IMG/VR virus record: IMGVR_UViG_2751185972_000002
Reading direction: 5' to 3' (one strand)
Length of the DNA stretch: 15,370 nt
Source of the DNA: a virus
Lineage: Duplodnaviria > Heunggongvirae > Uroviricota > Caudoviricetes
In this document: piece after piece, positions 1-15,370 of the stretch
How the letters are laid out: each line of letters opens with the position of its first letter
Numbering within the stretch: the stretch's first letter is position 1
Position numbers and translations under genes: made by a program
Notes under the pieces: generated by a model
What the model was told of the DNA's origin: nothing
Database searches by the model: none
The model's input: only the letters and a program-made list of their open reading frames with translations

Positions 1-705
1 AAGACCGCACGAATATAACGGTGGGTTCCCCCCAAACGAATCGGAAAATCGATACTGGAAAAACTCTAACTCGGTGGCCAGTTTTTGTTGACCACTTCAA
101 ACCGCAAAAAAGCGAACGTCATGCGCCCGGTGGAGTACCAGAACGGCGAAGCATTCACTATCCGTAACGTACAGGTTATGCCTGAATCCATTCCGGCTGG
201 CTTTAAGGCACTGGCTGACATGAGTCCGTTTGAATCCCTGCTGATTGTGGATTTGGGCGGAACCACGCTGGATGTGGCAAAGGTTCAGGGGCAACTGGCA
301 GGTATCAGCCAGGTGTTTTGCGATCCACACGTGGGCGTTTCTCTGATGGCCGATGCCGTACTGTCGGTGATGGCCACTAACGGTATGCGCACCAGTCACC
401 ACATCGCCAATACCATTATCGAACATCGCCATGATGAAGCCTGGCTGCGCCAGCACATCCACAATGACGCGCATTACGCCAGCCTGATGGCGGTAATTCG
501 TGAAAAGGAAGAAACACTGAAACAACGCGTGATCCGCGCGCTGGCGGTTTTTTCGGGTTACGGGCGGGTGATGGTTGTCGGTGGAGGGGCGGAGATTGTG
601 GCACCCGCTATCCGCGAAGCCTGCGGAGTTAATGCGACTTTCATCGCGGACGGGGTGCCACAGTTTGCTCTGGTTAATGGGCTGTACGCAATGGACAAGG
701 AGTAA
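1..705 (+). pseudogene. parM: ParM/StbA-like actin-type segregation ATPase; 5' end off-window and reading frame disrupted near 82-90
   Basis: ORF 85..705 (206 aa) aligns, by recall, with the C-terminal ~185 residues of plasmid R1 ParM (RKKAN, FTIxxVxVMPESIPAG, LIVDLGGTTLD, VMVVGGGAE). The same frame has stops at 16-18 and 67-69. Frame +2 is open from the window start to a TGA at 89-91 and reads ...FPPNESEN..., resembling the ParM segment just upstream. This implies a 1-nt indel around the T5 run 82-86. Confidence 0.55.
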
Positions 706-709
706 ACCA

Positions 710-1021
710 ATGACGACTCCAACCAGACGGATAAGTTTCTATCTGAAGCCCACCGCCGTCAAGAACGAAGGAGAAGCATGCGCCTGGCTGGACAGCCTTA
801 CACCAGAAGCCCGCAAAAGCGGCCAACGCGTGGCTTTTCTGGCCGGGCTGGCACTTCTGAAAATGAATCCGGCAGAGGCTTATCGACTGGCTGCATGGGC
901 TGGTGATGAAGCGTTATCAGTGACACAAACCAGGACAGAACGCCCCGCATCACAGCCAGTATCAACCGCACAGATAACCAGTCAGATGGCCGGAAATATC
1001 CGGGCGTTATTTCCTGAATAA
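710..1021 (+). CDS. parR: ParR-like ribbon-helix-helix DNA-binding protein (partition adaptor-like), 103 aa
   Basis: RBS AAGGAG 8 nt upstream of ATG 710, 4 nt after the parM-like stop. N-terminal residues RRISFYLKP...AWLDSLTPEARKSGQRVAFLAGLAL resemble R1 ParR (RRTIAFKLNP...CDTLDSIPQGERS...AALTAGLAL) by recall. Position directly downstream of parM matches parMR operon order. The track ORF 575..1021 is an upstream extension overlapping parM. Confidence 0.6.
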   Translation: MTTPTRRISFYLKPTAVKNEGEACAWLDSLTPEARKSGQRVAFLAGLALLKMNPAEAYRLAAWAGDEALSVTQTRTERPASQPVSTAQITSQMAGNIRALFPE

Positions 1022-1029
1022 CACAACAT

Positions 1030-1047
1030 CAGGGCGAGTTCGCCCTG
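1030..1047. repeat. GC-rich palindrome CAGGGCGA-gt-TCGCCCTG (hairpin) 38 bp upstream of ORF 1085
   Basis: Arms 1030-1037 and 1040-1047 are perfect reverse complements. The same arm sequence recurs at 1688-1713. No T-tract follows. Confidence 0.6.
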
Positions 1048-1084
1048 CTCTCCACCTCAGAACATAAACAAGGAGAACGACTTA

Positions 1085-1675
1085 ATGAGCGAAATCAACT
1101 ATCAGGCATTACGTGAACGTTATTCACCTGTGCCAGTACCGAAATGCCCTATTTGCGGCGAGGAAATGTCAATTCAGCGAATATCTGGAGCACAGGTTGT
1201 TTATGCCTGCTCCGGTTATGGTGATGATGGAGATTTCAAAATTGGCCGAACTCTTGCTGACGAACATTATGAAAAATCACGCGTAACAGTGTTGGATGTC
1301 GGGGATCCTGAAGTATTGGCGCTACTTGATTGGCTGGAAACCAAAGACAACCGAATCGCTGAACTGGAAAAAATCGCCACTGACTATGCACTTAAATTCC
1401 AGAAAGCACAGGACGCATTAAAGCATGCCGCTTTGCTGCATAGCAGGACGGCGCAACAAACAAATAATTTTGCAGTATCGCTTCCGGACATAAGCGAATA
1501 TTTCATTAATGACGTATTTCAGCCCTTGCGATACGAGCGGGATGTTGAAAGAGCCATCATAAAGGCTGGCGGAAAAGCATTGTGGCAGGAGAAACACGAG
1601 GACAGAACGCATCAGTCATGCGATGTAAATTGTGGATGGTTTAGCCCACTGACGACAGATAAAAATAACACCTGA
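1085..1675 (+). CDS. hypothetical protein, 196 aa; N-terminal CPICG Cys motif plus predicted coiled coil; possible ead/Ea22-like relative
   Basis: Strong RBS AAGGAG 7 nt upstream of ATG 1085; clean 196-codon ORF. Visibly more AT-rich than neighbours. N-terminus (xINYQALRE) and LALLDWLE coiled-coil segment recall the ead/Ea22-like family of lambdoid prophages; this assignment is tentative and unsearched. Confidence 0.65.
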   Translation: MSEINYQALRERYSPVPVPKCPICGEEMSIQRISGAQVVYACSGYGDDGDFKIGRTLADEHYEKSRVTVLDVGDPEVLALLDWLETKDNRIAELEKIATDYALKFQKAQDALKHAALLHSRTAQQTNNFAVSLPDISEYFINDVFQPLRYERDVERAIIKAGGKALWQEKHEDRTHQSCDVNCGWFSPLTTDKNNT

Positions 1676-1687
1676 TCCCCCTCAAAC

Positions 1688-1713
1688 CAGGGCGATAATC
1701 GCACATCGCCCTG
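1688..1713. repeat. GC-rich palindrome CAGGGCGAT-(8 nt)-ATCGCCCTG 13 bp downstream of ORF 1085..1675
   Basis: Arms 1688-1696 and 1705-1713 are perfect reverse complements and share the CAGGGCGA/TCGCCCTG core with the hairpin at 1030-1047. Possible terminator or cassette boundary; no T-tract follows. Confidence 0.6.
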
Positions 1714-1714
1714 C

Positions 1715-1741
1715 TGCACAATAGTGCACAAATTTGCACAA
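1715..1741. repeat. Three direct TGCACAA heptamers spaced exactly 10 bp apart (1715, 1725, 1735); a fourth copy at 1807-1813
   Basis: Read directly: TGCACAAtagTGCACAAattTGCACAAttttttt. Helical-phase spacing suggests a protein-binding array (operator, iteron or centromere-like). Confidence 0.55.
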
Positions 1742-2112
1742 TTTTTTTGAACGAATTTTTGCCCTTCCAGCCCGCGTGGCGGCTGGATCCGTCAAGGATC
1801 CGTGCGTGCACAAAAAAACGCGCTTTTTCTGCGCGCAGGTGACGGGGGAACAGCCCGCGTTTCAGGGGGTAAATAGCGTTCCCTTAACGATGTCGCAGCG
1901 ACACGACAGAATGGCCGTATTTCTCACGCTGAGCGTGAAAAATACGTGAGGGATTCTGATTTGATGGGGTGAAAGGTAAGGCCGTCAAAATCGCACTGAG
2001 GCGGCGAGAACATGCAGTCAACGCGGTGGGATTGCGTAAGAGTCTGACCGTCGATGGTGGCGATAAACTGGAAGGCGTCGTGAAATTATCTGACTGATAC
2101 AGGAGCTGGAGA

Positions 2113-2141
2113 GTCGGGGCATAAATTTTTTATGCCCCGGC
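2113..2141. repeat. Perfect 11-bp inverted repeat CGGGGCATAAA-ttt-TTTATGCCCCG between convergent accessory genes and Q
   Basis: Arms 2115-2125 and 2129-2139 are exact reverse complements. Lies about 25 bp beyond the Q stop. May be a bidirectional terminator-like hairpin, but no flanking U-tract on either strand. Confidence 0.45.
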
Positions 2142-2165
2142 GAAGCAGCAGACAAGCGAAGCGCG

Positions 2166-3212
2166 TCAGGATGTGGGCTGGATGTCTAACAGTGCGTAAG
2201 GGTTAAAGCGGATCACCTCTTCGCCAAGCCAGTCATTGATGTGCTTCATGGCCTCCATGACGGGCATCAGCTCGTTAATTGCGTAAACCCGCGCGGCCTT
2301 CTCCACATCACCAAACGCACTTTTTTCACCCGGCATCGCCCCCATCAGTTGCGGCGGAACGCGGTGCGCAGCCAGCACATCATCACGGGATGCCGCCTTA
2401 ACATTCATGAACTCATCCTTTGCGGTGATCTGCTGGAACGGCAAAATTTGCACCCCCTCTTTGCCCCCGTTGGGCGCATGAATGAGCACGTTTTTAAACG
2501 CACCACCACCACGCGCACCCTGTAGCGTTTCTTTCAGGGAGTCCATGCTTTCGCGGTTTACCTGCGCGGCACCGATGTAGATGATGCACCCGGCGTGGGA
2601 TCCGTTGTCGTAATACAGTTTTCTGAACATGTCCGCCGAATGAGACAGGCTGGCCGAGAGTAATGCGCCGAGATATTCCGGCATGCCGTAGATTTCCTGG
2701 TTAATGTCAGGATTCATCAGGTGACACACTTTGCCTGGGCGAAACTGAAACGCATCCTTGCCATCCTGCACATACCTCCATGATTCAAGATCGCTTCCGC
2801 GTCGCATGTATTTCGCCAGGGCGTGCCGTAATTTAAGCGGTTCGCCGAGCATATTGCTTCGAAGCTCAAGGAATGCGTTACCGAACACAAACCAGTCCAG
2901 CGCCAGCGCCGAGAAATCCTGCCGGGAAAGCAGCGGGTGCGGGATGTAGCAACCGAGCAATACATTGCGCTTAAAATAAAGCGCAGACTGATGCCAGGAC
3001 GTTTGCCGGGCAGCTCTTGCCAGACCGTACCAGTCCACCGGGGTTTCATACCACCGCCCGTTATCAGCACAGTACATATTGTCCAGCAGGTCATGCCCGG
3101 TCAGGCGATAAGGACCATCAAATGTGAATGCACTGAGCGATGATTCTTTCCTGAGCGCATCAGCGAGATCAATGCGTGAACTCATGCGCACTTTTTTATT
3201 TTTTCTGCTCAT
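2166..3212 (-). CDS. Q: portal protein (P2 gpQ-like), 348 aa
   Basis: Length matches P2 Q (344 aa by recall). Immediately downstream of, and overlapping by 1 nt (TGATG), the terminase gene, as in the P2 P-Q operon. RBS GGAG 7 nt upstream of ATG at 3212. Confidence 0.88.
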   Translation of the reverse strand: MSRKNKKVRMSSRIDLADALRKESSLSAFTFDGPYRLTGHDLLDNMYCADNGRWYETPVDWYGLARAARQTSWHQSALYFKRNVLLGCYIPHPLLSRQDFSALALDWFVFGNAFLELRSNMLGEPLKLRHALAKYMRRGSDLESWRYVQDGKDAFQFRPGKVCHLMNPDINQEIYGMPEYLGALLSASLSHSADMFRKLYYDNGSHAGCIIYIGAAQVNRESMDSLKETLQGARGGGAFKNVLIHAPNGGKEGVQILPFQQITAKDEFMNVKAASRDDVLAAHRVPPQLMGAMPGEKSAFGDVEKAARVYAINELMPVMEAMKHINDWLGEEVIRFNPYALLDIQPTS

Positions 3213-4963
3213 CAGAACTCCATAACCGTGAAACGCTCGTTTTCTCCTTCGCCGCCAATCGGTTCGTTAATGACAGCAAGCATGGTTGCCCACGCAAGGT
3301 CGCCGTGGCTGATCCCCCTCGCTCGGTCCGTTTCGTAAGTGATAAAGCCGCCCGGTGTTTTCACCTTACGCACGGCGTTAAAGGCCGCGACCAGCTCGCG
3401 TTCGGCGCGATCGTATTCCCACCGCCCGGCACGCATTATTTGCAGCATTTTCAGTACCAGCGACCGTTTTGATGACAGCGTGAAGGTGTACGGAATAGCG
3501 GCAGGGAAAAACCGTTTCACTATCTGATAAACAGCCTCCCCGTTCCCGCCCGTCACATCAATGCCGATGTGTTCCACGTTGTAGCGACACGTGAACTCTT
3601 CAATGACTCTGGCCTGTTCTTCAAACTCCAGCCCCTGAACGCGTCGCGTCTCCACCGTTCGAAAACGGCCACCAGGAACAGACGGAGGAACCACCACGGA
3701 CACAGCGCCGCTGTCGCCGTTGCCACTGCTGCCGTTTGCGTCATACCCAATCCATACCGGACGATTCCCCATCGGGCGGGGAGCAAAAGGTTTCCAGTCT
3801 TTCCAGTCGTCGTATCCGTCAACGCCGCAGCCAATCAGGATATTCAGGTTAAATGCCGATTCCCCTTCGCGGACAAACTCACACATATAGAGATTGAGGA
3901 ACTCGTCTTCGGTGTTTTCATCACGAATTTCGTCGATATCGGTGTGTTTCCAGCCGTGATTAACCACATCTTCCAGCGTGACAATTTGCCGCCACGTCCG
4001 GTCAGGGCAGATAAGCCCGTTATGCAGCGTTTTCCAGTCCACAGAAAAACGCTGGCGTTTATGCGAGGCCTTTTTCTCGTTCCAGCGGTCGCCGTTCCAG
4101 TAGGCGTATGCCTCGTGCGTTTCGGTGGATGGCGTGGAGAAGTAGGTGCGCCGCAGTCCGCTGAGGGTTGCCATAGCGCCAGCCACCTTGCGCAGTTCAG
4201 CAAAGCGACTGACCCAGAAAAATTCATCAAAATAAAAATTGCCCGTATAGGACTGTGCCGACGCAGCAGAAGTGCCGAGAAAATGCAGCTCTGCGCCGTT
4301 GGAGAGGATGATTTTATCGCCCCCTTTCAGCTCCACATCAACTTCAGCCGCGGCCTTCTGAATAATGCTTTTAAACTGGAACGCCTGACGACGCGACGCA
4401 GACAAAAAAATCTGGTTACGCTGGTAAGGTTGCGCCACATCGTCACGCAGCGCCATCAGCAGTGCTTCCTGTGCAAAATACCAGGTCGCCCCAATCTGTC
4501 GGGATTTCAGGATCATCCTGTTACGTATCCCGGCTTCCCTGCAAAGGGTCAGGGAGTCAAACCAGCCCCGCTGATGCCACTCCAGCCTGCTGATGATTTT
4601 TTCCCGCAGTGCGGCAATCTGTTCCGGCGTGAAATGATTTTTGAGTTTTTTCGCCCGGCCTTTCTTTCCTGCGGCCATCACATCCGGCTGGCCATCATGC
4701 AGCTTTTTAAGCTGCCGGGTCAGCAGGTCTATTTCCTTAAAGTCACCGCCTGTTTTATTCTGTTTTTCAGTAAGCTGGATGAGGCGCGCATCGATGGACT
4801 GCGTGACACGCTGCCCGGGTGGCGTTTCATCCCACTGGTCACGTTTTTTCCACGCATAAATCGTGTTCGGGTTTATTCCCATCAGACGTGATATTTCTGC
4901 GGGCGGATAACCCTGCCAGTAAAGTTGCCGCGCACGCTGGCGCACAAAAGCGTCCTGAATCAT
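3212..4963 (-). CDS. P: terminase large (ATPase) subunit (P2 gpP-like), 583 aa
   Basis: 583 aa vs P2 P 590 aa. N-terminal helix-turn-helix-like segment (YWQGYPPAEISRLMGINPNTIYAWKKR) typical of P2-family terminase ATPase. RBS GGGGGAG 5 nt upstream of ATG at 4963. Divergent from O as in P2. Confidence 0.9.
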   Translation of the reverse strand: MIQDAFVRQRARQLYWQGYPPAEISRLMGINPNTIYAWKKRDQWDETPPGQRVTQSIDARLIQLTEKQNKTGGDFKEIDLLTRQLKKLHDGQPDVMAAGKKGRAKKLKNHFTPEQIAALREKIISRLEWHQRGWFDSLTLCREAGIRNRMILKSRQIGATWYFAQEALLMALRDDVAQPYQRNQIFLSASRRQAFQFKSIIQKAAAEVDVELKGGDKIILSNGAELHFLGTSAASAQSYTGNFYFDEFFWVSRFAELRKVAGAMATLSGLRRTYFSTPSTETHEAYAYWNGDRWNEKKASHKRQRFSVDWKTLHNGLICPDRTWRQIVTLEDVVNHGWKHTDIDEIRDENTEDEFLNLYMCEFVREGESAFNLNILIGCGVDGYDDWKDWKPFAPRPMGNRPVWIGYDANGSSGNGDSGAVSVVVPPSVPGGRFRTVETRRVQGLEFEEQARVIEEFTCRYNVEHIGIDVTGGNGEAVYQIVKRFFPAAIPYTFTLSSKRSLVLKMLQIMRAGRWEYDRAERELVAAFNAVRKVKTPGGFITYETDRARGISHGDLAWATMLAVINEPIGGEGENERFTVMEF

Positions 4964-5117
4964 TGCTCCCCCTGAGTAATTACAGGAAGATTACCCGCGC
5001 GCGAAACTGTTCTCCTTAACCCTCTGTTCTGGCCGTTTTCTTACAACAAAAGCCCTTTGTATCAGCCTGTTACGCTTTGCCATCATGACTGAAGAACCAG
5101 TCAGAGGGGCAAAAACT
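4964..5117. promoter_or_regulatory. Divergent late promoter region between P and O (expected Ogr-type activator-dependent promoters)
   Basis: 154-bp gap between divergently transcribed P and O. In P2 this gap carries the late promoters activated by Ogr; that is established knowledge, not read from this sequence. The only symmetric element I see is an imperfect dyad ACAAA-agccc-TTTGT at 5046-5060. No clear sigma70 -35/-10, consistent with activator dependence. Confidence 0.35.
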
Positions 5118-5954
5118 ATGGCTAATGAAAAAAAGACATCCCGCAAAAAGTTTCGCGTGGCTGTCTCCGGATCAACTGTTGATGGCCGTGAAATCAGTCC
5201 GGTGCATCTGCGTGAAGCCGCCGAGAACTTCAACCCGGATGTTTACGCTGCCCGCGTGAACGTTGAGCACTATCTCTCGCCATGCCCGTCAAGCGAATTT
5301 TCCGCAATGGGCGATGTCACCGCACTGAGTACGGAAGAGATTACGGAAGGTCCGCTGGCCGGACGTACTGCGCTGTATGCAGAAATCGAACCGACCGAGC
5401 GCATGAAGCAGCTTGTTGCGGACGGCAAGAAAATCTATTCCAGTATCGAACTGCACCCGCAGTTCTCCGTTAACGGGCGCGCCTATCTGGTCGGGCTGGC
5501 GATGACCGACACCCCGGCAAGCCTGGGCACTGAGCGCCTGAAATTCACGGCACAGCAACGTCAGGCGGTGATGACGTTTAACAGTATCCAGGGTGAAGCG
5601 CCGCTTATCTCCGAAGCCATCGAGTCTGAAATCATCGAAATGGCAGAACAACGCCAGGAAGAAGGCACCCAGTGGTTTAACCGCGTAATGGGGATTATTG
5701 GCCGTGGCCGCAAAGCGGATGACGCCAGTTTTTCCCGTATTCAGGAAGCGGTGGAAGGCGTCGCAACGTCACAGGCCGACATTATCGACCGTTTTAATGT
5801 GCTGGAAACCCGCCATCAGCAGGACCGCCAGAAAATTACGTCACTGACCACAGAGCTGGCAGCACTGAAGGAAAAACTGCGCACGCAGGACGGCGATCCG
5901 CAGAACCGCTTCACCGCAACGGGCGCAGCCTCCGACCAGCTGGCCGACTTCTGA
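5118..5954 (+). CDS. O: capsid scaffolding protein (P2 gpO-like), 278 aa
   Basis: Start set to ATG 5118 (MANEKK...; RBS AGAGGGG upstream) rather than the track start 5085. Sequence KKFRVAVSGSTVDGREIS...YLVGLAMTDTPASLGTE parallels P2 gpO (FFRIGVEGDTCDGRVIS...YLVGLAVTDDPASLGTE, recall). P2 O is 284 aa. Confidence 0.88.
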   Translation: MANEKKTSRKKFRVAVSGSTVDGREISPVHLREAAENFNPDVYAARVNVEHYLSPCPSSEFSAMGDVTALSTEEITEGPLAGRTALYAEIEPTERMKQLVADGKKIYSSIELHPQFSVNGRAYLVGLAMTDTPASLGTERLKFTAQQRQAVMTFNSIQGEAPLISEAIESEIIEMAEQRQEEGTQWFNRVMGIIGRGRKADDASFSRIQEAVEGVATSQADIIDRFNVLETRHQQDRQKITSLTTELAALKEKLRTQDGDPQNRFTATGAASDQLADF

Positions 5955-5977
5955 TTAGACAAAGGAGCAAATTTTTT

Positions 5978-7029
5978 ATGAATCTGGTGATGTCAGATAT
6001 TACCCGCAACAAGCTGGGTTGCTATATGGCGCAGCAGGTGTCGCTTAATAATATCCCGGTATCTGCACTGGTGTCGCGATTTACCGTGGAACCCGCGGTG
6101 CAGCAGCGTTTTGAAAACGCCTCAAAGGAAAGTACCGAATTTACGAAAAAAATAACGTGATCGGCGTGACCGACCAGAAAGGCGAAAAAATCCTCCTGGA
6201 TACCACAGGACCGATTGCGCGCACGAATACCAGTTATGACGGCACAAAACGCCGTAACCCGAATAACGTGGTTGATCTGAAAAACCGCAAATATCAGTGT
6301 GAACAGGTGAACTACGACACGTTTATTTCGTATCCGCAGCTTGATGCCTGGTCGGCACACCCTGATTTTCAGTCCCGCATCAGCGCACAGATTGCCCGAC
6401 AGGTGGCGCTTGACCGCATCATGATCGGTTTCAACGGCACGTCTCACGCGGATGAGTCCAACTTCAGCACCAACAAGCTGCTTCAGGACGTTAACGTGGG
6501 CTGGCTGGAGCACATCAGAACCGACGCCAGCGAACGCGTTATGAATGACGTGACGCTGACCTCCCGCAACATGGACAACACCGTGGCGCACGCGGGTAAG
6601 TATGCGAACGCTGATGCACTGGTACAGGACGCGCGTTCATCCCTGCTGGATGAATGGCACAAGGAAGCTGACGACCTCGTGGTGATTATGGGGCGCAACC
6701 TGTTTAACTCGCTGCGTCTGCCCGTGCTGAACAGCATCAGCGGCCAGAATCCCAATGCGGAATTACTCGCCGGGCAGCTCATCCTGTCATCGCGCACCAT
6801 TGGCGGGCTGGGCGTGTTCCTTGCGCCGTTCTTCCCGGATGCAACGATGCTGATCACCTCGTTCAACAACCTGTCGATTTACTGGCAGAAAGGTTCAATG
6901 CGTCGCCTGATGAAAGACGAGCCGGAATACAACCGCATCGCCACCTACCAGTCCATCAATGACGCTTATGTCGTTGAAGACTATGGCAAGTGCGCGATGG
7001 TTACTGGCCTGAAGTTCGCCGACAGCTAA
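5978..7029 (+). pseudogene. N: major capsid protein (P2 gpN-like) with a 1-nt frameshift at the A7 run 6146-6152
   Basis: ORF 5978..6160 (60 aa; RBS AAGGAG; contains RFTVEPAV like P2 N KFTVEPSV) stops at TGA 6158-6160. ORF 6157..7029 (290 aa) continues the P2 N homology (KGEKI, MIGFNGT, VGWL, DLVVIMGR, LSIYW, DYVVEDY). Combined length ~350 aa vs P2 N 357 aa. Restoring one base at or next to the A7 tract gives a continuous ...EFTKKINVIGVTDQ... frame. Confidence 0.8.
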
Positions 7030-7038
7030 TCAACTCAC

Positions 7039-7057
7039 GGCGGGCATCATGCCCGCC
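7039..7057 (+). other. GC-rich hairpin GGCGGGCA-tca-TGCCCGCC directly after the capsid gene stop
   Basis: Perfect 8-bp arms at 7039-7046 and 7050-7057, 10 nt after the N stop and 18 nt before the M start. No U-tract, so more likely an mRNA-stability or attenuation element than a full terminator. Confidence 0.4.
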
Positions 7058-7074
7058 TGTAACGGAGAGCAAAA

Positions 7075-7875
7075 ATGATTACTCCTGCACAACAACACTG
7101 GCAGAACGTGATGGCACAGCGCGCAGGCCGGGCGAATGAAGGCGTGGACCACGCCGCGCGTACCGCGCATGAAGAGGTGCTGTATCGTCTGCGTCTGGCA
7201 CAGGCCCGGCTTAAGGGCGTACAGGCCAGAAGCGCGAAAGCCGCCATCAAAAAAGAGTTGTTGCCGGATTTTTCCGGCTGGATTGAGGGAACGCTGGAGG
7301 CTGACGGCGGGCAGCAGGATGAAGTGATTGCCACGCTGATGGTGTGGGCGATTGACTGTGGCGATCTTCCGCTTGCGCTGCGTATCGGCGCGTATGTAGT
7401 CCGTCACAACCTCATCATGCCGGATAACTTTGGCCGTACTGCTGCCACGGTACTGACCGAAGAAATCTGTAATCCGGTACTGACGCAGGCCGGGACGGAT
7501 GCCGACGCGGATTTGTCCGCCTTTATCGAACCACTGGACACCCTCCGGGAGATTGTCACCGACCAGGACATGCCGGACGAAGTGCGCGCCAAATTATGCA
7601 AAGCGTGCGCCTTTGCCCGCCGTGGCCTGAGTGATGCGGACAGCATGGCCCTGTCACTGAAGCTGCTGCGCGAAGCAATGCACCTGAACCCGAACGCAGG
7701 TGTGAAACGCGAGATTGCAACCCTTTCCCGCGCCCTGAAAAAAGCCGATTCCGCAGCCGAACCAGAAGACGCCAGCGCACAGCAGGCGCAGGACGAAAGC
7801 AGCAAAAGTAAAAAGACAACGCGGAAGCCTGCAACACGAAAAACCACCGCGACGCAGAAGGCGAAGCGCGGTTAA
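7075..7875 (+). CDS. M: terminase small (endonuclease) subunit (P2 gpM-like), 266 aa
   Basis: RBS GGAGA 6 nt upstream. Sequence KKELLPDF, DMPDEVRAKL and the basic K/R-rich C-terminal tail match P2 gpM (KKRELLPFW, DMPDEVRAKL; recall). P2 M is 247 aa. Confidence 0.88.
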   Translation: MITPAQQHWQNVMAQRAGRANEGVDHAARTAHEEVLYRLRLAQARLKGVQARSAKAAIKKELLPDFSGWIEGTLEADGGQQDEVIATLMVWAIDCGDLPLALRIGAYVVRHNLIMPDNFGRTAATVLTEEICNPVLTQAGTDADADLSAFIEPLDTLREIVTDQDMPDEVRAKLCKACAFARRGLSDADSMALSLKLLREAMHLNPNAGVKREIATLSRALKKADSAAEPEDASAQQAQDESSKSKKTTRKPATRKTTATQKAKRG

Positions 7876-7891
7876 CGACTGACCCCGTCAG

Positions 7892-7964
7892 CGGGCGGCG
7901 TGCGCGGTGTTCCAGTTTGACTCCGTGACCGTTTACACCGCGCACCCACCGCCCGATTTTTTTT
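7892..7964 (+). terminator. Long imperfect GC-rich inverted repeat followed by a T8 tract, immediately upstream of L
   Basis: Left arm 7892-7909 (CGGGCGGCGTGCGCGGTG) pairs with right arm 7936-7955 (CACCGCGCACCCACCGCCCG); 10-bp and 5-bp helices with a small internal bulge and a 26-nt loop, followed by TTTTTTTT at 7957-7964. Terminator or attenuator-like, but the loop is atypically long. Confidence 0.35.
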
Positions 7965-7978
7965 CAGGAGTGAACCCC

Positions 7979-8473
7979 ATGACTATAGTTGCCAGAACTG
8001 AACCCGGACCCGCAGAGGACGACATCACCGATACCGATGATGGCGATACCCGCATTTCAGCGGGTGCATTCTGGCCGGATATTGTGCTGCGCGAGCTGCG
8101 TCTGGCGGTACGACTGCCGGGGCGCGTGACCACCTCCCGCCTGCTGCATACTGCCACCGGGGCTGTGGCACACGTTACCCGCGAGCTGGAAGCATGGCAG
8201 CAGGAACAGCAGGCAGCTGGCCATCAGACGCTGGCCGATGTTCCGGCACCCGTAATTAACGGAGAAAGCGTCAATCTCTGGCACTGGCGCAATGCTGTTT
8301 ATACCGCCACGCGCGCCCTGATTCTGGAGCGTTATCGTGATGCAGACACTACGGACAAGGGCGACCGCCGGGCAGACGCTCTGGATATACAGACATCGGA
8401 TTTGTGGCGTGATGTGAGCTGGGCCATCTCTGACATTCTGTGCCGCCCGCGAATCTTTGCGGAGTTGTGCTGA
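7979..8473 (+). CDS. L: head completion/stabilization protein (P2 gpL-like), 164 aa
   Basis: Start set to ATG 7979 (RBS CAGGAG upstream); the track start 7907 lies inside the inverted repeat. Sequence DVPAPVINGESV...LERYRDADTTDKGDRRADALD...DLWRD parallels P2 gpL (recall). P2 L is 169 aa. Confidence 0.85.
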   Translation: MTIVARTEPGPAEDDITDTDDGDTRISAGAFWPDIVLRELRLAVRLPGRVTTSRLLHTATGAVAHVTRELEAWQQEQQAAGHQTLADVPAPVINGESVNLWHWRNAVYTATRALILERYRDADTTDKGDRRADALDIQTSDLWRDVSWAISDILCRPRIFAELC

Positions 8474-8673
8474 TGAAAGTGAAGGCACTGGAAGGCGACA
8501 CCGTGGATTCGCTCTGTTTCCGGTACTACGGCACGACGCAGGGCGTCACCGAAAAGGTGCTGGATGCCAACCCCGGACTCTGTCAGCAGGTATTTCTGGA
8601 CGCCGGGCAGGAAGTGGAGATGCCGGAGCCGGAGAAGAAGAAACGAGAAATGATTCAGTTGTGGGGGGAGTAG
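8473..8673 (+). CDS. X: tail protein X (P2 gpX-like, LysM-like fold), 66 aa
   Basis: ATG 8473 overlaps the L stop (TGATG). MKVKALEGDTVDSLCFRYYGTTQGVTEKVLDANPGL resembles P2 gpX (MKTFALQGDTLDAICVRYYGRTEGVVETVLAANPGL; recall). P2 X is 67 aa. Confidence 0.82.
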   Translation: MKVKALEGDTVDSLCFRYYGTTQGVTEKVLDANPGLCQQVFLDAGQEVEMPEPEKKKREMIQLWGE

Positions 8674-8675
8674 CA

Positions 8676-8999
8676 GTGAGCACCATTCAAACAGGGATCA
8701 CAGAGCAGGTTATTGCGTGGCTCTTTGACCACCTGCCAACGGTGTATGCAGTAGGCGCGGCGGTCAGCATTTCCGCGCTGATGAGCCTTTATGACGGACG
8801 AACACTGGTTCAGACCGTAACGGGATCGCTGGCGTGCGGCGTTCTTGCCATGGCCGTGGCCGGGTCGTTGCGCTTCTTCGGGTTTCCTGAAGATGCCGTG
8901 ACGTTTATCGGCGCATCAATCGGTTTTATGGGTGCAGAGAAAGCACGCGACAAGGTTATTGCGGCCTTTAATCGCAGGGTGAAGGAGAAGGACGAATGA
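8676..8999 (+). CDS. holin (putative), ~107 aa with hydrophobic transmembrane segments
   Basis: GTG 8676 is preceded by RBS GGGGGGAG and sits 2 nt after the X stop. Product has hydrophobic stretches (AVGAAVSISALM, LACGVLAMAVAGSL) and a charged C-terminus. Position between X and the endolysin matches P2 gene Y. The track ORF 8457..8999 is an in-frame upstream extension overlapping X. Confidence 0.65.
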   Translation: MSTIQTGITEQVIAWLFDHLPTVYAVGAAVSISALMSLYDGRTLVQTVTGSLACGVLAMAVAGSLRFFGFPEDAVTFIGASIGFMGAEKARDKVIAAFNRRVKEKDE

Positions 9000-9388
9000 G
9001 CAACACATTTAAATTCAGCAGCCGGAGCGAAAAGAATTTGCAGGGTGTAAATCCTGATCTGGTGAAAGTGACCCGACGGGCACTGGAAATCTCGGAAGTG
9101 GATTTTGGTATCACCGAAGGGTTGCGCAGCCGTTACCGCCAGAAGCAACTGGTGGCCACGGGTAAGAGCCAGACCATGAACAGCCGCCACCTTACGGGGC
9201 ATGCCGTGGATGTTGTGGCTTATATCGGCAGCCAGATGTCATGGGAATGGCCGCTGTACGAAAAAATCGCAGCAGCATTCAGACAGGCCAGCCGGGAACT
9301 GAATATTCCGGTGGAATGGGGCGGCGACTGGAAGACCCTGAAAGACGGACCGCATTTTCAGTTACCACACGGAGCCTATCCGGCATGA
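8996..9388 (+). CDS. endolysin, peptidase M15 family (L-Ala-D-Glu or D-Ala-D-Ala peptidase-like), 130 aa
   Basis: ATG 8996 overlaps the holin stop (ATGA). Zinc-ligand pattern of the M15 / VanY-like fold: SRHLTGHAVD (H...D) and DGPHFQL (H). Position downstream of the holin. Confidence 0.8.
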   Translation: MSNTFKFSSRSEKNLQGVNPDLVKVTRRALEISEVDFGITEGLRSRYRQKQLVATGKSQTMNSRHLTGHAVDVVAYIGSQMSWEWPLYEKIAAAFRQASRELNIPVEWGGDWKTLKDGPHFQLPHGAYPA

Positions 9389-9792
9389 AGCTCTGGCCCA
9401 CGCTTGGCGTCGCTTTCCTTCTGACTGCCGGATGGGGAACATCCATGCGTCTGTCGTGGTCGCTGGGCCGGGAGAACGCCAGAAACGAAGCGCAGGCCAG
9501 CACCCTGAAAAGTACCGCCGACACCCTGAATATCATCAGCGCCGGGGTACAGGATATGCAGCAGGTGCTGGCGCAACTCCGCGTGGAAAATCAGCAACGC
9601 AATCAGGACGGAGAGGTAAGACGTGAACAGCTACGCAACGATATTGCAAAAGATGAATGCGCCCACGCTTTGCCTGACGCTCGTTTTACTGACAGGCTGC
9701 GCAGGCACGCAGAACGCGCCACTGCCAGCGCCGTCAGTCCGGCTTATACCGCAGACGCTGACCATACCGGTAACGCCTCCCCCCTTCCCTGA
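9385..9792 (+). CDS. lysB: i-spanin (Rz / P2 LysB-like inner-membrane spanin), ~135 aa
   Basis: ATG 9385 overlaps the endolysin stop (ATGA). N-terminal transmembrane segment (LWPTLGVAFLLTAGW), then a charged coiled-coil-like region. An o-spanin gene is embedded in its 3' part. The track ORF 9241..9792 is an upstream extension. Confidence 0.7.
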   Translation: MKLWPTLGVAFLLTAGWGTSMRLSWSLGRENARNEAQASTLKSTADTLNIISAGVQDMQQVLAQLRVENQQRNQDGEVRREQLRNDIAKDECAHALPDARFTDRLRRHAERATASAVSPAYTADADHTGNASPLP

Positions 9793-9943
9793 CACTCCCA
9801 CATGGGGAAATCTCGGTATATGGGGCGACCGCCTTCTGGATGCACTGGAAACCTGTAACGCGGATAAACGGGCCATTGAATTACTGGAACAGCGCAGGCT
9901 GCAACGACTGAACAACGAGGATAACAACCATGCTGAAAACTGA
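9623..9943 (+). CDS. lysC: o-spanin (Rz1 / P2 LysC-like outer-membrane lipoprotein), overlapping the i-spanin in another frame
   Basis: Lipoprotein signal with lipobox LLTGC, followed by a proline-rich segment (PLPAPSVRLIPQTLTIPVTPPPFPDTP). GTG 9623 has RBS GGAGAGG 6 nt upstream; ATG 9653 is an alternative start. Begins inside the i-spanin gene and extends beyond it, as for P2 lysB/lysC. Confidence 0.65.
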   Translation: MNSYATILQKMNAPTLCLTLVLLTGCAGTQNAPLPAPSVRLIPQTLTIPVTPPPFPDTPTWGNLGIWGDRLLDALETCNADKRAIELLEQRRLQRLNNEDNNHAEN

Positions 9944-10397
9944 TTCCCTGCGTGAAGCCATGACCCGTTCATGCCGATGGTGTCAGGCTAACCCGGAAAA
10001 ATTCACCATTTTCGTGGAGAGCGGCAACATTGAAACGACCGGAGAAACCCCATCGTTTGTTTACCGCTATCAGATGGTGATGTTTGTCATGGATTACGCC
10101 GGGGAGCTGGACGACCTCACGCTGCCGCTGCTGGCGTGGTTATCCGAAAATCAGCCACAGTTGTTGCTCAACCCTGAGCGTAATCAGGACATCAAATTTT
10201 CCGCCGTTATCAATGACGATGACAGCGCCGATCTCCTGTTTACGCTCCCCCTGCGGGAACGCGTTCGCATCACGCGCAGCAGTCAGGGCACACCGCAGGC
10301 AGAACACCTGCTGGAGCCAAAACCCCGCCTGCCATCTTCCGAAGGCGACTGGTCGCATGTATTCCAGGATGTGACGTGGGGTGAAAGCGATGGATAA
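9930..10397 (+). CDS. R: tail completion protein (P2 gpR-like), 155 aa
   Basis: RBS GAGGA 8 nt upstream. 155 aa, the same as P2 R by recall. N-terminus MLKTDSLREAM and LPLLAWLSENQP resemble P2 gpR (MLKPDSLRRAL, VPVLAWLRENQP; recall, moderate certainty). Position between the lysis genes and S. Confidence 0.8.
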   Translation: MLKTDSLREAMTRSCRWCQANPEKFTIFVESGNIETTGETPSFVYRYQMVMFVMDYAGELDDLTLPLLAWLSENQPQLLLNPERNQDIKFSAVINDDDSADLLFTLPLRERVRITRSSQGTPQAEHLLEPKPRLPSSEGDWSHVFQDVTWGESDG

Positions 10398-11025
10398 GGC
10401 ATTCACTCGCGTGGATGAAACCTTTGAGGCCATCCGCGACAGCCTGAATCAGCAGGCCATCAATAACATCGCCAGAAAGCTGGCACAGGATTTACGCCGC
10501 GCCCAGCAGGCACGTATCCGGCCACAGAAAGCGCCGGACGGGACCGCATGGACACCACGCAGACGCCACGTAACCCGGATACAGGAGCGCATTCGCTTTA
10601 TCTGGAATAACGAAGCACGCACGCTGAAAAACTGGCATCACGACACGGGGAAATACGGGCGAACCATCACCGGGTGGGATGAGGATAAAAACAGCATCCG
10701 CACGTTTTACCGGGATGACATCGACCGCTTTCTGGAAATACGCACCCGGCGCATCAACCAGGACAGCACAAAGCGCGTCCCCATGTTCGTAAAACTGCGC
10801 ACCGCCCGCTACCTGAAAGCCCGTGCAGATGCTTCCGGTGTGACGGTGGGTTACAGCGGCGTGGCCGCACGTATTGCACGCGTTCATCAGTTCGGTGAGC
10901 GCGATCAGGTTGCGCCGGGCATTTTCACCGATTACCCGGTACGTGAGCTGCTGGGTATCAGCCAGGCAGATGAGCGTCTGATTTATAACACGGTGCTGGG
11001 CCGGATTGCGGAGGCTGTACGGTGA
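10390..11025 (+). CDS. S: phage virion morphogenesis / tail completion protein (P2 gpS-like), ~211 aa
   Basis: ATG 10390 overlaps the R stop (GTG 10381 is an alternative start). C-terminal VHQFGERD...LLGISQADE matches the gpS-family HQFG motif. Longer than P2 S (about 150 aa by recall). Confidence 0.78.
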   Translation: MDKAFTRVDETFEAIRDSLNQQAINNIARKLAQDLRRAQQARIRPQKAPDGTAWTPRRRHVTRIQERIRFIWNNEARTLKNWHHDTGKYGRTITGWDEDKNSIRTFYRDDIDRFLEIRTRRINQDSTKRVPMFVKLRTARYLKARADASGVTVGYSGVAARIARVHQFGERDQVAPGIFTDYPVRELLGISQADERLIYNTVLGRIAEAVR

Positions 11026-11603
11026 GCGCAGAACTCATGCGGCTACTGAGCAATATCATCCGCACCGGGATCATCTCTGAAGTTGATGAGAAGTCCTGGC
11101 GCGTGCGCGTTCGCAGCGGCGAACTGGAAACAGGTTGGCTGCGCTGGAACACCTCTCGCGCGGGAGCCTTCAATGTGTGGCTGCCGCCATCACCAGGCGA
11201 ACAGGTGGTAATTGCCTGCATTGGCGGCAACCCGGAAACCGCCATGATAATTGGCAGCCTGTGGAGTGATGCCATTCCGGCCCCCGGCAAAAGCCTGAAA
11301 GAAATCGTGGTCAGCGCGCCGGATGGCGCGGTGTTCCGCTACGACGCGGACGCAGGCGCACTGAGCGCCAGCGGCATGAAAACAGCCACCCTGCAGGCAT
11401 CCGTCAGCGTGACACTGGATACGCCCGTCGTGGAATGCACAGACCTTCTGAGAACGGCGACGCTTGACGTCACAAAAGGGGGAAAGATGAGCGGCAATAT
11501 CACGCACAGCGGCGGCAATTTCACCTCAAACGGCATCACAGTGCATACGCATAAACACGGTGGCGTTAAAGGTGGCAGCGATTCGACAGGAGGCCCGCAG
11601 TGA
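11022..11603 (+). CDS. V: baseplate spike / assembly protein V (P2 gpV-like), 193 aa
   Basis: GTG 11022 with RBS GGAGG 7 nt upstream, overlapping the S stop (GTGA). IRTGII, PSPGEQVVIA, SGMKTA, LDTPVVECT, KGGKMSGNITHSGGNFTSNGITVHTHKH all parallel P2 gpV (recall). Confidence 0.85.
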   Translation: MSAELMRLLSNIIRTGIISEVDEKSWRVRVRSGELETGWLRWNTSRAGAFNVWLPPSPGEQVVIACIGGNPETAMIIGSLWSDAIPAPGKSLKEIVVSAPDGAVFRYDADAGALSASGMKTATLQASVSVTLDTPVVECTDLLRTATLDVTKGGKMSGNITHSGGNFTSNGITVHTHKHGGVKGGSDSTGGPQ

Positions 11604-11950
11604 CAACCCGCTACACAGGAATGAACCCGGACGGAACGGGAAACCTGAACGATATGGAGCACCTGAAACAGTCAGTCAGGGACATCCTGACCACCCCGCT
11701 GGCAAGCCGGGTTATGCGACGGGAATATGGCAGCCTTGTGCCTGATTTGATTGACGAACCCATGAATAACACCACGCGTCTGCAATGCATGAGTGCTGCC
11801 GTGATTGCGCTGACACGATGGGAACCCCGCATTGCCCTGGACGCTATCGACGTTGTCTGGAAGGCAGGAGGCCGCGCCGGGGTGACGCTGTCGGGCACTG
11901 TCATGCAGACCATGCAGAATGTTGAATTAACCATCACGCTGAGGGAGTAA
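11600..11950 (+). CDS. W: baseplate wedge protein W (P2 gpW-like), 116 aa
   Basis: GTG 11600 with RBS AGGAGG 5 nt upstream, overlapping the V stop. MTTRYTGMN...SRVMRREYGSL...WEPRI parallels P2 gpW (MTARYLGMN...SRVMRRDYGSL...WEPRV; recall). P2 W is 115 aa. Confidence 0.85.
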   Translation: MTTRYTGMNPDGTGNLNDMEHLKQSVRDILTTPLASRVMRREYGSLVPDLIDEPMNNTTRLQCMSAAVIALTRWEPRIALDAIDVVWKAGGRAGVTLSGTVMQTMQNVELTITLRE

Positions 11951-11953
11951 ATC

Positions 11954-12850
11954 ATGCCTGCCGTTGACCTTTCACAGTTACCGGAACCCGCCATCATCGC
12001 GGAGCCTGACTTTGAGGCAATTCTGGCTGACACAAAGGCCATGATGATTGCGTCCTATCCCGCCGAACAGCGTGAAGCCGTTTCCGCCGCGCTGGAGCTG
12101 GAATCGGAACCCCTTAACGTTATCGCTCAAACCATGTCGTTTCGTGAAATGCTGTTACGCCAGCGGGTCAATGAGGGTGCACGCGCCTGCATGCTAAGCC
12201 ACAGCGCCGGGACAGACCTGGACAACCTCGCGGGCAATATGAACACAAAGCGCCTGGTTATCACTCCGGCAACGGATACCACCGATGCAGTGATGGAAAG
12301 TGACACCTCGCTGAGACTACGGGCGCAACGGGCATATGACGGTCTGAGTGTTGCTGGCCCGTCAGGTGCATACGAGTATTTTGCACGCAGCGCCAGCGGT
12401 CTGGTACGCGATGCGCGGGCCATCAGCCCGTCTCCGGCCAACGTGACGGTTTCCATCCTGTCCACTGAGGGCGACGGCACAGCAACGGAGGCGTTGCTTA
12501 ATACCGTTCGCGCCGTTCTGAATGCAGAGGATACCCGCCCGGTGGCCGACCGCCTGACCGTACAGAGTGCCAGAATCGTGACATGGCGGCTGAATGCAAA
12601 ACTGTACTTTTACCCCGGCCCGGAATCCGAACCTATTCTGGCCGCGGCTGAATCGTCGTTCAGGAAGTGGCTGGCTGAGCAGGGGCTTATCGGTCAGGAC
12701 GTGGCGTTGTCCGCCATTGCTGCCGCACTGCATGTGCACGGTGTGCAACGCGTGGAGATAATCGAACCCACACAGAATATGGCCATCAGCGACATACAGG
12801 CGGCGCGCTGTGAGTCATTCACCATCAGCGAAGGTGGACGCAATGAGTAA
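11954..12850 (+). CDS. J: baseplate assembly protein J (P2 gpJ-like), 298 aa
   Basis: RBS GAGGGAG upstream. MPAVDLSQLPEP..., ESEPL, RPVADRLTVQSA, YPGPESEPI, LHVHGVQRVE closely parallel P2 gpJ (recall). P2 J is 302 aa. Confidence 0.9.
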   Translation: MPAVDLSQLPEPAIIAEPDFEAILADTKAMMIASYPAEQREAVSAALELESEPLNVIAQTMSFREMLLRQRVNEGARACMLSHSAGTDLDNLAGNMNTKRLVITPATDTTDAVMESDTSLRLRAQRAYDGLSVAGPSGAYEYFARSASGLVRDARAISPSPANVTVSILSTEGDGTATEALLNTVRAVLNAEDTRPVADRLTVQSARIVTWRLNAKLYFYPGPESEPILAAAESSFRKWLAEQGLIGQDVALSAIAAALHVHGVQRVEIIEPTQNMAISDIQAARCESFTISEGGRNE

Positions 12851-13373
12851 TTCGTTGTTACCACCATCAGCCAGCAATTTCATGCGTTGTGCCGAAGCCG
12901 TCGGAACACGCATTACAGACATTCCGGTAGACCTCAACACGCTGTGGTCGCCGGACACCTGCCCGGTGCATCTGCTGCCTTATCTCGCCTGGGCGTTTTC
13001 CGTTGACCGCTGGGATCGCAACTGGCCGGAAGAGACAAAGCGACAGGTTATTCGTGATGCATGGCTGATACACCGACACAAAGGGACCATCAGCGCACTG
13101 CGCCGGGCCATTGAGCCGCTGGGATACCTCATTCGCGTGTCTGAGTGGTGGGAGTTCGGCGGAGAACCGGGAACATTTACCGTTGAAGTCGGCACGCTGG
13201 ACAGTGGCGTGACGGAGGAAATGTATCTGGAAATGGAGCGGTTGATTGCTGATGCCCGCCCGGTCAGCCGCCACATGACAGGGCTGAATATCATTCAGGA
13301 AATTCCGGGGGATATTTTCGCAGCGGCGGCAACTTATGACGGTGAAGTTATTACCATTTATCCAGGCGATTAA
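12843..13373 (+). CDS. I: baseplate / tail formation protein I (P2 gpI-like), 176 aa
   Basis: Start set to ATG 12843, overlapping the J stop by 8 nt; this gives 176 aa, equal to P2 I. The track start 12810 is an in-frame upstream extension inside J. Confidence 0.82.
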   Translation: MSNSLLPPSASNFMRCAEAVGTRITDIPVDLNTLWSPDTCPVHLLPYLAWAFSVDRWDRNWPEETKRQVIRDAWLIHRHKGTISALRRAIEPLGYLIRVSEWWEFGGEPGTFTVEVGTLDSGVTEEMYLEMERLIADARPVSRHMTGLNIIQEIPGDIFAAAATYDGEVITIYPGD

Positions 13374-13375
13374 GC

Positions 13376-15043
13376 ATGAGTACCACAACACGAAAATTTA
13401 AAACCATTATCACCGATACGGGTGCAAAAAAATTAGCTCAGGTAGCCGCGCCAGATGGTAAGCCTGTCCGCCTGACTCATATGGCCGTGGGCGACGGTGG
13501 CGGCACGTTGCCCACACCAGACAGTAAGCAGACCCGTCTGGTGCATGAGGTGTGGCGACATACTGTTAATCGCGTCATCCTGGACGCAACACATCAGAAC
13601 CGCATTATTGCGGAGCTGGTTATTCCTCCTGAAACGGGCGGATTCTGGATCCGGGAAATTGGTGTATTTGATGAGCACGGCGATTTAATCGCGGTGGGAA
13701 ATACTGCCGAAAGTTACAAGCCAGCCGTTGCCGAAGGGTCCGGTCGTGCACAAACATTTCGCACCATTCTGACCGTATCCAGCACTGCCACCGTGGCGCT
13801 TACCGTGGACAACACCATGGTGATGGCCACAGTGGATTACGTGGATGACAAACTGAAAGAGCATGAACAGTCACGACGTCACCCGGACGCCTCGCTGACC
13901 GCAAAAGGCTTTGTTCAACTCAGTAGCGCCACTAACAGCGTGTCTGAAACGCAGGCTGCAACACCGAAAGCAGTAAAGGCCGCGTATGATCTTGCTAACG
14001 GTAAATATACTGCGCAGGATGCCAGCACGACGCGAAAAGGCCTTGTCCAGCTCAGTAGCGCCACCAACAGCACGTCTGAAACGCAGGCTGCAACGCCGAA
14101 AGCAGTAAAGGCCGCGTATGACCTTGCTAACGCAAAATATACCGCTCAGGACGCCACGACGGCACAAAAAGGGATAGTCCAGCTCAGTAGTGCCACCAAC
14201 AGCACGTCTGAAACACTGGCCGCGACATCGAAAGCGGTTAAGGCGGTAATGGATGAAACGAACAAGAAAGCGCCCTTAAACAGTCCTGCGCTGACCGGAA
14301 CGCCAACAACGCCAGCTGCGCGACAGGGAACGAATAATACCCAAATCGCAAGCACGGCTTTCGTTATGGCTGCGATTGCCGCCCTTGTAGATTCGTCACC
14401 TGACGCACTGAATACGCTGAACGAGTTAGCGGCGGCGCTGGGAAACGCCCCGAATTTTGCGACCACCATGACTAACGCGCTTGCGGGTAAGCAACCGAAA
14501 GATGCCACCCTGACGGCGCTGGCCGGGCTTGCTACTGCGGCAGACAGGTTTCCGTATTTTACGGGGAATGATGTCGCCAGCCTGGCAACCCTGACAAAAG
14601 TCGGGCGGGATATTCTTGCGAAATCGACCGTTGCTGCCGTTATCGAATACCTCGGTTTACAGGAAACGGTAAACAGGGCTGGTAACGCCGTGCAAAAAAA
14701 TGGCGATACCTTGTCCGGTGGGCTTACTTTTGAAAATGACTCAATCCTTGCCTGGATTCGAAATACTGACTGGGCGAAGATTGGATTTAAAAATGATGCC
14801 GATGGTGACACTGATTCATACATGTGGTTTGAAACAGGCGACAACGGCAATGAATATTTCAAATGGAGAAGCCGCCAGAGCACCACAACAAAAGACCTGA
14901 TGACGCTGAAATGGGATGCACTAAATATTCTTGTTAATGCTGTCATTAATGGCAGTCTTGGAGTTGGTTCGACGAATGCGTTAGGTGGTAGCTCTGAACC
15001 GCCCCGGGAATCCTGGAGACTAAACTTCCTGAGAAAGAGGTAA
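13376..15043 (+). CDS. H: tail fiber protein (P2 gpH-like), 3' end replaced by an IS insertion; last 16 codons are IS-derived
   Basis: Near-identity by recall to P2 gpH over N-terminal and central regions ([58 protein letters not shown]..., [15 protein letters not shown]). Homology ends at about aa 540 of the 669 expected for P2 H, where the IS left end begins at 14995. The ORF then reads through the IS terminus to TAA 15041-15043. Confidence 0.85.
13904..14250 (+). repeat. In-frame 132-bp (44-aa) tandem repeat within the tail fiber gene, about 2.6 copies
   Basis: Units start at 13904, 14036 and 14168, exact 132-nt period, encoding [45 protein letters not shown]. The third copy diverges after KAVKAV. 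Typical phage tail-fibre repeat. Confidence 0.8.
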
Positions 15044-15370
15044 ACAGGATGACTAAAAATACTCGTTTTTCCCCCGAAGTCCGTCAGAGGGCGATTCGTA
15101 TGGTTCTGGAAAGTCAGGGCGAATATGACTCACAGTGGGCGGCAATTTGTTCCATTGCCCCAAAGATTGGCTGTACACCGGAGACTCTGCGTGTCTGGGT
15201 ACGCCAGCATGAGCGGGATACCGGAGGCGGTGATGGCGGGCTCACCACCGCTGAACGTCAGCGTCTGAAAGAGCTGGAACGTGAAAATTGTGAACTGCGC
15301 CGCAGTAACGATATCCTTCGCCAGGCTTCCGCTTATTTTGCGAAGGCGGAGTTCGACCGCCTCTGGAAAA
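14995..15370 (+). mobile_element. IS3-family insertion sequence (IS629/IS1203-like), left end; continues beyond the window
   Basis: Terminus begins TGAACCGCCCCGGG (IS3-family TGA... end) at 14995, exactly where P2 H homology stops. OrfA starts 54 nt inside. OrfA sequence matches IS629-group transposase OrfA by recall. Confidence 0.8.
15049..15370 (+). CDS. IS3-family transposase OrfA (helix-turn-helix / leucine-zipper subunit), 3' end cut by the window edge
   Basis: RBS AAGAGG upstream of ATG 15049. [107 protein letters not shown] matches IS629/IS1203 OrfA (recall). The window ends in the A-run where the IS3-family -1 frameshift site is expected. Confidence 0.88.

Follow-up and report, generated by a model that had tools for sequence, protein, structure and literature searches.

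An IS911-truncated parMR locus in a defective P88-like prophage and the probable partition module of its intact relatives

The DNA considered here, referred to below as the window, is a single stretch of 15,370 nucleotides that begins within an insertion sequence and runs through a damaged partition locus into the late genes of a P2-like prophage. Positions 1-99 (plus strand) are the right end of IS911, a member of the IS3 family. Its terminal inverted repeat occupies positions 64-99 (reverse complement, TGAAGTGGTCAACAAAAACTGGCCACCGAGTTAGAG), and identity to the IS911 copies annotated in the Shigella phages Sf6 and SfII is 99%. The transposase of this element reads toward the adjoining parM sequence, and in a sister assembly (L003) the upstream neighbor is an IS3-type OrfAB gene on the same strand.

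In an alignment with phage P88, base 100 is the first that is homologous to parM, and it falls at codon 119 of a 319-codon gene. The remnant (100-705, plus strand) is of the R1 type and comprises codons 119-319, the last 201 and some two-thirds of the gene, with the stop codon; gene callers report it as a 194-aa open reading frame at 121-705. The slightly longer frame at 85-705 matches the Pfam families ParM_N (2.3e-69) and StbA_N (7.9e-15), and so the ParM homolog proposed in a preliminary description of this DNA is indeed present. The remnant retains the DLGGTT and GGGAE motifs and differs from P88 ParM at 2 amino acids over the shared part, while the N-terminal phosphate-binding loop (DDGSTNIK) is gone along with the rest of codons 1-118. 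Full-length P88 ParM matches R1 ParM (PDB 1mwk) with E = 9e-93 over residues 2-316, and it thus has both nucleotide-binding halves, of which the window copy keeps only residues 119-319. IS911 has replaced codons 1-118 of parM and everything upstream, leaving the window without the N-terminal ATP-binding half, the promoter and the centromere region.

The preliminary description had called parM frame-disrupted as sequenced, and three-frame translations did suggest a change of frame. The P88 alignment and the IS911 match place the break, near 85-100, at a clean junction between bases 99 and 100, and the frameshift is rejected. An exact search for the junction sequence in one genome per species found no copy. 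Relatives that carry it were recovered by an exact look-up of the 194-aa truncated ParM, which revealed that Shigella boydii 600657 and four further assemblies have the same junction.

The next gene, parR (710-1021, plus strand), is intact, encodes 103 aa and starts 5 nt past the parM stop codon. Its product matches PF10784 (Plasmid_stab_B, 3.1e-23) over 71 of the 72 profile positions, and PHROG 2515, annotated as a partition protein (1.7e-57); no match to ParR was found among PDB sequences. The N-terminus is a ribbon-helix-helix DNA-binding domain (RRISFYLKP...), as the preliminary description had recognized, and the C-terminus carries the motif NIRALFPE. In the general form (K/G)N(A/I)xxLFP, this motif aligns with KKNAMKLIN of the R100 protein StbB, with the N and L invariant in six sequences (the phage ParRs and StbB). 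The ParR tail in R1 is reportedly a ParM-binding helix. A G+C-rich hairpin, CAGGGCGAGTTCGCCCTG, lies between parR and the following gene (1030-1047), and P88 has an equivalent hairpin.

The third gene (1085-1675, plus strand) is an intact member of the Ead/Ea22 family. Its 196-aa product matches PF13935 (2.1e-32; 113 bits against a curated cut-off of 27, residues 2-140) and PHROG 368, a family of unknown function. The AT-rich character, cysteine motif and coiled coil noted earlier are all borne out: G+C content is 0.45-0.46 compared to 0.55-0.57 in the flanks, the N-terminus has a CxxC motif, and the middle of the protein is predicted to form a coiled coil. Ea22 of phage lambda has been reported to be pro-lysogenic, and Ea22 proteins affect the lysis-lysogeny decision in lambdoid phages. 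The arrangement parM-parR-Ead/Ea22, with the last gene annotated as an ead/Ea22-like family protein, occurs in 226 complete Escherichia coli genomes. P88 has two other small open reading frames at this position, and relatives in other genera have HicAB, a KAP NTPase and others; the variable cargo of the locus is only the gene after parR.

Beyond the Ea22-like gene is a conserved non-coding block (1715-2165), about 97% identical to P88 and also found in phage 500465-2, which is predicted to contain cos. Three TGCACA motifs occur at its left edge (1715, 1725 and 1735) with an exact 10-bp spacing, and the linear record of P88_4B11 terminates at the base corresponding to window position 1759. The 19-mer of the P2 cos site is absent from the window, even with up to 3 mismatches allowed. 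A perfect 11-bp hairpin on the minus strand (2115-2139), just downstream of the stop codon of gene Q, matches the position of the annotated P2 terminator tQ; a search of Rfam over the whole window returned no family at its gathering score. Next come the portal gene Q (2166-3212, minus strand; 348 aa; PF04860, 3.3e-17, and the P88 annotation) and the large terminase gene P (3212-4963, minus strand; 583 aa; Terminase_6N and Terminase_6C). The parM remnant, parR and the Ea22-like gene are all on the plus strand, convergent with Q and P, and in intact relatives the locus lies between the replication genes and cos, both as originally described.

To what element does this locus belong? Over window positions 2166-14919, identity is 97.9% to P88 and 97.3% to P88_4B11; positions 100-1759 are 99.9% identical to P88_4B11, and gene order agrees with the P88-like phages across both the late genes and the gpA-cos segment. 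Very probably, then, positions 1-2165 derive from the right-hand part, between gpA and cos, of a defective prophage of the P88 type (Xuanwuvirus, Peduoviridae) in a Shigella or E. coli chromosome, and the parMR DNA in it is a dead remnant of a pair that in intact relatives would constitute an R1-type partition machine. The decay extends well beyond parM. L003 has lost everything from int to gpA, the whole early region, apart from a 45-aa C-terminal integrase stub (77% identical to the P88 integrase), and the order upstream is two IS3-family elements, the integrase stub and the chromosomal btu genes (btuCED). The evidence that the early region has been lost comes from L003, the window itself starting inside IS911, and over the first 30 bases of the window L003 has 2 differences. 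An IS-mediated inversion that moved the other half of the prophage elsewhere is an alternative to outright loss. In the window, capsid gene N is frameshifted and the tail-fiber gene is interrupted at 14996 by an IS629-like element. Judged from L003 for the early region and from the window for N and the tail fiber, the prophage is no longer a complete genome that could be induced, which would need int, C/cox, gpA and undamaged capsid and tail genes.

Since the window lacks the N-terminal lobe of ParM, the promoter and the centromere region, and the sister assembly lacks int and the replication genes, we infer that the partition system of this copy is dead. ParR and the Ea22-like protein would then be the products of orphan survivors. 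Decay was one of three options raised in the preliminary description, and it fits the window copy best, although the cause is insertion of IS911 with deletion and not a frameshift.

The intact module is widespread. Of 5426 complete E. coli genomes, 1285 carry the same parMR DNA, which occupies 1424 sites on chromosomes and only 2 on plasmids. It is annotated in all P88-like phages (Xuanwuvirus), and the two proteins have their own PHROG families. Gene order in the intact relatives is gpA (encoding the rolling-circle replication nickase), parM, parR, variable cargo, cos and Q, and the gpA-parM-parR-cargo-Q synteny is seen in P88, P88_4B11 and CP-933T of strain EDL933. A comparison of the locus across P2-like prophages, as the preliminary description had proposed, extends this synteny beyond E. 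coli to Plesiomonas (63% ParM identity), Hafnia (62%), Serratia (58%) and Enterobacter (54%). In P88, parM begins 76 bp downstream of gpA in the same orientation. The parM genes of P88 and strain ZY22049 differ by 24 synonymous and 4 non-synonymous changes (dN/dS 0.047), a pattern indicating that parM in intact phages is under strong purifying selection; dN/dS for parR is 0.18-0.36. Chromosomal ParM homologs with 50% identity or less (Dickeya, Mangrovibacter) proved to lie in integrative conjugative element or integrated-plasmid contexts rather than P2-like prophages.

The presence of parMR in this part of P2-like genomes is already known, published and routinely annotated. Rousset et al. (2022) catalogued the block in the P2 gpA-gpQ hotspot, a region rich in anti-phage systems, and listed the parM-parR-Ead/Ea22 arrangement in their Table S5A; the module is absent from three quarters of P2-like phages. 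These results run against two earlier statements, namely that the module is unusual in an integrating P2-like prophage and that the locus is cargo standing in place of old/tin. The parMR pair is a conserved block of one phage lineage, not exotic cargo replacing old/tin. The preliminary description also asked whether this gene set was a common, already characterized module of P2-like phages. Common it certainly is, but the searchable literature yielded no experiments on any P2-family parMR. Partition is not a topic of the P88 paper, the article entitled 'Bacterial genome-encoded ParMs' does not mention phages, and an apparent lead in the Dickeya tailocin literature was false, 'parm' having matched 'parmentieri'.

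If the intact module is a partition system, a cis-acting site would be expected, and the region upstream of parM offers a candidate. Intact phages have a 42-nt direct repeat there, present twice at a distance of 73 bp, and each copy contains the dyad ACGGGA-N7-TCCCG. The same two-dyad layout, with a spacing of 72-73 bp, recurs in Plesiomonas and Hafnia. The upstream strand in P88 is A-rich, and its density of AAAC is the highest in 21 kb (7 in 160 nt, where the mean is 1.0), resembling the AAAC richness of R100 parC (11 in R100). A k-mer family search for R1-style iterons upstream of parM in four lineages gave nothing above shuffled controls, and only the two-copy 42-nt repeat with its dyads stands out. 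No sigma-70-like promoter was found upstream of P88 parM. The preliminary description had suggested looking upstream for a parC-like iteron array, the replication genes and the integrase. What the intact relatives have is the A-rich region with two dyads rather than an iteron array, and L003 has no gpA and nothing of int beyond the stub. In the window, where the DNA upstream of parM is IS911, no parC-like site was found and the candidate boxes are absent from the entire 15 kb. Alternatively, the dyads may form hairpins in RNA or act as terminators. A role as minus-strand terminators is plausible in P88, but Plesiomonas does not share this feature, since its dyads are not followed by a T-run.

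What, then, does the module do in intact phages? Because parM is under purifying selection and the synteny is kept in other genera, parMR is probably functional, most likely in segregating circular extrachromosomal phage DNA. By this proposal, ParR would bind the candidate cis site just upstream of parM and cap ParM filaments, and the growing filaments would push circular phage genomes apart. Transcription of parMR would most likely occur with, or just after, the early replication operon, and the system would be of use only during the time that the phage is excised or has yet to integrate, as has been shown for srpMRC of SXT/R391 (see below). A fuller and more tentative version, possible though we would not call it probable, is that parMR, carried by roughly one in four P2-like prophages of E. 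coli and by the relatives in Plesiomonas, Hafnia, Serratia and Enterobacter, is an active segregation machine for rolling-circle phage circles. Its centromere would be a compact, dyad-symmetric pair of boxes overlapping the 3' end of gene A, unlike the ten direct iterons of R1, and the phages would gain either a transient, plasmid-like carrier state or a more orderly lytic replication; the window copy would still be dead.

Several other readings deserve to be weighed against segregation of circular phage DNA. One is that parMR serves the lytic cycle, positioning or separating replicating circles for replication and packaging in the manner of the AlpC/AlpA system. Replication in P2-family phages yields monomeric circles, and these circles serve as the substrate for packaging; this favors such a role, as does the placement of parMR directly 3' of gpA, co-oriented with it and with no separate promoter detected. 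Moreover, the phages are almost always integrated (1424 of 1426 places), and AlpAC, an actin-like protein with its adaptor, is reported to be needed for efficient viral DNA replication. Nevertheless, the module is not needed for the basic lytic cycle, since three quarters of P2-like phages do without it, and on balance we consider a dedicated lytic role rather unlikely. The lytic-cycle and transient-episome readings are compatible, not mutually exclusive. A quite different possibility, raised in part in the preliminary description, is that the ATPase and its adaptor, or else the parR and Ea22-like genes that survive here, are cargo for defense, exclusion or incompatibility, with one possible route being the titration or mis-segregation of incoming plasmids or phages with related centromeres. 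The location in a hotspot rich in anti-phage systems, the neighboring HicAB and KAP NTPase cargo in other genera, and the influence of Ea22 proteins on the lambdoid lysis-lysogeny decision all lend this idea some appeal. However, none of the three proteins has a match in PADLOC (E <= 0.01) or resembles P2 Old or Tin, their Pfam families being those of ParM, ParR and Ea22, and the parMR block is conserved whereas defense cargo turns over. Cross-reaction with plasmid centromeres is also unlikely because identity to the plasmid homologs is low (48-53% for ParM against plasmid and phage-plasmid ParMs, 27% for ParR against R100 StbB). Finally, the orientation and position of the module fit the early replication operon and not the layout of P2 old and tin, which are on the opposite strand with their own promoter. 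A defense or exclusion function is therefore improbable.

The remaining reading is that the window copy itself is a working partition module that allows the element to persist as an episome. Its parR is intact and its ParM remnant is only 2 residues removed from P88 ParM, and one P88-like genome has been deposited as a 34.5-kb circular 'plasmid'. That record is no evidence for plasmid-type maintenance, because circular P2-like 'plasmid' records exist without parMR, pENTAS02 being one such circle. Against a working module stand the replacement of ParM codons 1-118, with the DDGSTNIK loop, by IS911; the disappearance of the candidate centromere and promoter region from the whole window; the missing replication genes and most of int in L003; the broken capsid and tail-fiber genes; and the residence of the element in chromosomal contigs adjoining btuCED. 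Together they leave the idea with almost no credibility. A functional partition module, the first option of the preliminary description, thus does not apply to the window copy, but it is the most likely function in the intact relatives.

The P88-like parMR block (P88, P88_4B11, 520873, phiSM and CP-933T of EDL933) is the same module as that in the window, which differs in being cut by IS911 at parM codon 119 and in lying in a degraded prophage. Among plasmid systems, the closest is ParMRC of R1/R100. The full-length phage ParM can be aligned with R1 ParM over its entire length, and its nucleotide-binding motifs are retained; the phage ParR is likewise a PF10784 protein, with a C-terminal N...L motif that R100 StbB also has; and parM is followed by parR, with an A-rich region upstream in intact phages. 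The differences are also clear. The phage module is on an integrating P2-family phage directly after gpA, phage ParR is only 27% identical to StbB and the nearest plasmid ParM is 53% identical, and the upstream region has two dyad-symmetric boxes 72-73 bp apart where R1 has two sets of five 11-bp direct iterons. The window copy departs further in lacking the N-terminus of ParM and the whole of the upstream DNA.

For the intact phage module, srpMRC of SXT/R391 is the closest functional analog; it has been shown to reduce loss of the excised element and to stabilize a single-copy plasmid. It is an actin-type partition system on a normally integrated element that undergoes rolling-circle replication when excised, as the phage module would be. 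In contrast to the phage proteins, SrpM is only a distant relative of R1 ParM, and no ParR domain can be recognized in SrpR; srpMRC is co-transcribed with int under SetCD control, and its host element is conjugative and not a phage. The window copy matters little in itself, being degraded and belonging to a prophage module that is very common and routinely annotated. The wider question is what role an R1-type actin partition system plays in an integrating, rolling-circle-replicating phage resident in approximately one in four E. coli genomes. If parMR does segregate excised or unintegrated phage circles, phages would have their own equivalent of srpMRC, and the line between temperate phages and phage-plasmids would be blurred.

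Two further systems invite comparison. AlpC/AlpA of the Corynebacterium glutamicum prophage CGP3 likewise consists of a prophage-encoded actin-like protein and a DNA-binding adaptor with specific DNA sites, and it is reported to take part in phage DNA transport and efficient replication. AlpC is described as a member of another, far-removed family of actin-like proteins, and its host is Gram-positive. Among 50,697 phage records, the sole R1-type ParM outside the P88 group is the StbA-type protein of phage-plasmid D6 (48% identity). Unlike the P88-like phages, D6 is a 91-kb phage that is kept as a plasmid, with no integrase-based lifestyle, and a role in partition is expected there.

Three genes on the + strand converge on the minus-strand portal gene Q (2166-3212) and terminase gene P (3212-4963). 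They are a remnant of parM (ORF at 85-705; ParM C-terminal domain, 2.3e-69, and the end of StbA_N, 7.9e-15), a 103-aa parR (710-1021; PF10784 Plasmid_stab_B, the ParR/StbB family, 3.1e-23) and a 196-aa Ead/Ea22-like gene (1085-1675; PF13935, 2.1e-32). ORF listing and Pfam scans of the products thus confirm the gene content of the preliminary description and its convergence with Q. The Ea22-like gene has a G+C content of 0.45-0.46, versus 0.55-0.57 in the flanking DNA of the window. Ea22 of lambda has been reported as pro-lysogenic, which tells little about this copy.

The parM gene had been read as frame-disrupted; this proved incorrect, as the IS911 match and the alignment to phage P88 show IS911 joined to parM at 99/100. 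Positions 1-99 are an IS911 end with 99% identity to copies annotated in Shigella phages Sf6 and SfII, including the terminal repeat at 64-99 (reverse complement TGAAGTGGTCAACAAAAACTGGCC...), and the first parM-homologous base, 100, lies in codon 119 of the 319 of P88 parM. The remnant retains the DLGGTT and GGGAE motifs and has lost the N-terminal DDGSTNIK loop of the full-length protein. Only two of its residues depart from P88 ParM, so the inactivation looks recent. A search for exact copies of the 194-aa truncated product recovered the same junction from four assemblies, and one Shigella boydii record also carries it.

What lies beyond the junction had to be taken from close relatives, as the window itself begins inside IS911, and only one junction-bearing assembly (L003) has long upstream DNA. 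Leftward from the junction, this sister assembly carries IS911, a second IS3-family element, an integrase stub of 45 aa that matches the C-terminal end of P88 integrase at 77% identity, two small ORFs and chromosomal btuCED; missing are int (bar the stub), C, cox, the early genes, gpA and one third of parM at its 5' end, although an inversion rather than loss could in principle account for this state. The two unannotated ORFs (145 and 120 aa, L003 6096-6895), between the stub and btuC at the att-proximal edge of the remnant, have no Pfam match on record.

Decay extends to the other side of the locus. The major capsid gene N (5977-7029) is split by the loss of one A from a run near 6146-6153, which is A8 in P88 and A7 here. 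Gene calls divide it in the same way, into 60 + 290 aa, in three further assemblies (L003, L005 and L006) and similarly, into 60 + 271 aa, in a fourth (L004); the frameshift is therefore probably real and not a sequencing error. Tail-fibre homology to P88 and its relative P88_4B11 ends at about 14919-14995, where the left end of an IS629/IS1203-like IS3-family element (14996-15370; TGAACCGCCCCGGGAATCC...) interrupts the gene; the same IS also adjoins the L003 integrase stub, so that the prophage remnant is bracketed by IS elements. The window is thus a defective, IS-ridden remnant, and its partition system cannot work, because the ATPase is truncated, the control region upstream of it has been lost and the sister assembly has no replication machinery. 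Intact parR and Ea22-like genes remain. Of the earlier suggestions, decaying mosaic DNA fits this copy best, with its IS911-cut parM, split capsid gene and interrupted tail fibre, though not with a parM frameshift as the cause; this copy of parM and parR (parMR) is ordinary decay.

Among phages, the closest matches are to P88_4B11 (99.9% across window 100-1759) and to P88; both belong to Xuanwuvirus, Peduoviridae. Both are annotated with the order int, C, cox, early genes, gpA, parM (319 aa), parR (103 aa), a variable slot with one or two small genes, and Q. The gene after parR is Ea22-like in P88_4B11 and the window, is replaced by two other ORFs in P88, and gives way to an IS in EDL933 prophage CP-933T. 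The order gpA-parM-parR-cargo-Q also occurs in prophages of Plesiomonas (ParM identity 63%), Hafnia (62%), Serratia (58%) and Enterobacter (54%), each with a different cargo, including a HicA/HicB toxin-antitoxin pair in Serratia (L011 7450-8084) and a KAP-family NTPase in Enterobacter (L018 6411-7757). Judged by gene order, parMR is the constant block and the gene after parR the variable cargo, and the data fit a true variable defence/cargo hotspot between parR and cos. In P2 the same interval holds orf91, tin and old, the latter two on the opposite strand with their own promoter. Recurrence of the order in divergent P2-like prophages argues that the association of parMR with this phage lineage is old and maintained; chromosomal ParM homologues of 50% identity or less lie in ICE or integrated-plasmid settings.

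Is the intact module functional? Several lines of sequence evidence say that it should be. Between P88 and the ZY22049 allele (93% identical), parM shows 24 synonymous and 4 non-synonymous differences (dN/dS 0.047), with weaker constraint on parR (0.18-0.36). Full-length phage ParM aligns end to end with R1 ParM (9e-93), and the ParR C-terminal motif (K/G)N(A/I)xxLFP aligns with the C-terminal KKNAMKLIN of R100 StbB; in R1 this is the ParM-binding tail. Together with synteny, the dN/dS and the R1 ParM alignment make the proposed partition role the most likely function in intact relatives, though not for the window copy with its incomplete ATPase. E. coli has at least two ParR alleles, only 52% identical, beside nearly identical ParM (CP-933T, L014 6611-6925, versus window 710-1021); the two agree at the first 15 of some 18 residues, which form the DNA-reading strand, and in the LFPE motif at the C-terminus, and diverge in the middle.

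In R1 parC, ten 11-bp direct iterons, in two sets of five, surround the promoter. The gpA-parM gap of P88 is only 76 bp. The longest repeat in this region is a 42-nt unit with two copies spaced 73 bp apart, one within the end of gpA (8713-8754) and one at 8786-8827, each with an ACGGGA-N7-TCCCG dyad. Two GGGA-N7-9-TCCC dyads, 72-73 bp apart, occupy the same place in Plesiomonas (L008 5868-5965) and Hafnia (L009 about 5873-5962), and in the P2-like prophages of E. coli, Plesiomonas and Hafnia the boxes straddle the stop codon of the gene 5' of parM, a layout different from the R1 array. Serratia and Enterobacter differ, with a roughly 20-nt inverted repeat and a 26-28 nt spacer; both share GGCAAAAAYGGGA with P88. 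The P88 region is 44% A and 12% T, and its AAAC density is the highest in the 21 kb of P88 (7 per 160 nt versus a mean of 1.0), reminiscent of R100 parC with its 11 AAAC. Since a k-mer search for iteron families 5' of parM did no better than shuffles, no sigma-70-like promoter was detected upstream of P88 parM, and the dyads could be RNA structures rather than a centromere, the two-box region is only a candidate ParR operator or centromere. The window contains none of these boxes and repeats.

The module had been called unusual, a view that the wider survey does not support: parMR DNA occurs in 1285 of 5426 complete E. coli genomes (1424 chromosomal places, 2 on plasmids), with the full parM-parR-Ea22-cos block in 226, and PHROG families named 'partition protein' match both ParM and ParR. 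An analysis of 18,150 E. coli loci has covered exactly this gpA-gpQ interval (Rousset et al. 2022, Cell Host Microbe, PMC9122126), so that both the observation and the partition hypothesis are already in print, and parMR in the P2-like interval is already known. In the literature searched, no experiment on the module was found. R1-type ParM is confined, in a set of 50,697 phage records, to the P88 group plus the phage-plasmid D6 (48% identity). The nearest plasmid ParM is 53% identical; the few matches of 99-100% come from prophages within large replicons, from wrongly assigned contigs and from one circle of 34.5 kb.

In intact phages, ParR bound beside parM would cap ParM filaments for R1-type pushing, and the filaments would separate circular phage genomes. 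Because parMR immediately follows the gene for the rolling-circle nickase in the same orientation, it is probably expressed together with the early operon, and would then act during the extrachromosomal phase of the phage DNA. Of the experimentally tested systems, srpMRC of SXT/R391 is the nearest analogue: it stabilises the element when excised and replicating by rolling circle, as well as a single-copy plasmid used as a test. By analogy with AlpAC, a role in lytic replication is a live alternative, and would be compatible with partition of extrachromosomal DNA. The case for a stable plasmid state is weak: a complete P88-like genome with parMR and joined attP is deposited as a circular E. coli 'plasmid' (NZ_CP148288.1, 34,461 bp), but pENTAS02 (NC_015969.1, 32.6 kb), also a P2-like circle, lacks parMR, and circular records are therefore no proof of parMR-dependent maintenance. 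The defence role also suggested for parMR finds no support, PADLOC having returned no match for the ParM remnant, ParR or the Ea22-like protein.

The conserved cos block has at its left edge (window 1715-1740) three copies of TGCACA with exact 10-bp spacing, identical in P88. In P2, GTGCAT repeats lie on the corresponding side of cos, and the three TGCACA motifs may be a terminase-binding (cosB-like) element.

Follow-up and report, generated by a model that had tools for sequence, protein, structure and literature searches.

The IS911 terminus and the parM remnant

The window, by which we mean the whole 15,370-nt stretch of DNA analyzed, opens on the plus strand with the right end of an insertion sequence (IS), followed by a 5'-truncated parM gene, two intact cargo genes and the structural genes of a P2-like phage. 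IS911 belongs to the IS3 family, has 36-bp inverted repeats and produces OrfA and OrfAB by programmed −1 frameshifting; a complete copy is about 1.25 kb long, contains a left inverted repeat (IRL), orfA and the frameshift site, and generates a short target-site duplication of 3–4 bp. Its last 99 bp occupy positions 1–99 and share 98 of 99 bases with the right end of the IS911 carried by Shigella phage SfII (L004 2001–2099), a copy that measures 1,250 bp in full. The element extends leftwards past the end of both the window and the contig. A sensitive blastn search with positions 1–140 recovered thousands of IS3-family copies (IS911/ISEc52) in Escherichia coli, with matches that span from position 1 to approximately 105–119 and never further, and in the alignment the similarity to IS copies ends at 99. 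We rejected ISEc52 as the identity of the element, as it matches at only ~91–95% compared with 97–99% for IS911 copies.

Within this segment, frame +2 stays open from the start of the window up to a TGA at 89–91, and positions 2–91 encode the C-terminal 29 codons of IS911 orfB (OrfAB transposase) and the stop codon. The peptide, RPHEYNGGFPPNESENRYWKNSNSVASFC followed by the stop, aligns with the ending ...RPHEYNGGLPPNESENRYWKNSNSVASFC of the SfII and pRM14721 copies of IS911 at 28 of 29 identical residues, and the annotated transposase CDS of pRM14721 ends at the base (L002 2091) that corresponds to window position 91. The right inverted repeat (IRR) covers positions 64–99 and agrees at every base with CTCTAACTCGGTGGCCAGTTTTTGTTGACCACTTCA, the oligonucleotide IRRb that was published as reproducing the 36-bp IRR of IS911 exactly (PMC2909936). 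The transposase stop codon falls inside the repeat, which ends in the terminal CA at 98–99. A run of five Ts (TTTTT, 82–86, plus strand) is intrinsic to the IRR, being unchanged in the published repeat and in all four aligned IS911 copies, and is not an indel site. The visible part thus resembles IS911 in its identical IRR, the terminal CA, the OrfB C terminus with its stop inside the IRR and the 99% identity to the SfII copy; it differs in that only 99 bp are seen and that these contain one substitution. This substitution, A to C at position 27 relative to other IS911 copies, changes L to F in the OrfB C terminus and creates a run of six Cs.

From base 100 onward, the sequence shows 99.5–99.8% nucleotide identity to the intact parM of P2-like prophages. 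A megablast search with positions 1–1100 against 5,426 complete E. coli genomes found 661 records with at least 80% query coverage (100–1100), and the best matches, at 99.6–99.8% identity, all begin at query base 100, within annotated intact ParM genes; the genes at these matches are "plasmid segregation protein ParM," then "plasmid partitioning/stability family protein," and then "ead/Ea22-like family protein." The intact parM of E. coli M8 is 960 nt long (L001 3647–4606), and base 100 of the window aligns with L001 4001, which is nucleotide 355 of parM and the first base of codon 119, in phase 0. The remnant (100–705, plus strand; identified with blast and Pfam) comprises codons 119–319 of a 319-aa actin-like plasmid segregation ATPase and its stop codon at 703–705. 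The translation of 100–702 is identical to residues 119–319 of WP_000686499.1 at 199 of 201 positions.

The C-terminal Pfam domain of ParM is complete in the remnant (1–159 of 159, E = 2e-69), whereas the N-terminal StbA_N domain is represented only by its positions 119–157 of 158; the intact relative has both domains. The intact relative also matches the structure of R1 ParM (PDB 1MWK) over its full length (E = 1.2e-92). The remnant is therefore related to R1 ParM through the prophage protein, with which it shares 99% of residues 119–319, but it differs from both in that the first 118 codons are replaced here by IS911 and most of the N-terminal domain is missing. The lost codons include those for the stretch DDGSTN, found at residues 6–11 of intact ParM, which we take to be the ATP phosphate-binding loop, as in R1 ParM. 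Because the first 118 residues, and with them DDGSTN and most of StbA_N, are lost, the remnant cannot be a working actin-like segregation ATPase. Judged by its coding content, parM is a genuine IS-truncated pseudogene, one that a mobile element has inactivated irreversibly. Together, the homologies indicate that a copy of IS911 interrupts parM in a P2-like prophage and that the window starts within this element, 99 bp short of its right end; we assign this reading a probability of about 0.95.

Reading frames across the junction

The sequence-only reading of this region had proposed a different structure, a ParM-like gene that enters the window in frame +2 and switches to frame +1 at the T run, either as a real pseudogene or through a homopolymer sequencing error. 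The position of the T run and the layout of the reading frames were confirmed when we reread the sequence: frame +1 has stops at 16–18 and 67–69 and is open from 70 through 705, and the downstream frame +1 product is indeed ParM, from base 100 on, as the Pfam and protein matches above show. The upstream half did not hold, as the frame +2 ORF is not ParM but the C terminus of IS911 OrfB (tblastn, 96.6% over 29 aa, E = 1.4e-16). Nor does the switch occur at the T run: the true discontinuity lies between bases 99 and 100, 13 bases downstream of it.

The alternative of one continuous ParM gene with a +1 or −1 indel in the five Ts, be it a real frameshift or a sequencing error, owes its appeal to the stop of frame +2 at 89–91 and the nearby opening of frame +1, both beside the run. 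As in homopolymer frameshift pseudogenes, two ORFs in different frames meet near the Ts; unlike in those, the ORFs come from unrelated genes, a transposase and ParM, and coding sequence of the same gene was not found on both sides in different frames, the upstream side being IS911. A tblastn search with intact ParM, suggested at the time as a way of placing the indel, matched only residues 119–319 at nucleotides 100–702 and placed no indel. For residues 1–118, the same search of the window at E ≤ 100 and word size 2 returned nothing meaningful, and no frame had ParM similarity upstream of base 100. The bases that precede AACCGCAAAAAAGCG in intact parM, ...GGACATGGCCAACATC, are unrelated to window positions 70–99, and the Ts belong to the published IRR. 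An alignment of five sequences places the switch from IS911 to parM at 99/100, and this discontinuity is, by homology, the border of two unrelated sequences, and no single gene changes frame there. We give the indel practically no chance and consider it, on the strength of the homology breakpoint, already refuted.

Of the two options offered previously, genuine pseudogene is thus nearer the truth, but a frameshift at the Ts is the wrong mechanism, as these are an invariant part of the IRR. Similarly, a disruption of ParM at around 90–100 was correctly perceived, since homology begins at base 100, but what changes there is the identity of the sequence, from IS911 to parM, and not the frame of a single gene. 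Adding or removing a T restores no ParM because positions 1–99 have no resemblance to ParM residues 1–118. As the frame +2 ORF is transposase and the T run part of the IRR, resequencing of positions 70–100 therefore cannot rejoin a ParM ORF, and the resequencing of the T run that had been proposed as the refuting test has no power to decide the matter. Such resequencing would be wasted effort, and the interpretation of the cargo locus is unaffected by sequencing error. The case also carries a more general lesson: the tail of a transposase ORF entering an inverted repeat can mimic the 5' half of a frameshifted host gene.

An example of the true homopolymer frameshift class is found elsewhere in the same window, in the P2-family major capsid gene (gpN, 5989–7029). 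The gene is split at approximately 6146–6157, frame 2 running from the ATG at 5989 to a TGA at 6157–6159 and frame 1 continuing onward to 7029. In comparison with the intact genes of phages 500465-2 and Shae_phiSM, a G-to-A change creates a run of seven As at 6146–6152 and a 1-nt deletion reduces TT to T at 6153. Here a homopolymer does adjoin a genuine −1 shift of frame, which may either exist in the genome or stem from a sequencing error.

Recurrence of the junction and the truncation of parM

Over 7,101 nt, the window matches a second IMG/VR contig (IMGVR_UViG_2751185970_000003) without any difference, and that contig stops at window base 1, inside the IS. An identical 41-nt junction occurs in Shigella boydii 600657 (NZ_CP049283.1), the only named record to have it, and in two more IMG/VR contigs, L007 and L008, which diverge from the window by approximately 0.3–0.4% and have a 3.4-kb deletion. 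None of the complete E. coli genomes has the junction, and exact-junction scans of genome and metagenome contig collections found none. GTDB merges Shigella into E. coli, and our guess is that a genome set with one genome per species holds no Shigella, which would account for the null scan.

Multicopy ISs are the usual breakpoints of short-read contigs, and the window does begin at a contig end within one, as is typical of such assemblies. It could be imagined that repeat collapse misjoined the tail of IS911 to parM at the contig end and that the true genome has an intact parM, but we regard such an artefact as very improbable: the same junction is found in three other assemblies, among them the long-read-like S. 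boydii record, L007 and L008 reach 443–736 bp further to the left into the IS, and the break falls exactly at the CA terminus of the element, which fits transposition and not a random chimera. Because it recurs in independent assemblies (S. boydii, L007 and L008), we conclude from the sequence comparisons that the junction is a real and inherited trait of a lineage.

We infer that the process started with an ordinary transposition of IS911 into parM. The element ends with the CA at 98–99, and from base 100 parM continues in phase with codon 119. A simple insertion predicts a left junction at which the IS911 IRL is preceded by ...GGCCAACATCAAC, with a 3-bp duplication of AAC. Both the left IS end and the first third of parM fall outside the window, and a search for the predicted left junction (parM ...CATC, 0–4 nt and the IS911 IRL) gave no matches in viral contigs.

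The related assemblies do not show a complete element: in S. boydii (L003/L005), L007 and L008, the IS911 piece is only 543 bp long, starting from position 708 of the IS, and in all three it borders on an IS1203/IS629-like element, at the right end of the latter. In these relatives, in contrast to the SfII copy, IS911 is thus a fragment truncated by another IS. Neither the S. boydii record (26.8 kb) nor contig L007 (12.2 kb) contains the replication gene A or the 5' portion of parM. At least in these three related assemblies, the locus was thus rearranged or suffered a deletion at a later stage.

Whether parM was lost by an IS-mediated deletion or rearrangement, and not by simple insertion, is more evenly balanced. 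Under this alternative, the 5' third of the gene, the repeats upstream of it and gene A would be gone from the prophage, as suggested by the IS911 fragment from IS position 708 with the adjoining IS1203/IS629-like end, by the absence of gene A and 5' parM from the S. boydii record and L007, and by the absence from the window of a pair of 35-nt repeats found upstream of intact parM. All records, however, end within IS copies, such that the missing parts may sit on other contigs, and an IS nested inside IS911 gives the same picture. We consider the deletion tentative, at somewhat less than an even chance.

Cargo genes and decay of the prophage

The two genes downstream of the remnant are intact and on the plus strand. 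The first, at 710–1021, encodes a 103-aa ParR/StbB-like partner protein (Pfam Plasmid_stab_B, E = 3e-23), the counterpart of which in E. coli M8 is annotated as "plasmid partitioning/stability family protein"; the second, at 1085–1675, encodes a 196-aa Ead/Ea22-like protein (Pfam Ead_Ea22, E = 2e-32). A search with PADLOC gave no defense-system matches for the ParM, ParR-like or Ead-like proteins, and the idea that the locus is a known defense system is unsupported. Compared with E. coli M8 (L001) over window positions 1456–2165, homology ends at 1455 and restarts at 1714 at only 93%. Because of this break, the ead-like gene is mosaic in its 3' part, as are its neighbors.

Directly before parM in E. 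coli M8, within the end of the replication gene A and just past it, is a pair of 35-nt direct repeats (L001 3507–3614) that lie 73 nt apart and each contain the palindrome CGGGAnTnnAAAATCCnG. The pair is a candidate for a ParR operator or a centromere, and the window has neither copy. Following the insertion, the parR-like and ead-like genes would be separated from their native upstream control region, intact yet cut off from it.

The hexamer TTGACC at 88–93, within the IRR, is likely the outward-facing −35 used in the IS911 circle-junction promoter, an assignment that we infer from the sequence. No matching −10 follows in parM, and a promoter scan of positions 1–1100 predicted no sigma-70-like promoter; a hybrid promoter with the −35 in the IRR and the −10 downstream is therefore unsupported. 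Read-through from IS911 or transcription from the IRR −35 could express a truncated ParM, starting from ATG at 121 or TTG at 85, along with the intact ParR-like and Ead-like genes, but we think this highly unlikely. If true, the decaying prophage would have gained a new function for its remnant locus, one under the control of the IS.

As a whole, the window represents a prophage of the P2-like type (Peduoviridae). Its minus strand carries, at 2166–4963, P2-type genes for the portal (Q) and the large terminase (P) (Pfam Phage_portal; Terminase_6N/6C/Terminase_5), and its plus strand carries genes for the GpO scaffold, the P2-family capsid, the small terminase, the baseplate and the tail fiber. 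The order in E. coli M8 is replication endonuclease, ParM, stability protein, Ead, portal and terminase, and the parM locus thus lies in the variable cargo region between the replication gene A and the portal gene Q. The same ParM cargo is annotated in the isolated phages Xuanwuvirus P884B11, P88 and Shae_phiSM; in these and in the E. coli M8 prophage, the ParM/StbB-like cargo has the same locus position and partner genes. Nothing in the locus is new: IS911 and ParM are known, as is the carriage of ParM by P2-like phages, and prophages of the Shigella type commonly contain IS insertions. In the literature, a search turned up only incidental mentions of ParM in P2-like prophages. The useful outcome is a corrected annotation, which settles how the left edge of the window is to be read.

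At the other end of the window, positions 14996–15370 contain the left end of an IS1203/IS629-like element of the IS3 family, beginning with TGAACCGCCCCGGG and including orfA with an HTH_Tnp_1 domain. From 14996 on, it truncates the tail-fiber gene H (13376–15043). With IS911 at the left and the IS1203/IS629-like element at the right, the prophage segment is bracketed by ISs. The prophage is decaying: its parM is truncated by an IS, its tail-fiber gene contains another and its capsid gene is frameshifted.

Lastly, the relatives L005, L007 and L008 lack the region corresponding to window positions 5599–8970 (3.37 kb), which includes part of the scaffold gene, the capsid and small terminase genes and the genes that follow. 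The alignments on either side of this gap overlap by approximately 13 bases, pointing to a deletion in these relatives that had short repeats at its ends.

Follow-up and report, generated by a model that had tools for sequence, protein, structure and literature searches.

Introduction

In P2-like phages, the cos-proximal gpA-gpQ locus (old/tin in P2) is a hotspot of genetic diversity and of anti-phage systems (Rousset et al. 2022, PMC9122126). The mechanism by which cargos are swapped at P2 hotspots is still unknown according to a 2026 preprint. Ea22 of lambda and Stx phages is pro-lysogenic, tetrameric and mosaic; its short N-terminus is followed by a coiled-coil region and then by a C-terminal domain that varies (PMC10834534, PMC7093339).

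The window, by which we mean the whole stretch of 15,370 nucleotides analysed here (IMG/VR record IMGVR_UViG_2751185972_000002), is a P88-like prophage remnant (Xuanwuvirus, Peduoviridae, P2-like). Its interval 1022-1714, between gpA/parM-stbB and gpQ, is one allele of the known hypervariable hotspot and is filled by a single Ead/Ea22-like gene. As in the hotspot described by Rousset et al. 2022, unrelated gene sets, anti-phage systems included, replace one another at the same site. Unlike the P2 locus, however, P88-like phages have a parM-stbB module between gpA and the variable part, and unlike the defence cargos of the hotspot, the cargo of the window is an Ea22-like gene for which a PADLOC search returned no match.

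Two hairpins with common arms, H1 and H2, stand at the edges of this allele, and a sequence-only reading had taken them for the matching borders of one discrete, moron-like cassette. Our preferred reading, to which we assign a probability of roughly 0.6, is that the interval is a hotspot allele with H1 and H2 as separate stem-loops at its edges, and that their function would lie in the transcript. The edge hairpins find no mention in Rousset et al. 2022 (PMC9122126) or in the 2026 preprint on P2 hotspots, and are apparently a small, so far undescribed detail of the hotspot in the P88-like subgroup. Otherwise there is nothing unusual in the finding, which annotation and literature already cover. 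Its value is mostly one of clarification, in that an annotated ead/Ea22-like gene is placed within a hotspot known to shuffle accessory and anti-phage genes.

Gene order around the hotspot

The window is closest to phage P884B11, which is 99.9% identical to it over 100-1759; the flanks of the hotspot are 94-97% identical to those of P88, Chuche, Shae_phiSM, PhiR44_2, 520873 and 503458. The gene order is parM (cut), stbB/parR-like, the Ea22-like ORF, about 450 nt of non-coding DNA, portal and large terminase. In intact relatives the order is replication endonuclease, parM, stbB, cargo and portal, so that in these relatives as in the window the cargo lies between the replication/partition genes and the portal gene.

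The left end of the window (1-99) is an IS911 end, 99% identical to the IS911 annotated in Sf6 and SfII, which truncates parM. The P88-like relatives all align with the window solely from 89-100 on, and the IS911 junction is at 99/100. What is left of parM, an actin-like plasmid segregation ATPase, is its 3' part at 100-705 on the plus strand (Pfam ParM_N, E = 2e-69; StbA_N, E = 8e-15); in relatives parM is annotated at its full length of 960 bp. It is followed on the plus strand by the stbB/parR-like partition gene at 710-1021 (Pfam Plasmid_stab_B, E = 3e-23; PHROG 2515 partition protein, E = 2e-57). The stbB gene is the final conserved gene to the left of the hotspot, and homology to several relatives ends by its stop codon, at 1021-1024. 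The right anchor of the hotspot is the portal gene gpQ at 2166-3212 on the minus strand (PHROG 68 portal protein, E = 2e-151; Pfam Phage_portal). A scan of genome contigs for more distant stbB loci yielded only three, which are near-identical.

Cargos and edges of the hotspot

The relatives were surveyed in 93 P88-like loci, namely 12 from GenBank or RefSeq, 80 from IMG/VR and the window, and the slot could be delimited in 82 of them. In this survey the slot spans 537-3715 bp and is represented by 65 distinct sequences, with at least 26 cargo types lying on either strand. Apart from Ea22-like genes, the cargos include IetA/IetS, an AbiL-like ATPase with a TOPRIM protein, an RmrA-like peptidase with a PIN-type partner, PDC-M04A, a Fic/Doc-type pair, DUF4760-like membrane proteins and ClpX-zinc-finger proteins. 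PADLOC matches among these alternative cargos are IetA (E = 4e-89), AbiLi, RmrA and PDC-M04A. The view of the sequence-only reading that the segment is an insertion, which alignment of relatives was to decide by its being present, absent or replaced, is borne out in so far as the segment is horizontally exchanged cargo: it is replaced by unrelated genes.

The edges of the slot are sharp. On the left, homology breaks at 1016-1024 or at 1073 in six phage genomes, and at about 1047-1050 in other relatives. On the right, nearly all the relatives compared are homologous again from 1714/1715, the base after H2; in Chuche, the exception, homology is back at 1669 by way of a degenerate H2. The first backbone sequence to the right of the hotspot is a conserved TGCACAA-repeat box, TGCACAAtagTGCACAAatTTGCACAA, at 1715-1745 on the plus strand, recognized by the resumption of homology in relatives. 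The edges are most simply accounted for by selection plus flank recombination: selection would keep stbB and the cos-proximal box, and the cargo would then be swapped by homologous recombination, for which the conserved flanks and not the hairpins would provide the sites.

The Ea22-like gene

The cargo allele of the window is a gene of 196 aa at 1085-1675 on the plus strand. Residues 2-140 of its product match the Ead_Ea22 profile (PF13935) with 113 bits against a cut-off of 27 (E = 2.1e-32), and identical copies are annotated by RefSeq as 'ead/Ea22-like family protein'. The assignment to the Ea22-like family that the sequence-only reading had offered is confirmed in this way, and other features that it had listed for the gene are there as well. 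With 45.2% GC against 55.1% in the window (and 55.0% in parM-stbB), the ORF is AT-rich to a degree matched by only 0.3% of the 591-nt windows; it has its own ribosome-binding site, AGGAG, read directly at 1071-1075 on the plus strand, 9 nt before the ATG; and the product contains a CxxC motif, C21-x2-C24 (CPIC). The full cassette is found in 129 E. coli genomes, and the identical gene is also in phage P884B11.

The product is like Ea22 of lambda and Stx phages in having a short conserved N-terminus, a central helical region, a variable C-terminal part and mosaic alleles. The alleles of the slot have in common MSEINYQALRE and the segment RIAELEKIATDYALKFQ, and differ in their middle or C-terminal modules; by this comparison they appear to have the mosaic architecture of the Ead/Ea22-like family. 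Unlike lambda Ea22, which belongs to the exo-xis region of a lambdoid phage, the gene of the window is beside cos in a P2-like phage, and its product has an inserted segment that contains the CxxC motif. A sequence search of the PDB with the ORF gave no match to any solved structure, and for the C-terminal part this includes the C-terminal domain of lambda Ea22. Given its place in a defence hotspot, the gene is a reasonable candidate for a role in superinfection exclusion or lysogeny control.

The 63-nt leader of the ORF contains only H1 and the ribosome-binding site. P88 and PhiR44_2 have the same leader as far as 1073, ahead of a different gene. A scan of 1-5200 for sigma-70-like promoters found none, where 3.7 were expected in shuffles, the scan using a simple consensus that weak promoters could escape. 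As no promoter was detected, transcription of the Ea22-like gene is probably by read-through from the par operon.

A moron, in the concept of Hendrix and Juhala, is a promoter-gene-terminator unit inserted between backbone genes. The segment is like lambdoid morons in that an accessory gene of deviant base composition lies between backbone genes and is followed by a stem-loop, and to the extent of its composition the earlier description of the segment as moron-like stands. It is unlike them in three respects: a promoter of its own was not detected; the stable H2 downstream of the ORF has no T-run, a weak backbone hairpin with T7 following at 1724-1749; and the backbone neighbours are never adjacent in relatives. 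A pattern scan of IMG/VR found no empty slot, returning only one locus with a type-8 cargo, and synthetic empty-slot junctions searched for in 5,426 E. coli genomes were not matched contiguously in any of them. Since the backbone neighbours are adjacent in no relative, the locus represents allele replacement in a permanent hotspot and not a textbook moron insertion.

Structure of the edge hairpins

H1 (CAGGGCGAGTTCGCCCTG, 1030-1047, plus strand) starts 8 nt beyond the stop codon of stbB, and H2 (CAGGGCGATaatcgcacATCGCCCTG, 1688-1713, plus strand) forms the right edge of the hotspot; both are supported by folding and conservation. Direct reading and the repeat listing confirm the two hairpins, and the common arms CAGGGCGA/TCGCCCTG, that had been noticed earlier. 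The spacings to the ORF, given then as 38 and 13 bp, were close; the gaps measure 37 nt between H1 and the ORF (1048-1084) and 12 nt between the ORF and H2 (1676-1687). The fold of H1 is a 7-bp stem, CAGGGCG/CGCCCTG, closed by the loop AGUU (-13.0 kcal/mol, z = -3.75); an eighth pair (A-T) would leave a loop of 2 nt only. The stem of H2 is longer, at 9 bp (CAGGGCGAT/ATCGCCCTG), and its loop has 8 nt (-15.6 kcal/mol, z = -3.89). Next to it, a weak conserved hairpin, GTGCAcaaattTGCAC, then AATTTTTTTG, at 1724-1749 on the plus strand is terminator-like by the terminator scan and conserved in relatives; it folds together with H2 and is followed by the T7 run. A search of 900-2250 against Rfam returned nothing relevant.

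The stem of H1 is essentially invariant among relatives and lies at a fixed distance from the stbB stop codon. Its loop, on the other hand, is far more divergent than the backbone around it and comes in six variants (AGTT, AACT, CATC, TATC, TATT and AAAC), of which AGTT and AACT are exact reverse complements. The loops track the downstream leader as well as the stbB allele upstream. We considered the loop variants as a recombination marker; they behave as lineage markers instead, without a clear breakpoint signal. Compensatory (double) substitutions were found in neither stem, only five kinds of single changes, and two rare ones among these give G-U pairs solely in the plus-strand RNA.

Independent occurrence of H1 and H2

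H1 is present in 66 and H2 in 30 of the 82 delimited loci. Forty-two loci have H1 only, 24 have both hairpins, 10 have neither and 6 have H2 only. H2 thus occurs in 36% of the loci with H1 and in 38% of those without it, although the 82 loci are not independent samples, many being near-identical prophages; all four combinations are also seen among distinct cargo types. H1 and H2 therefore assort independently and are not a matched pair.

The neighbours of each hairpin tell the same story. At least six unrelated sequences begin 0-3 nt from the 3' arm of H1: the Ea22 leader, the ClpX-zinc-finger leader, two minus-strand cargo ends, the IetAS cargo and the RmrA-like cargo. An invariant stem in front of such varied downstream sequences means that H1 belongs to the backbone. 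H2 adjoins the TGCACAA box in every locus that has it, and is usually 3' of the shared C-terminal module of Ea22-like genes. In four loci (L007, L170, L192, L193) other genes come before Ea22, and H2 is present and H1 absent. In three more (L109, L171, L174) H2 follows an unrelated 132-aa HTH gene. Where H2 stands in these phages, others have canonical stem-plus-T-run terminators, such as AAACGCCCtcttccaGGGCGTTTATTT in P88, AAAGCGCCtcaggGGCGCTTTTTGT in PhiR44_2 and AAGCGCCgataaGGCGCTTTTTTTGT in 520873. By sequence comparison, H2 appears to be one of several interchangeable 3' hairpins that abut the TGCACAA box.

The earlier proposal, in which the palindromes are recombination-site borders of a discrete mobile cassette of the moron or attC kind, is very improbable in view of these results. 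It has in its favor that palindromes do stand at both edges of a segment truly exchanged among relatives, that they have 8-nt arms and a 10-nt direct repeat in common, that several relatives diverge immediately past the 3' arm of H1, and that the 2026 preprint leaves the mechanism of swapping at P2 hotspots open. The table of presence and absence largely refutes it, however, with H1 accompanying many other cargos and H2 occurring without H1; matched borders are also contradicted by the at least six sequences found after H1 and the non-Ea22 gene found before H2. Most cargos end in unrelated terminators, and these canonical terminators are at exactly the same spot as H2. In addition, the gene with its hairpins is seen only in this slot of P88-like prophages, the direct repeats enclose no terminal inverted repeats and no recombinase gene lies beside the slot, while selection on stbB and on the cos-proximal box would be just as likely to produce sharp edges.

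Other kinds of mobile or repeated element were also considered. An integron-type attC cassette was rejected, as the hairpins do not travel with the cargos and no integrase-like ORF is found beside the slot. A transposon or MITE defined by the direct repeat TCGCCCTGCT was rejected likewise, the intervening 656 bp being without terminal inverted repeats. A REP/BIME element, which the sequence-only reading had raised, is ruled out by copy number: a search with the 40-nt H2 region found it in 175 of 5,426 complete E. coli genomes, at a median of one and a maximum of two places per genome and never on plasmids, and the matches in viral contigs are unrelated. Any analogy with REP-type mRNA decay barriers is functional only; unlike those, the palindrome of H1 and H2 is not a dispersed family.

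Origin of the shared arms

Whether the two stems are related at all has to be asked, and it is possible, if somewhat doubtful, that the arm match is a coincidence between generic GC-rich stems of the terminator type. The bare palindrome, with a spacer of 2-12 nt, occurs in at least 120 unrelated viral contigs that share no flanks; most of the matches fall within coding sequence of high GC content or belong to ordinary terminators, and their number is about the chance expectation for 16 specified bases. P88's own terminator has related arms, AACGCCCT/AGGGCGTT, and the match was noticed post hoc. Against a coincidence, the window has 12 perfect hairpins whose stems measure 7 bp or more, and the one pair out of 66 that shares a 7-mer arm is this adjacent pair, for which the chance probability is about 0.01-0.05 by a rough, post hoc estimate. 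The 8-mer CAGGGCGA itself has five copies in the window (both strands) where 0.66 are expected, a number reached in 2 of 200 shuffles, and four of the five copies are hairpin arms. The invariance of the H1 stem, while its loop and both flanks change, is also not what a generic stem would lead one to expect.

If the arms do share an origin, a single ancestral hairpin may have stood between the stbB stop codon and the TGCACAA box, and cargo inserted downstream of it would have left it as H1, cargo inserted upstream as H2. We regard this as unlikely. The stem cores are identical and the match extends 2 nt farther into the right flank, making a 10-nt direct repeat, TCGCCCTGCT, at 1040-1049 and 1706-1715; all four combinations of presence and absence exist; and in type-8 cargos H1 is directly followed by ATGCACAAAACATGCAAAAT, which resembles the box sequence CTGCACAATAGTGCACAAAT. 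On the other hand, this last resemblance is only about 15 of 20 nt, the loops differ in sequence and length (4 vs 8 nt) as do the left flanks, and the predicted arrangement of stbB, hairpin and box with nothing between them was seen neither in IMG/VR nor in the 5,426 E. coli genomes. Recombination between lineages of the two kinds would give phages with both hairpins, as in the window. An ancestral hairpin concerns origin, and is compatible with a function of the stem-loops in the transcript.

An invariant stem sequence could alternatively reflect recognition of the DNA by a protein. The palindromes would then be operators bound by a dimeric protein of the phage or the host, such as StbB/ParR or a repressor, which would be in keeping with the lack of compensatory changes and with the same half-site at both positions. 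We consider this improbable. The two 8-mers are spaced by 2 nt in H1 and by 10 nt in H2, a difference not normally tolerated by a dimeric binder, and the two stem variants that keep their pairing do so solely as G-U pairs in RNA. Moreover, the centromeres of type II partition systems are iterated repeats situated upstream of parM, which counts against an operator for the partition protein.

Probable roles in the transcript

That the separate edge stem-loops of the preferred reading act in the transcript is suggested by three observations: H1 and H2 are stable, they lie 8-12 nt past stop codons, and sister phages have terminators in the same place. In their GC-rich stability and position they are like 3' stabilising stem-loops and intrinsic terminators. 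Unlike intrinsic terminators, they have no U-tract on the coding strand: the plus-strand tail is CUCUCCAC / CTCTCCAC after H1 and CUGCACAA / CTGCACAA after H2. Neither is therefore a canonical intrinsic terminator, and attenuators or 3'-protective stem-loops are favored over efficient terminators. Of the earlier suggestion that the repeats are terminators, the stable stems remain, and so does the minus strand of H1, which passes the terminator scan; on the plus strand the suggestion fails for want of the U-tract. The scan flags H1 only on the minus strand, where AUGUUGUGUUAUU / ATGTTGTGTT follows, and on the plus strand it flags 1724-1739. Type-8 cargos have a minus-strand gene with H1 directly downstream of it.

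Taken together, H1 and H2 are most likely 3' stem-loops of transcripts, or insulators, at module junctions. They would attenuate transcription, block 3' exonucleases, or both. H1 would close the parM-stbB unit and keep the RNA of the par operon apart from that of the cargo, and on the opposite strand it may stop leftward transcription that would be antisense to the par and replication genes. The Ea22-like gene would be read through from the par operon, which in the window is cut by IS911. At the other edge, H2 and the weak hairpin with U7 (1724-1749) would end rightward transcription before cos. If the hairpins do set transcript boundaries, they would govern the expression of a promoter-less cargo from the par operon in lysogens.

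Some properties of the hairpins sit less easily with stem-loops in a transcript. The structures are supported by thermodynamics and conservation alone, compensatory changes being absent; a purely structural role leaves unexplained why the stem is invariant and why the arms of H1 and H2 are identical; and the H1 loop diverges far more than the neighbouring backbone. A very unlikely alternative is that the edge stems act in the DNA, as hairpin or cruciform landing pads in rolling-circle replication that promote template switching or illegitimate recombination. The divergence of relatives right after the 3' arm of H1, its hypervariable loop and the reverse complementarity of AGTT and AACT fit such landing pads. 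If they existed, they would help explain the quick swapping of cargo in P2-like hotspots.

Between the hotspot and the portal gene, the repeat and hairpin listing also has a perfect 11-bp palindrome, CGGGGCATAAA/TTTATGCCCCG, at 2115-2139. It lies 26 nt downstream of the portal stop codon and presumably marks the end of the late Q-P transcript.

The Ea22-like gene and the edges of the hotspot

The Ea22-like gene (window 1085-1675, plus strand) takes different forms among P88-like relatives. Some carry two tandem Ea22-like genes whose middle modules differ (as in locus L009, 2564-3645). In others (loci L010 and L012, 2564-2935), the gene is cut off after about 124 codons, its 3' part being replaced by different cargo on the minus strand, and the truncated gene is annotated as a pseudogene in RefSeq. 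The tandem and truncated alleles indicate that recombination occurs within the gene as well.

The left edge of the hotspot is marked by hairpin 1 (1030-1047), which follows stbB. The hairpin was compared between the window and loci L084 and L200. L200 has the same stem as the window, and its loop, AACT, is the exact reverse complement of AGTT in the window (1037-1040). The pair looks like the product of a template-switch-type inversion of the hairpin loop. Three other loops, TATT, TATC and CATC, can be arranged in a series in which each differs from the next by a single step.

At the right edge, a minus-strand terminator-like site (CCTGGTTTGAGGGGGATCAGG followed by TGTTATTTTT, 1671-1691), found in a terminator scan, spans the end of the Ea22-like ORF, including its stop codon, and runs into the first bases of hairpin 2 (1688-1713). 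It may be a chance occurrence or a stop for leftward transcription from the cos side. Beyond hairpin 2 lie three TGCACAA repeats (1715-1745), which mark the right edge invariantly in almost all relatives examined and may form part of the packaging (cos) region. Locus L109 is without about 82 bp between two copies of GTGCACAAA (equivalent to window 1733-1814), as if the segment had been deleted through recombination between these repeats. Loci L171 and L174 probably share the loss, judging from their matching hairpin 2 variant.

Farther to the right, the 450 nt of non-coding DNA that separate the hotspot from the portal gene contain two further inverted repeats. The first, CGTATTTCTCACGCT/AGCGTGAAAAATACG (1916-1946), is 93% complementary. 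The second, CGGGGCATAAA/TTTATGCCCCG (2115-2139), is a perfect 11-bp palindrome lying a short way past the stop codon of the portal gene, and probably marks the end of the late Q-P transcript, acting in both directions.

Limits of the prophage segment

Insertion sequences are present at both limits of the segment. On the left, an IS911 end (1-99) cuts the partition gene parM at 99/100, so that the window copy lacks the par promoter that would lie upstream of the Ea22-like gene. On the right, an IS3-family element beginning with TGAACCGCCCCGGG (from about 14995; region 14995-15370) interrupts the tail-fibre gene (13376-15043) at its 3' end. Because these elements bound the segment and cut both genes, the window copy is a degraded prophage remnant. 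A second AT-rich stretch, of 44-48% GC (14550-14994), encodes the C-terminal portion of the tail fibre, with its Phage_fiber_2 and Gp34_trimer domains; mosaic ends of receptor-binding proteins typically have such a composition.

Genome contigs assigned to Vagococcus sp. (L214) and Fredinandcohnia humi (L216) also contain P88-like stbB loci that are nearly identical, the latter contig being 229 bp long with coverage below 1. Both look like contamination with enterobacterial DNA rather than evidence of true hosts.

Follow-up and report, generated by a model that had tools for sequence, protein, structure and literature searches.

The stretch of DNA analysed here (the window: 15,370 nucleotides, IMG/VR record IMGVR_UViG_2751185972_000002) is a P88-type, P2-like prophage (Xuanwuvirus, Peduoviridae). 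BLAST against phage genomes returned P88-like phages at 92-98% identity, and in almost all of them the match begins at window position 1714/1715, with different cargo to the left. In the window, this left-hand DNA holds ParM and Plasmid_stab_B genes 0.7-1.7 kb from the repeat array that is our subject, followed by an Ead/Ea22-like cargo ORF; portal gene Q and the two terminase genes lie to the right of the array (Table 1). The order gpA-side cargo, repeats, Q, P and then O, N and M on the plus strand is the late-gene order of P2 (Q-P / O-N-M-L), and the annotation of P88 itself runs from replication gene A through ParM, ParR, cargo and repeats to the portal. P2-like phages have an accessory hotspot that adjoins cos (PMC9122126); the cargo occupies this hotspot, downstream of gpA, and the array is located between it and portal Q. 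P88-type prophages were found in 1150 of 5426 complete E. coli genomes (~21%).

Two observations concern the prophage as a record. Its major capsid gene N is split in two frames (5978-6160 and 6157-7029), one T being missing by an A7 run (~6146-6153) relative to two related prophages, L101 and L089 (ACGAAAAAAA-TAACG versus ACGAAAAGAATTAACA); this reflects either a frameshifted, defective gene or a homopolymer sequencing error. The first of these relatives, contig L101 (NZ_JBQPOM010000071.1), is labelled Vagococcus sp. and contains a P88-like prophage of E. coli type with 99% identity and with ParMR; its presence in a Gram-positive record is probably due to contamination or mislabelling.

Phased TGCACAA words beside a predicted cohesive end

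A first-pass annotation of this DNA had described three phased TGCACAA words with a fourth further on, T/A runs and two GGATCC palindromes, all in non-coding DNA between the cargo ORF and Q. Direct reading and pattern search confirmed the words, which lie on the plus strand at 1715-1721, 1725-1731, 1735-1741 and 1807-1813 (R1 to R4), as well as the palindromes at 1785-1790 and 1796-1801, which form a direct repeat GGATCCG with 11-bp spacing. The runs are also as described, a T7 at 1742-1748 after R3 and an A7 at 1812-1818 that overlaps and follows R4, and the ORFs and Pfam matches bear out the non-coding setting. TGCACAA alone is not enriched in the window, with 6 copies against 3.8 expected and as many in 38 of 200 shuffles; the triple at exact 10-bp spacing occurred in none of the 200 shuffles, even with 3 mismatches allowed, and four of the six copies in the window fall within 99 bp. 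The T7 run and the T-rich/CCC block that follows it form a possible intrinsic bend. The strong hairpin immediately left of R1 is the end of the variable DNA and no part of cos.

Table 1. Genes and sequence elements of the window around the TGCACAA array, with positions relative to the predicted nick where given.
Feature	Position	Strand or place	Basis and remarks
Truncated parM (PF21523/PF06406)	left of array		Pfam
ParR-like gene, Plasmid_stab_B (PF10784)	710-1021		Pfam
Ead/Ea22-like cargo ORF	1085-1675		ORFs, Pfam
Strong hairpin ending the cargo module	1688-1713	+	-15.6 kcal/mol, z -4.5; just left of R1
Distal array R1-R3	1715-1741	+	three TGCACAA direct repeats, 10-bp spacing, -123/-113/-103 from predicted nick
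T7 run, GA, T-rich/CCC block (TTTTTTTGA..... TTTnTnCCC)	1742-1764	+	invariant columns in TGCAC class
Central dyad CCAGCC-N8-GGCTGG	1767-1786	mid-spacer	ungapped anchored comparison, 34 cos regions
GGATCCG direct repeat (two BamHI/Dam sites)	1785-1802		lineage-specific
Proximal repeat R4, TGCACAA + A-run	1807-1818	+	at -31, 72 bp from R3; counterpart of TGCATTAAAA in P2/186/P4
Inverted repeat CGCGC-N7-GCGCG abutting predicted nick	1818-1836		-11.8 kcal/mol
Predicted cosN, 19-nt cohesive end GGTGACGGGGGAACAGCCC	1838-1856	+	register uncertain by ~2 nt
Right flank of cosN, GCGTTTCAGGGGGTAAAT	1857-1874	+	conserved; also in KD602-type satellite
Portal Q	2166-3212	-	ORFs, Pfam
gpP, large terminase subunit	3212-4963	-	PF03237, PF17289, PF06056, HTH_23
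gpM, small terminase subunit	7075-7875	+	PF05944, E 6e-37

We placed the nick by homology to P2, with an uncertainty of ~2 nt. The predicted cohesive end of the window, GGTGACGGGGGAACAGCCC, is identical to the left cohesive end of P2, GGCGAGGCGGGGAAAGCAC (cosL, NC_001895), at 13 of 19 positions in an ungapped alignment, and its junction, between GCA and GG(C/T)G, is that of 186. Counted from this nick, the TGCAC words of the window start at -123, -113, -103 and -31. In P2 and 186 (at their right ends) and satellite P4, whose cos has been defined by experiment, TGCAT words start at -123/-124, -111, -101 and -29, and the fourth copy is likewise trailed by an A-run and an inverted repeat. The alignment with the cos flanks of P2 and 186 that had been proposed as a check thus returned the same layout of three distal words and one proximal word (3+1), also in P4, and the third option of the first-pass annotation, by which the array would be part of a cos packaging recognition region, is strongly supported by this comparative evidence. 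A minimal P2/P4 cos fragment of ~125 bp, which Ziermann and Calendar are said to have described in 1990, would agree with a requirement for R1-R3. The accessible literature on P2 and P4 gives a '55-bp core' as the cos region, and such a core would span R4 and cosN, not R1-R3; in an engineering study, cosmids with longer flanks around the 55-bp core transduced 10^3 to 10^4 times better, so flanks matter. All four words are present in P4, though cos is the only homology that P4 has been reported to have with P2.

Two published phage genomes show peculiarities at the equivalent place. In phage Chuche (L002, PP925824), a virion-derived assembly, 8 nt (GGAACAGC) are missing inside the predicted cohesive end at ~2670-2690, an artefact of a sort to be expected where a genome physically ends. 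At the right end of P2 (L005 1425-1470), annotated transcript starts put the -35 region of the old-tin promoter over R1, so that packaging signal and accessory-gene promoter overlap in this phage and the DNA of the array has other roles in some relatives.

Conservation and co-variation across prophages and satellites

We scanned one genome per bacterial species with a portal alignment, which gave 80 prophage loci in Enterobacterales and Burkholderiales. When these were anchored on the cosN pattern, many of them showed the 3+1 layout, which is common to P2, 186, P4 and ~40 diverse prophages. The word itself co-varies at the distal and proximal sites and falls into TGCAC, TGCAT and TGCGT classes: TGCAC(AA) is found in the clade of the window and in Yokenella, Klebsiella, Xenorhabdus and Morganella prophages, (T)GCATG is the word of the P2/186 class, and TGCGT is that of four Collimonas prophages. 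A blind search for the layout, made without any cos pattern (5-mer at x, x+9..13, +9..11 and +68..75, with at most 1 mismatch), located it downstream of the portal gene in 25 of the 67 full-length loci, compared to 4/67 on the opposite strand, 1/67 in coding DNA and 3/67 in shuffles. R3 and R4 are 72 bp apart in almost all of the true matches, and every one of these has a GGCGxGGCGGGG-like cosN ~30 bp further on. Under this strict search the layout was not found in about half of the distant loci, which may be divergent or have more DNA inserted between cos and Q.

At closer range, the alignment of 13 species-level relatives of the window has no indel from R1 to the nick. Major-allele frequency among them is 0.97-1.00 in R1-R4 and 0.96 in cosN, as against 0.72-0.87 in the short spacers, 0.77 in the long spacer and 0.54 in the left flank, and the phasing of the heptamers in R1-R3, on which the first-pass annotation had staked its claim, is conserved in these homologous loci. 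Invariant positions make up 9 of 11 in R4 with its A-run and 16 of 22 in the cosN region; the sequence of the inverted repeat adjacent to the nick is poorly conserved (0.73). Twenty P2-class sequences show the same conservation behaviour. The left boundary was resolved with 78 IMG/VR loci whose portals are 99-100% identical and which have 33 distinct left flanks in 21 unrelated families. In this sample the major-allele frequency rises from 0.38 at -124 to 0.95 at -123 and is near 1 thereafter, and since the jump falls exactly at R1 across the 21 flank families, cargo exchange has repeatedly preserved everything from the first base of R1.

The cos layout also occurs outside P88-type prophages. 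The lowest-identity full-length match of a cos-only query (77%) lies in a 12.7-kb island of E. coli KD602, between hpt and gcd (loci L169/L170, NZ_CM145715.1 ~3803000-3815700). This island is a P4-like satellite with two integrases, an HTH regulator, an Icd-like gene, a toprim primase, an Ogr/Delta-like gene, a P2-family (major) capsid gene and MazEF, and its 12.7 kb contain no gene for a terminase, portal, tail or ParMR. Three TGCACAA copies at 10/10 spacing are present in it, with a T6 run, and 72 bp after the array come TGCACAAAAAA, the dyad, GGTGACGGGGGAACAGC and the right flank; its spacer (~55 bp) is diverged and without GGATCC. Islands of the KD602 type are present in 54 complete E. coli genomes. 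One of these, FDAARGOS_1299, also carries a 99.9% match to the window. KD602 itself is without a P88-type cos, and as a rough bound no more than 32 of the 54 genomes with the satellite can be without one (baseline prophage carriage, 21%). Satellites that have no terminase of their own thus share a cos of either type, P4 for TGCAT and the KD602-type island for TGCAC.

Parts of the spacer are less widely kept. Both copies of GGATCC occur in nearly all E. coli P88-type prophages, where a few haplotypes have GGGATCC at the second; one GATC is left in other species and none in the satellite, P2, 186 or P4. Because GGATCC is unconserved outside the E. coli lineage and in the satellite, we rejected it as a core element of cos. 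A dyad of the form GCCAG-N2-4-CTGGC stands at the place of the central dyad in most members of both word classes (L089-L166, 186 and P4), and is absent from P2 in the anchored, ungapped comparison of 34 cos regions.

Several loci are rearranged at or near cos. In IMGVR_UViG_2681813261_000011 (L032, ~2864-2924) an IS1 end (GGTAATGACTCC...) abuts GGTGACGG and parts cosN from the array with R4. The contig stops inside the IS1; this cos is probably inactivated. The interval between cosN and Q (window 1875-2165) is a second variable site in relatives, holding a ~600 bp insertion with a hypothetical gene in many E. coli genomes, and in other species the array is up to 2.3 kb from the portal gene. 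A Xenorhabdus thuongxuanensis prophage (L110) has an extra TGCAC-type array (CTCACAA / ATCACAA / CTGCACAA + T5) ~130 bp left of its own, different cos, possibly left behind by recombination between types of cos.

Interpretation, candidate readers and competing explanations

We put at about 85% the probability that 1715-1874 is the cos site of a P88-type P2-like prophage and that terminase recognises its four TGCACAA words, all in one orientation, a reading based on sequence comparison in which terminase binding at the repeats, like the choice of subunit, is putative. The window has the traits of P2-family cos sites, namely the cohesive end, the location, the conserved core and the sharing with satellites, and it contains homologues of gpP and gpM that are predicted to cleave and package this cos. 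In the mechanism that we propose, terminase protomers would occupy R4 and, at intervals of one helical turn, R1-R3 by cooperative binding, and the rigid 72-bp spacer (~7 turns, with T-tracts and the central dyad) would allow the complexes at the distal and proximal sites to meet on a single face of the helix. The joined complex would then place the gpP nuclease at cosN (1838-1856), where the nicks would be staggered by 19 nt.

As to which subunit would read the words, gpP has an N-terminal HTH at aa 6-63 (~4775-4948; PF06056, HTH_23). Its putative recognition helix has the form NTxYxW in all 15 TGCAC-class proteins, among them those of Xenorhabdus and Morganella, which are only ~41% identical in the HTH domain, while it has the form [PA]TV[HQ]SW in the TGCAT class and STVASW in the TGCGT class. 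This match between helix and word is only suggestive because the word classes are also clades and the comparison is confounded by phylogeny, and gpP (38/583) holds no higher density of columns that separate the classes than gpM (14/266) or the portal (16/348). For gpM, AlphaFold (30 homologues; pLDDT 82) gave a model that is all-helical and TPR-like, with a basic disordered tail at 230-266, and contains no HTH; gpM has no sequence relative in the PDB, and Foldseek with the model returned weak TPR-like matches only (E ~0.02). Residues 1-90 of gpP gave only marginal HTH matches to solved structures. We slightly favour the gpP N-terminal HTH, judged by these sequence and model features, as the somewhat more likely reader of the repeats, and regard gpM as an alternative or additional candidate.

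The first-pass annotation had also considered that the repeats might be a parC-like centromere or an operator for the ParR-like protein encoded next to them (710-1021). ParR sites typically consist of phased iterons, and the parC of ParMRC systems (e.g. R1) has short helically phased iterons near parM and parR, as does the window, where the ParM and Plasmid_stab_B genes are close by to the left. The array of the window nevertheless sits downstream of parR, past another gene and a strong hairpin, rather than upstream of parM, and it is tied to cosN. It is also kept where the partition genes are missing: by tblastn, ParM and ParR homologues occur only in P88, Chuche and L101, whereas the array is intact without ParMR within ~5 kb in L089-L096, L099, L127, the satellite and Enterobacter phage phiT5282H (whose cargo is an AAA ATPase and an S8 peptidase), and the same layout is found in P2, 186 and P4, all of which are without ParMR. 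Nor was a promoter-like site detected, a search of 1000-2300 giving no sigma-70-like promoter. With the array retained without ParMR in at least 12 lineages and in the wrong position, we reject both the centromere and the operator options and leave them a negligible probability. The canonical position of parC is just upstream of parM, and this is where P88 has a distinct repeat with palindromes, a 42-nt direct repeat (L001 311-425; 79% identical, each copy with an ACGGGA...TCCCG palindrome) that is a candidate parC of the phage-borne ParMR module.

It is also improbable that the elements are mainly transcriptional, with the R2-R3 hairpin and T7 as an intrinsic terminator of rightward cargo transcription and the inverted repeat with A7 as its counterpart for leftward late transcription. 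A scan does flag terminator-like sites at 1724-1739 with T7 on the plus strand and at 1836-1818 with T7 on the minus strand, the cargo hairpin at 1688-1713 has no U-tract of its own, and P2 has an equivalent minus-strand hairpin with a T-run. However, the R2-R3 stem is weak (5 bp, -6.1 kcal/mol, z -1.9), and it pairs because GTGCA/TGCAC contains the palindrome TGCA. Termination would leave R1, R4, the invariant 72-bp spacing and the co-variation of the word at two sites unexplained; moreover, P2-class arrays are without a T-run after R3, and P4 retains the elements even though transcription of its neighbouring genes runs away from cos. A secondary terminator role for the hairpins is possible. 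Improbable as well is a factor other than terminase at the repeats, whether a host nucleoid protein or a phage protein with a part in circularisation, ejection or replication at the end of the genome. The binding partner of the repeats is putative only, and the spacer dyad at 1767-1786 and the T-tracts suggest further factors; on the other side, 1700-1860 contains no IHF consensus, even with one mismatch, and satellites that borrow only virion and packaging functions retain the repeats. In addition, the word differs between lineages within one host species (P2 and P88 in E. coli), which speaks for a reader that is encoded by the phage and diverges together with the word.

Implications and comparison with known cos sites

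The array is essential to the phage but ordinary in kind, an expected component of an ordinary prophage. Its useful details, which lend themselves to testing, are the explicit layout of 3+1, the word classes and the invariant 72-bp spacer. A wider proposition, which we offer tentatively and consider doubtful in its full form, is that all P2-like phages and their satellites share a bipartite 3+1 terminase-recognition module as yet without an explicit description, that its word defines a helper/satellite packaging-compatibility group, and that its reader is the HTH of the large subunit and not the small subunit. The cos sites of P2 and P4 are used for cosmids and for antimicrobial transducing particles, and a signal that reaches ~123 bp to one side of the nick would, if true, explain the poor packaging of minimal '55-bp' cos cassettes. 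A signal of this length would also define the exact inner edge of the P2 defence-gene hotspot and predict which helper mobilises which satellite, and the array would offer a direct experimental handle on how a P2-type terminase finds its substrate.

The proposed joined complex implies that the element would work like lambda cosB, in which R3-I1-R2-R1 comprises sites for gpNu1 together with IHF. As in cosB, several short repeated sites stand beside the nicking site, there recognised by protein and here proposed to be, and their constant spacing implies a nucleoprotein complex, bent or looped, by which the nuclease is positioned. The two nevertheless have no sequence or protein homology, and, unlike in lambda cosB, every recognition element of the window is found on that flank of cosN which faces away from the terminase genes. 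A lambda-type IHF site between the repeats is likewise missing, there being no match to WATCAANNNNTTR at up to 1 mismatch in 1700-1860, and in place of a small subunit with a gpNu1-like winged-HTH reader the window has its HTH on gpP and a gpM that is predicted to be TPR-like.

The closest likeness is with the cos sites of P2, 186 and P4 (Ziermann and Calendar 1990, Gene 96:9). These differ from the window in their word, TGCAT(G/T) rather than TGCACAA, in an R1-R2 spacing of 12-13 bp rather than 10 bp, in the position of R4 (-29 rather than -31) and, in P2-class arrays, in having no T-run where the window has T7 after R3; the overhang differs from that of P2 at 6 of 19 positions, and overall sequence identity to P2 is modest. 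By contrast, they share with the window a homologous 19-nt GC-rich end, the genomic place between the gpA-side accessory hotspot and portal Q, the 72-bp distance from R3 to R4, and the succession of proximal word, A-run and inverted repeat before the nick, such that the CGCGC-N7-GCGCG of the window has its like beside the nick of P2 in an inverted repeat CCGCCC...GGGCGG followed by TTTTAATG.

Follow-up and report, generated by a model that had tools for sequence, protein, structure and literature searches.

Introduction

The major capsid protein of bacteriophage P2, gpN, has an HK97 fold, and its gene is accompanied by the genes encoding gpO, gpM, gpL, gpP and gpQ. The P2 capsid protein has a gpO cleavage site at residues 31/32, and in the structure of the P2/P4 procapsid its N-arm grips the adjacent subunit (PMC7552001). 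Closer relatives of the locus described here are the capsid genes of P88-like (Gemsvirus-Xuanwuvirus) prophages, represented by WP_001055089.1 of E. coli 504838 and by phages 500465-2 and P88. These genes are intact ORFs of 1053 nt. An A run in front of a premature stop has also been described in genes that are rescued by slippage, such as tssM1 with 11 A and the genes with 9A/9T of Baranov et al. (2005). Finally, decay of this kind has a familiar setting. Frameshift pseudogenes, IS expansion and IS-driven prophage decay are standard in Shigella genomes.

The DNA analysed here, called the window, is a stretch of 15,370 nt from the IMG/VR virus record IMGVR_UViG_2751185972_000002 (Caudoviricetes). 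It has the same gene order as the P88-like prophages and is 94-99.6% identical to them in DNA over O-N-M. In contrast to their intact capsid genes, gene N of the window has one base fewer and ends after 60 codons. P2 gpN is a full-length homologue of the repaired protein and shares its neighbours; compared with it, the break in the window lies at P2 residue ~55-56, and the N-arm and the cleavage site 31/32 are cut off from the fold. As in the slippage-rescued genes, the frame would be regained with a single additional A in the mRNA. Unlike in those genes, the run is only 7 A long and is not conserved, and the restored protein is altered at a conserved Ile. Set beside prophage decay in Shigella, with a clonally inherited frameshift, insertions of IS3-family elements and IS1, an IS-bounded early deletion and lineage-specific indels, the locus shows nothing unusual. 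Gene N is very probably a genuine, vertically inherited frameshift pseudogene in the remnant of a P88-like (Peduoviridae) Shigella prophage.

Two fragments of one capsid gene

The features that bear on gene N and on the state of the prophage are collected in Table 1. A preliminary description of the window had divided gene N into 60 and 290 codons that overlap at 6157-6160 and had placed an A7 run at 6146-6152, and all of these coordinates are correct. The first ORF is preceded by an AAGGAG Shine-Dalgarno sequence and its product ends in EFTKKIT. The second ORF is shifted to the -1 frame with respect to the first, and the two overlap in the tetranucleotide GTGA, in which the GTG start codon (6157-6159) and the TGA stop codon (6158-6160) are interleaved. 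Gene N is thus not one unbroken ORF of ~350 codons, since it has a premature TGA and its remainder is in the -1 frame.

Table 1. Features of the window relevant to the capsid gene and to decay of the prophage (window positions).
Feature	Position	Strand	Basis or detail
End of an IS3-family element (~1-97) and 5'-truncated parM/stbA (206/319 codons)	1..705	+	E. coli homology from window 89-100
gpO scaffold/protease gene	5118..5954	+	Intact, 278 aa; called genes and Pfam in L006 (100% identical to the window)
Gene N, N-terminal fragment	5978..6160	+	ATG, 60 codons, premature TGA 6158-6160; PF05125 positions 4-49
A7 run	6146..6152	+	Derived state, from G>A at 6150 (AGA Arg58 > AAA Lys58)
Probable 1-nt deletion site	6153..6154	+	ATT (Ile59) > AT-; frame shifted, TGA 6158-6160 exposed
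Gene N, C-terminal fragment	6157..7029	+	290 codons from GTG 6157; PF05125 positions 50-324, E=7e-102
Tail fibre gene H, truncated	13376..14995	+	Matches H of S. boydii ATCC 9210 and of E. coli up to 14995
IS3-family element, left end, inserted in H	14996..15370	+	Breakpoint and PF01527 HTH_Tnp_1

The two ORFs are not paired by chance but are the halves of a single capsid gene, because the profile PF05125 (Phage_cap_P2) is divided between them at positions 49/50 and becomes continuous after repair. With 1 nt restored, positions 4-324 are covered in a single match of 390 bits, and membership in the P2-family capsid proteins extends over the full length. The repaired protein of 350 aa matches P2 gpN (PDB 7jw1) with E=1e-81. 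Its position agrees with this assignment, as gene N lies between the scaffold gene O and the small terminase gene M. The Q-P genes are transcribed divergently, opposite the O-N-M side, and the order Q-P / O-N-M-L was confirmed by the context of gpO and by an annotated E. coli relative.

The lesion compared with intact relatives

Intact relatives of the gene were found in 16 phage records and, with identities of 90-99.6%, in more than 1000 complete E. coli genomes. The phage relatives include Escherichia phages 500465-2, 503458, 520873 and P88 and Citrobacter phage Shae_phiSM. The annotation 'major capsid protein, P2 family' is attached to all relatives that were listed or fetched. A single gene of 1053 nt (350 aa) is present in each of the four that were retrieved. 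The alignment spans 1202 nt in the intact orthologues versus 1201 nt in the window. The product is accordingly shortened to 60 aa, compared with 350 aa in the intact orthologues, as is characteristic of a frameshift pseudogene.

The closest intact relatives read ACG AAA AGA ATT AAC GTG at the site, encoding T K R I N V. Phage P88 reads ACA AAA AAA ATT AAC GTG, with an in-frame A8 after ACA, and the window reads ACG AAA AAA AT- AAC GTG A. When aligned with the nearest intact genes, the window differs by two changes within 4 nt. One is the substitution of G by A at 6150, which changes AGA to AAA (R58K) and makes the A7 run; Lys58 is also found in P88. The other is the loss of one T of ATT (Ile59) after 6153. 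The placement of the deletion is not unique in the alignment, as loss of the G combined with T>A yields an identical sequence. It is more likely, from this comparison, that the missing base is the T after the run rather than an A within it. When the T is restored, the protein of 350 aa differs at two residues (A21V and R58K) from WP_001055089.1 of E. coli. A candidate for the in-frame ancestor, in which the G>A substitution would have preceded the deletion, is ACGAAAAAAATTAACGTG.

The preliminary description had named A8 as one corrected form of the tract. Lengthening the run to A8 does restore the frame; it also places Asn at residue 59, where Ile is found in six of six intact homologues compared (five relatives and P2 gpN), so that loss of the T is the likelier event. 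The Ile-Asn pair at the site is kept in P2 gpN (PDB 7jw1). A simple contraction from A8 to A7 was considered as the ancestral path and was rejected, as the relatives read AAAAGAATT or A8TT. The A8 repair was likewise set aside: it replaces the conserved Ile by Asn, and the exact protein it would produce is absent among ~15 billion proteins. Because the A7 run is itself derived, A8 is not the ancestral sequence.

Recurrence of the lesion in Shigella

Two database contigs, UViG_2751185970_000003 of IMG/VR and LPTF01000073.1 of GenBank, match the window with 100% identity. In public data, the exact ORF of 60 aa is indexed in 1122 blocks of assemblies, 21 of which have contigs longer than 1 Mb. 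The exact sequences of the two fragments are found on 636 contigs (60 aa) and 690 contigs (290 aa), and both carry the database name 'MULTISPECIES: P2 family phage major capsid protein [Shigella]'.

Comparison with the same prophage in related strains had been proposed as a check. The identical 35-mer containing the lesion was found in all 15 of the related Shigella loci (L006-L020), which were drawn from exact look-ups of the tail fibre or of the 60-aa fragment and are 99.7-99.99% identical over ~15 kb. The nearest of the relatives, S. boydii ATCC 9210, differs from the window at 2 of 14,995 nt. Strains that carry the lesion have been described in several studies. They include S. flexneri serotype 6 strains 703427 and 600717 (PMC11708030) and FDAARGOS_714 and 64-5500 (PMC9455713), S. 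boydii ATCC 9210 (PMC6456863) and ATCC 8700 (PMC9430107), S. boydii 602068, sequenced with PacBio RS II and Illumina (PMC7545283), and S. boydii Z12985, sequenced with Illumina MiSeq (PMC8530036). The lesion recurs unchanged in 10 of 10 further loci that were retrieved, among them complete chromosomes of both S. boydii and S. flexneri serotype 6 obtained on different platforms. The lesion is thus inherited and is found in independent assemblies of related strains, and it is confined neither to one assembly nor to one error-prone platform.

The lesion and its possible one-step neighbours were also sought outside these strains. The one-step intermediates were A7TT in frame, AAAAGAA-T and A6TT, and the A8 revertant was sought along with them. 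The allele is carried by 801 complete E. coli genomes; none of these had the lesion of gene N, and none had an intermediate or a revertant, the best match to a 66-mer being 97.0%. Neither a one-step intermediate nor the A8 revertant of gene N was found in IMG/VR or in the JGI metagenomes. The species representatives of GTDB likewise gave no intermediate and no revertant, a weak negative in a set with one genome per species and few Shigella. Four reconstructed full-length proteins had no exact match among ~15 billion proteins.

Decay of the surrounding prophage

The prophage was also compared with an intact relative in E. coli GN05064. Its early side consists of int, C, cox, small early genes, gpA, parM, stbB and ead. 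Its late side consists of Q-P, O-N-M-L-X, the lysis genes, R-S-V-W-J-I-H-G, an invertase, U-T-E-FII-FI, D and ogr. The Shigella loci have an integrase remnant of 45 aa followed by two IS3-family elements, and homology resumes in the middle of parM. In the intact relative gpA is followed by a ParM of 319 aa, whereas the Shigella loci have IS transposases instead. Since homology picks up again only mid-parM after the IS elements, gpA and the early region are gone. Positions 1-705 of the window are the left breakpoint of an IS-mediated loss of the early region, including the replication gene A. The terminal repeat of the IS3-family element at this end (window 1-97) presumably belongs to an element resembling IS911.

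The preliminary description had also reported a tail fibre gene disrupted by an IS. An IS3-family element does begin at 14996, and the ORF of the truncated H runs into it as far as 15043. In the relatives H encodes 661-716 aa, and S. boydii ATCC 9210 has an uninterrupted H of 716 aa; the E. coli sequence is likewise unbroken at 14996. Copies 99.7% identical to the element at 14996-15370 are found in more than 3000 plasmids, annotated as 'IS3 family transposase'; we take it to resemble IS629. The ORF across the junction (fused, 555 aa) is found on only 3 contigs, so that the insertion is recent and specific to the lineage of the source strain. The disruption of H is therefore real and lineage-specific, unlike the clade-wide frameshift in N, and, judged from this distribution, would be far younger. 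Within H, window 14031-14244 has a copy of 86% identity ~150 nt upstream, an internal repeat of the fibre shaft. This repeat gives a secondary BLAST match in every Shigella locus but L020.

A multiple alignment was made of 11 Shigella copies of the prophage. The lesion in N is present in 11 of 11 copies and the other lesions are lineage-specific. In gpM, 10 bp are duplicated after window 7795 (248 vs 266 aa) in all copies but the window and ATCC 9210. Two deletions, one of 10 bp in the portal gene Q (3089-3098) and one of 12 bp at 1720-1731, are found in the S. flexneri serotype 6 group. ATCC 8700 has 1-nt deletions in gpW and gpJ, and a further locus (L017) has a 1-nt insertion in gpR. Further downstream in the element, sister strains have truncated genes for the tape measure and the tube, or insertions of IS1. 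As it is without the extra lesions of its sister lineages, the window is one of the least decayed copies. Every late gene in the window except N and H is full length, and the prophage is for this reason only lightly decayed. Selection may act on parts of the remnant. Further inactivating lesions are thus found in the same element, in gpA and the early region, in parM, in H and in the sister lineages. The frameshift in N and the deletion of the early region appear, from the pattern of sharing, to be the oldest of the shared lesions.

One Shigella genome (L032, CP026762.1) has a different arrangement. At 5662-6546 gpO is joined directly to the endolysin gene, and N, M, L, X and the holin gene have been deleted. 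The same genome has copies of IS1 within H and close to the gene for the tail tube.

A second frameshift at the same tract

The tract in gene N has been altered in another prophage as well. In S. sonnei 53G (ADUU01000015.1), 3226-85 and a few others, ACA-A8-TT has become ACA-A7-TT in a different P88-like prophage. The altered site lies at about 10160-10185 in L022-L027 and is also found in L038. The products are a 60-aa fragment ending in TKKLT and a fragment of 290 aa, and they occur on 16 contigs. This prophage has an intact gpA and a different lysis cassette, and in two of the loci (L023 and L024) N is apparently the sole broken gene. Of the copies of this allele in IMG/VR, 18 are intact with A8 and 1 has A7; no A7 form of it was found among the complete E. 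coli genomes. Some of the assemblies with A7-TT look error-prone, as in L027, where the terminase gene is shattered; at least L023 and L026 have other origins, namely a draft recently added to GenBank and a Logan assembly of a read run. By its sequence, the S. sonnei-type lesion appears to be a true contraction of the homopolymer, independent of the lesion in the window. The zero-frame heptamer of this allele is A AAA AAA, and a -1 shift would give the wild-type protein.

Phage P88 (L003, ~420-445) has the in-frame A8 as a perfect A AAA AAA heptamer in an intact capsid gene. A -1 shift there would terminate within a few codons, and the heptamer is probably meaningless. The P88-type A8 heptamer is likely the reason that the tract is prone to mutation.

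Alternative explanations

A frameshift next to an A-rich tract, in a record that is itself a short draft contig, could be an error of sequencing or assembly in a gene that is actually intact, and the preliminary description had left this open. The probability of such an error is now negligible. The identical lesion is present in complete genomes as well as drafts and in data from PacBio RS II with Illumina and from Illumina MiSeq; some of the lesion-bearing assemblies have two read sets each, and the fragments occur on 636 and 690 contigs. A homopolymer error tied to one platform is excluded by the identity of the lesion across strains, laboratories and platforms, including every related Shigella locus compared. 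Moreover, the difference from intact genes is a substitution together with an indel and not a mere change in run length. With the split real, just two routes would lead to the downstream 290 codons, reinitiation and a -1 shift. By the first, the 290-aa part could still be made by termination and reinitiation at GTGA and serve some function. The overlapping stop and start would allow this, and the 290-aa ORF differs by just one SNP across Shigella lineages. That constancy is uninformative, as the divergence among the lineages is 0.3% or less. The GTG at 6157 has no Shine-Dalgarno sequence, the product would be without the entire N-arm, including the gpO cleavage site 31/32, and N is deleted altogether in one Shigella genome (L032). 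A functional split gene is accordingly most improbable.

Recoding would make the gene functional in another way, if a -1 ribosomal frameshift or transcriptional slippage on A7 restored a useful level of full-length capsid protein. A -1 shift anywhere in 6115-6157 fuses both ORFs of gene N, the A7 run being the most obvious site, and Lys-tRNA could re-pair perfectly from AAA 6149-6151 to 6148-6150. The codon after the run, ATA, is rare in E. coli and might favour P-site slippage. Precedents for rescue by slippage are known on 11 A in tssM of C. rodentium (PMC4256274) and on 9 A in several genes (PMC1088944). In the window the zero frame reads ACG AAA AAA ATA, and the heptamer G AAA AAA is not the canonical X XXY YYZ. 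Slippage of bacterial RNA polymerase is reported to require runs of at least 7 T, or still longer ones of A (PMC6260861), and selection against runs becomes visible at ~9 nt (PMC1088944). The run of 7 A is shorter than the A/T run of ~9 nt, sometimes 8, that marks a slippage site. A stimulatory RNA structure downstream of A7 was considered: the fold beats shuffled sequence (z=-3.1), yet it is ordinary for this prophage, where 26-42% of windows of equal size are at least as stable, and its sequence is shared with intact genes. The two-ORF arrangement is not conserved, since the ORF is unbroken in the intact E. coli relatives, which number more than 800. The product of recoding would carry I59N, and it would be made by a prophage remnant without replication functions. 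The expectation that programmed frameshifting does not operate here is therefore upheld, with a non-canonical heptamer and no two-ORF layout in intact relatives; the heptamer, run length and conservation were examined and no support for it was found. Rescue of gene N by recoding is extremely unlikely. The same low standing applies to a reversible on/off (contingency) switch for virion production at the A-tract, which is scarcely credible here. It draws on the independent second 1-nt loss at the tract (A8>A7) in the different P88-like prophage of S. sonnei and others. Against it, no revertant or in-frame intermediate was found in the E. coli genomes, IMG/VR, the JGI metagenomes, GTDB or the ~15 billion proteins, and 0 of ~865 complete E. 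coli genomes with either allele are frameshifted at the tract. A change of run length alone also cannot return the allele of the window to the ancestral protein. A combined reading, in which the A-tract of codons 57-59 is a recurrent mutational switch in Shigella and low-level -1 slippage lets full-length capsid protein trickle through, is very unlikely. If it were true, capsid production would be throttled and not abolished. Low-level restoration of the frame might yield a trickle of full-length I59N capsid protein, but there is no sign that it is under selection or would suffice to assemble capsids.

Conclusion

The preferred reading is that gene N is a frameshift pseudogene of common descent. 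Against the intact orthologues one base is missing at the junction of codons 58 and 59, probably by a change of ATT to AT-, beside the G>A substitution that makes A7. Translation from 5978 ends at the TGA after 60 codons and the other 290 codons lie out of frame. The lesion would have had a single origin, in an ancestor of the clade with S. boydii (ATCC 9210, ATCC 8700, 602068 and Z12985) and S. flexneri serotype 6; different lineages have gained further lesions. We infer from this distribution a single origin, and from the broken frame that no functional capsid protein is made. The earlier proposal of a real, inactivating frameshift in a defective P2-like prophage is borne out by the loss of gpA and the early region and by the IS that cuts H. 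As the element is no working phage, with its early/replication region replaced by IS elements, the lesion in N would be carried passively.

In kind, the lesion is already known: it is ordinary prophage decay, and both fragments are already in RefSeq and UniRef. The two CDS that are listed there as separate Shigella major capsid proteins should be merged as one pseudogene. Prophage predictors should not call the remnant intact. The lesion in N is also a handy clade marker for strains of S. boydii and S. flexneri serotype 6.

Follow-up and report, generated by a model that had tools for sequence, protein, structure and literature searches.

An IS629-type insertion sequence in the invertible tail-fibre segment of a P2-like Shigella boydii prophage

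Results

Tail-fibre gene H is cut at codon 540

The window, by which we mean the whole stretch of 15,370 nucleotides analysed here, belongs to a P2-like prophage whose host is Shigella boydii by the source names (Shigella boydii or S. flexneri for the members of its cluster). At its right end, tail-fibre gene H runs directly into the left part of an insertion sequence, IS (Table 1). The Pfam domains found in H residues 1–537 are an N-terminal Phage_tail_fib, three Phage_fiber_2 and the first 66 positions of Gp34_trimer, and the truncation point lies within this Gp34_trimer-like region. The tandem repeat that encodes the Phage_fiber_2 repeats is present in two or three copies in relatives. When positions 13376–15370 were compared with phage records by megablast, the fibre-gene matches came from Xuanwuvirus P88_4B11 (97.3% identity), Citrobacter phage Shae_phiSM, P2, Wphi, R18C and others. 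All of them end at query base 1620, that is at window position 14995, which sharpens an earlier estimate of a homology stop near residue 540 to exactly 540 codons. Codon 540 of H is TCT, and its third base is the first base of the IS. Homology to H does not continue in frame past this point; the reading frame instead adds 15 unrelated residues encoded by the IS terminus, giving a chimeric product of 555 amino acids (aa).

Protein alignment with the 717-aa P88_4B11 protein and with relatives at 96–98% identity shows that the last 177 residues of H are absent here, in agreement with the preliminary description, in which the C-terminal part of the fibre was said to be separated or lost. Position 14995 as a mere natural end of homology is ruled out, since P2, Wphi, P88_4B11 and three near-identical prophages read through the site. 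What is read as a 555-aa "tail fibre" is the product of a pseudogene, and the fibre version of the present orientation would be non-functional; transcription into the IS is likely to be polar on downstream genes.

Table 1. Features at the right end of the window, with the evidence for each.
Feature	Position	Strand	Evidence
H up to codon 540, where the IS cuts it (constant part and first 330 bp of the variable arm)	13376..14995	+	Pfam domains; DNA matches to H of P88_4B11, P2 and Wphi; protein alignment
Chimeric ORF: H residues 1–540 plus 15 residues encoded by the IS terminus, stop codon TAA at 15041–15043	13376..15043	+	ORF call; protein alignment
Tandem repeat with a 132-bp unit (2.6 copies) that codes for the Phage_fiber_2 repeats of H	13903..14244	+	Pfam; alignment
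26-bp Gin/Cin/Hin-type crossover site TTATCGAATACC TC GGTTTACAGGAA, at the constant/variable boundary of H	14640..14665		Identical left site in L001, L003 and L005
Proximal part of the expressed variable arm ("A module"), from crossover site to IS	14666..14994	+	DNA and protein alignment
CTC, predicted 3-bp target sequence	14992..14994		Empty site in L005 and L003; CAT duplication at the sister copy
Left 376 bp of a 1310-bp IS629-type element of the IS3 family, cut by the end of the contig and window	14995..15370	+	Matches to E. coli copies, to IS629/IS1203v and to the full-length copy L004
Left terminal inverted repeat TGAACCGCCCCGGGAATCCTGGAGA	14995..15019	+	23 of 25 positions match the right end of the full-length sister copy
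orfA, N-terminal HTH transposase protein, 107 codons, open to the window end	15049..15370	+	PF01527, HTH_Tnp_1

The inserted element is of the IS629 type

The terminus of the element begins with TGAACCGCCCCGGG at position 14995. Of 5,426 complete E. coli genomes, 3,745 contain matches to the part in the window, at 24,155 places in all and with 95–99.7% identity (best match 99.7%); thousands of E. coli copies agree with it at 99.5–99.7%, and the matches are annotated as "IS3 family transposase" with an ALIL frameshift pseudoknot. Identity to copies in Stx phages annotated as IS629 or IS1203v is 95.7–97.3% over all 376 bp. Under the ISfinder convention, an element with more than 95% nucleotide identity to a named IS counts as an isoform of it, and 14995–15370 lies above this value relative to the annotated IS629/IS1203v copies. 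IS1203 and IS3411 are themselves counted as IS629 isoforms, and the sub-types of IS629 are 4–5% apart (PMC3271280).

A full-length sister copy (locus L004) is 1310 bp long, differs from the window part at two positions and is flanked by a 3-bp duplication, CAT. Its right end reads ...GGTTCA, its terminal repeats, of the TG...CA type, agree at 23 of 25 positions, and its orfA and orfB are annotated with a programmed frameshift, OrfB matching rve, HTH_21 and rve_3. Alignment to this copy places the end of the window at the –1 frameshift site, within its A-run (CTGGAAAA...); an Rfam scan of the window returned no match, as expected for a truncated ALIL motif. Two substitutions are private relative to the closest full copy, namely 15027 T/C and 15289 C>T, the latter giving Arg81Cys in OrfA. 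The transposase OrfA proposed to follow the IS terminus is borne out by its PF01527 match, with its start moved from 15050 to 15049.

Given the full-length sister copy, the identity to IS629/IS1203v, the PF01527 match of OrfA and the stop within the A-run, we assign the element to the IS629 type of the IS3 family, 376 of about 1310 bp being visible. Agreement of this order is far more than chance would produce. The original proposal of an IS3-family, IS629-like element in H thus stands: an exact left terminus at 14995 adjoins codon 540, identity to IS629/IS1203v is 96–97%, and a near-identical prophage has an empty site.

The insertion site is uninterrupted in near-identical prophages

That prophage, from S. 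boydii (L005, PSSS01000001.1), is 99.7–99.8% identical to the window over 1–5598 and 8971–14995 (99.77% over 8971–14995). It reads GGTAGCTC/TATTGTT across the site, or, in longer form, ...GGTGGTAGCTC/TATTGTTCTTGG..., where the slash marks the insertion point. A second prophage, in E. coli CFSAN051542 (L003), is likewise uninterrupted and shows 100% identity to the window in the 396 bp that precede the IS. Because both read through the site, we conclude that the two halves of H were contiguous in the ancestor and that the IS end was inserted after ...CTC. Target duplications of IS629 are 3–4 bp long and show no target specificity (PMC3271280). Given a 3-bp duplication as at the sister copy, the right junction is predicted to read GGTTCA-CTC-TATTGTT; spelled out, a simple right junction would consist of the IS end ...CCCGGGGCGGTTCA-CTC-TATTGTTCTTGG, in short form GGGGCGGTTCA-CTC-TATTGTT.

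The left junction recurs in independent contigs

Three draft contigs of 10–20 kb have an ORF call identical to the 555-aa product, and the junction recurs on at least three contigs and in at least two samples. One contig of S. boydii assembly GCA_001906265.1 (LPTF01000073.1) is 100% identical to window positions 3376–15288 and ends inside the IS, and in another S. boydii assembly a 100%-identical contig ends at 14993. The H–IS junction is absent from the set of 5,426 complete E. coli genomes, and an exact-junction scan of GTDB species representatives found no H–IS junction.

Could the join of H and IS be a chimera made at a repeat during assembly, with no IS in H at all? The contig does end in a multicopy repeat, and no complete genome of the E. 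coli set contains the junction. However, a de Bruijn assembler requires reads that span a junction, the same junction lies on three contigs from at least two samples, the other S. boydii assembly breaks at 14993, and the join falls exactly at the IS terminus. We therefore regard an artefact as extremely improbable.

The window stops within the IS because the draft contig ends there, short-read assemblies breaking in this multicopy repeat. The first 99 positions of the window are the right end of another IS3-family element, similar to IS911/ISEc52, so that the window comprises all the unique sequence lying between two IS copies in a short-read assembly.

The IS lies in the expressed arm of an invertible fibre segment

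In three related prophages (L001, L003 and L005), one site CCGTTATCGAATACCTCGGTTTACAGGAAACG lies inside H and one inverted partner lies just upstream of a serine invertase gene. The gene order in these relatives is H, a Caudo_TAP chaperone gene, an inverted chaperone gene, an inverted fibre gene lacking its 5' part and a Resolvase/HTH_7 recombinase gene. The crossover half-site TTCCTGTAAACC is, we take it, identical to Mu gix. Homology of the window to phages 520873 and 503458 ends at 14660, which fits the constant/variable boundary expected at the crossover site. Moreover, in about 90 Shigella draft contigs the encoded H is partial and exactly 424 aa long, and the four of these contigs that we inspected all end at the equivalent of window position 14647, inside the crossover site; such ends would be assembly forks arising from mixed orientations. 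A 440-aa H protein (P0122, L007) was considered as a representative of the flipped orientation and ruled out: its contig ends, 14 bp after the crossover site, in an IS terminal repeat, which we take to be that of IS26.

Since the insertion point is 330 bp downstream of the crossover site, the IS sits inside the invertible host-range segment, in the arm that is now fused to the constant part of H. The preliminary description had the downstream gene G displaced; at least the IS lies between H and its chaperone gene. The locus carries an invertible segment of the P88/Xuanwuvirus type rather than a plain P2 H–G pair. The prophage does not have the H–G arrangement without an invertible segment that characterizes phage P2 proper (Peduovirus). 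Its closest relatives, at 97–99.8% identity, are of the Xuanwuvirus/P88 type and have the invertase, whereas identity to P2 H is only 87%.

The predicted right junction was not recovered

One account of the right side is a simple, unaltered insertion, in which the IS right end is followed by CTC-TATTGTTCTTGG, with the 3' module of H, the chaperone gene, the alternative arm and the invertase gene just beyond; H would then be restored by precise excision of the IS. Two observations speak for it: near-identical prophages have the empty site, which implies that both halves were once contiguous, and a clean 3-bp duplication surrounds the sister copy. The extension past 15370 proposed in the preliminary description is impossible on this contig, which ends there; the distal segment of the locus was located on a separate contig, described below.

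Beyond 15370 we found no right IS junction, no CTC duplication and no adjoining remainder of H, and the junction-bearing contigs all end in the IS. We then searched for ORFs joining the IS right end, CTC and the remainder of H, built from three starts and three remainders (L003-type, L005-type frameshifted and L005-type repaired). Eight of these nine variants were absent from a collection of 15 billion proteins; the ninth, a 143-aa fragment from an internal start, was present only as E. coli fragments and is non-diagnostic. A homology search with the fusion protein gave no full-coverage match except an unrelated IS629/fibre junction in another strain (P0079, L014), so the same search was able to detect a junction of IS629 with a fibre gene. 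At that locus, IS629 lies in another fibre gene.

A second contig carries the distal segment and a hybrid junction

Homology searching with the predicted right-junction protein led, through P0002, to a 2,673-bp contig (LPTF01000298.1, hereafter L013) from GCA_001906265.1, the assembly that also contains the window-identical contig. From 267 to 2619, L013 is 99.5% identical to the L005 prophage, with the differences evenly spread. On it lie the 3' module of H, intact and free of the frameshift seen in L005, the chaperone gene followed by the inverted one, the alternative arm, which lacks the IS1 of L005, and the right crossover site. No invertase gene from this strain turned up. The contig closes with 79 nt that match the reverse complement of window positions 14582–14660 at 100% identity and are joined across a hybrid site; constant H and the alternative arm thereby share one reading frame, a 259-aa ORF that is still open where the contig stops. 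This content means that the distal segment is still in the genome and that flipped and unflipped junctions coexist. Most economically, the segment would still be inverting, with an intact alternative fibre version and an intact chaperone for it, as judged from the contig sequences; the presence of both orientations in one assembly could instead reflect two partial copies rather than active inversion. A further idea, that the contigs reading through the site mean that inversion is switched off in IS-bearing strains, was dropped, as the flipped junction occurs in the same assembly.

The left end of L013 has a different origin. Over nt 1–270 it agrees at 99.6% with a Mu-like prophage's fibre gene (seen in L015 and, in S. 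boydii, in L016); from nt 267 on the sequence is of the P2-like kind, and its identity to the Mu-like gene is only 80%. The switch occurs within a 4-nt microhomology, ATTG, that lies 1–4 nt from the IS insertion point, and the hybrid junction reads, from the Mu-like side, ...GGGGGGGAATTCA-ATTG-TTCTTGGTG. The IS right end is not at the start of L013. A search with the N-terminus of the Mu-like fibre for the contig to the left of L013 found no neighbour among the matches listed, which were full-length proteins, and one candidate (P0152) was set aside as it comes from a different assembly.

These observations bear in both directions on the unaltered insertion. A distal segment 99.5% identical to that of L005 in the same assembly supports it, and IEE-promoted excision of IS629 is documented (PMC9943667). 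Against it, the predicted simple right junction was found in no form, either among the nine ORFs or by homology search, and L013 runs from the Mu-like module into the 3' module of H without a break where an edge from IS629 to the 3' module would create a fork. We give this reading almost an even chance.

The alternative is that the IS marks a rearrangement breakpoint, at which a break at the right IS end was repaired from, or recombined with, the paralogous Mu-like fibre gene, leaving the 3' module of H behind a Mu-like module and the right IS end next to something else. Synthesis-dependent repair, break-induced copying or an inversion or duplication are possible routes. The change of affinity within L013 speaks for this, and a switch so close to the IS insertion point has an estimated chance of about 0.3% within a 2.1-kb gene. 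The presumed donor is at hand, S. boydii genomes carrying the Mu-like fibre gene, and microhomology-mediated end-joining linked to IEE is known at IS629 (PMC9943667). However, fibre genes have a natural module boundary at this very point, the start of the conserved SIVLGDNDTG motif, so that a chance coincidence is possible; the window contig retains the A module and the IS, which would require a mixed population or a duplication; and the contigs concerned are short and of draft quality. We give a rearrangement a chance somewhat below even.

The prophage carries other lesions

In the major capsid gene, one nucleotide is missing from an A-run (around 6145–6152), which splits the gene into ORFs of 60 and 290 aa. 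The deletion could be a sequencing error, though it is identical in a second assembly. The IS911-like element at the left edge truncates a ParM-like gene, of which only positions 119–157 of the StbA_N profile are left. Because of the capsid frameshift and this second IS, the prophage is probably already defective.

Related loci show lesions of their own. The L005 prophage has a 3.4-kb deletion, two IS1 copies (one in the alternative arm, the other near the tube gene) and a frameshift in H, and at L007 an IS, presumably IS26, lies in H 14 bp after the crossover site.

Discussion

Our analysis indicates that an IS629-type element very probably transposed into gene H of a P2-like prophage of the P88/Xuanwuvirus type in S. 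boydii, inside the invertible segment. It would have arrived by the copy-out/paste-in route of the IS3 family, making a 3-bp duplication of CTC. The insertion would abolish the fibre version of the present orientation by removing its distal receptor-binding, chaperone-dependent module, and it would separate H from its chaperone gene. The alternative arm, intact and with its own chaperone gene on the second contig of the same assembly, may be left usable after inversion. The preliminary description had host recognition inactivated; this applies to the expressed arm, but an alternative fibre tip is intact on L013, and the insertion would thus have knocked out one of two alternative tips rather than host recognition as a whole.

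The element itself shows no essential difference from IS629, IS1203 and IS3411 of Shigella sonnei and E. coli O157 and O111, apart from two private substitutions and the 376 bp visible here. It shares with them the terminus TGAACCGCCCCGGG and an HTH OrfA, and its sister copies show the A-run frameshift with the ALIL pseudoknot, the 1310-bp length and the 3-bp duplication. In O157, 62% of IS629 copies lie in prophages (PMC3271280), and the location found here matches this preference (PMC3271280).

The fibre locus resembles the G segment of Mu, the C segment of P1, the P region of e14 and the P2-like loci of EPEC in having a 26-bp crossover site inside the fibre gene. The likeness extends, in the relatives, to a pair of inverted arms with a chaperone gene for each and a serine invertase next to them. 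In contrast to these systems, the window holds only the left site and the proximal arm, and an IS in the expressed arm is a feature absent from the models. Invertible fibre loci have already been described in P2-like prophages of EPEC (PMC4272514).

Taken at face value, the insertion carries little weight, as IS629-type elements are common in prophage genes and Shigella genomes are full of genes broken by IS. The finding as stated is already known in kind: a well-known IS, in a typical prophage location, in a type of invertible P2-like fibre locus that has been described. Decay driven by IS is familiar from prophages and genes of Shigella and EHEC, with several IS in the same prophage lineage, and the present locus is a further instance that does not differ from it. 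The insertion would be a further step in the IS-driven prophage decay typical of Shigella and, in that process of erosion, one more neutral step. Given the other lesions, loss of the fibre is probably not the cause of the prophage defect. For annotation, our results identify a contig boundary caused by an IS and make P88/Xuanwuvirus-like, with an invertible host-range segment, the appropriate type for the prophage in place of plain P2.

The hybrid junction is the one point that could be of wider interest. Excision of IS629 promoted by IEE, with end joining at microhomologies (PMC9943667), could in this strain explain both a reversion of H and the junction on L013. We think it unlikely, but worth stating, that a break at the IS629 end in H was repaired with the paralogous fibre gene of a resident Mu-like prophage as template, producing a mosaic allele in which a Mu-like proximal part is joined to a P2-like receptor-binding module. 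Should the Mu-like/P2-like junction prove real and connected with the IS, it would offer a concrete case of IS-triggered exchange of receptor-binding modules between prophages, and it would mean that IS activity drives the shuffling of modules between the tail-fibre genes of unrelated prophages.

Edges of the window and interior genes

An IS3-family element resembling IS911/ISEc52 occupies the left edge of the window with its right end, and the window is therefore flanked by IS copies at both ends. The ParM/StbA-like gene cut by this element has its N-terminal domain reduced to the final ~40 positions. Plasmid-type partition genes are present within a P2-like prophage, in the interval from the ParM-like remnant to the portal gene (see the table). 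Compared with the closest full-length IS copy, a 1310-bp IS629-type sister element, the IS629-type copy at the right edge has 2 substitutions, at 15027 and 15289, the latter (C>T) replacing Arg81 of OrfA with Cys. Such private substitutions may be the reason that the contig reached 376 bp into a multicopy IS.

Features of the window outside the IS629-type copy
Feature	Window position	Remarks
IS911/ISEc52-like IS3-family element, right end	1-99	transposase stop at 89-91
ParM/StbA-like gene remnant (ORF)	85-705	truncated by IS911/ISEc52-like end
Plasmid_stab_B-like ORF (called in L005) and Ead/Ea22-like ORF	723-1021 region and 1085-1675	between ParM-like remnant and portal gene
Split major capsid gene	5978-6160 and 6157-7029	ORFs of 60 aa and 290 aa, split by the A-run deletion
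132-bp tandem repeat	13903-14244	2.6 copies, 85% matches; encodes Phage_fiber_2 repeats

Relative to six related phages, the major capsid gene, a member of the P2 gpN family, lacks 1 nt in an A-run at 6145-6152. A second assembly carries the identical deletion, which could mark a true pseudogene or come from an error in reading the homopolymer.

Variation and damage in the fibre genes

The number of fibre repeats is three in the window and in the related phage P88_4B11 and two in E. coli CFSAN051542, and fibre shaft length therefore differs with repeat number among these relatives. About 90 draft contigs from Shigella code for a partial H whose length is exactly 424 aa, and all four that were inspected (L009-L012) break off after the first 8 nt of the 26-bp crossover site of the invertible segment, equivalent to window position 14647. 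Contig ends within the crossover site look like assembly forks arising from mixed orientations of this segment.

Contig L013 (LPTF01000298.1), from an S. boydii assembly (GCA_001906265.1) that also includes a window-identical contig, is a hybrid: positions 1-270 are a Mu-like prophage fibre module, 99.6% identical to that of the Mu-like prophage L015, and positions 267-2673 are P2-like. The two parts meet at ATTG, where the Mu-like module passes into the P2-like H 3' module, and the IS629 insertion site is 1-4 nt away from this breakpoint. At the opposite end of L013, the alternative arm is fused to constant H in frame, the flipped orientation. The chaperone gene start in L013 has an additional A at 810 relative to the related prophages L001, L003, and L005, and its gene call is moved to an upstream start (187 aa vs 175 aa).

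The fibre genes of this prophage group have been struck repeatedly, each time independently, as seen in three further loci. In L005 (S. boydii PSSS01000001.1), the alternative arm carries IS1 and H is frameshifted by G5>G4, the same prophage having a 3.4-kb deletion that corresponds to window 5599-8970. L007 (ERR3638208) has an IS26-like end 14 bp past the crossover site, and in L014 (GCA_025827375.1) it is a different fibre gene that carries an IS629 right end.
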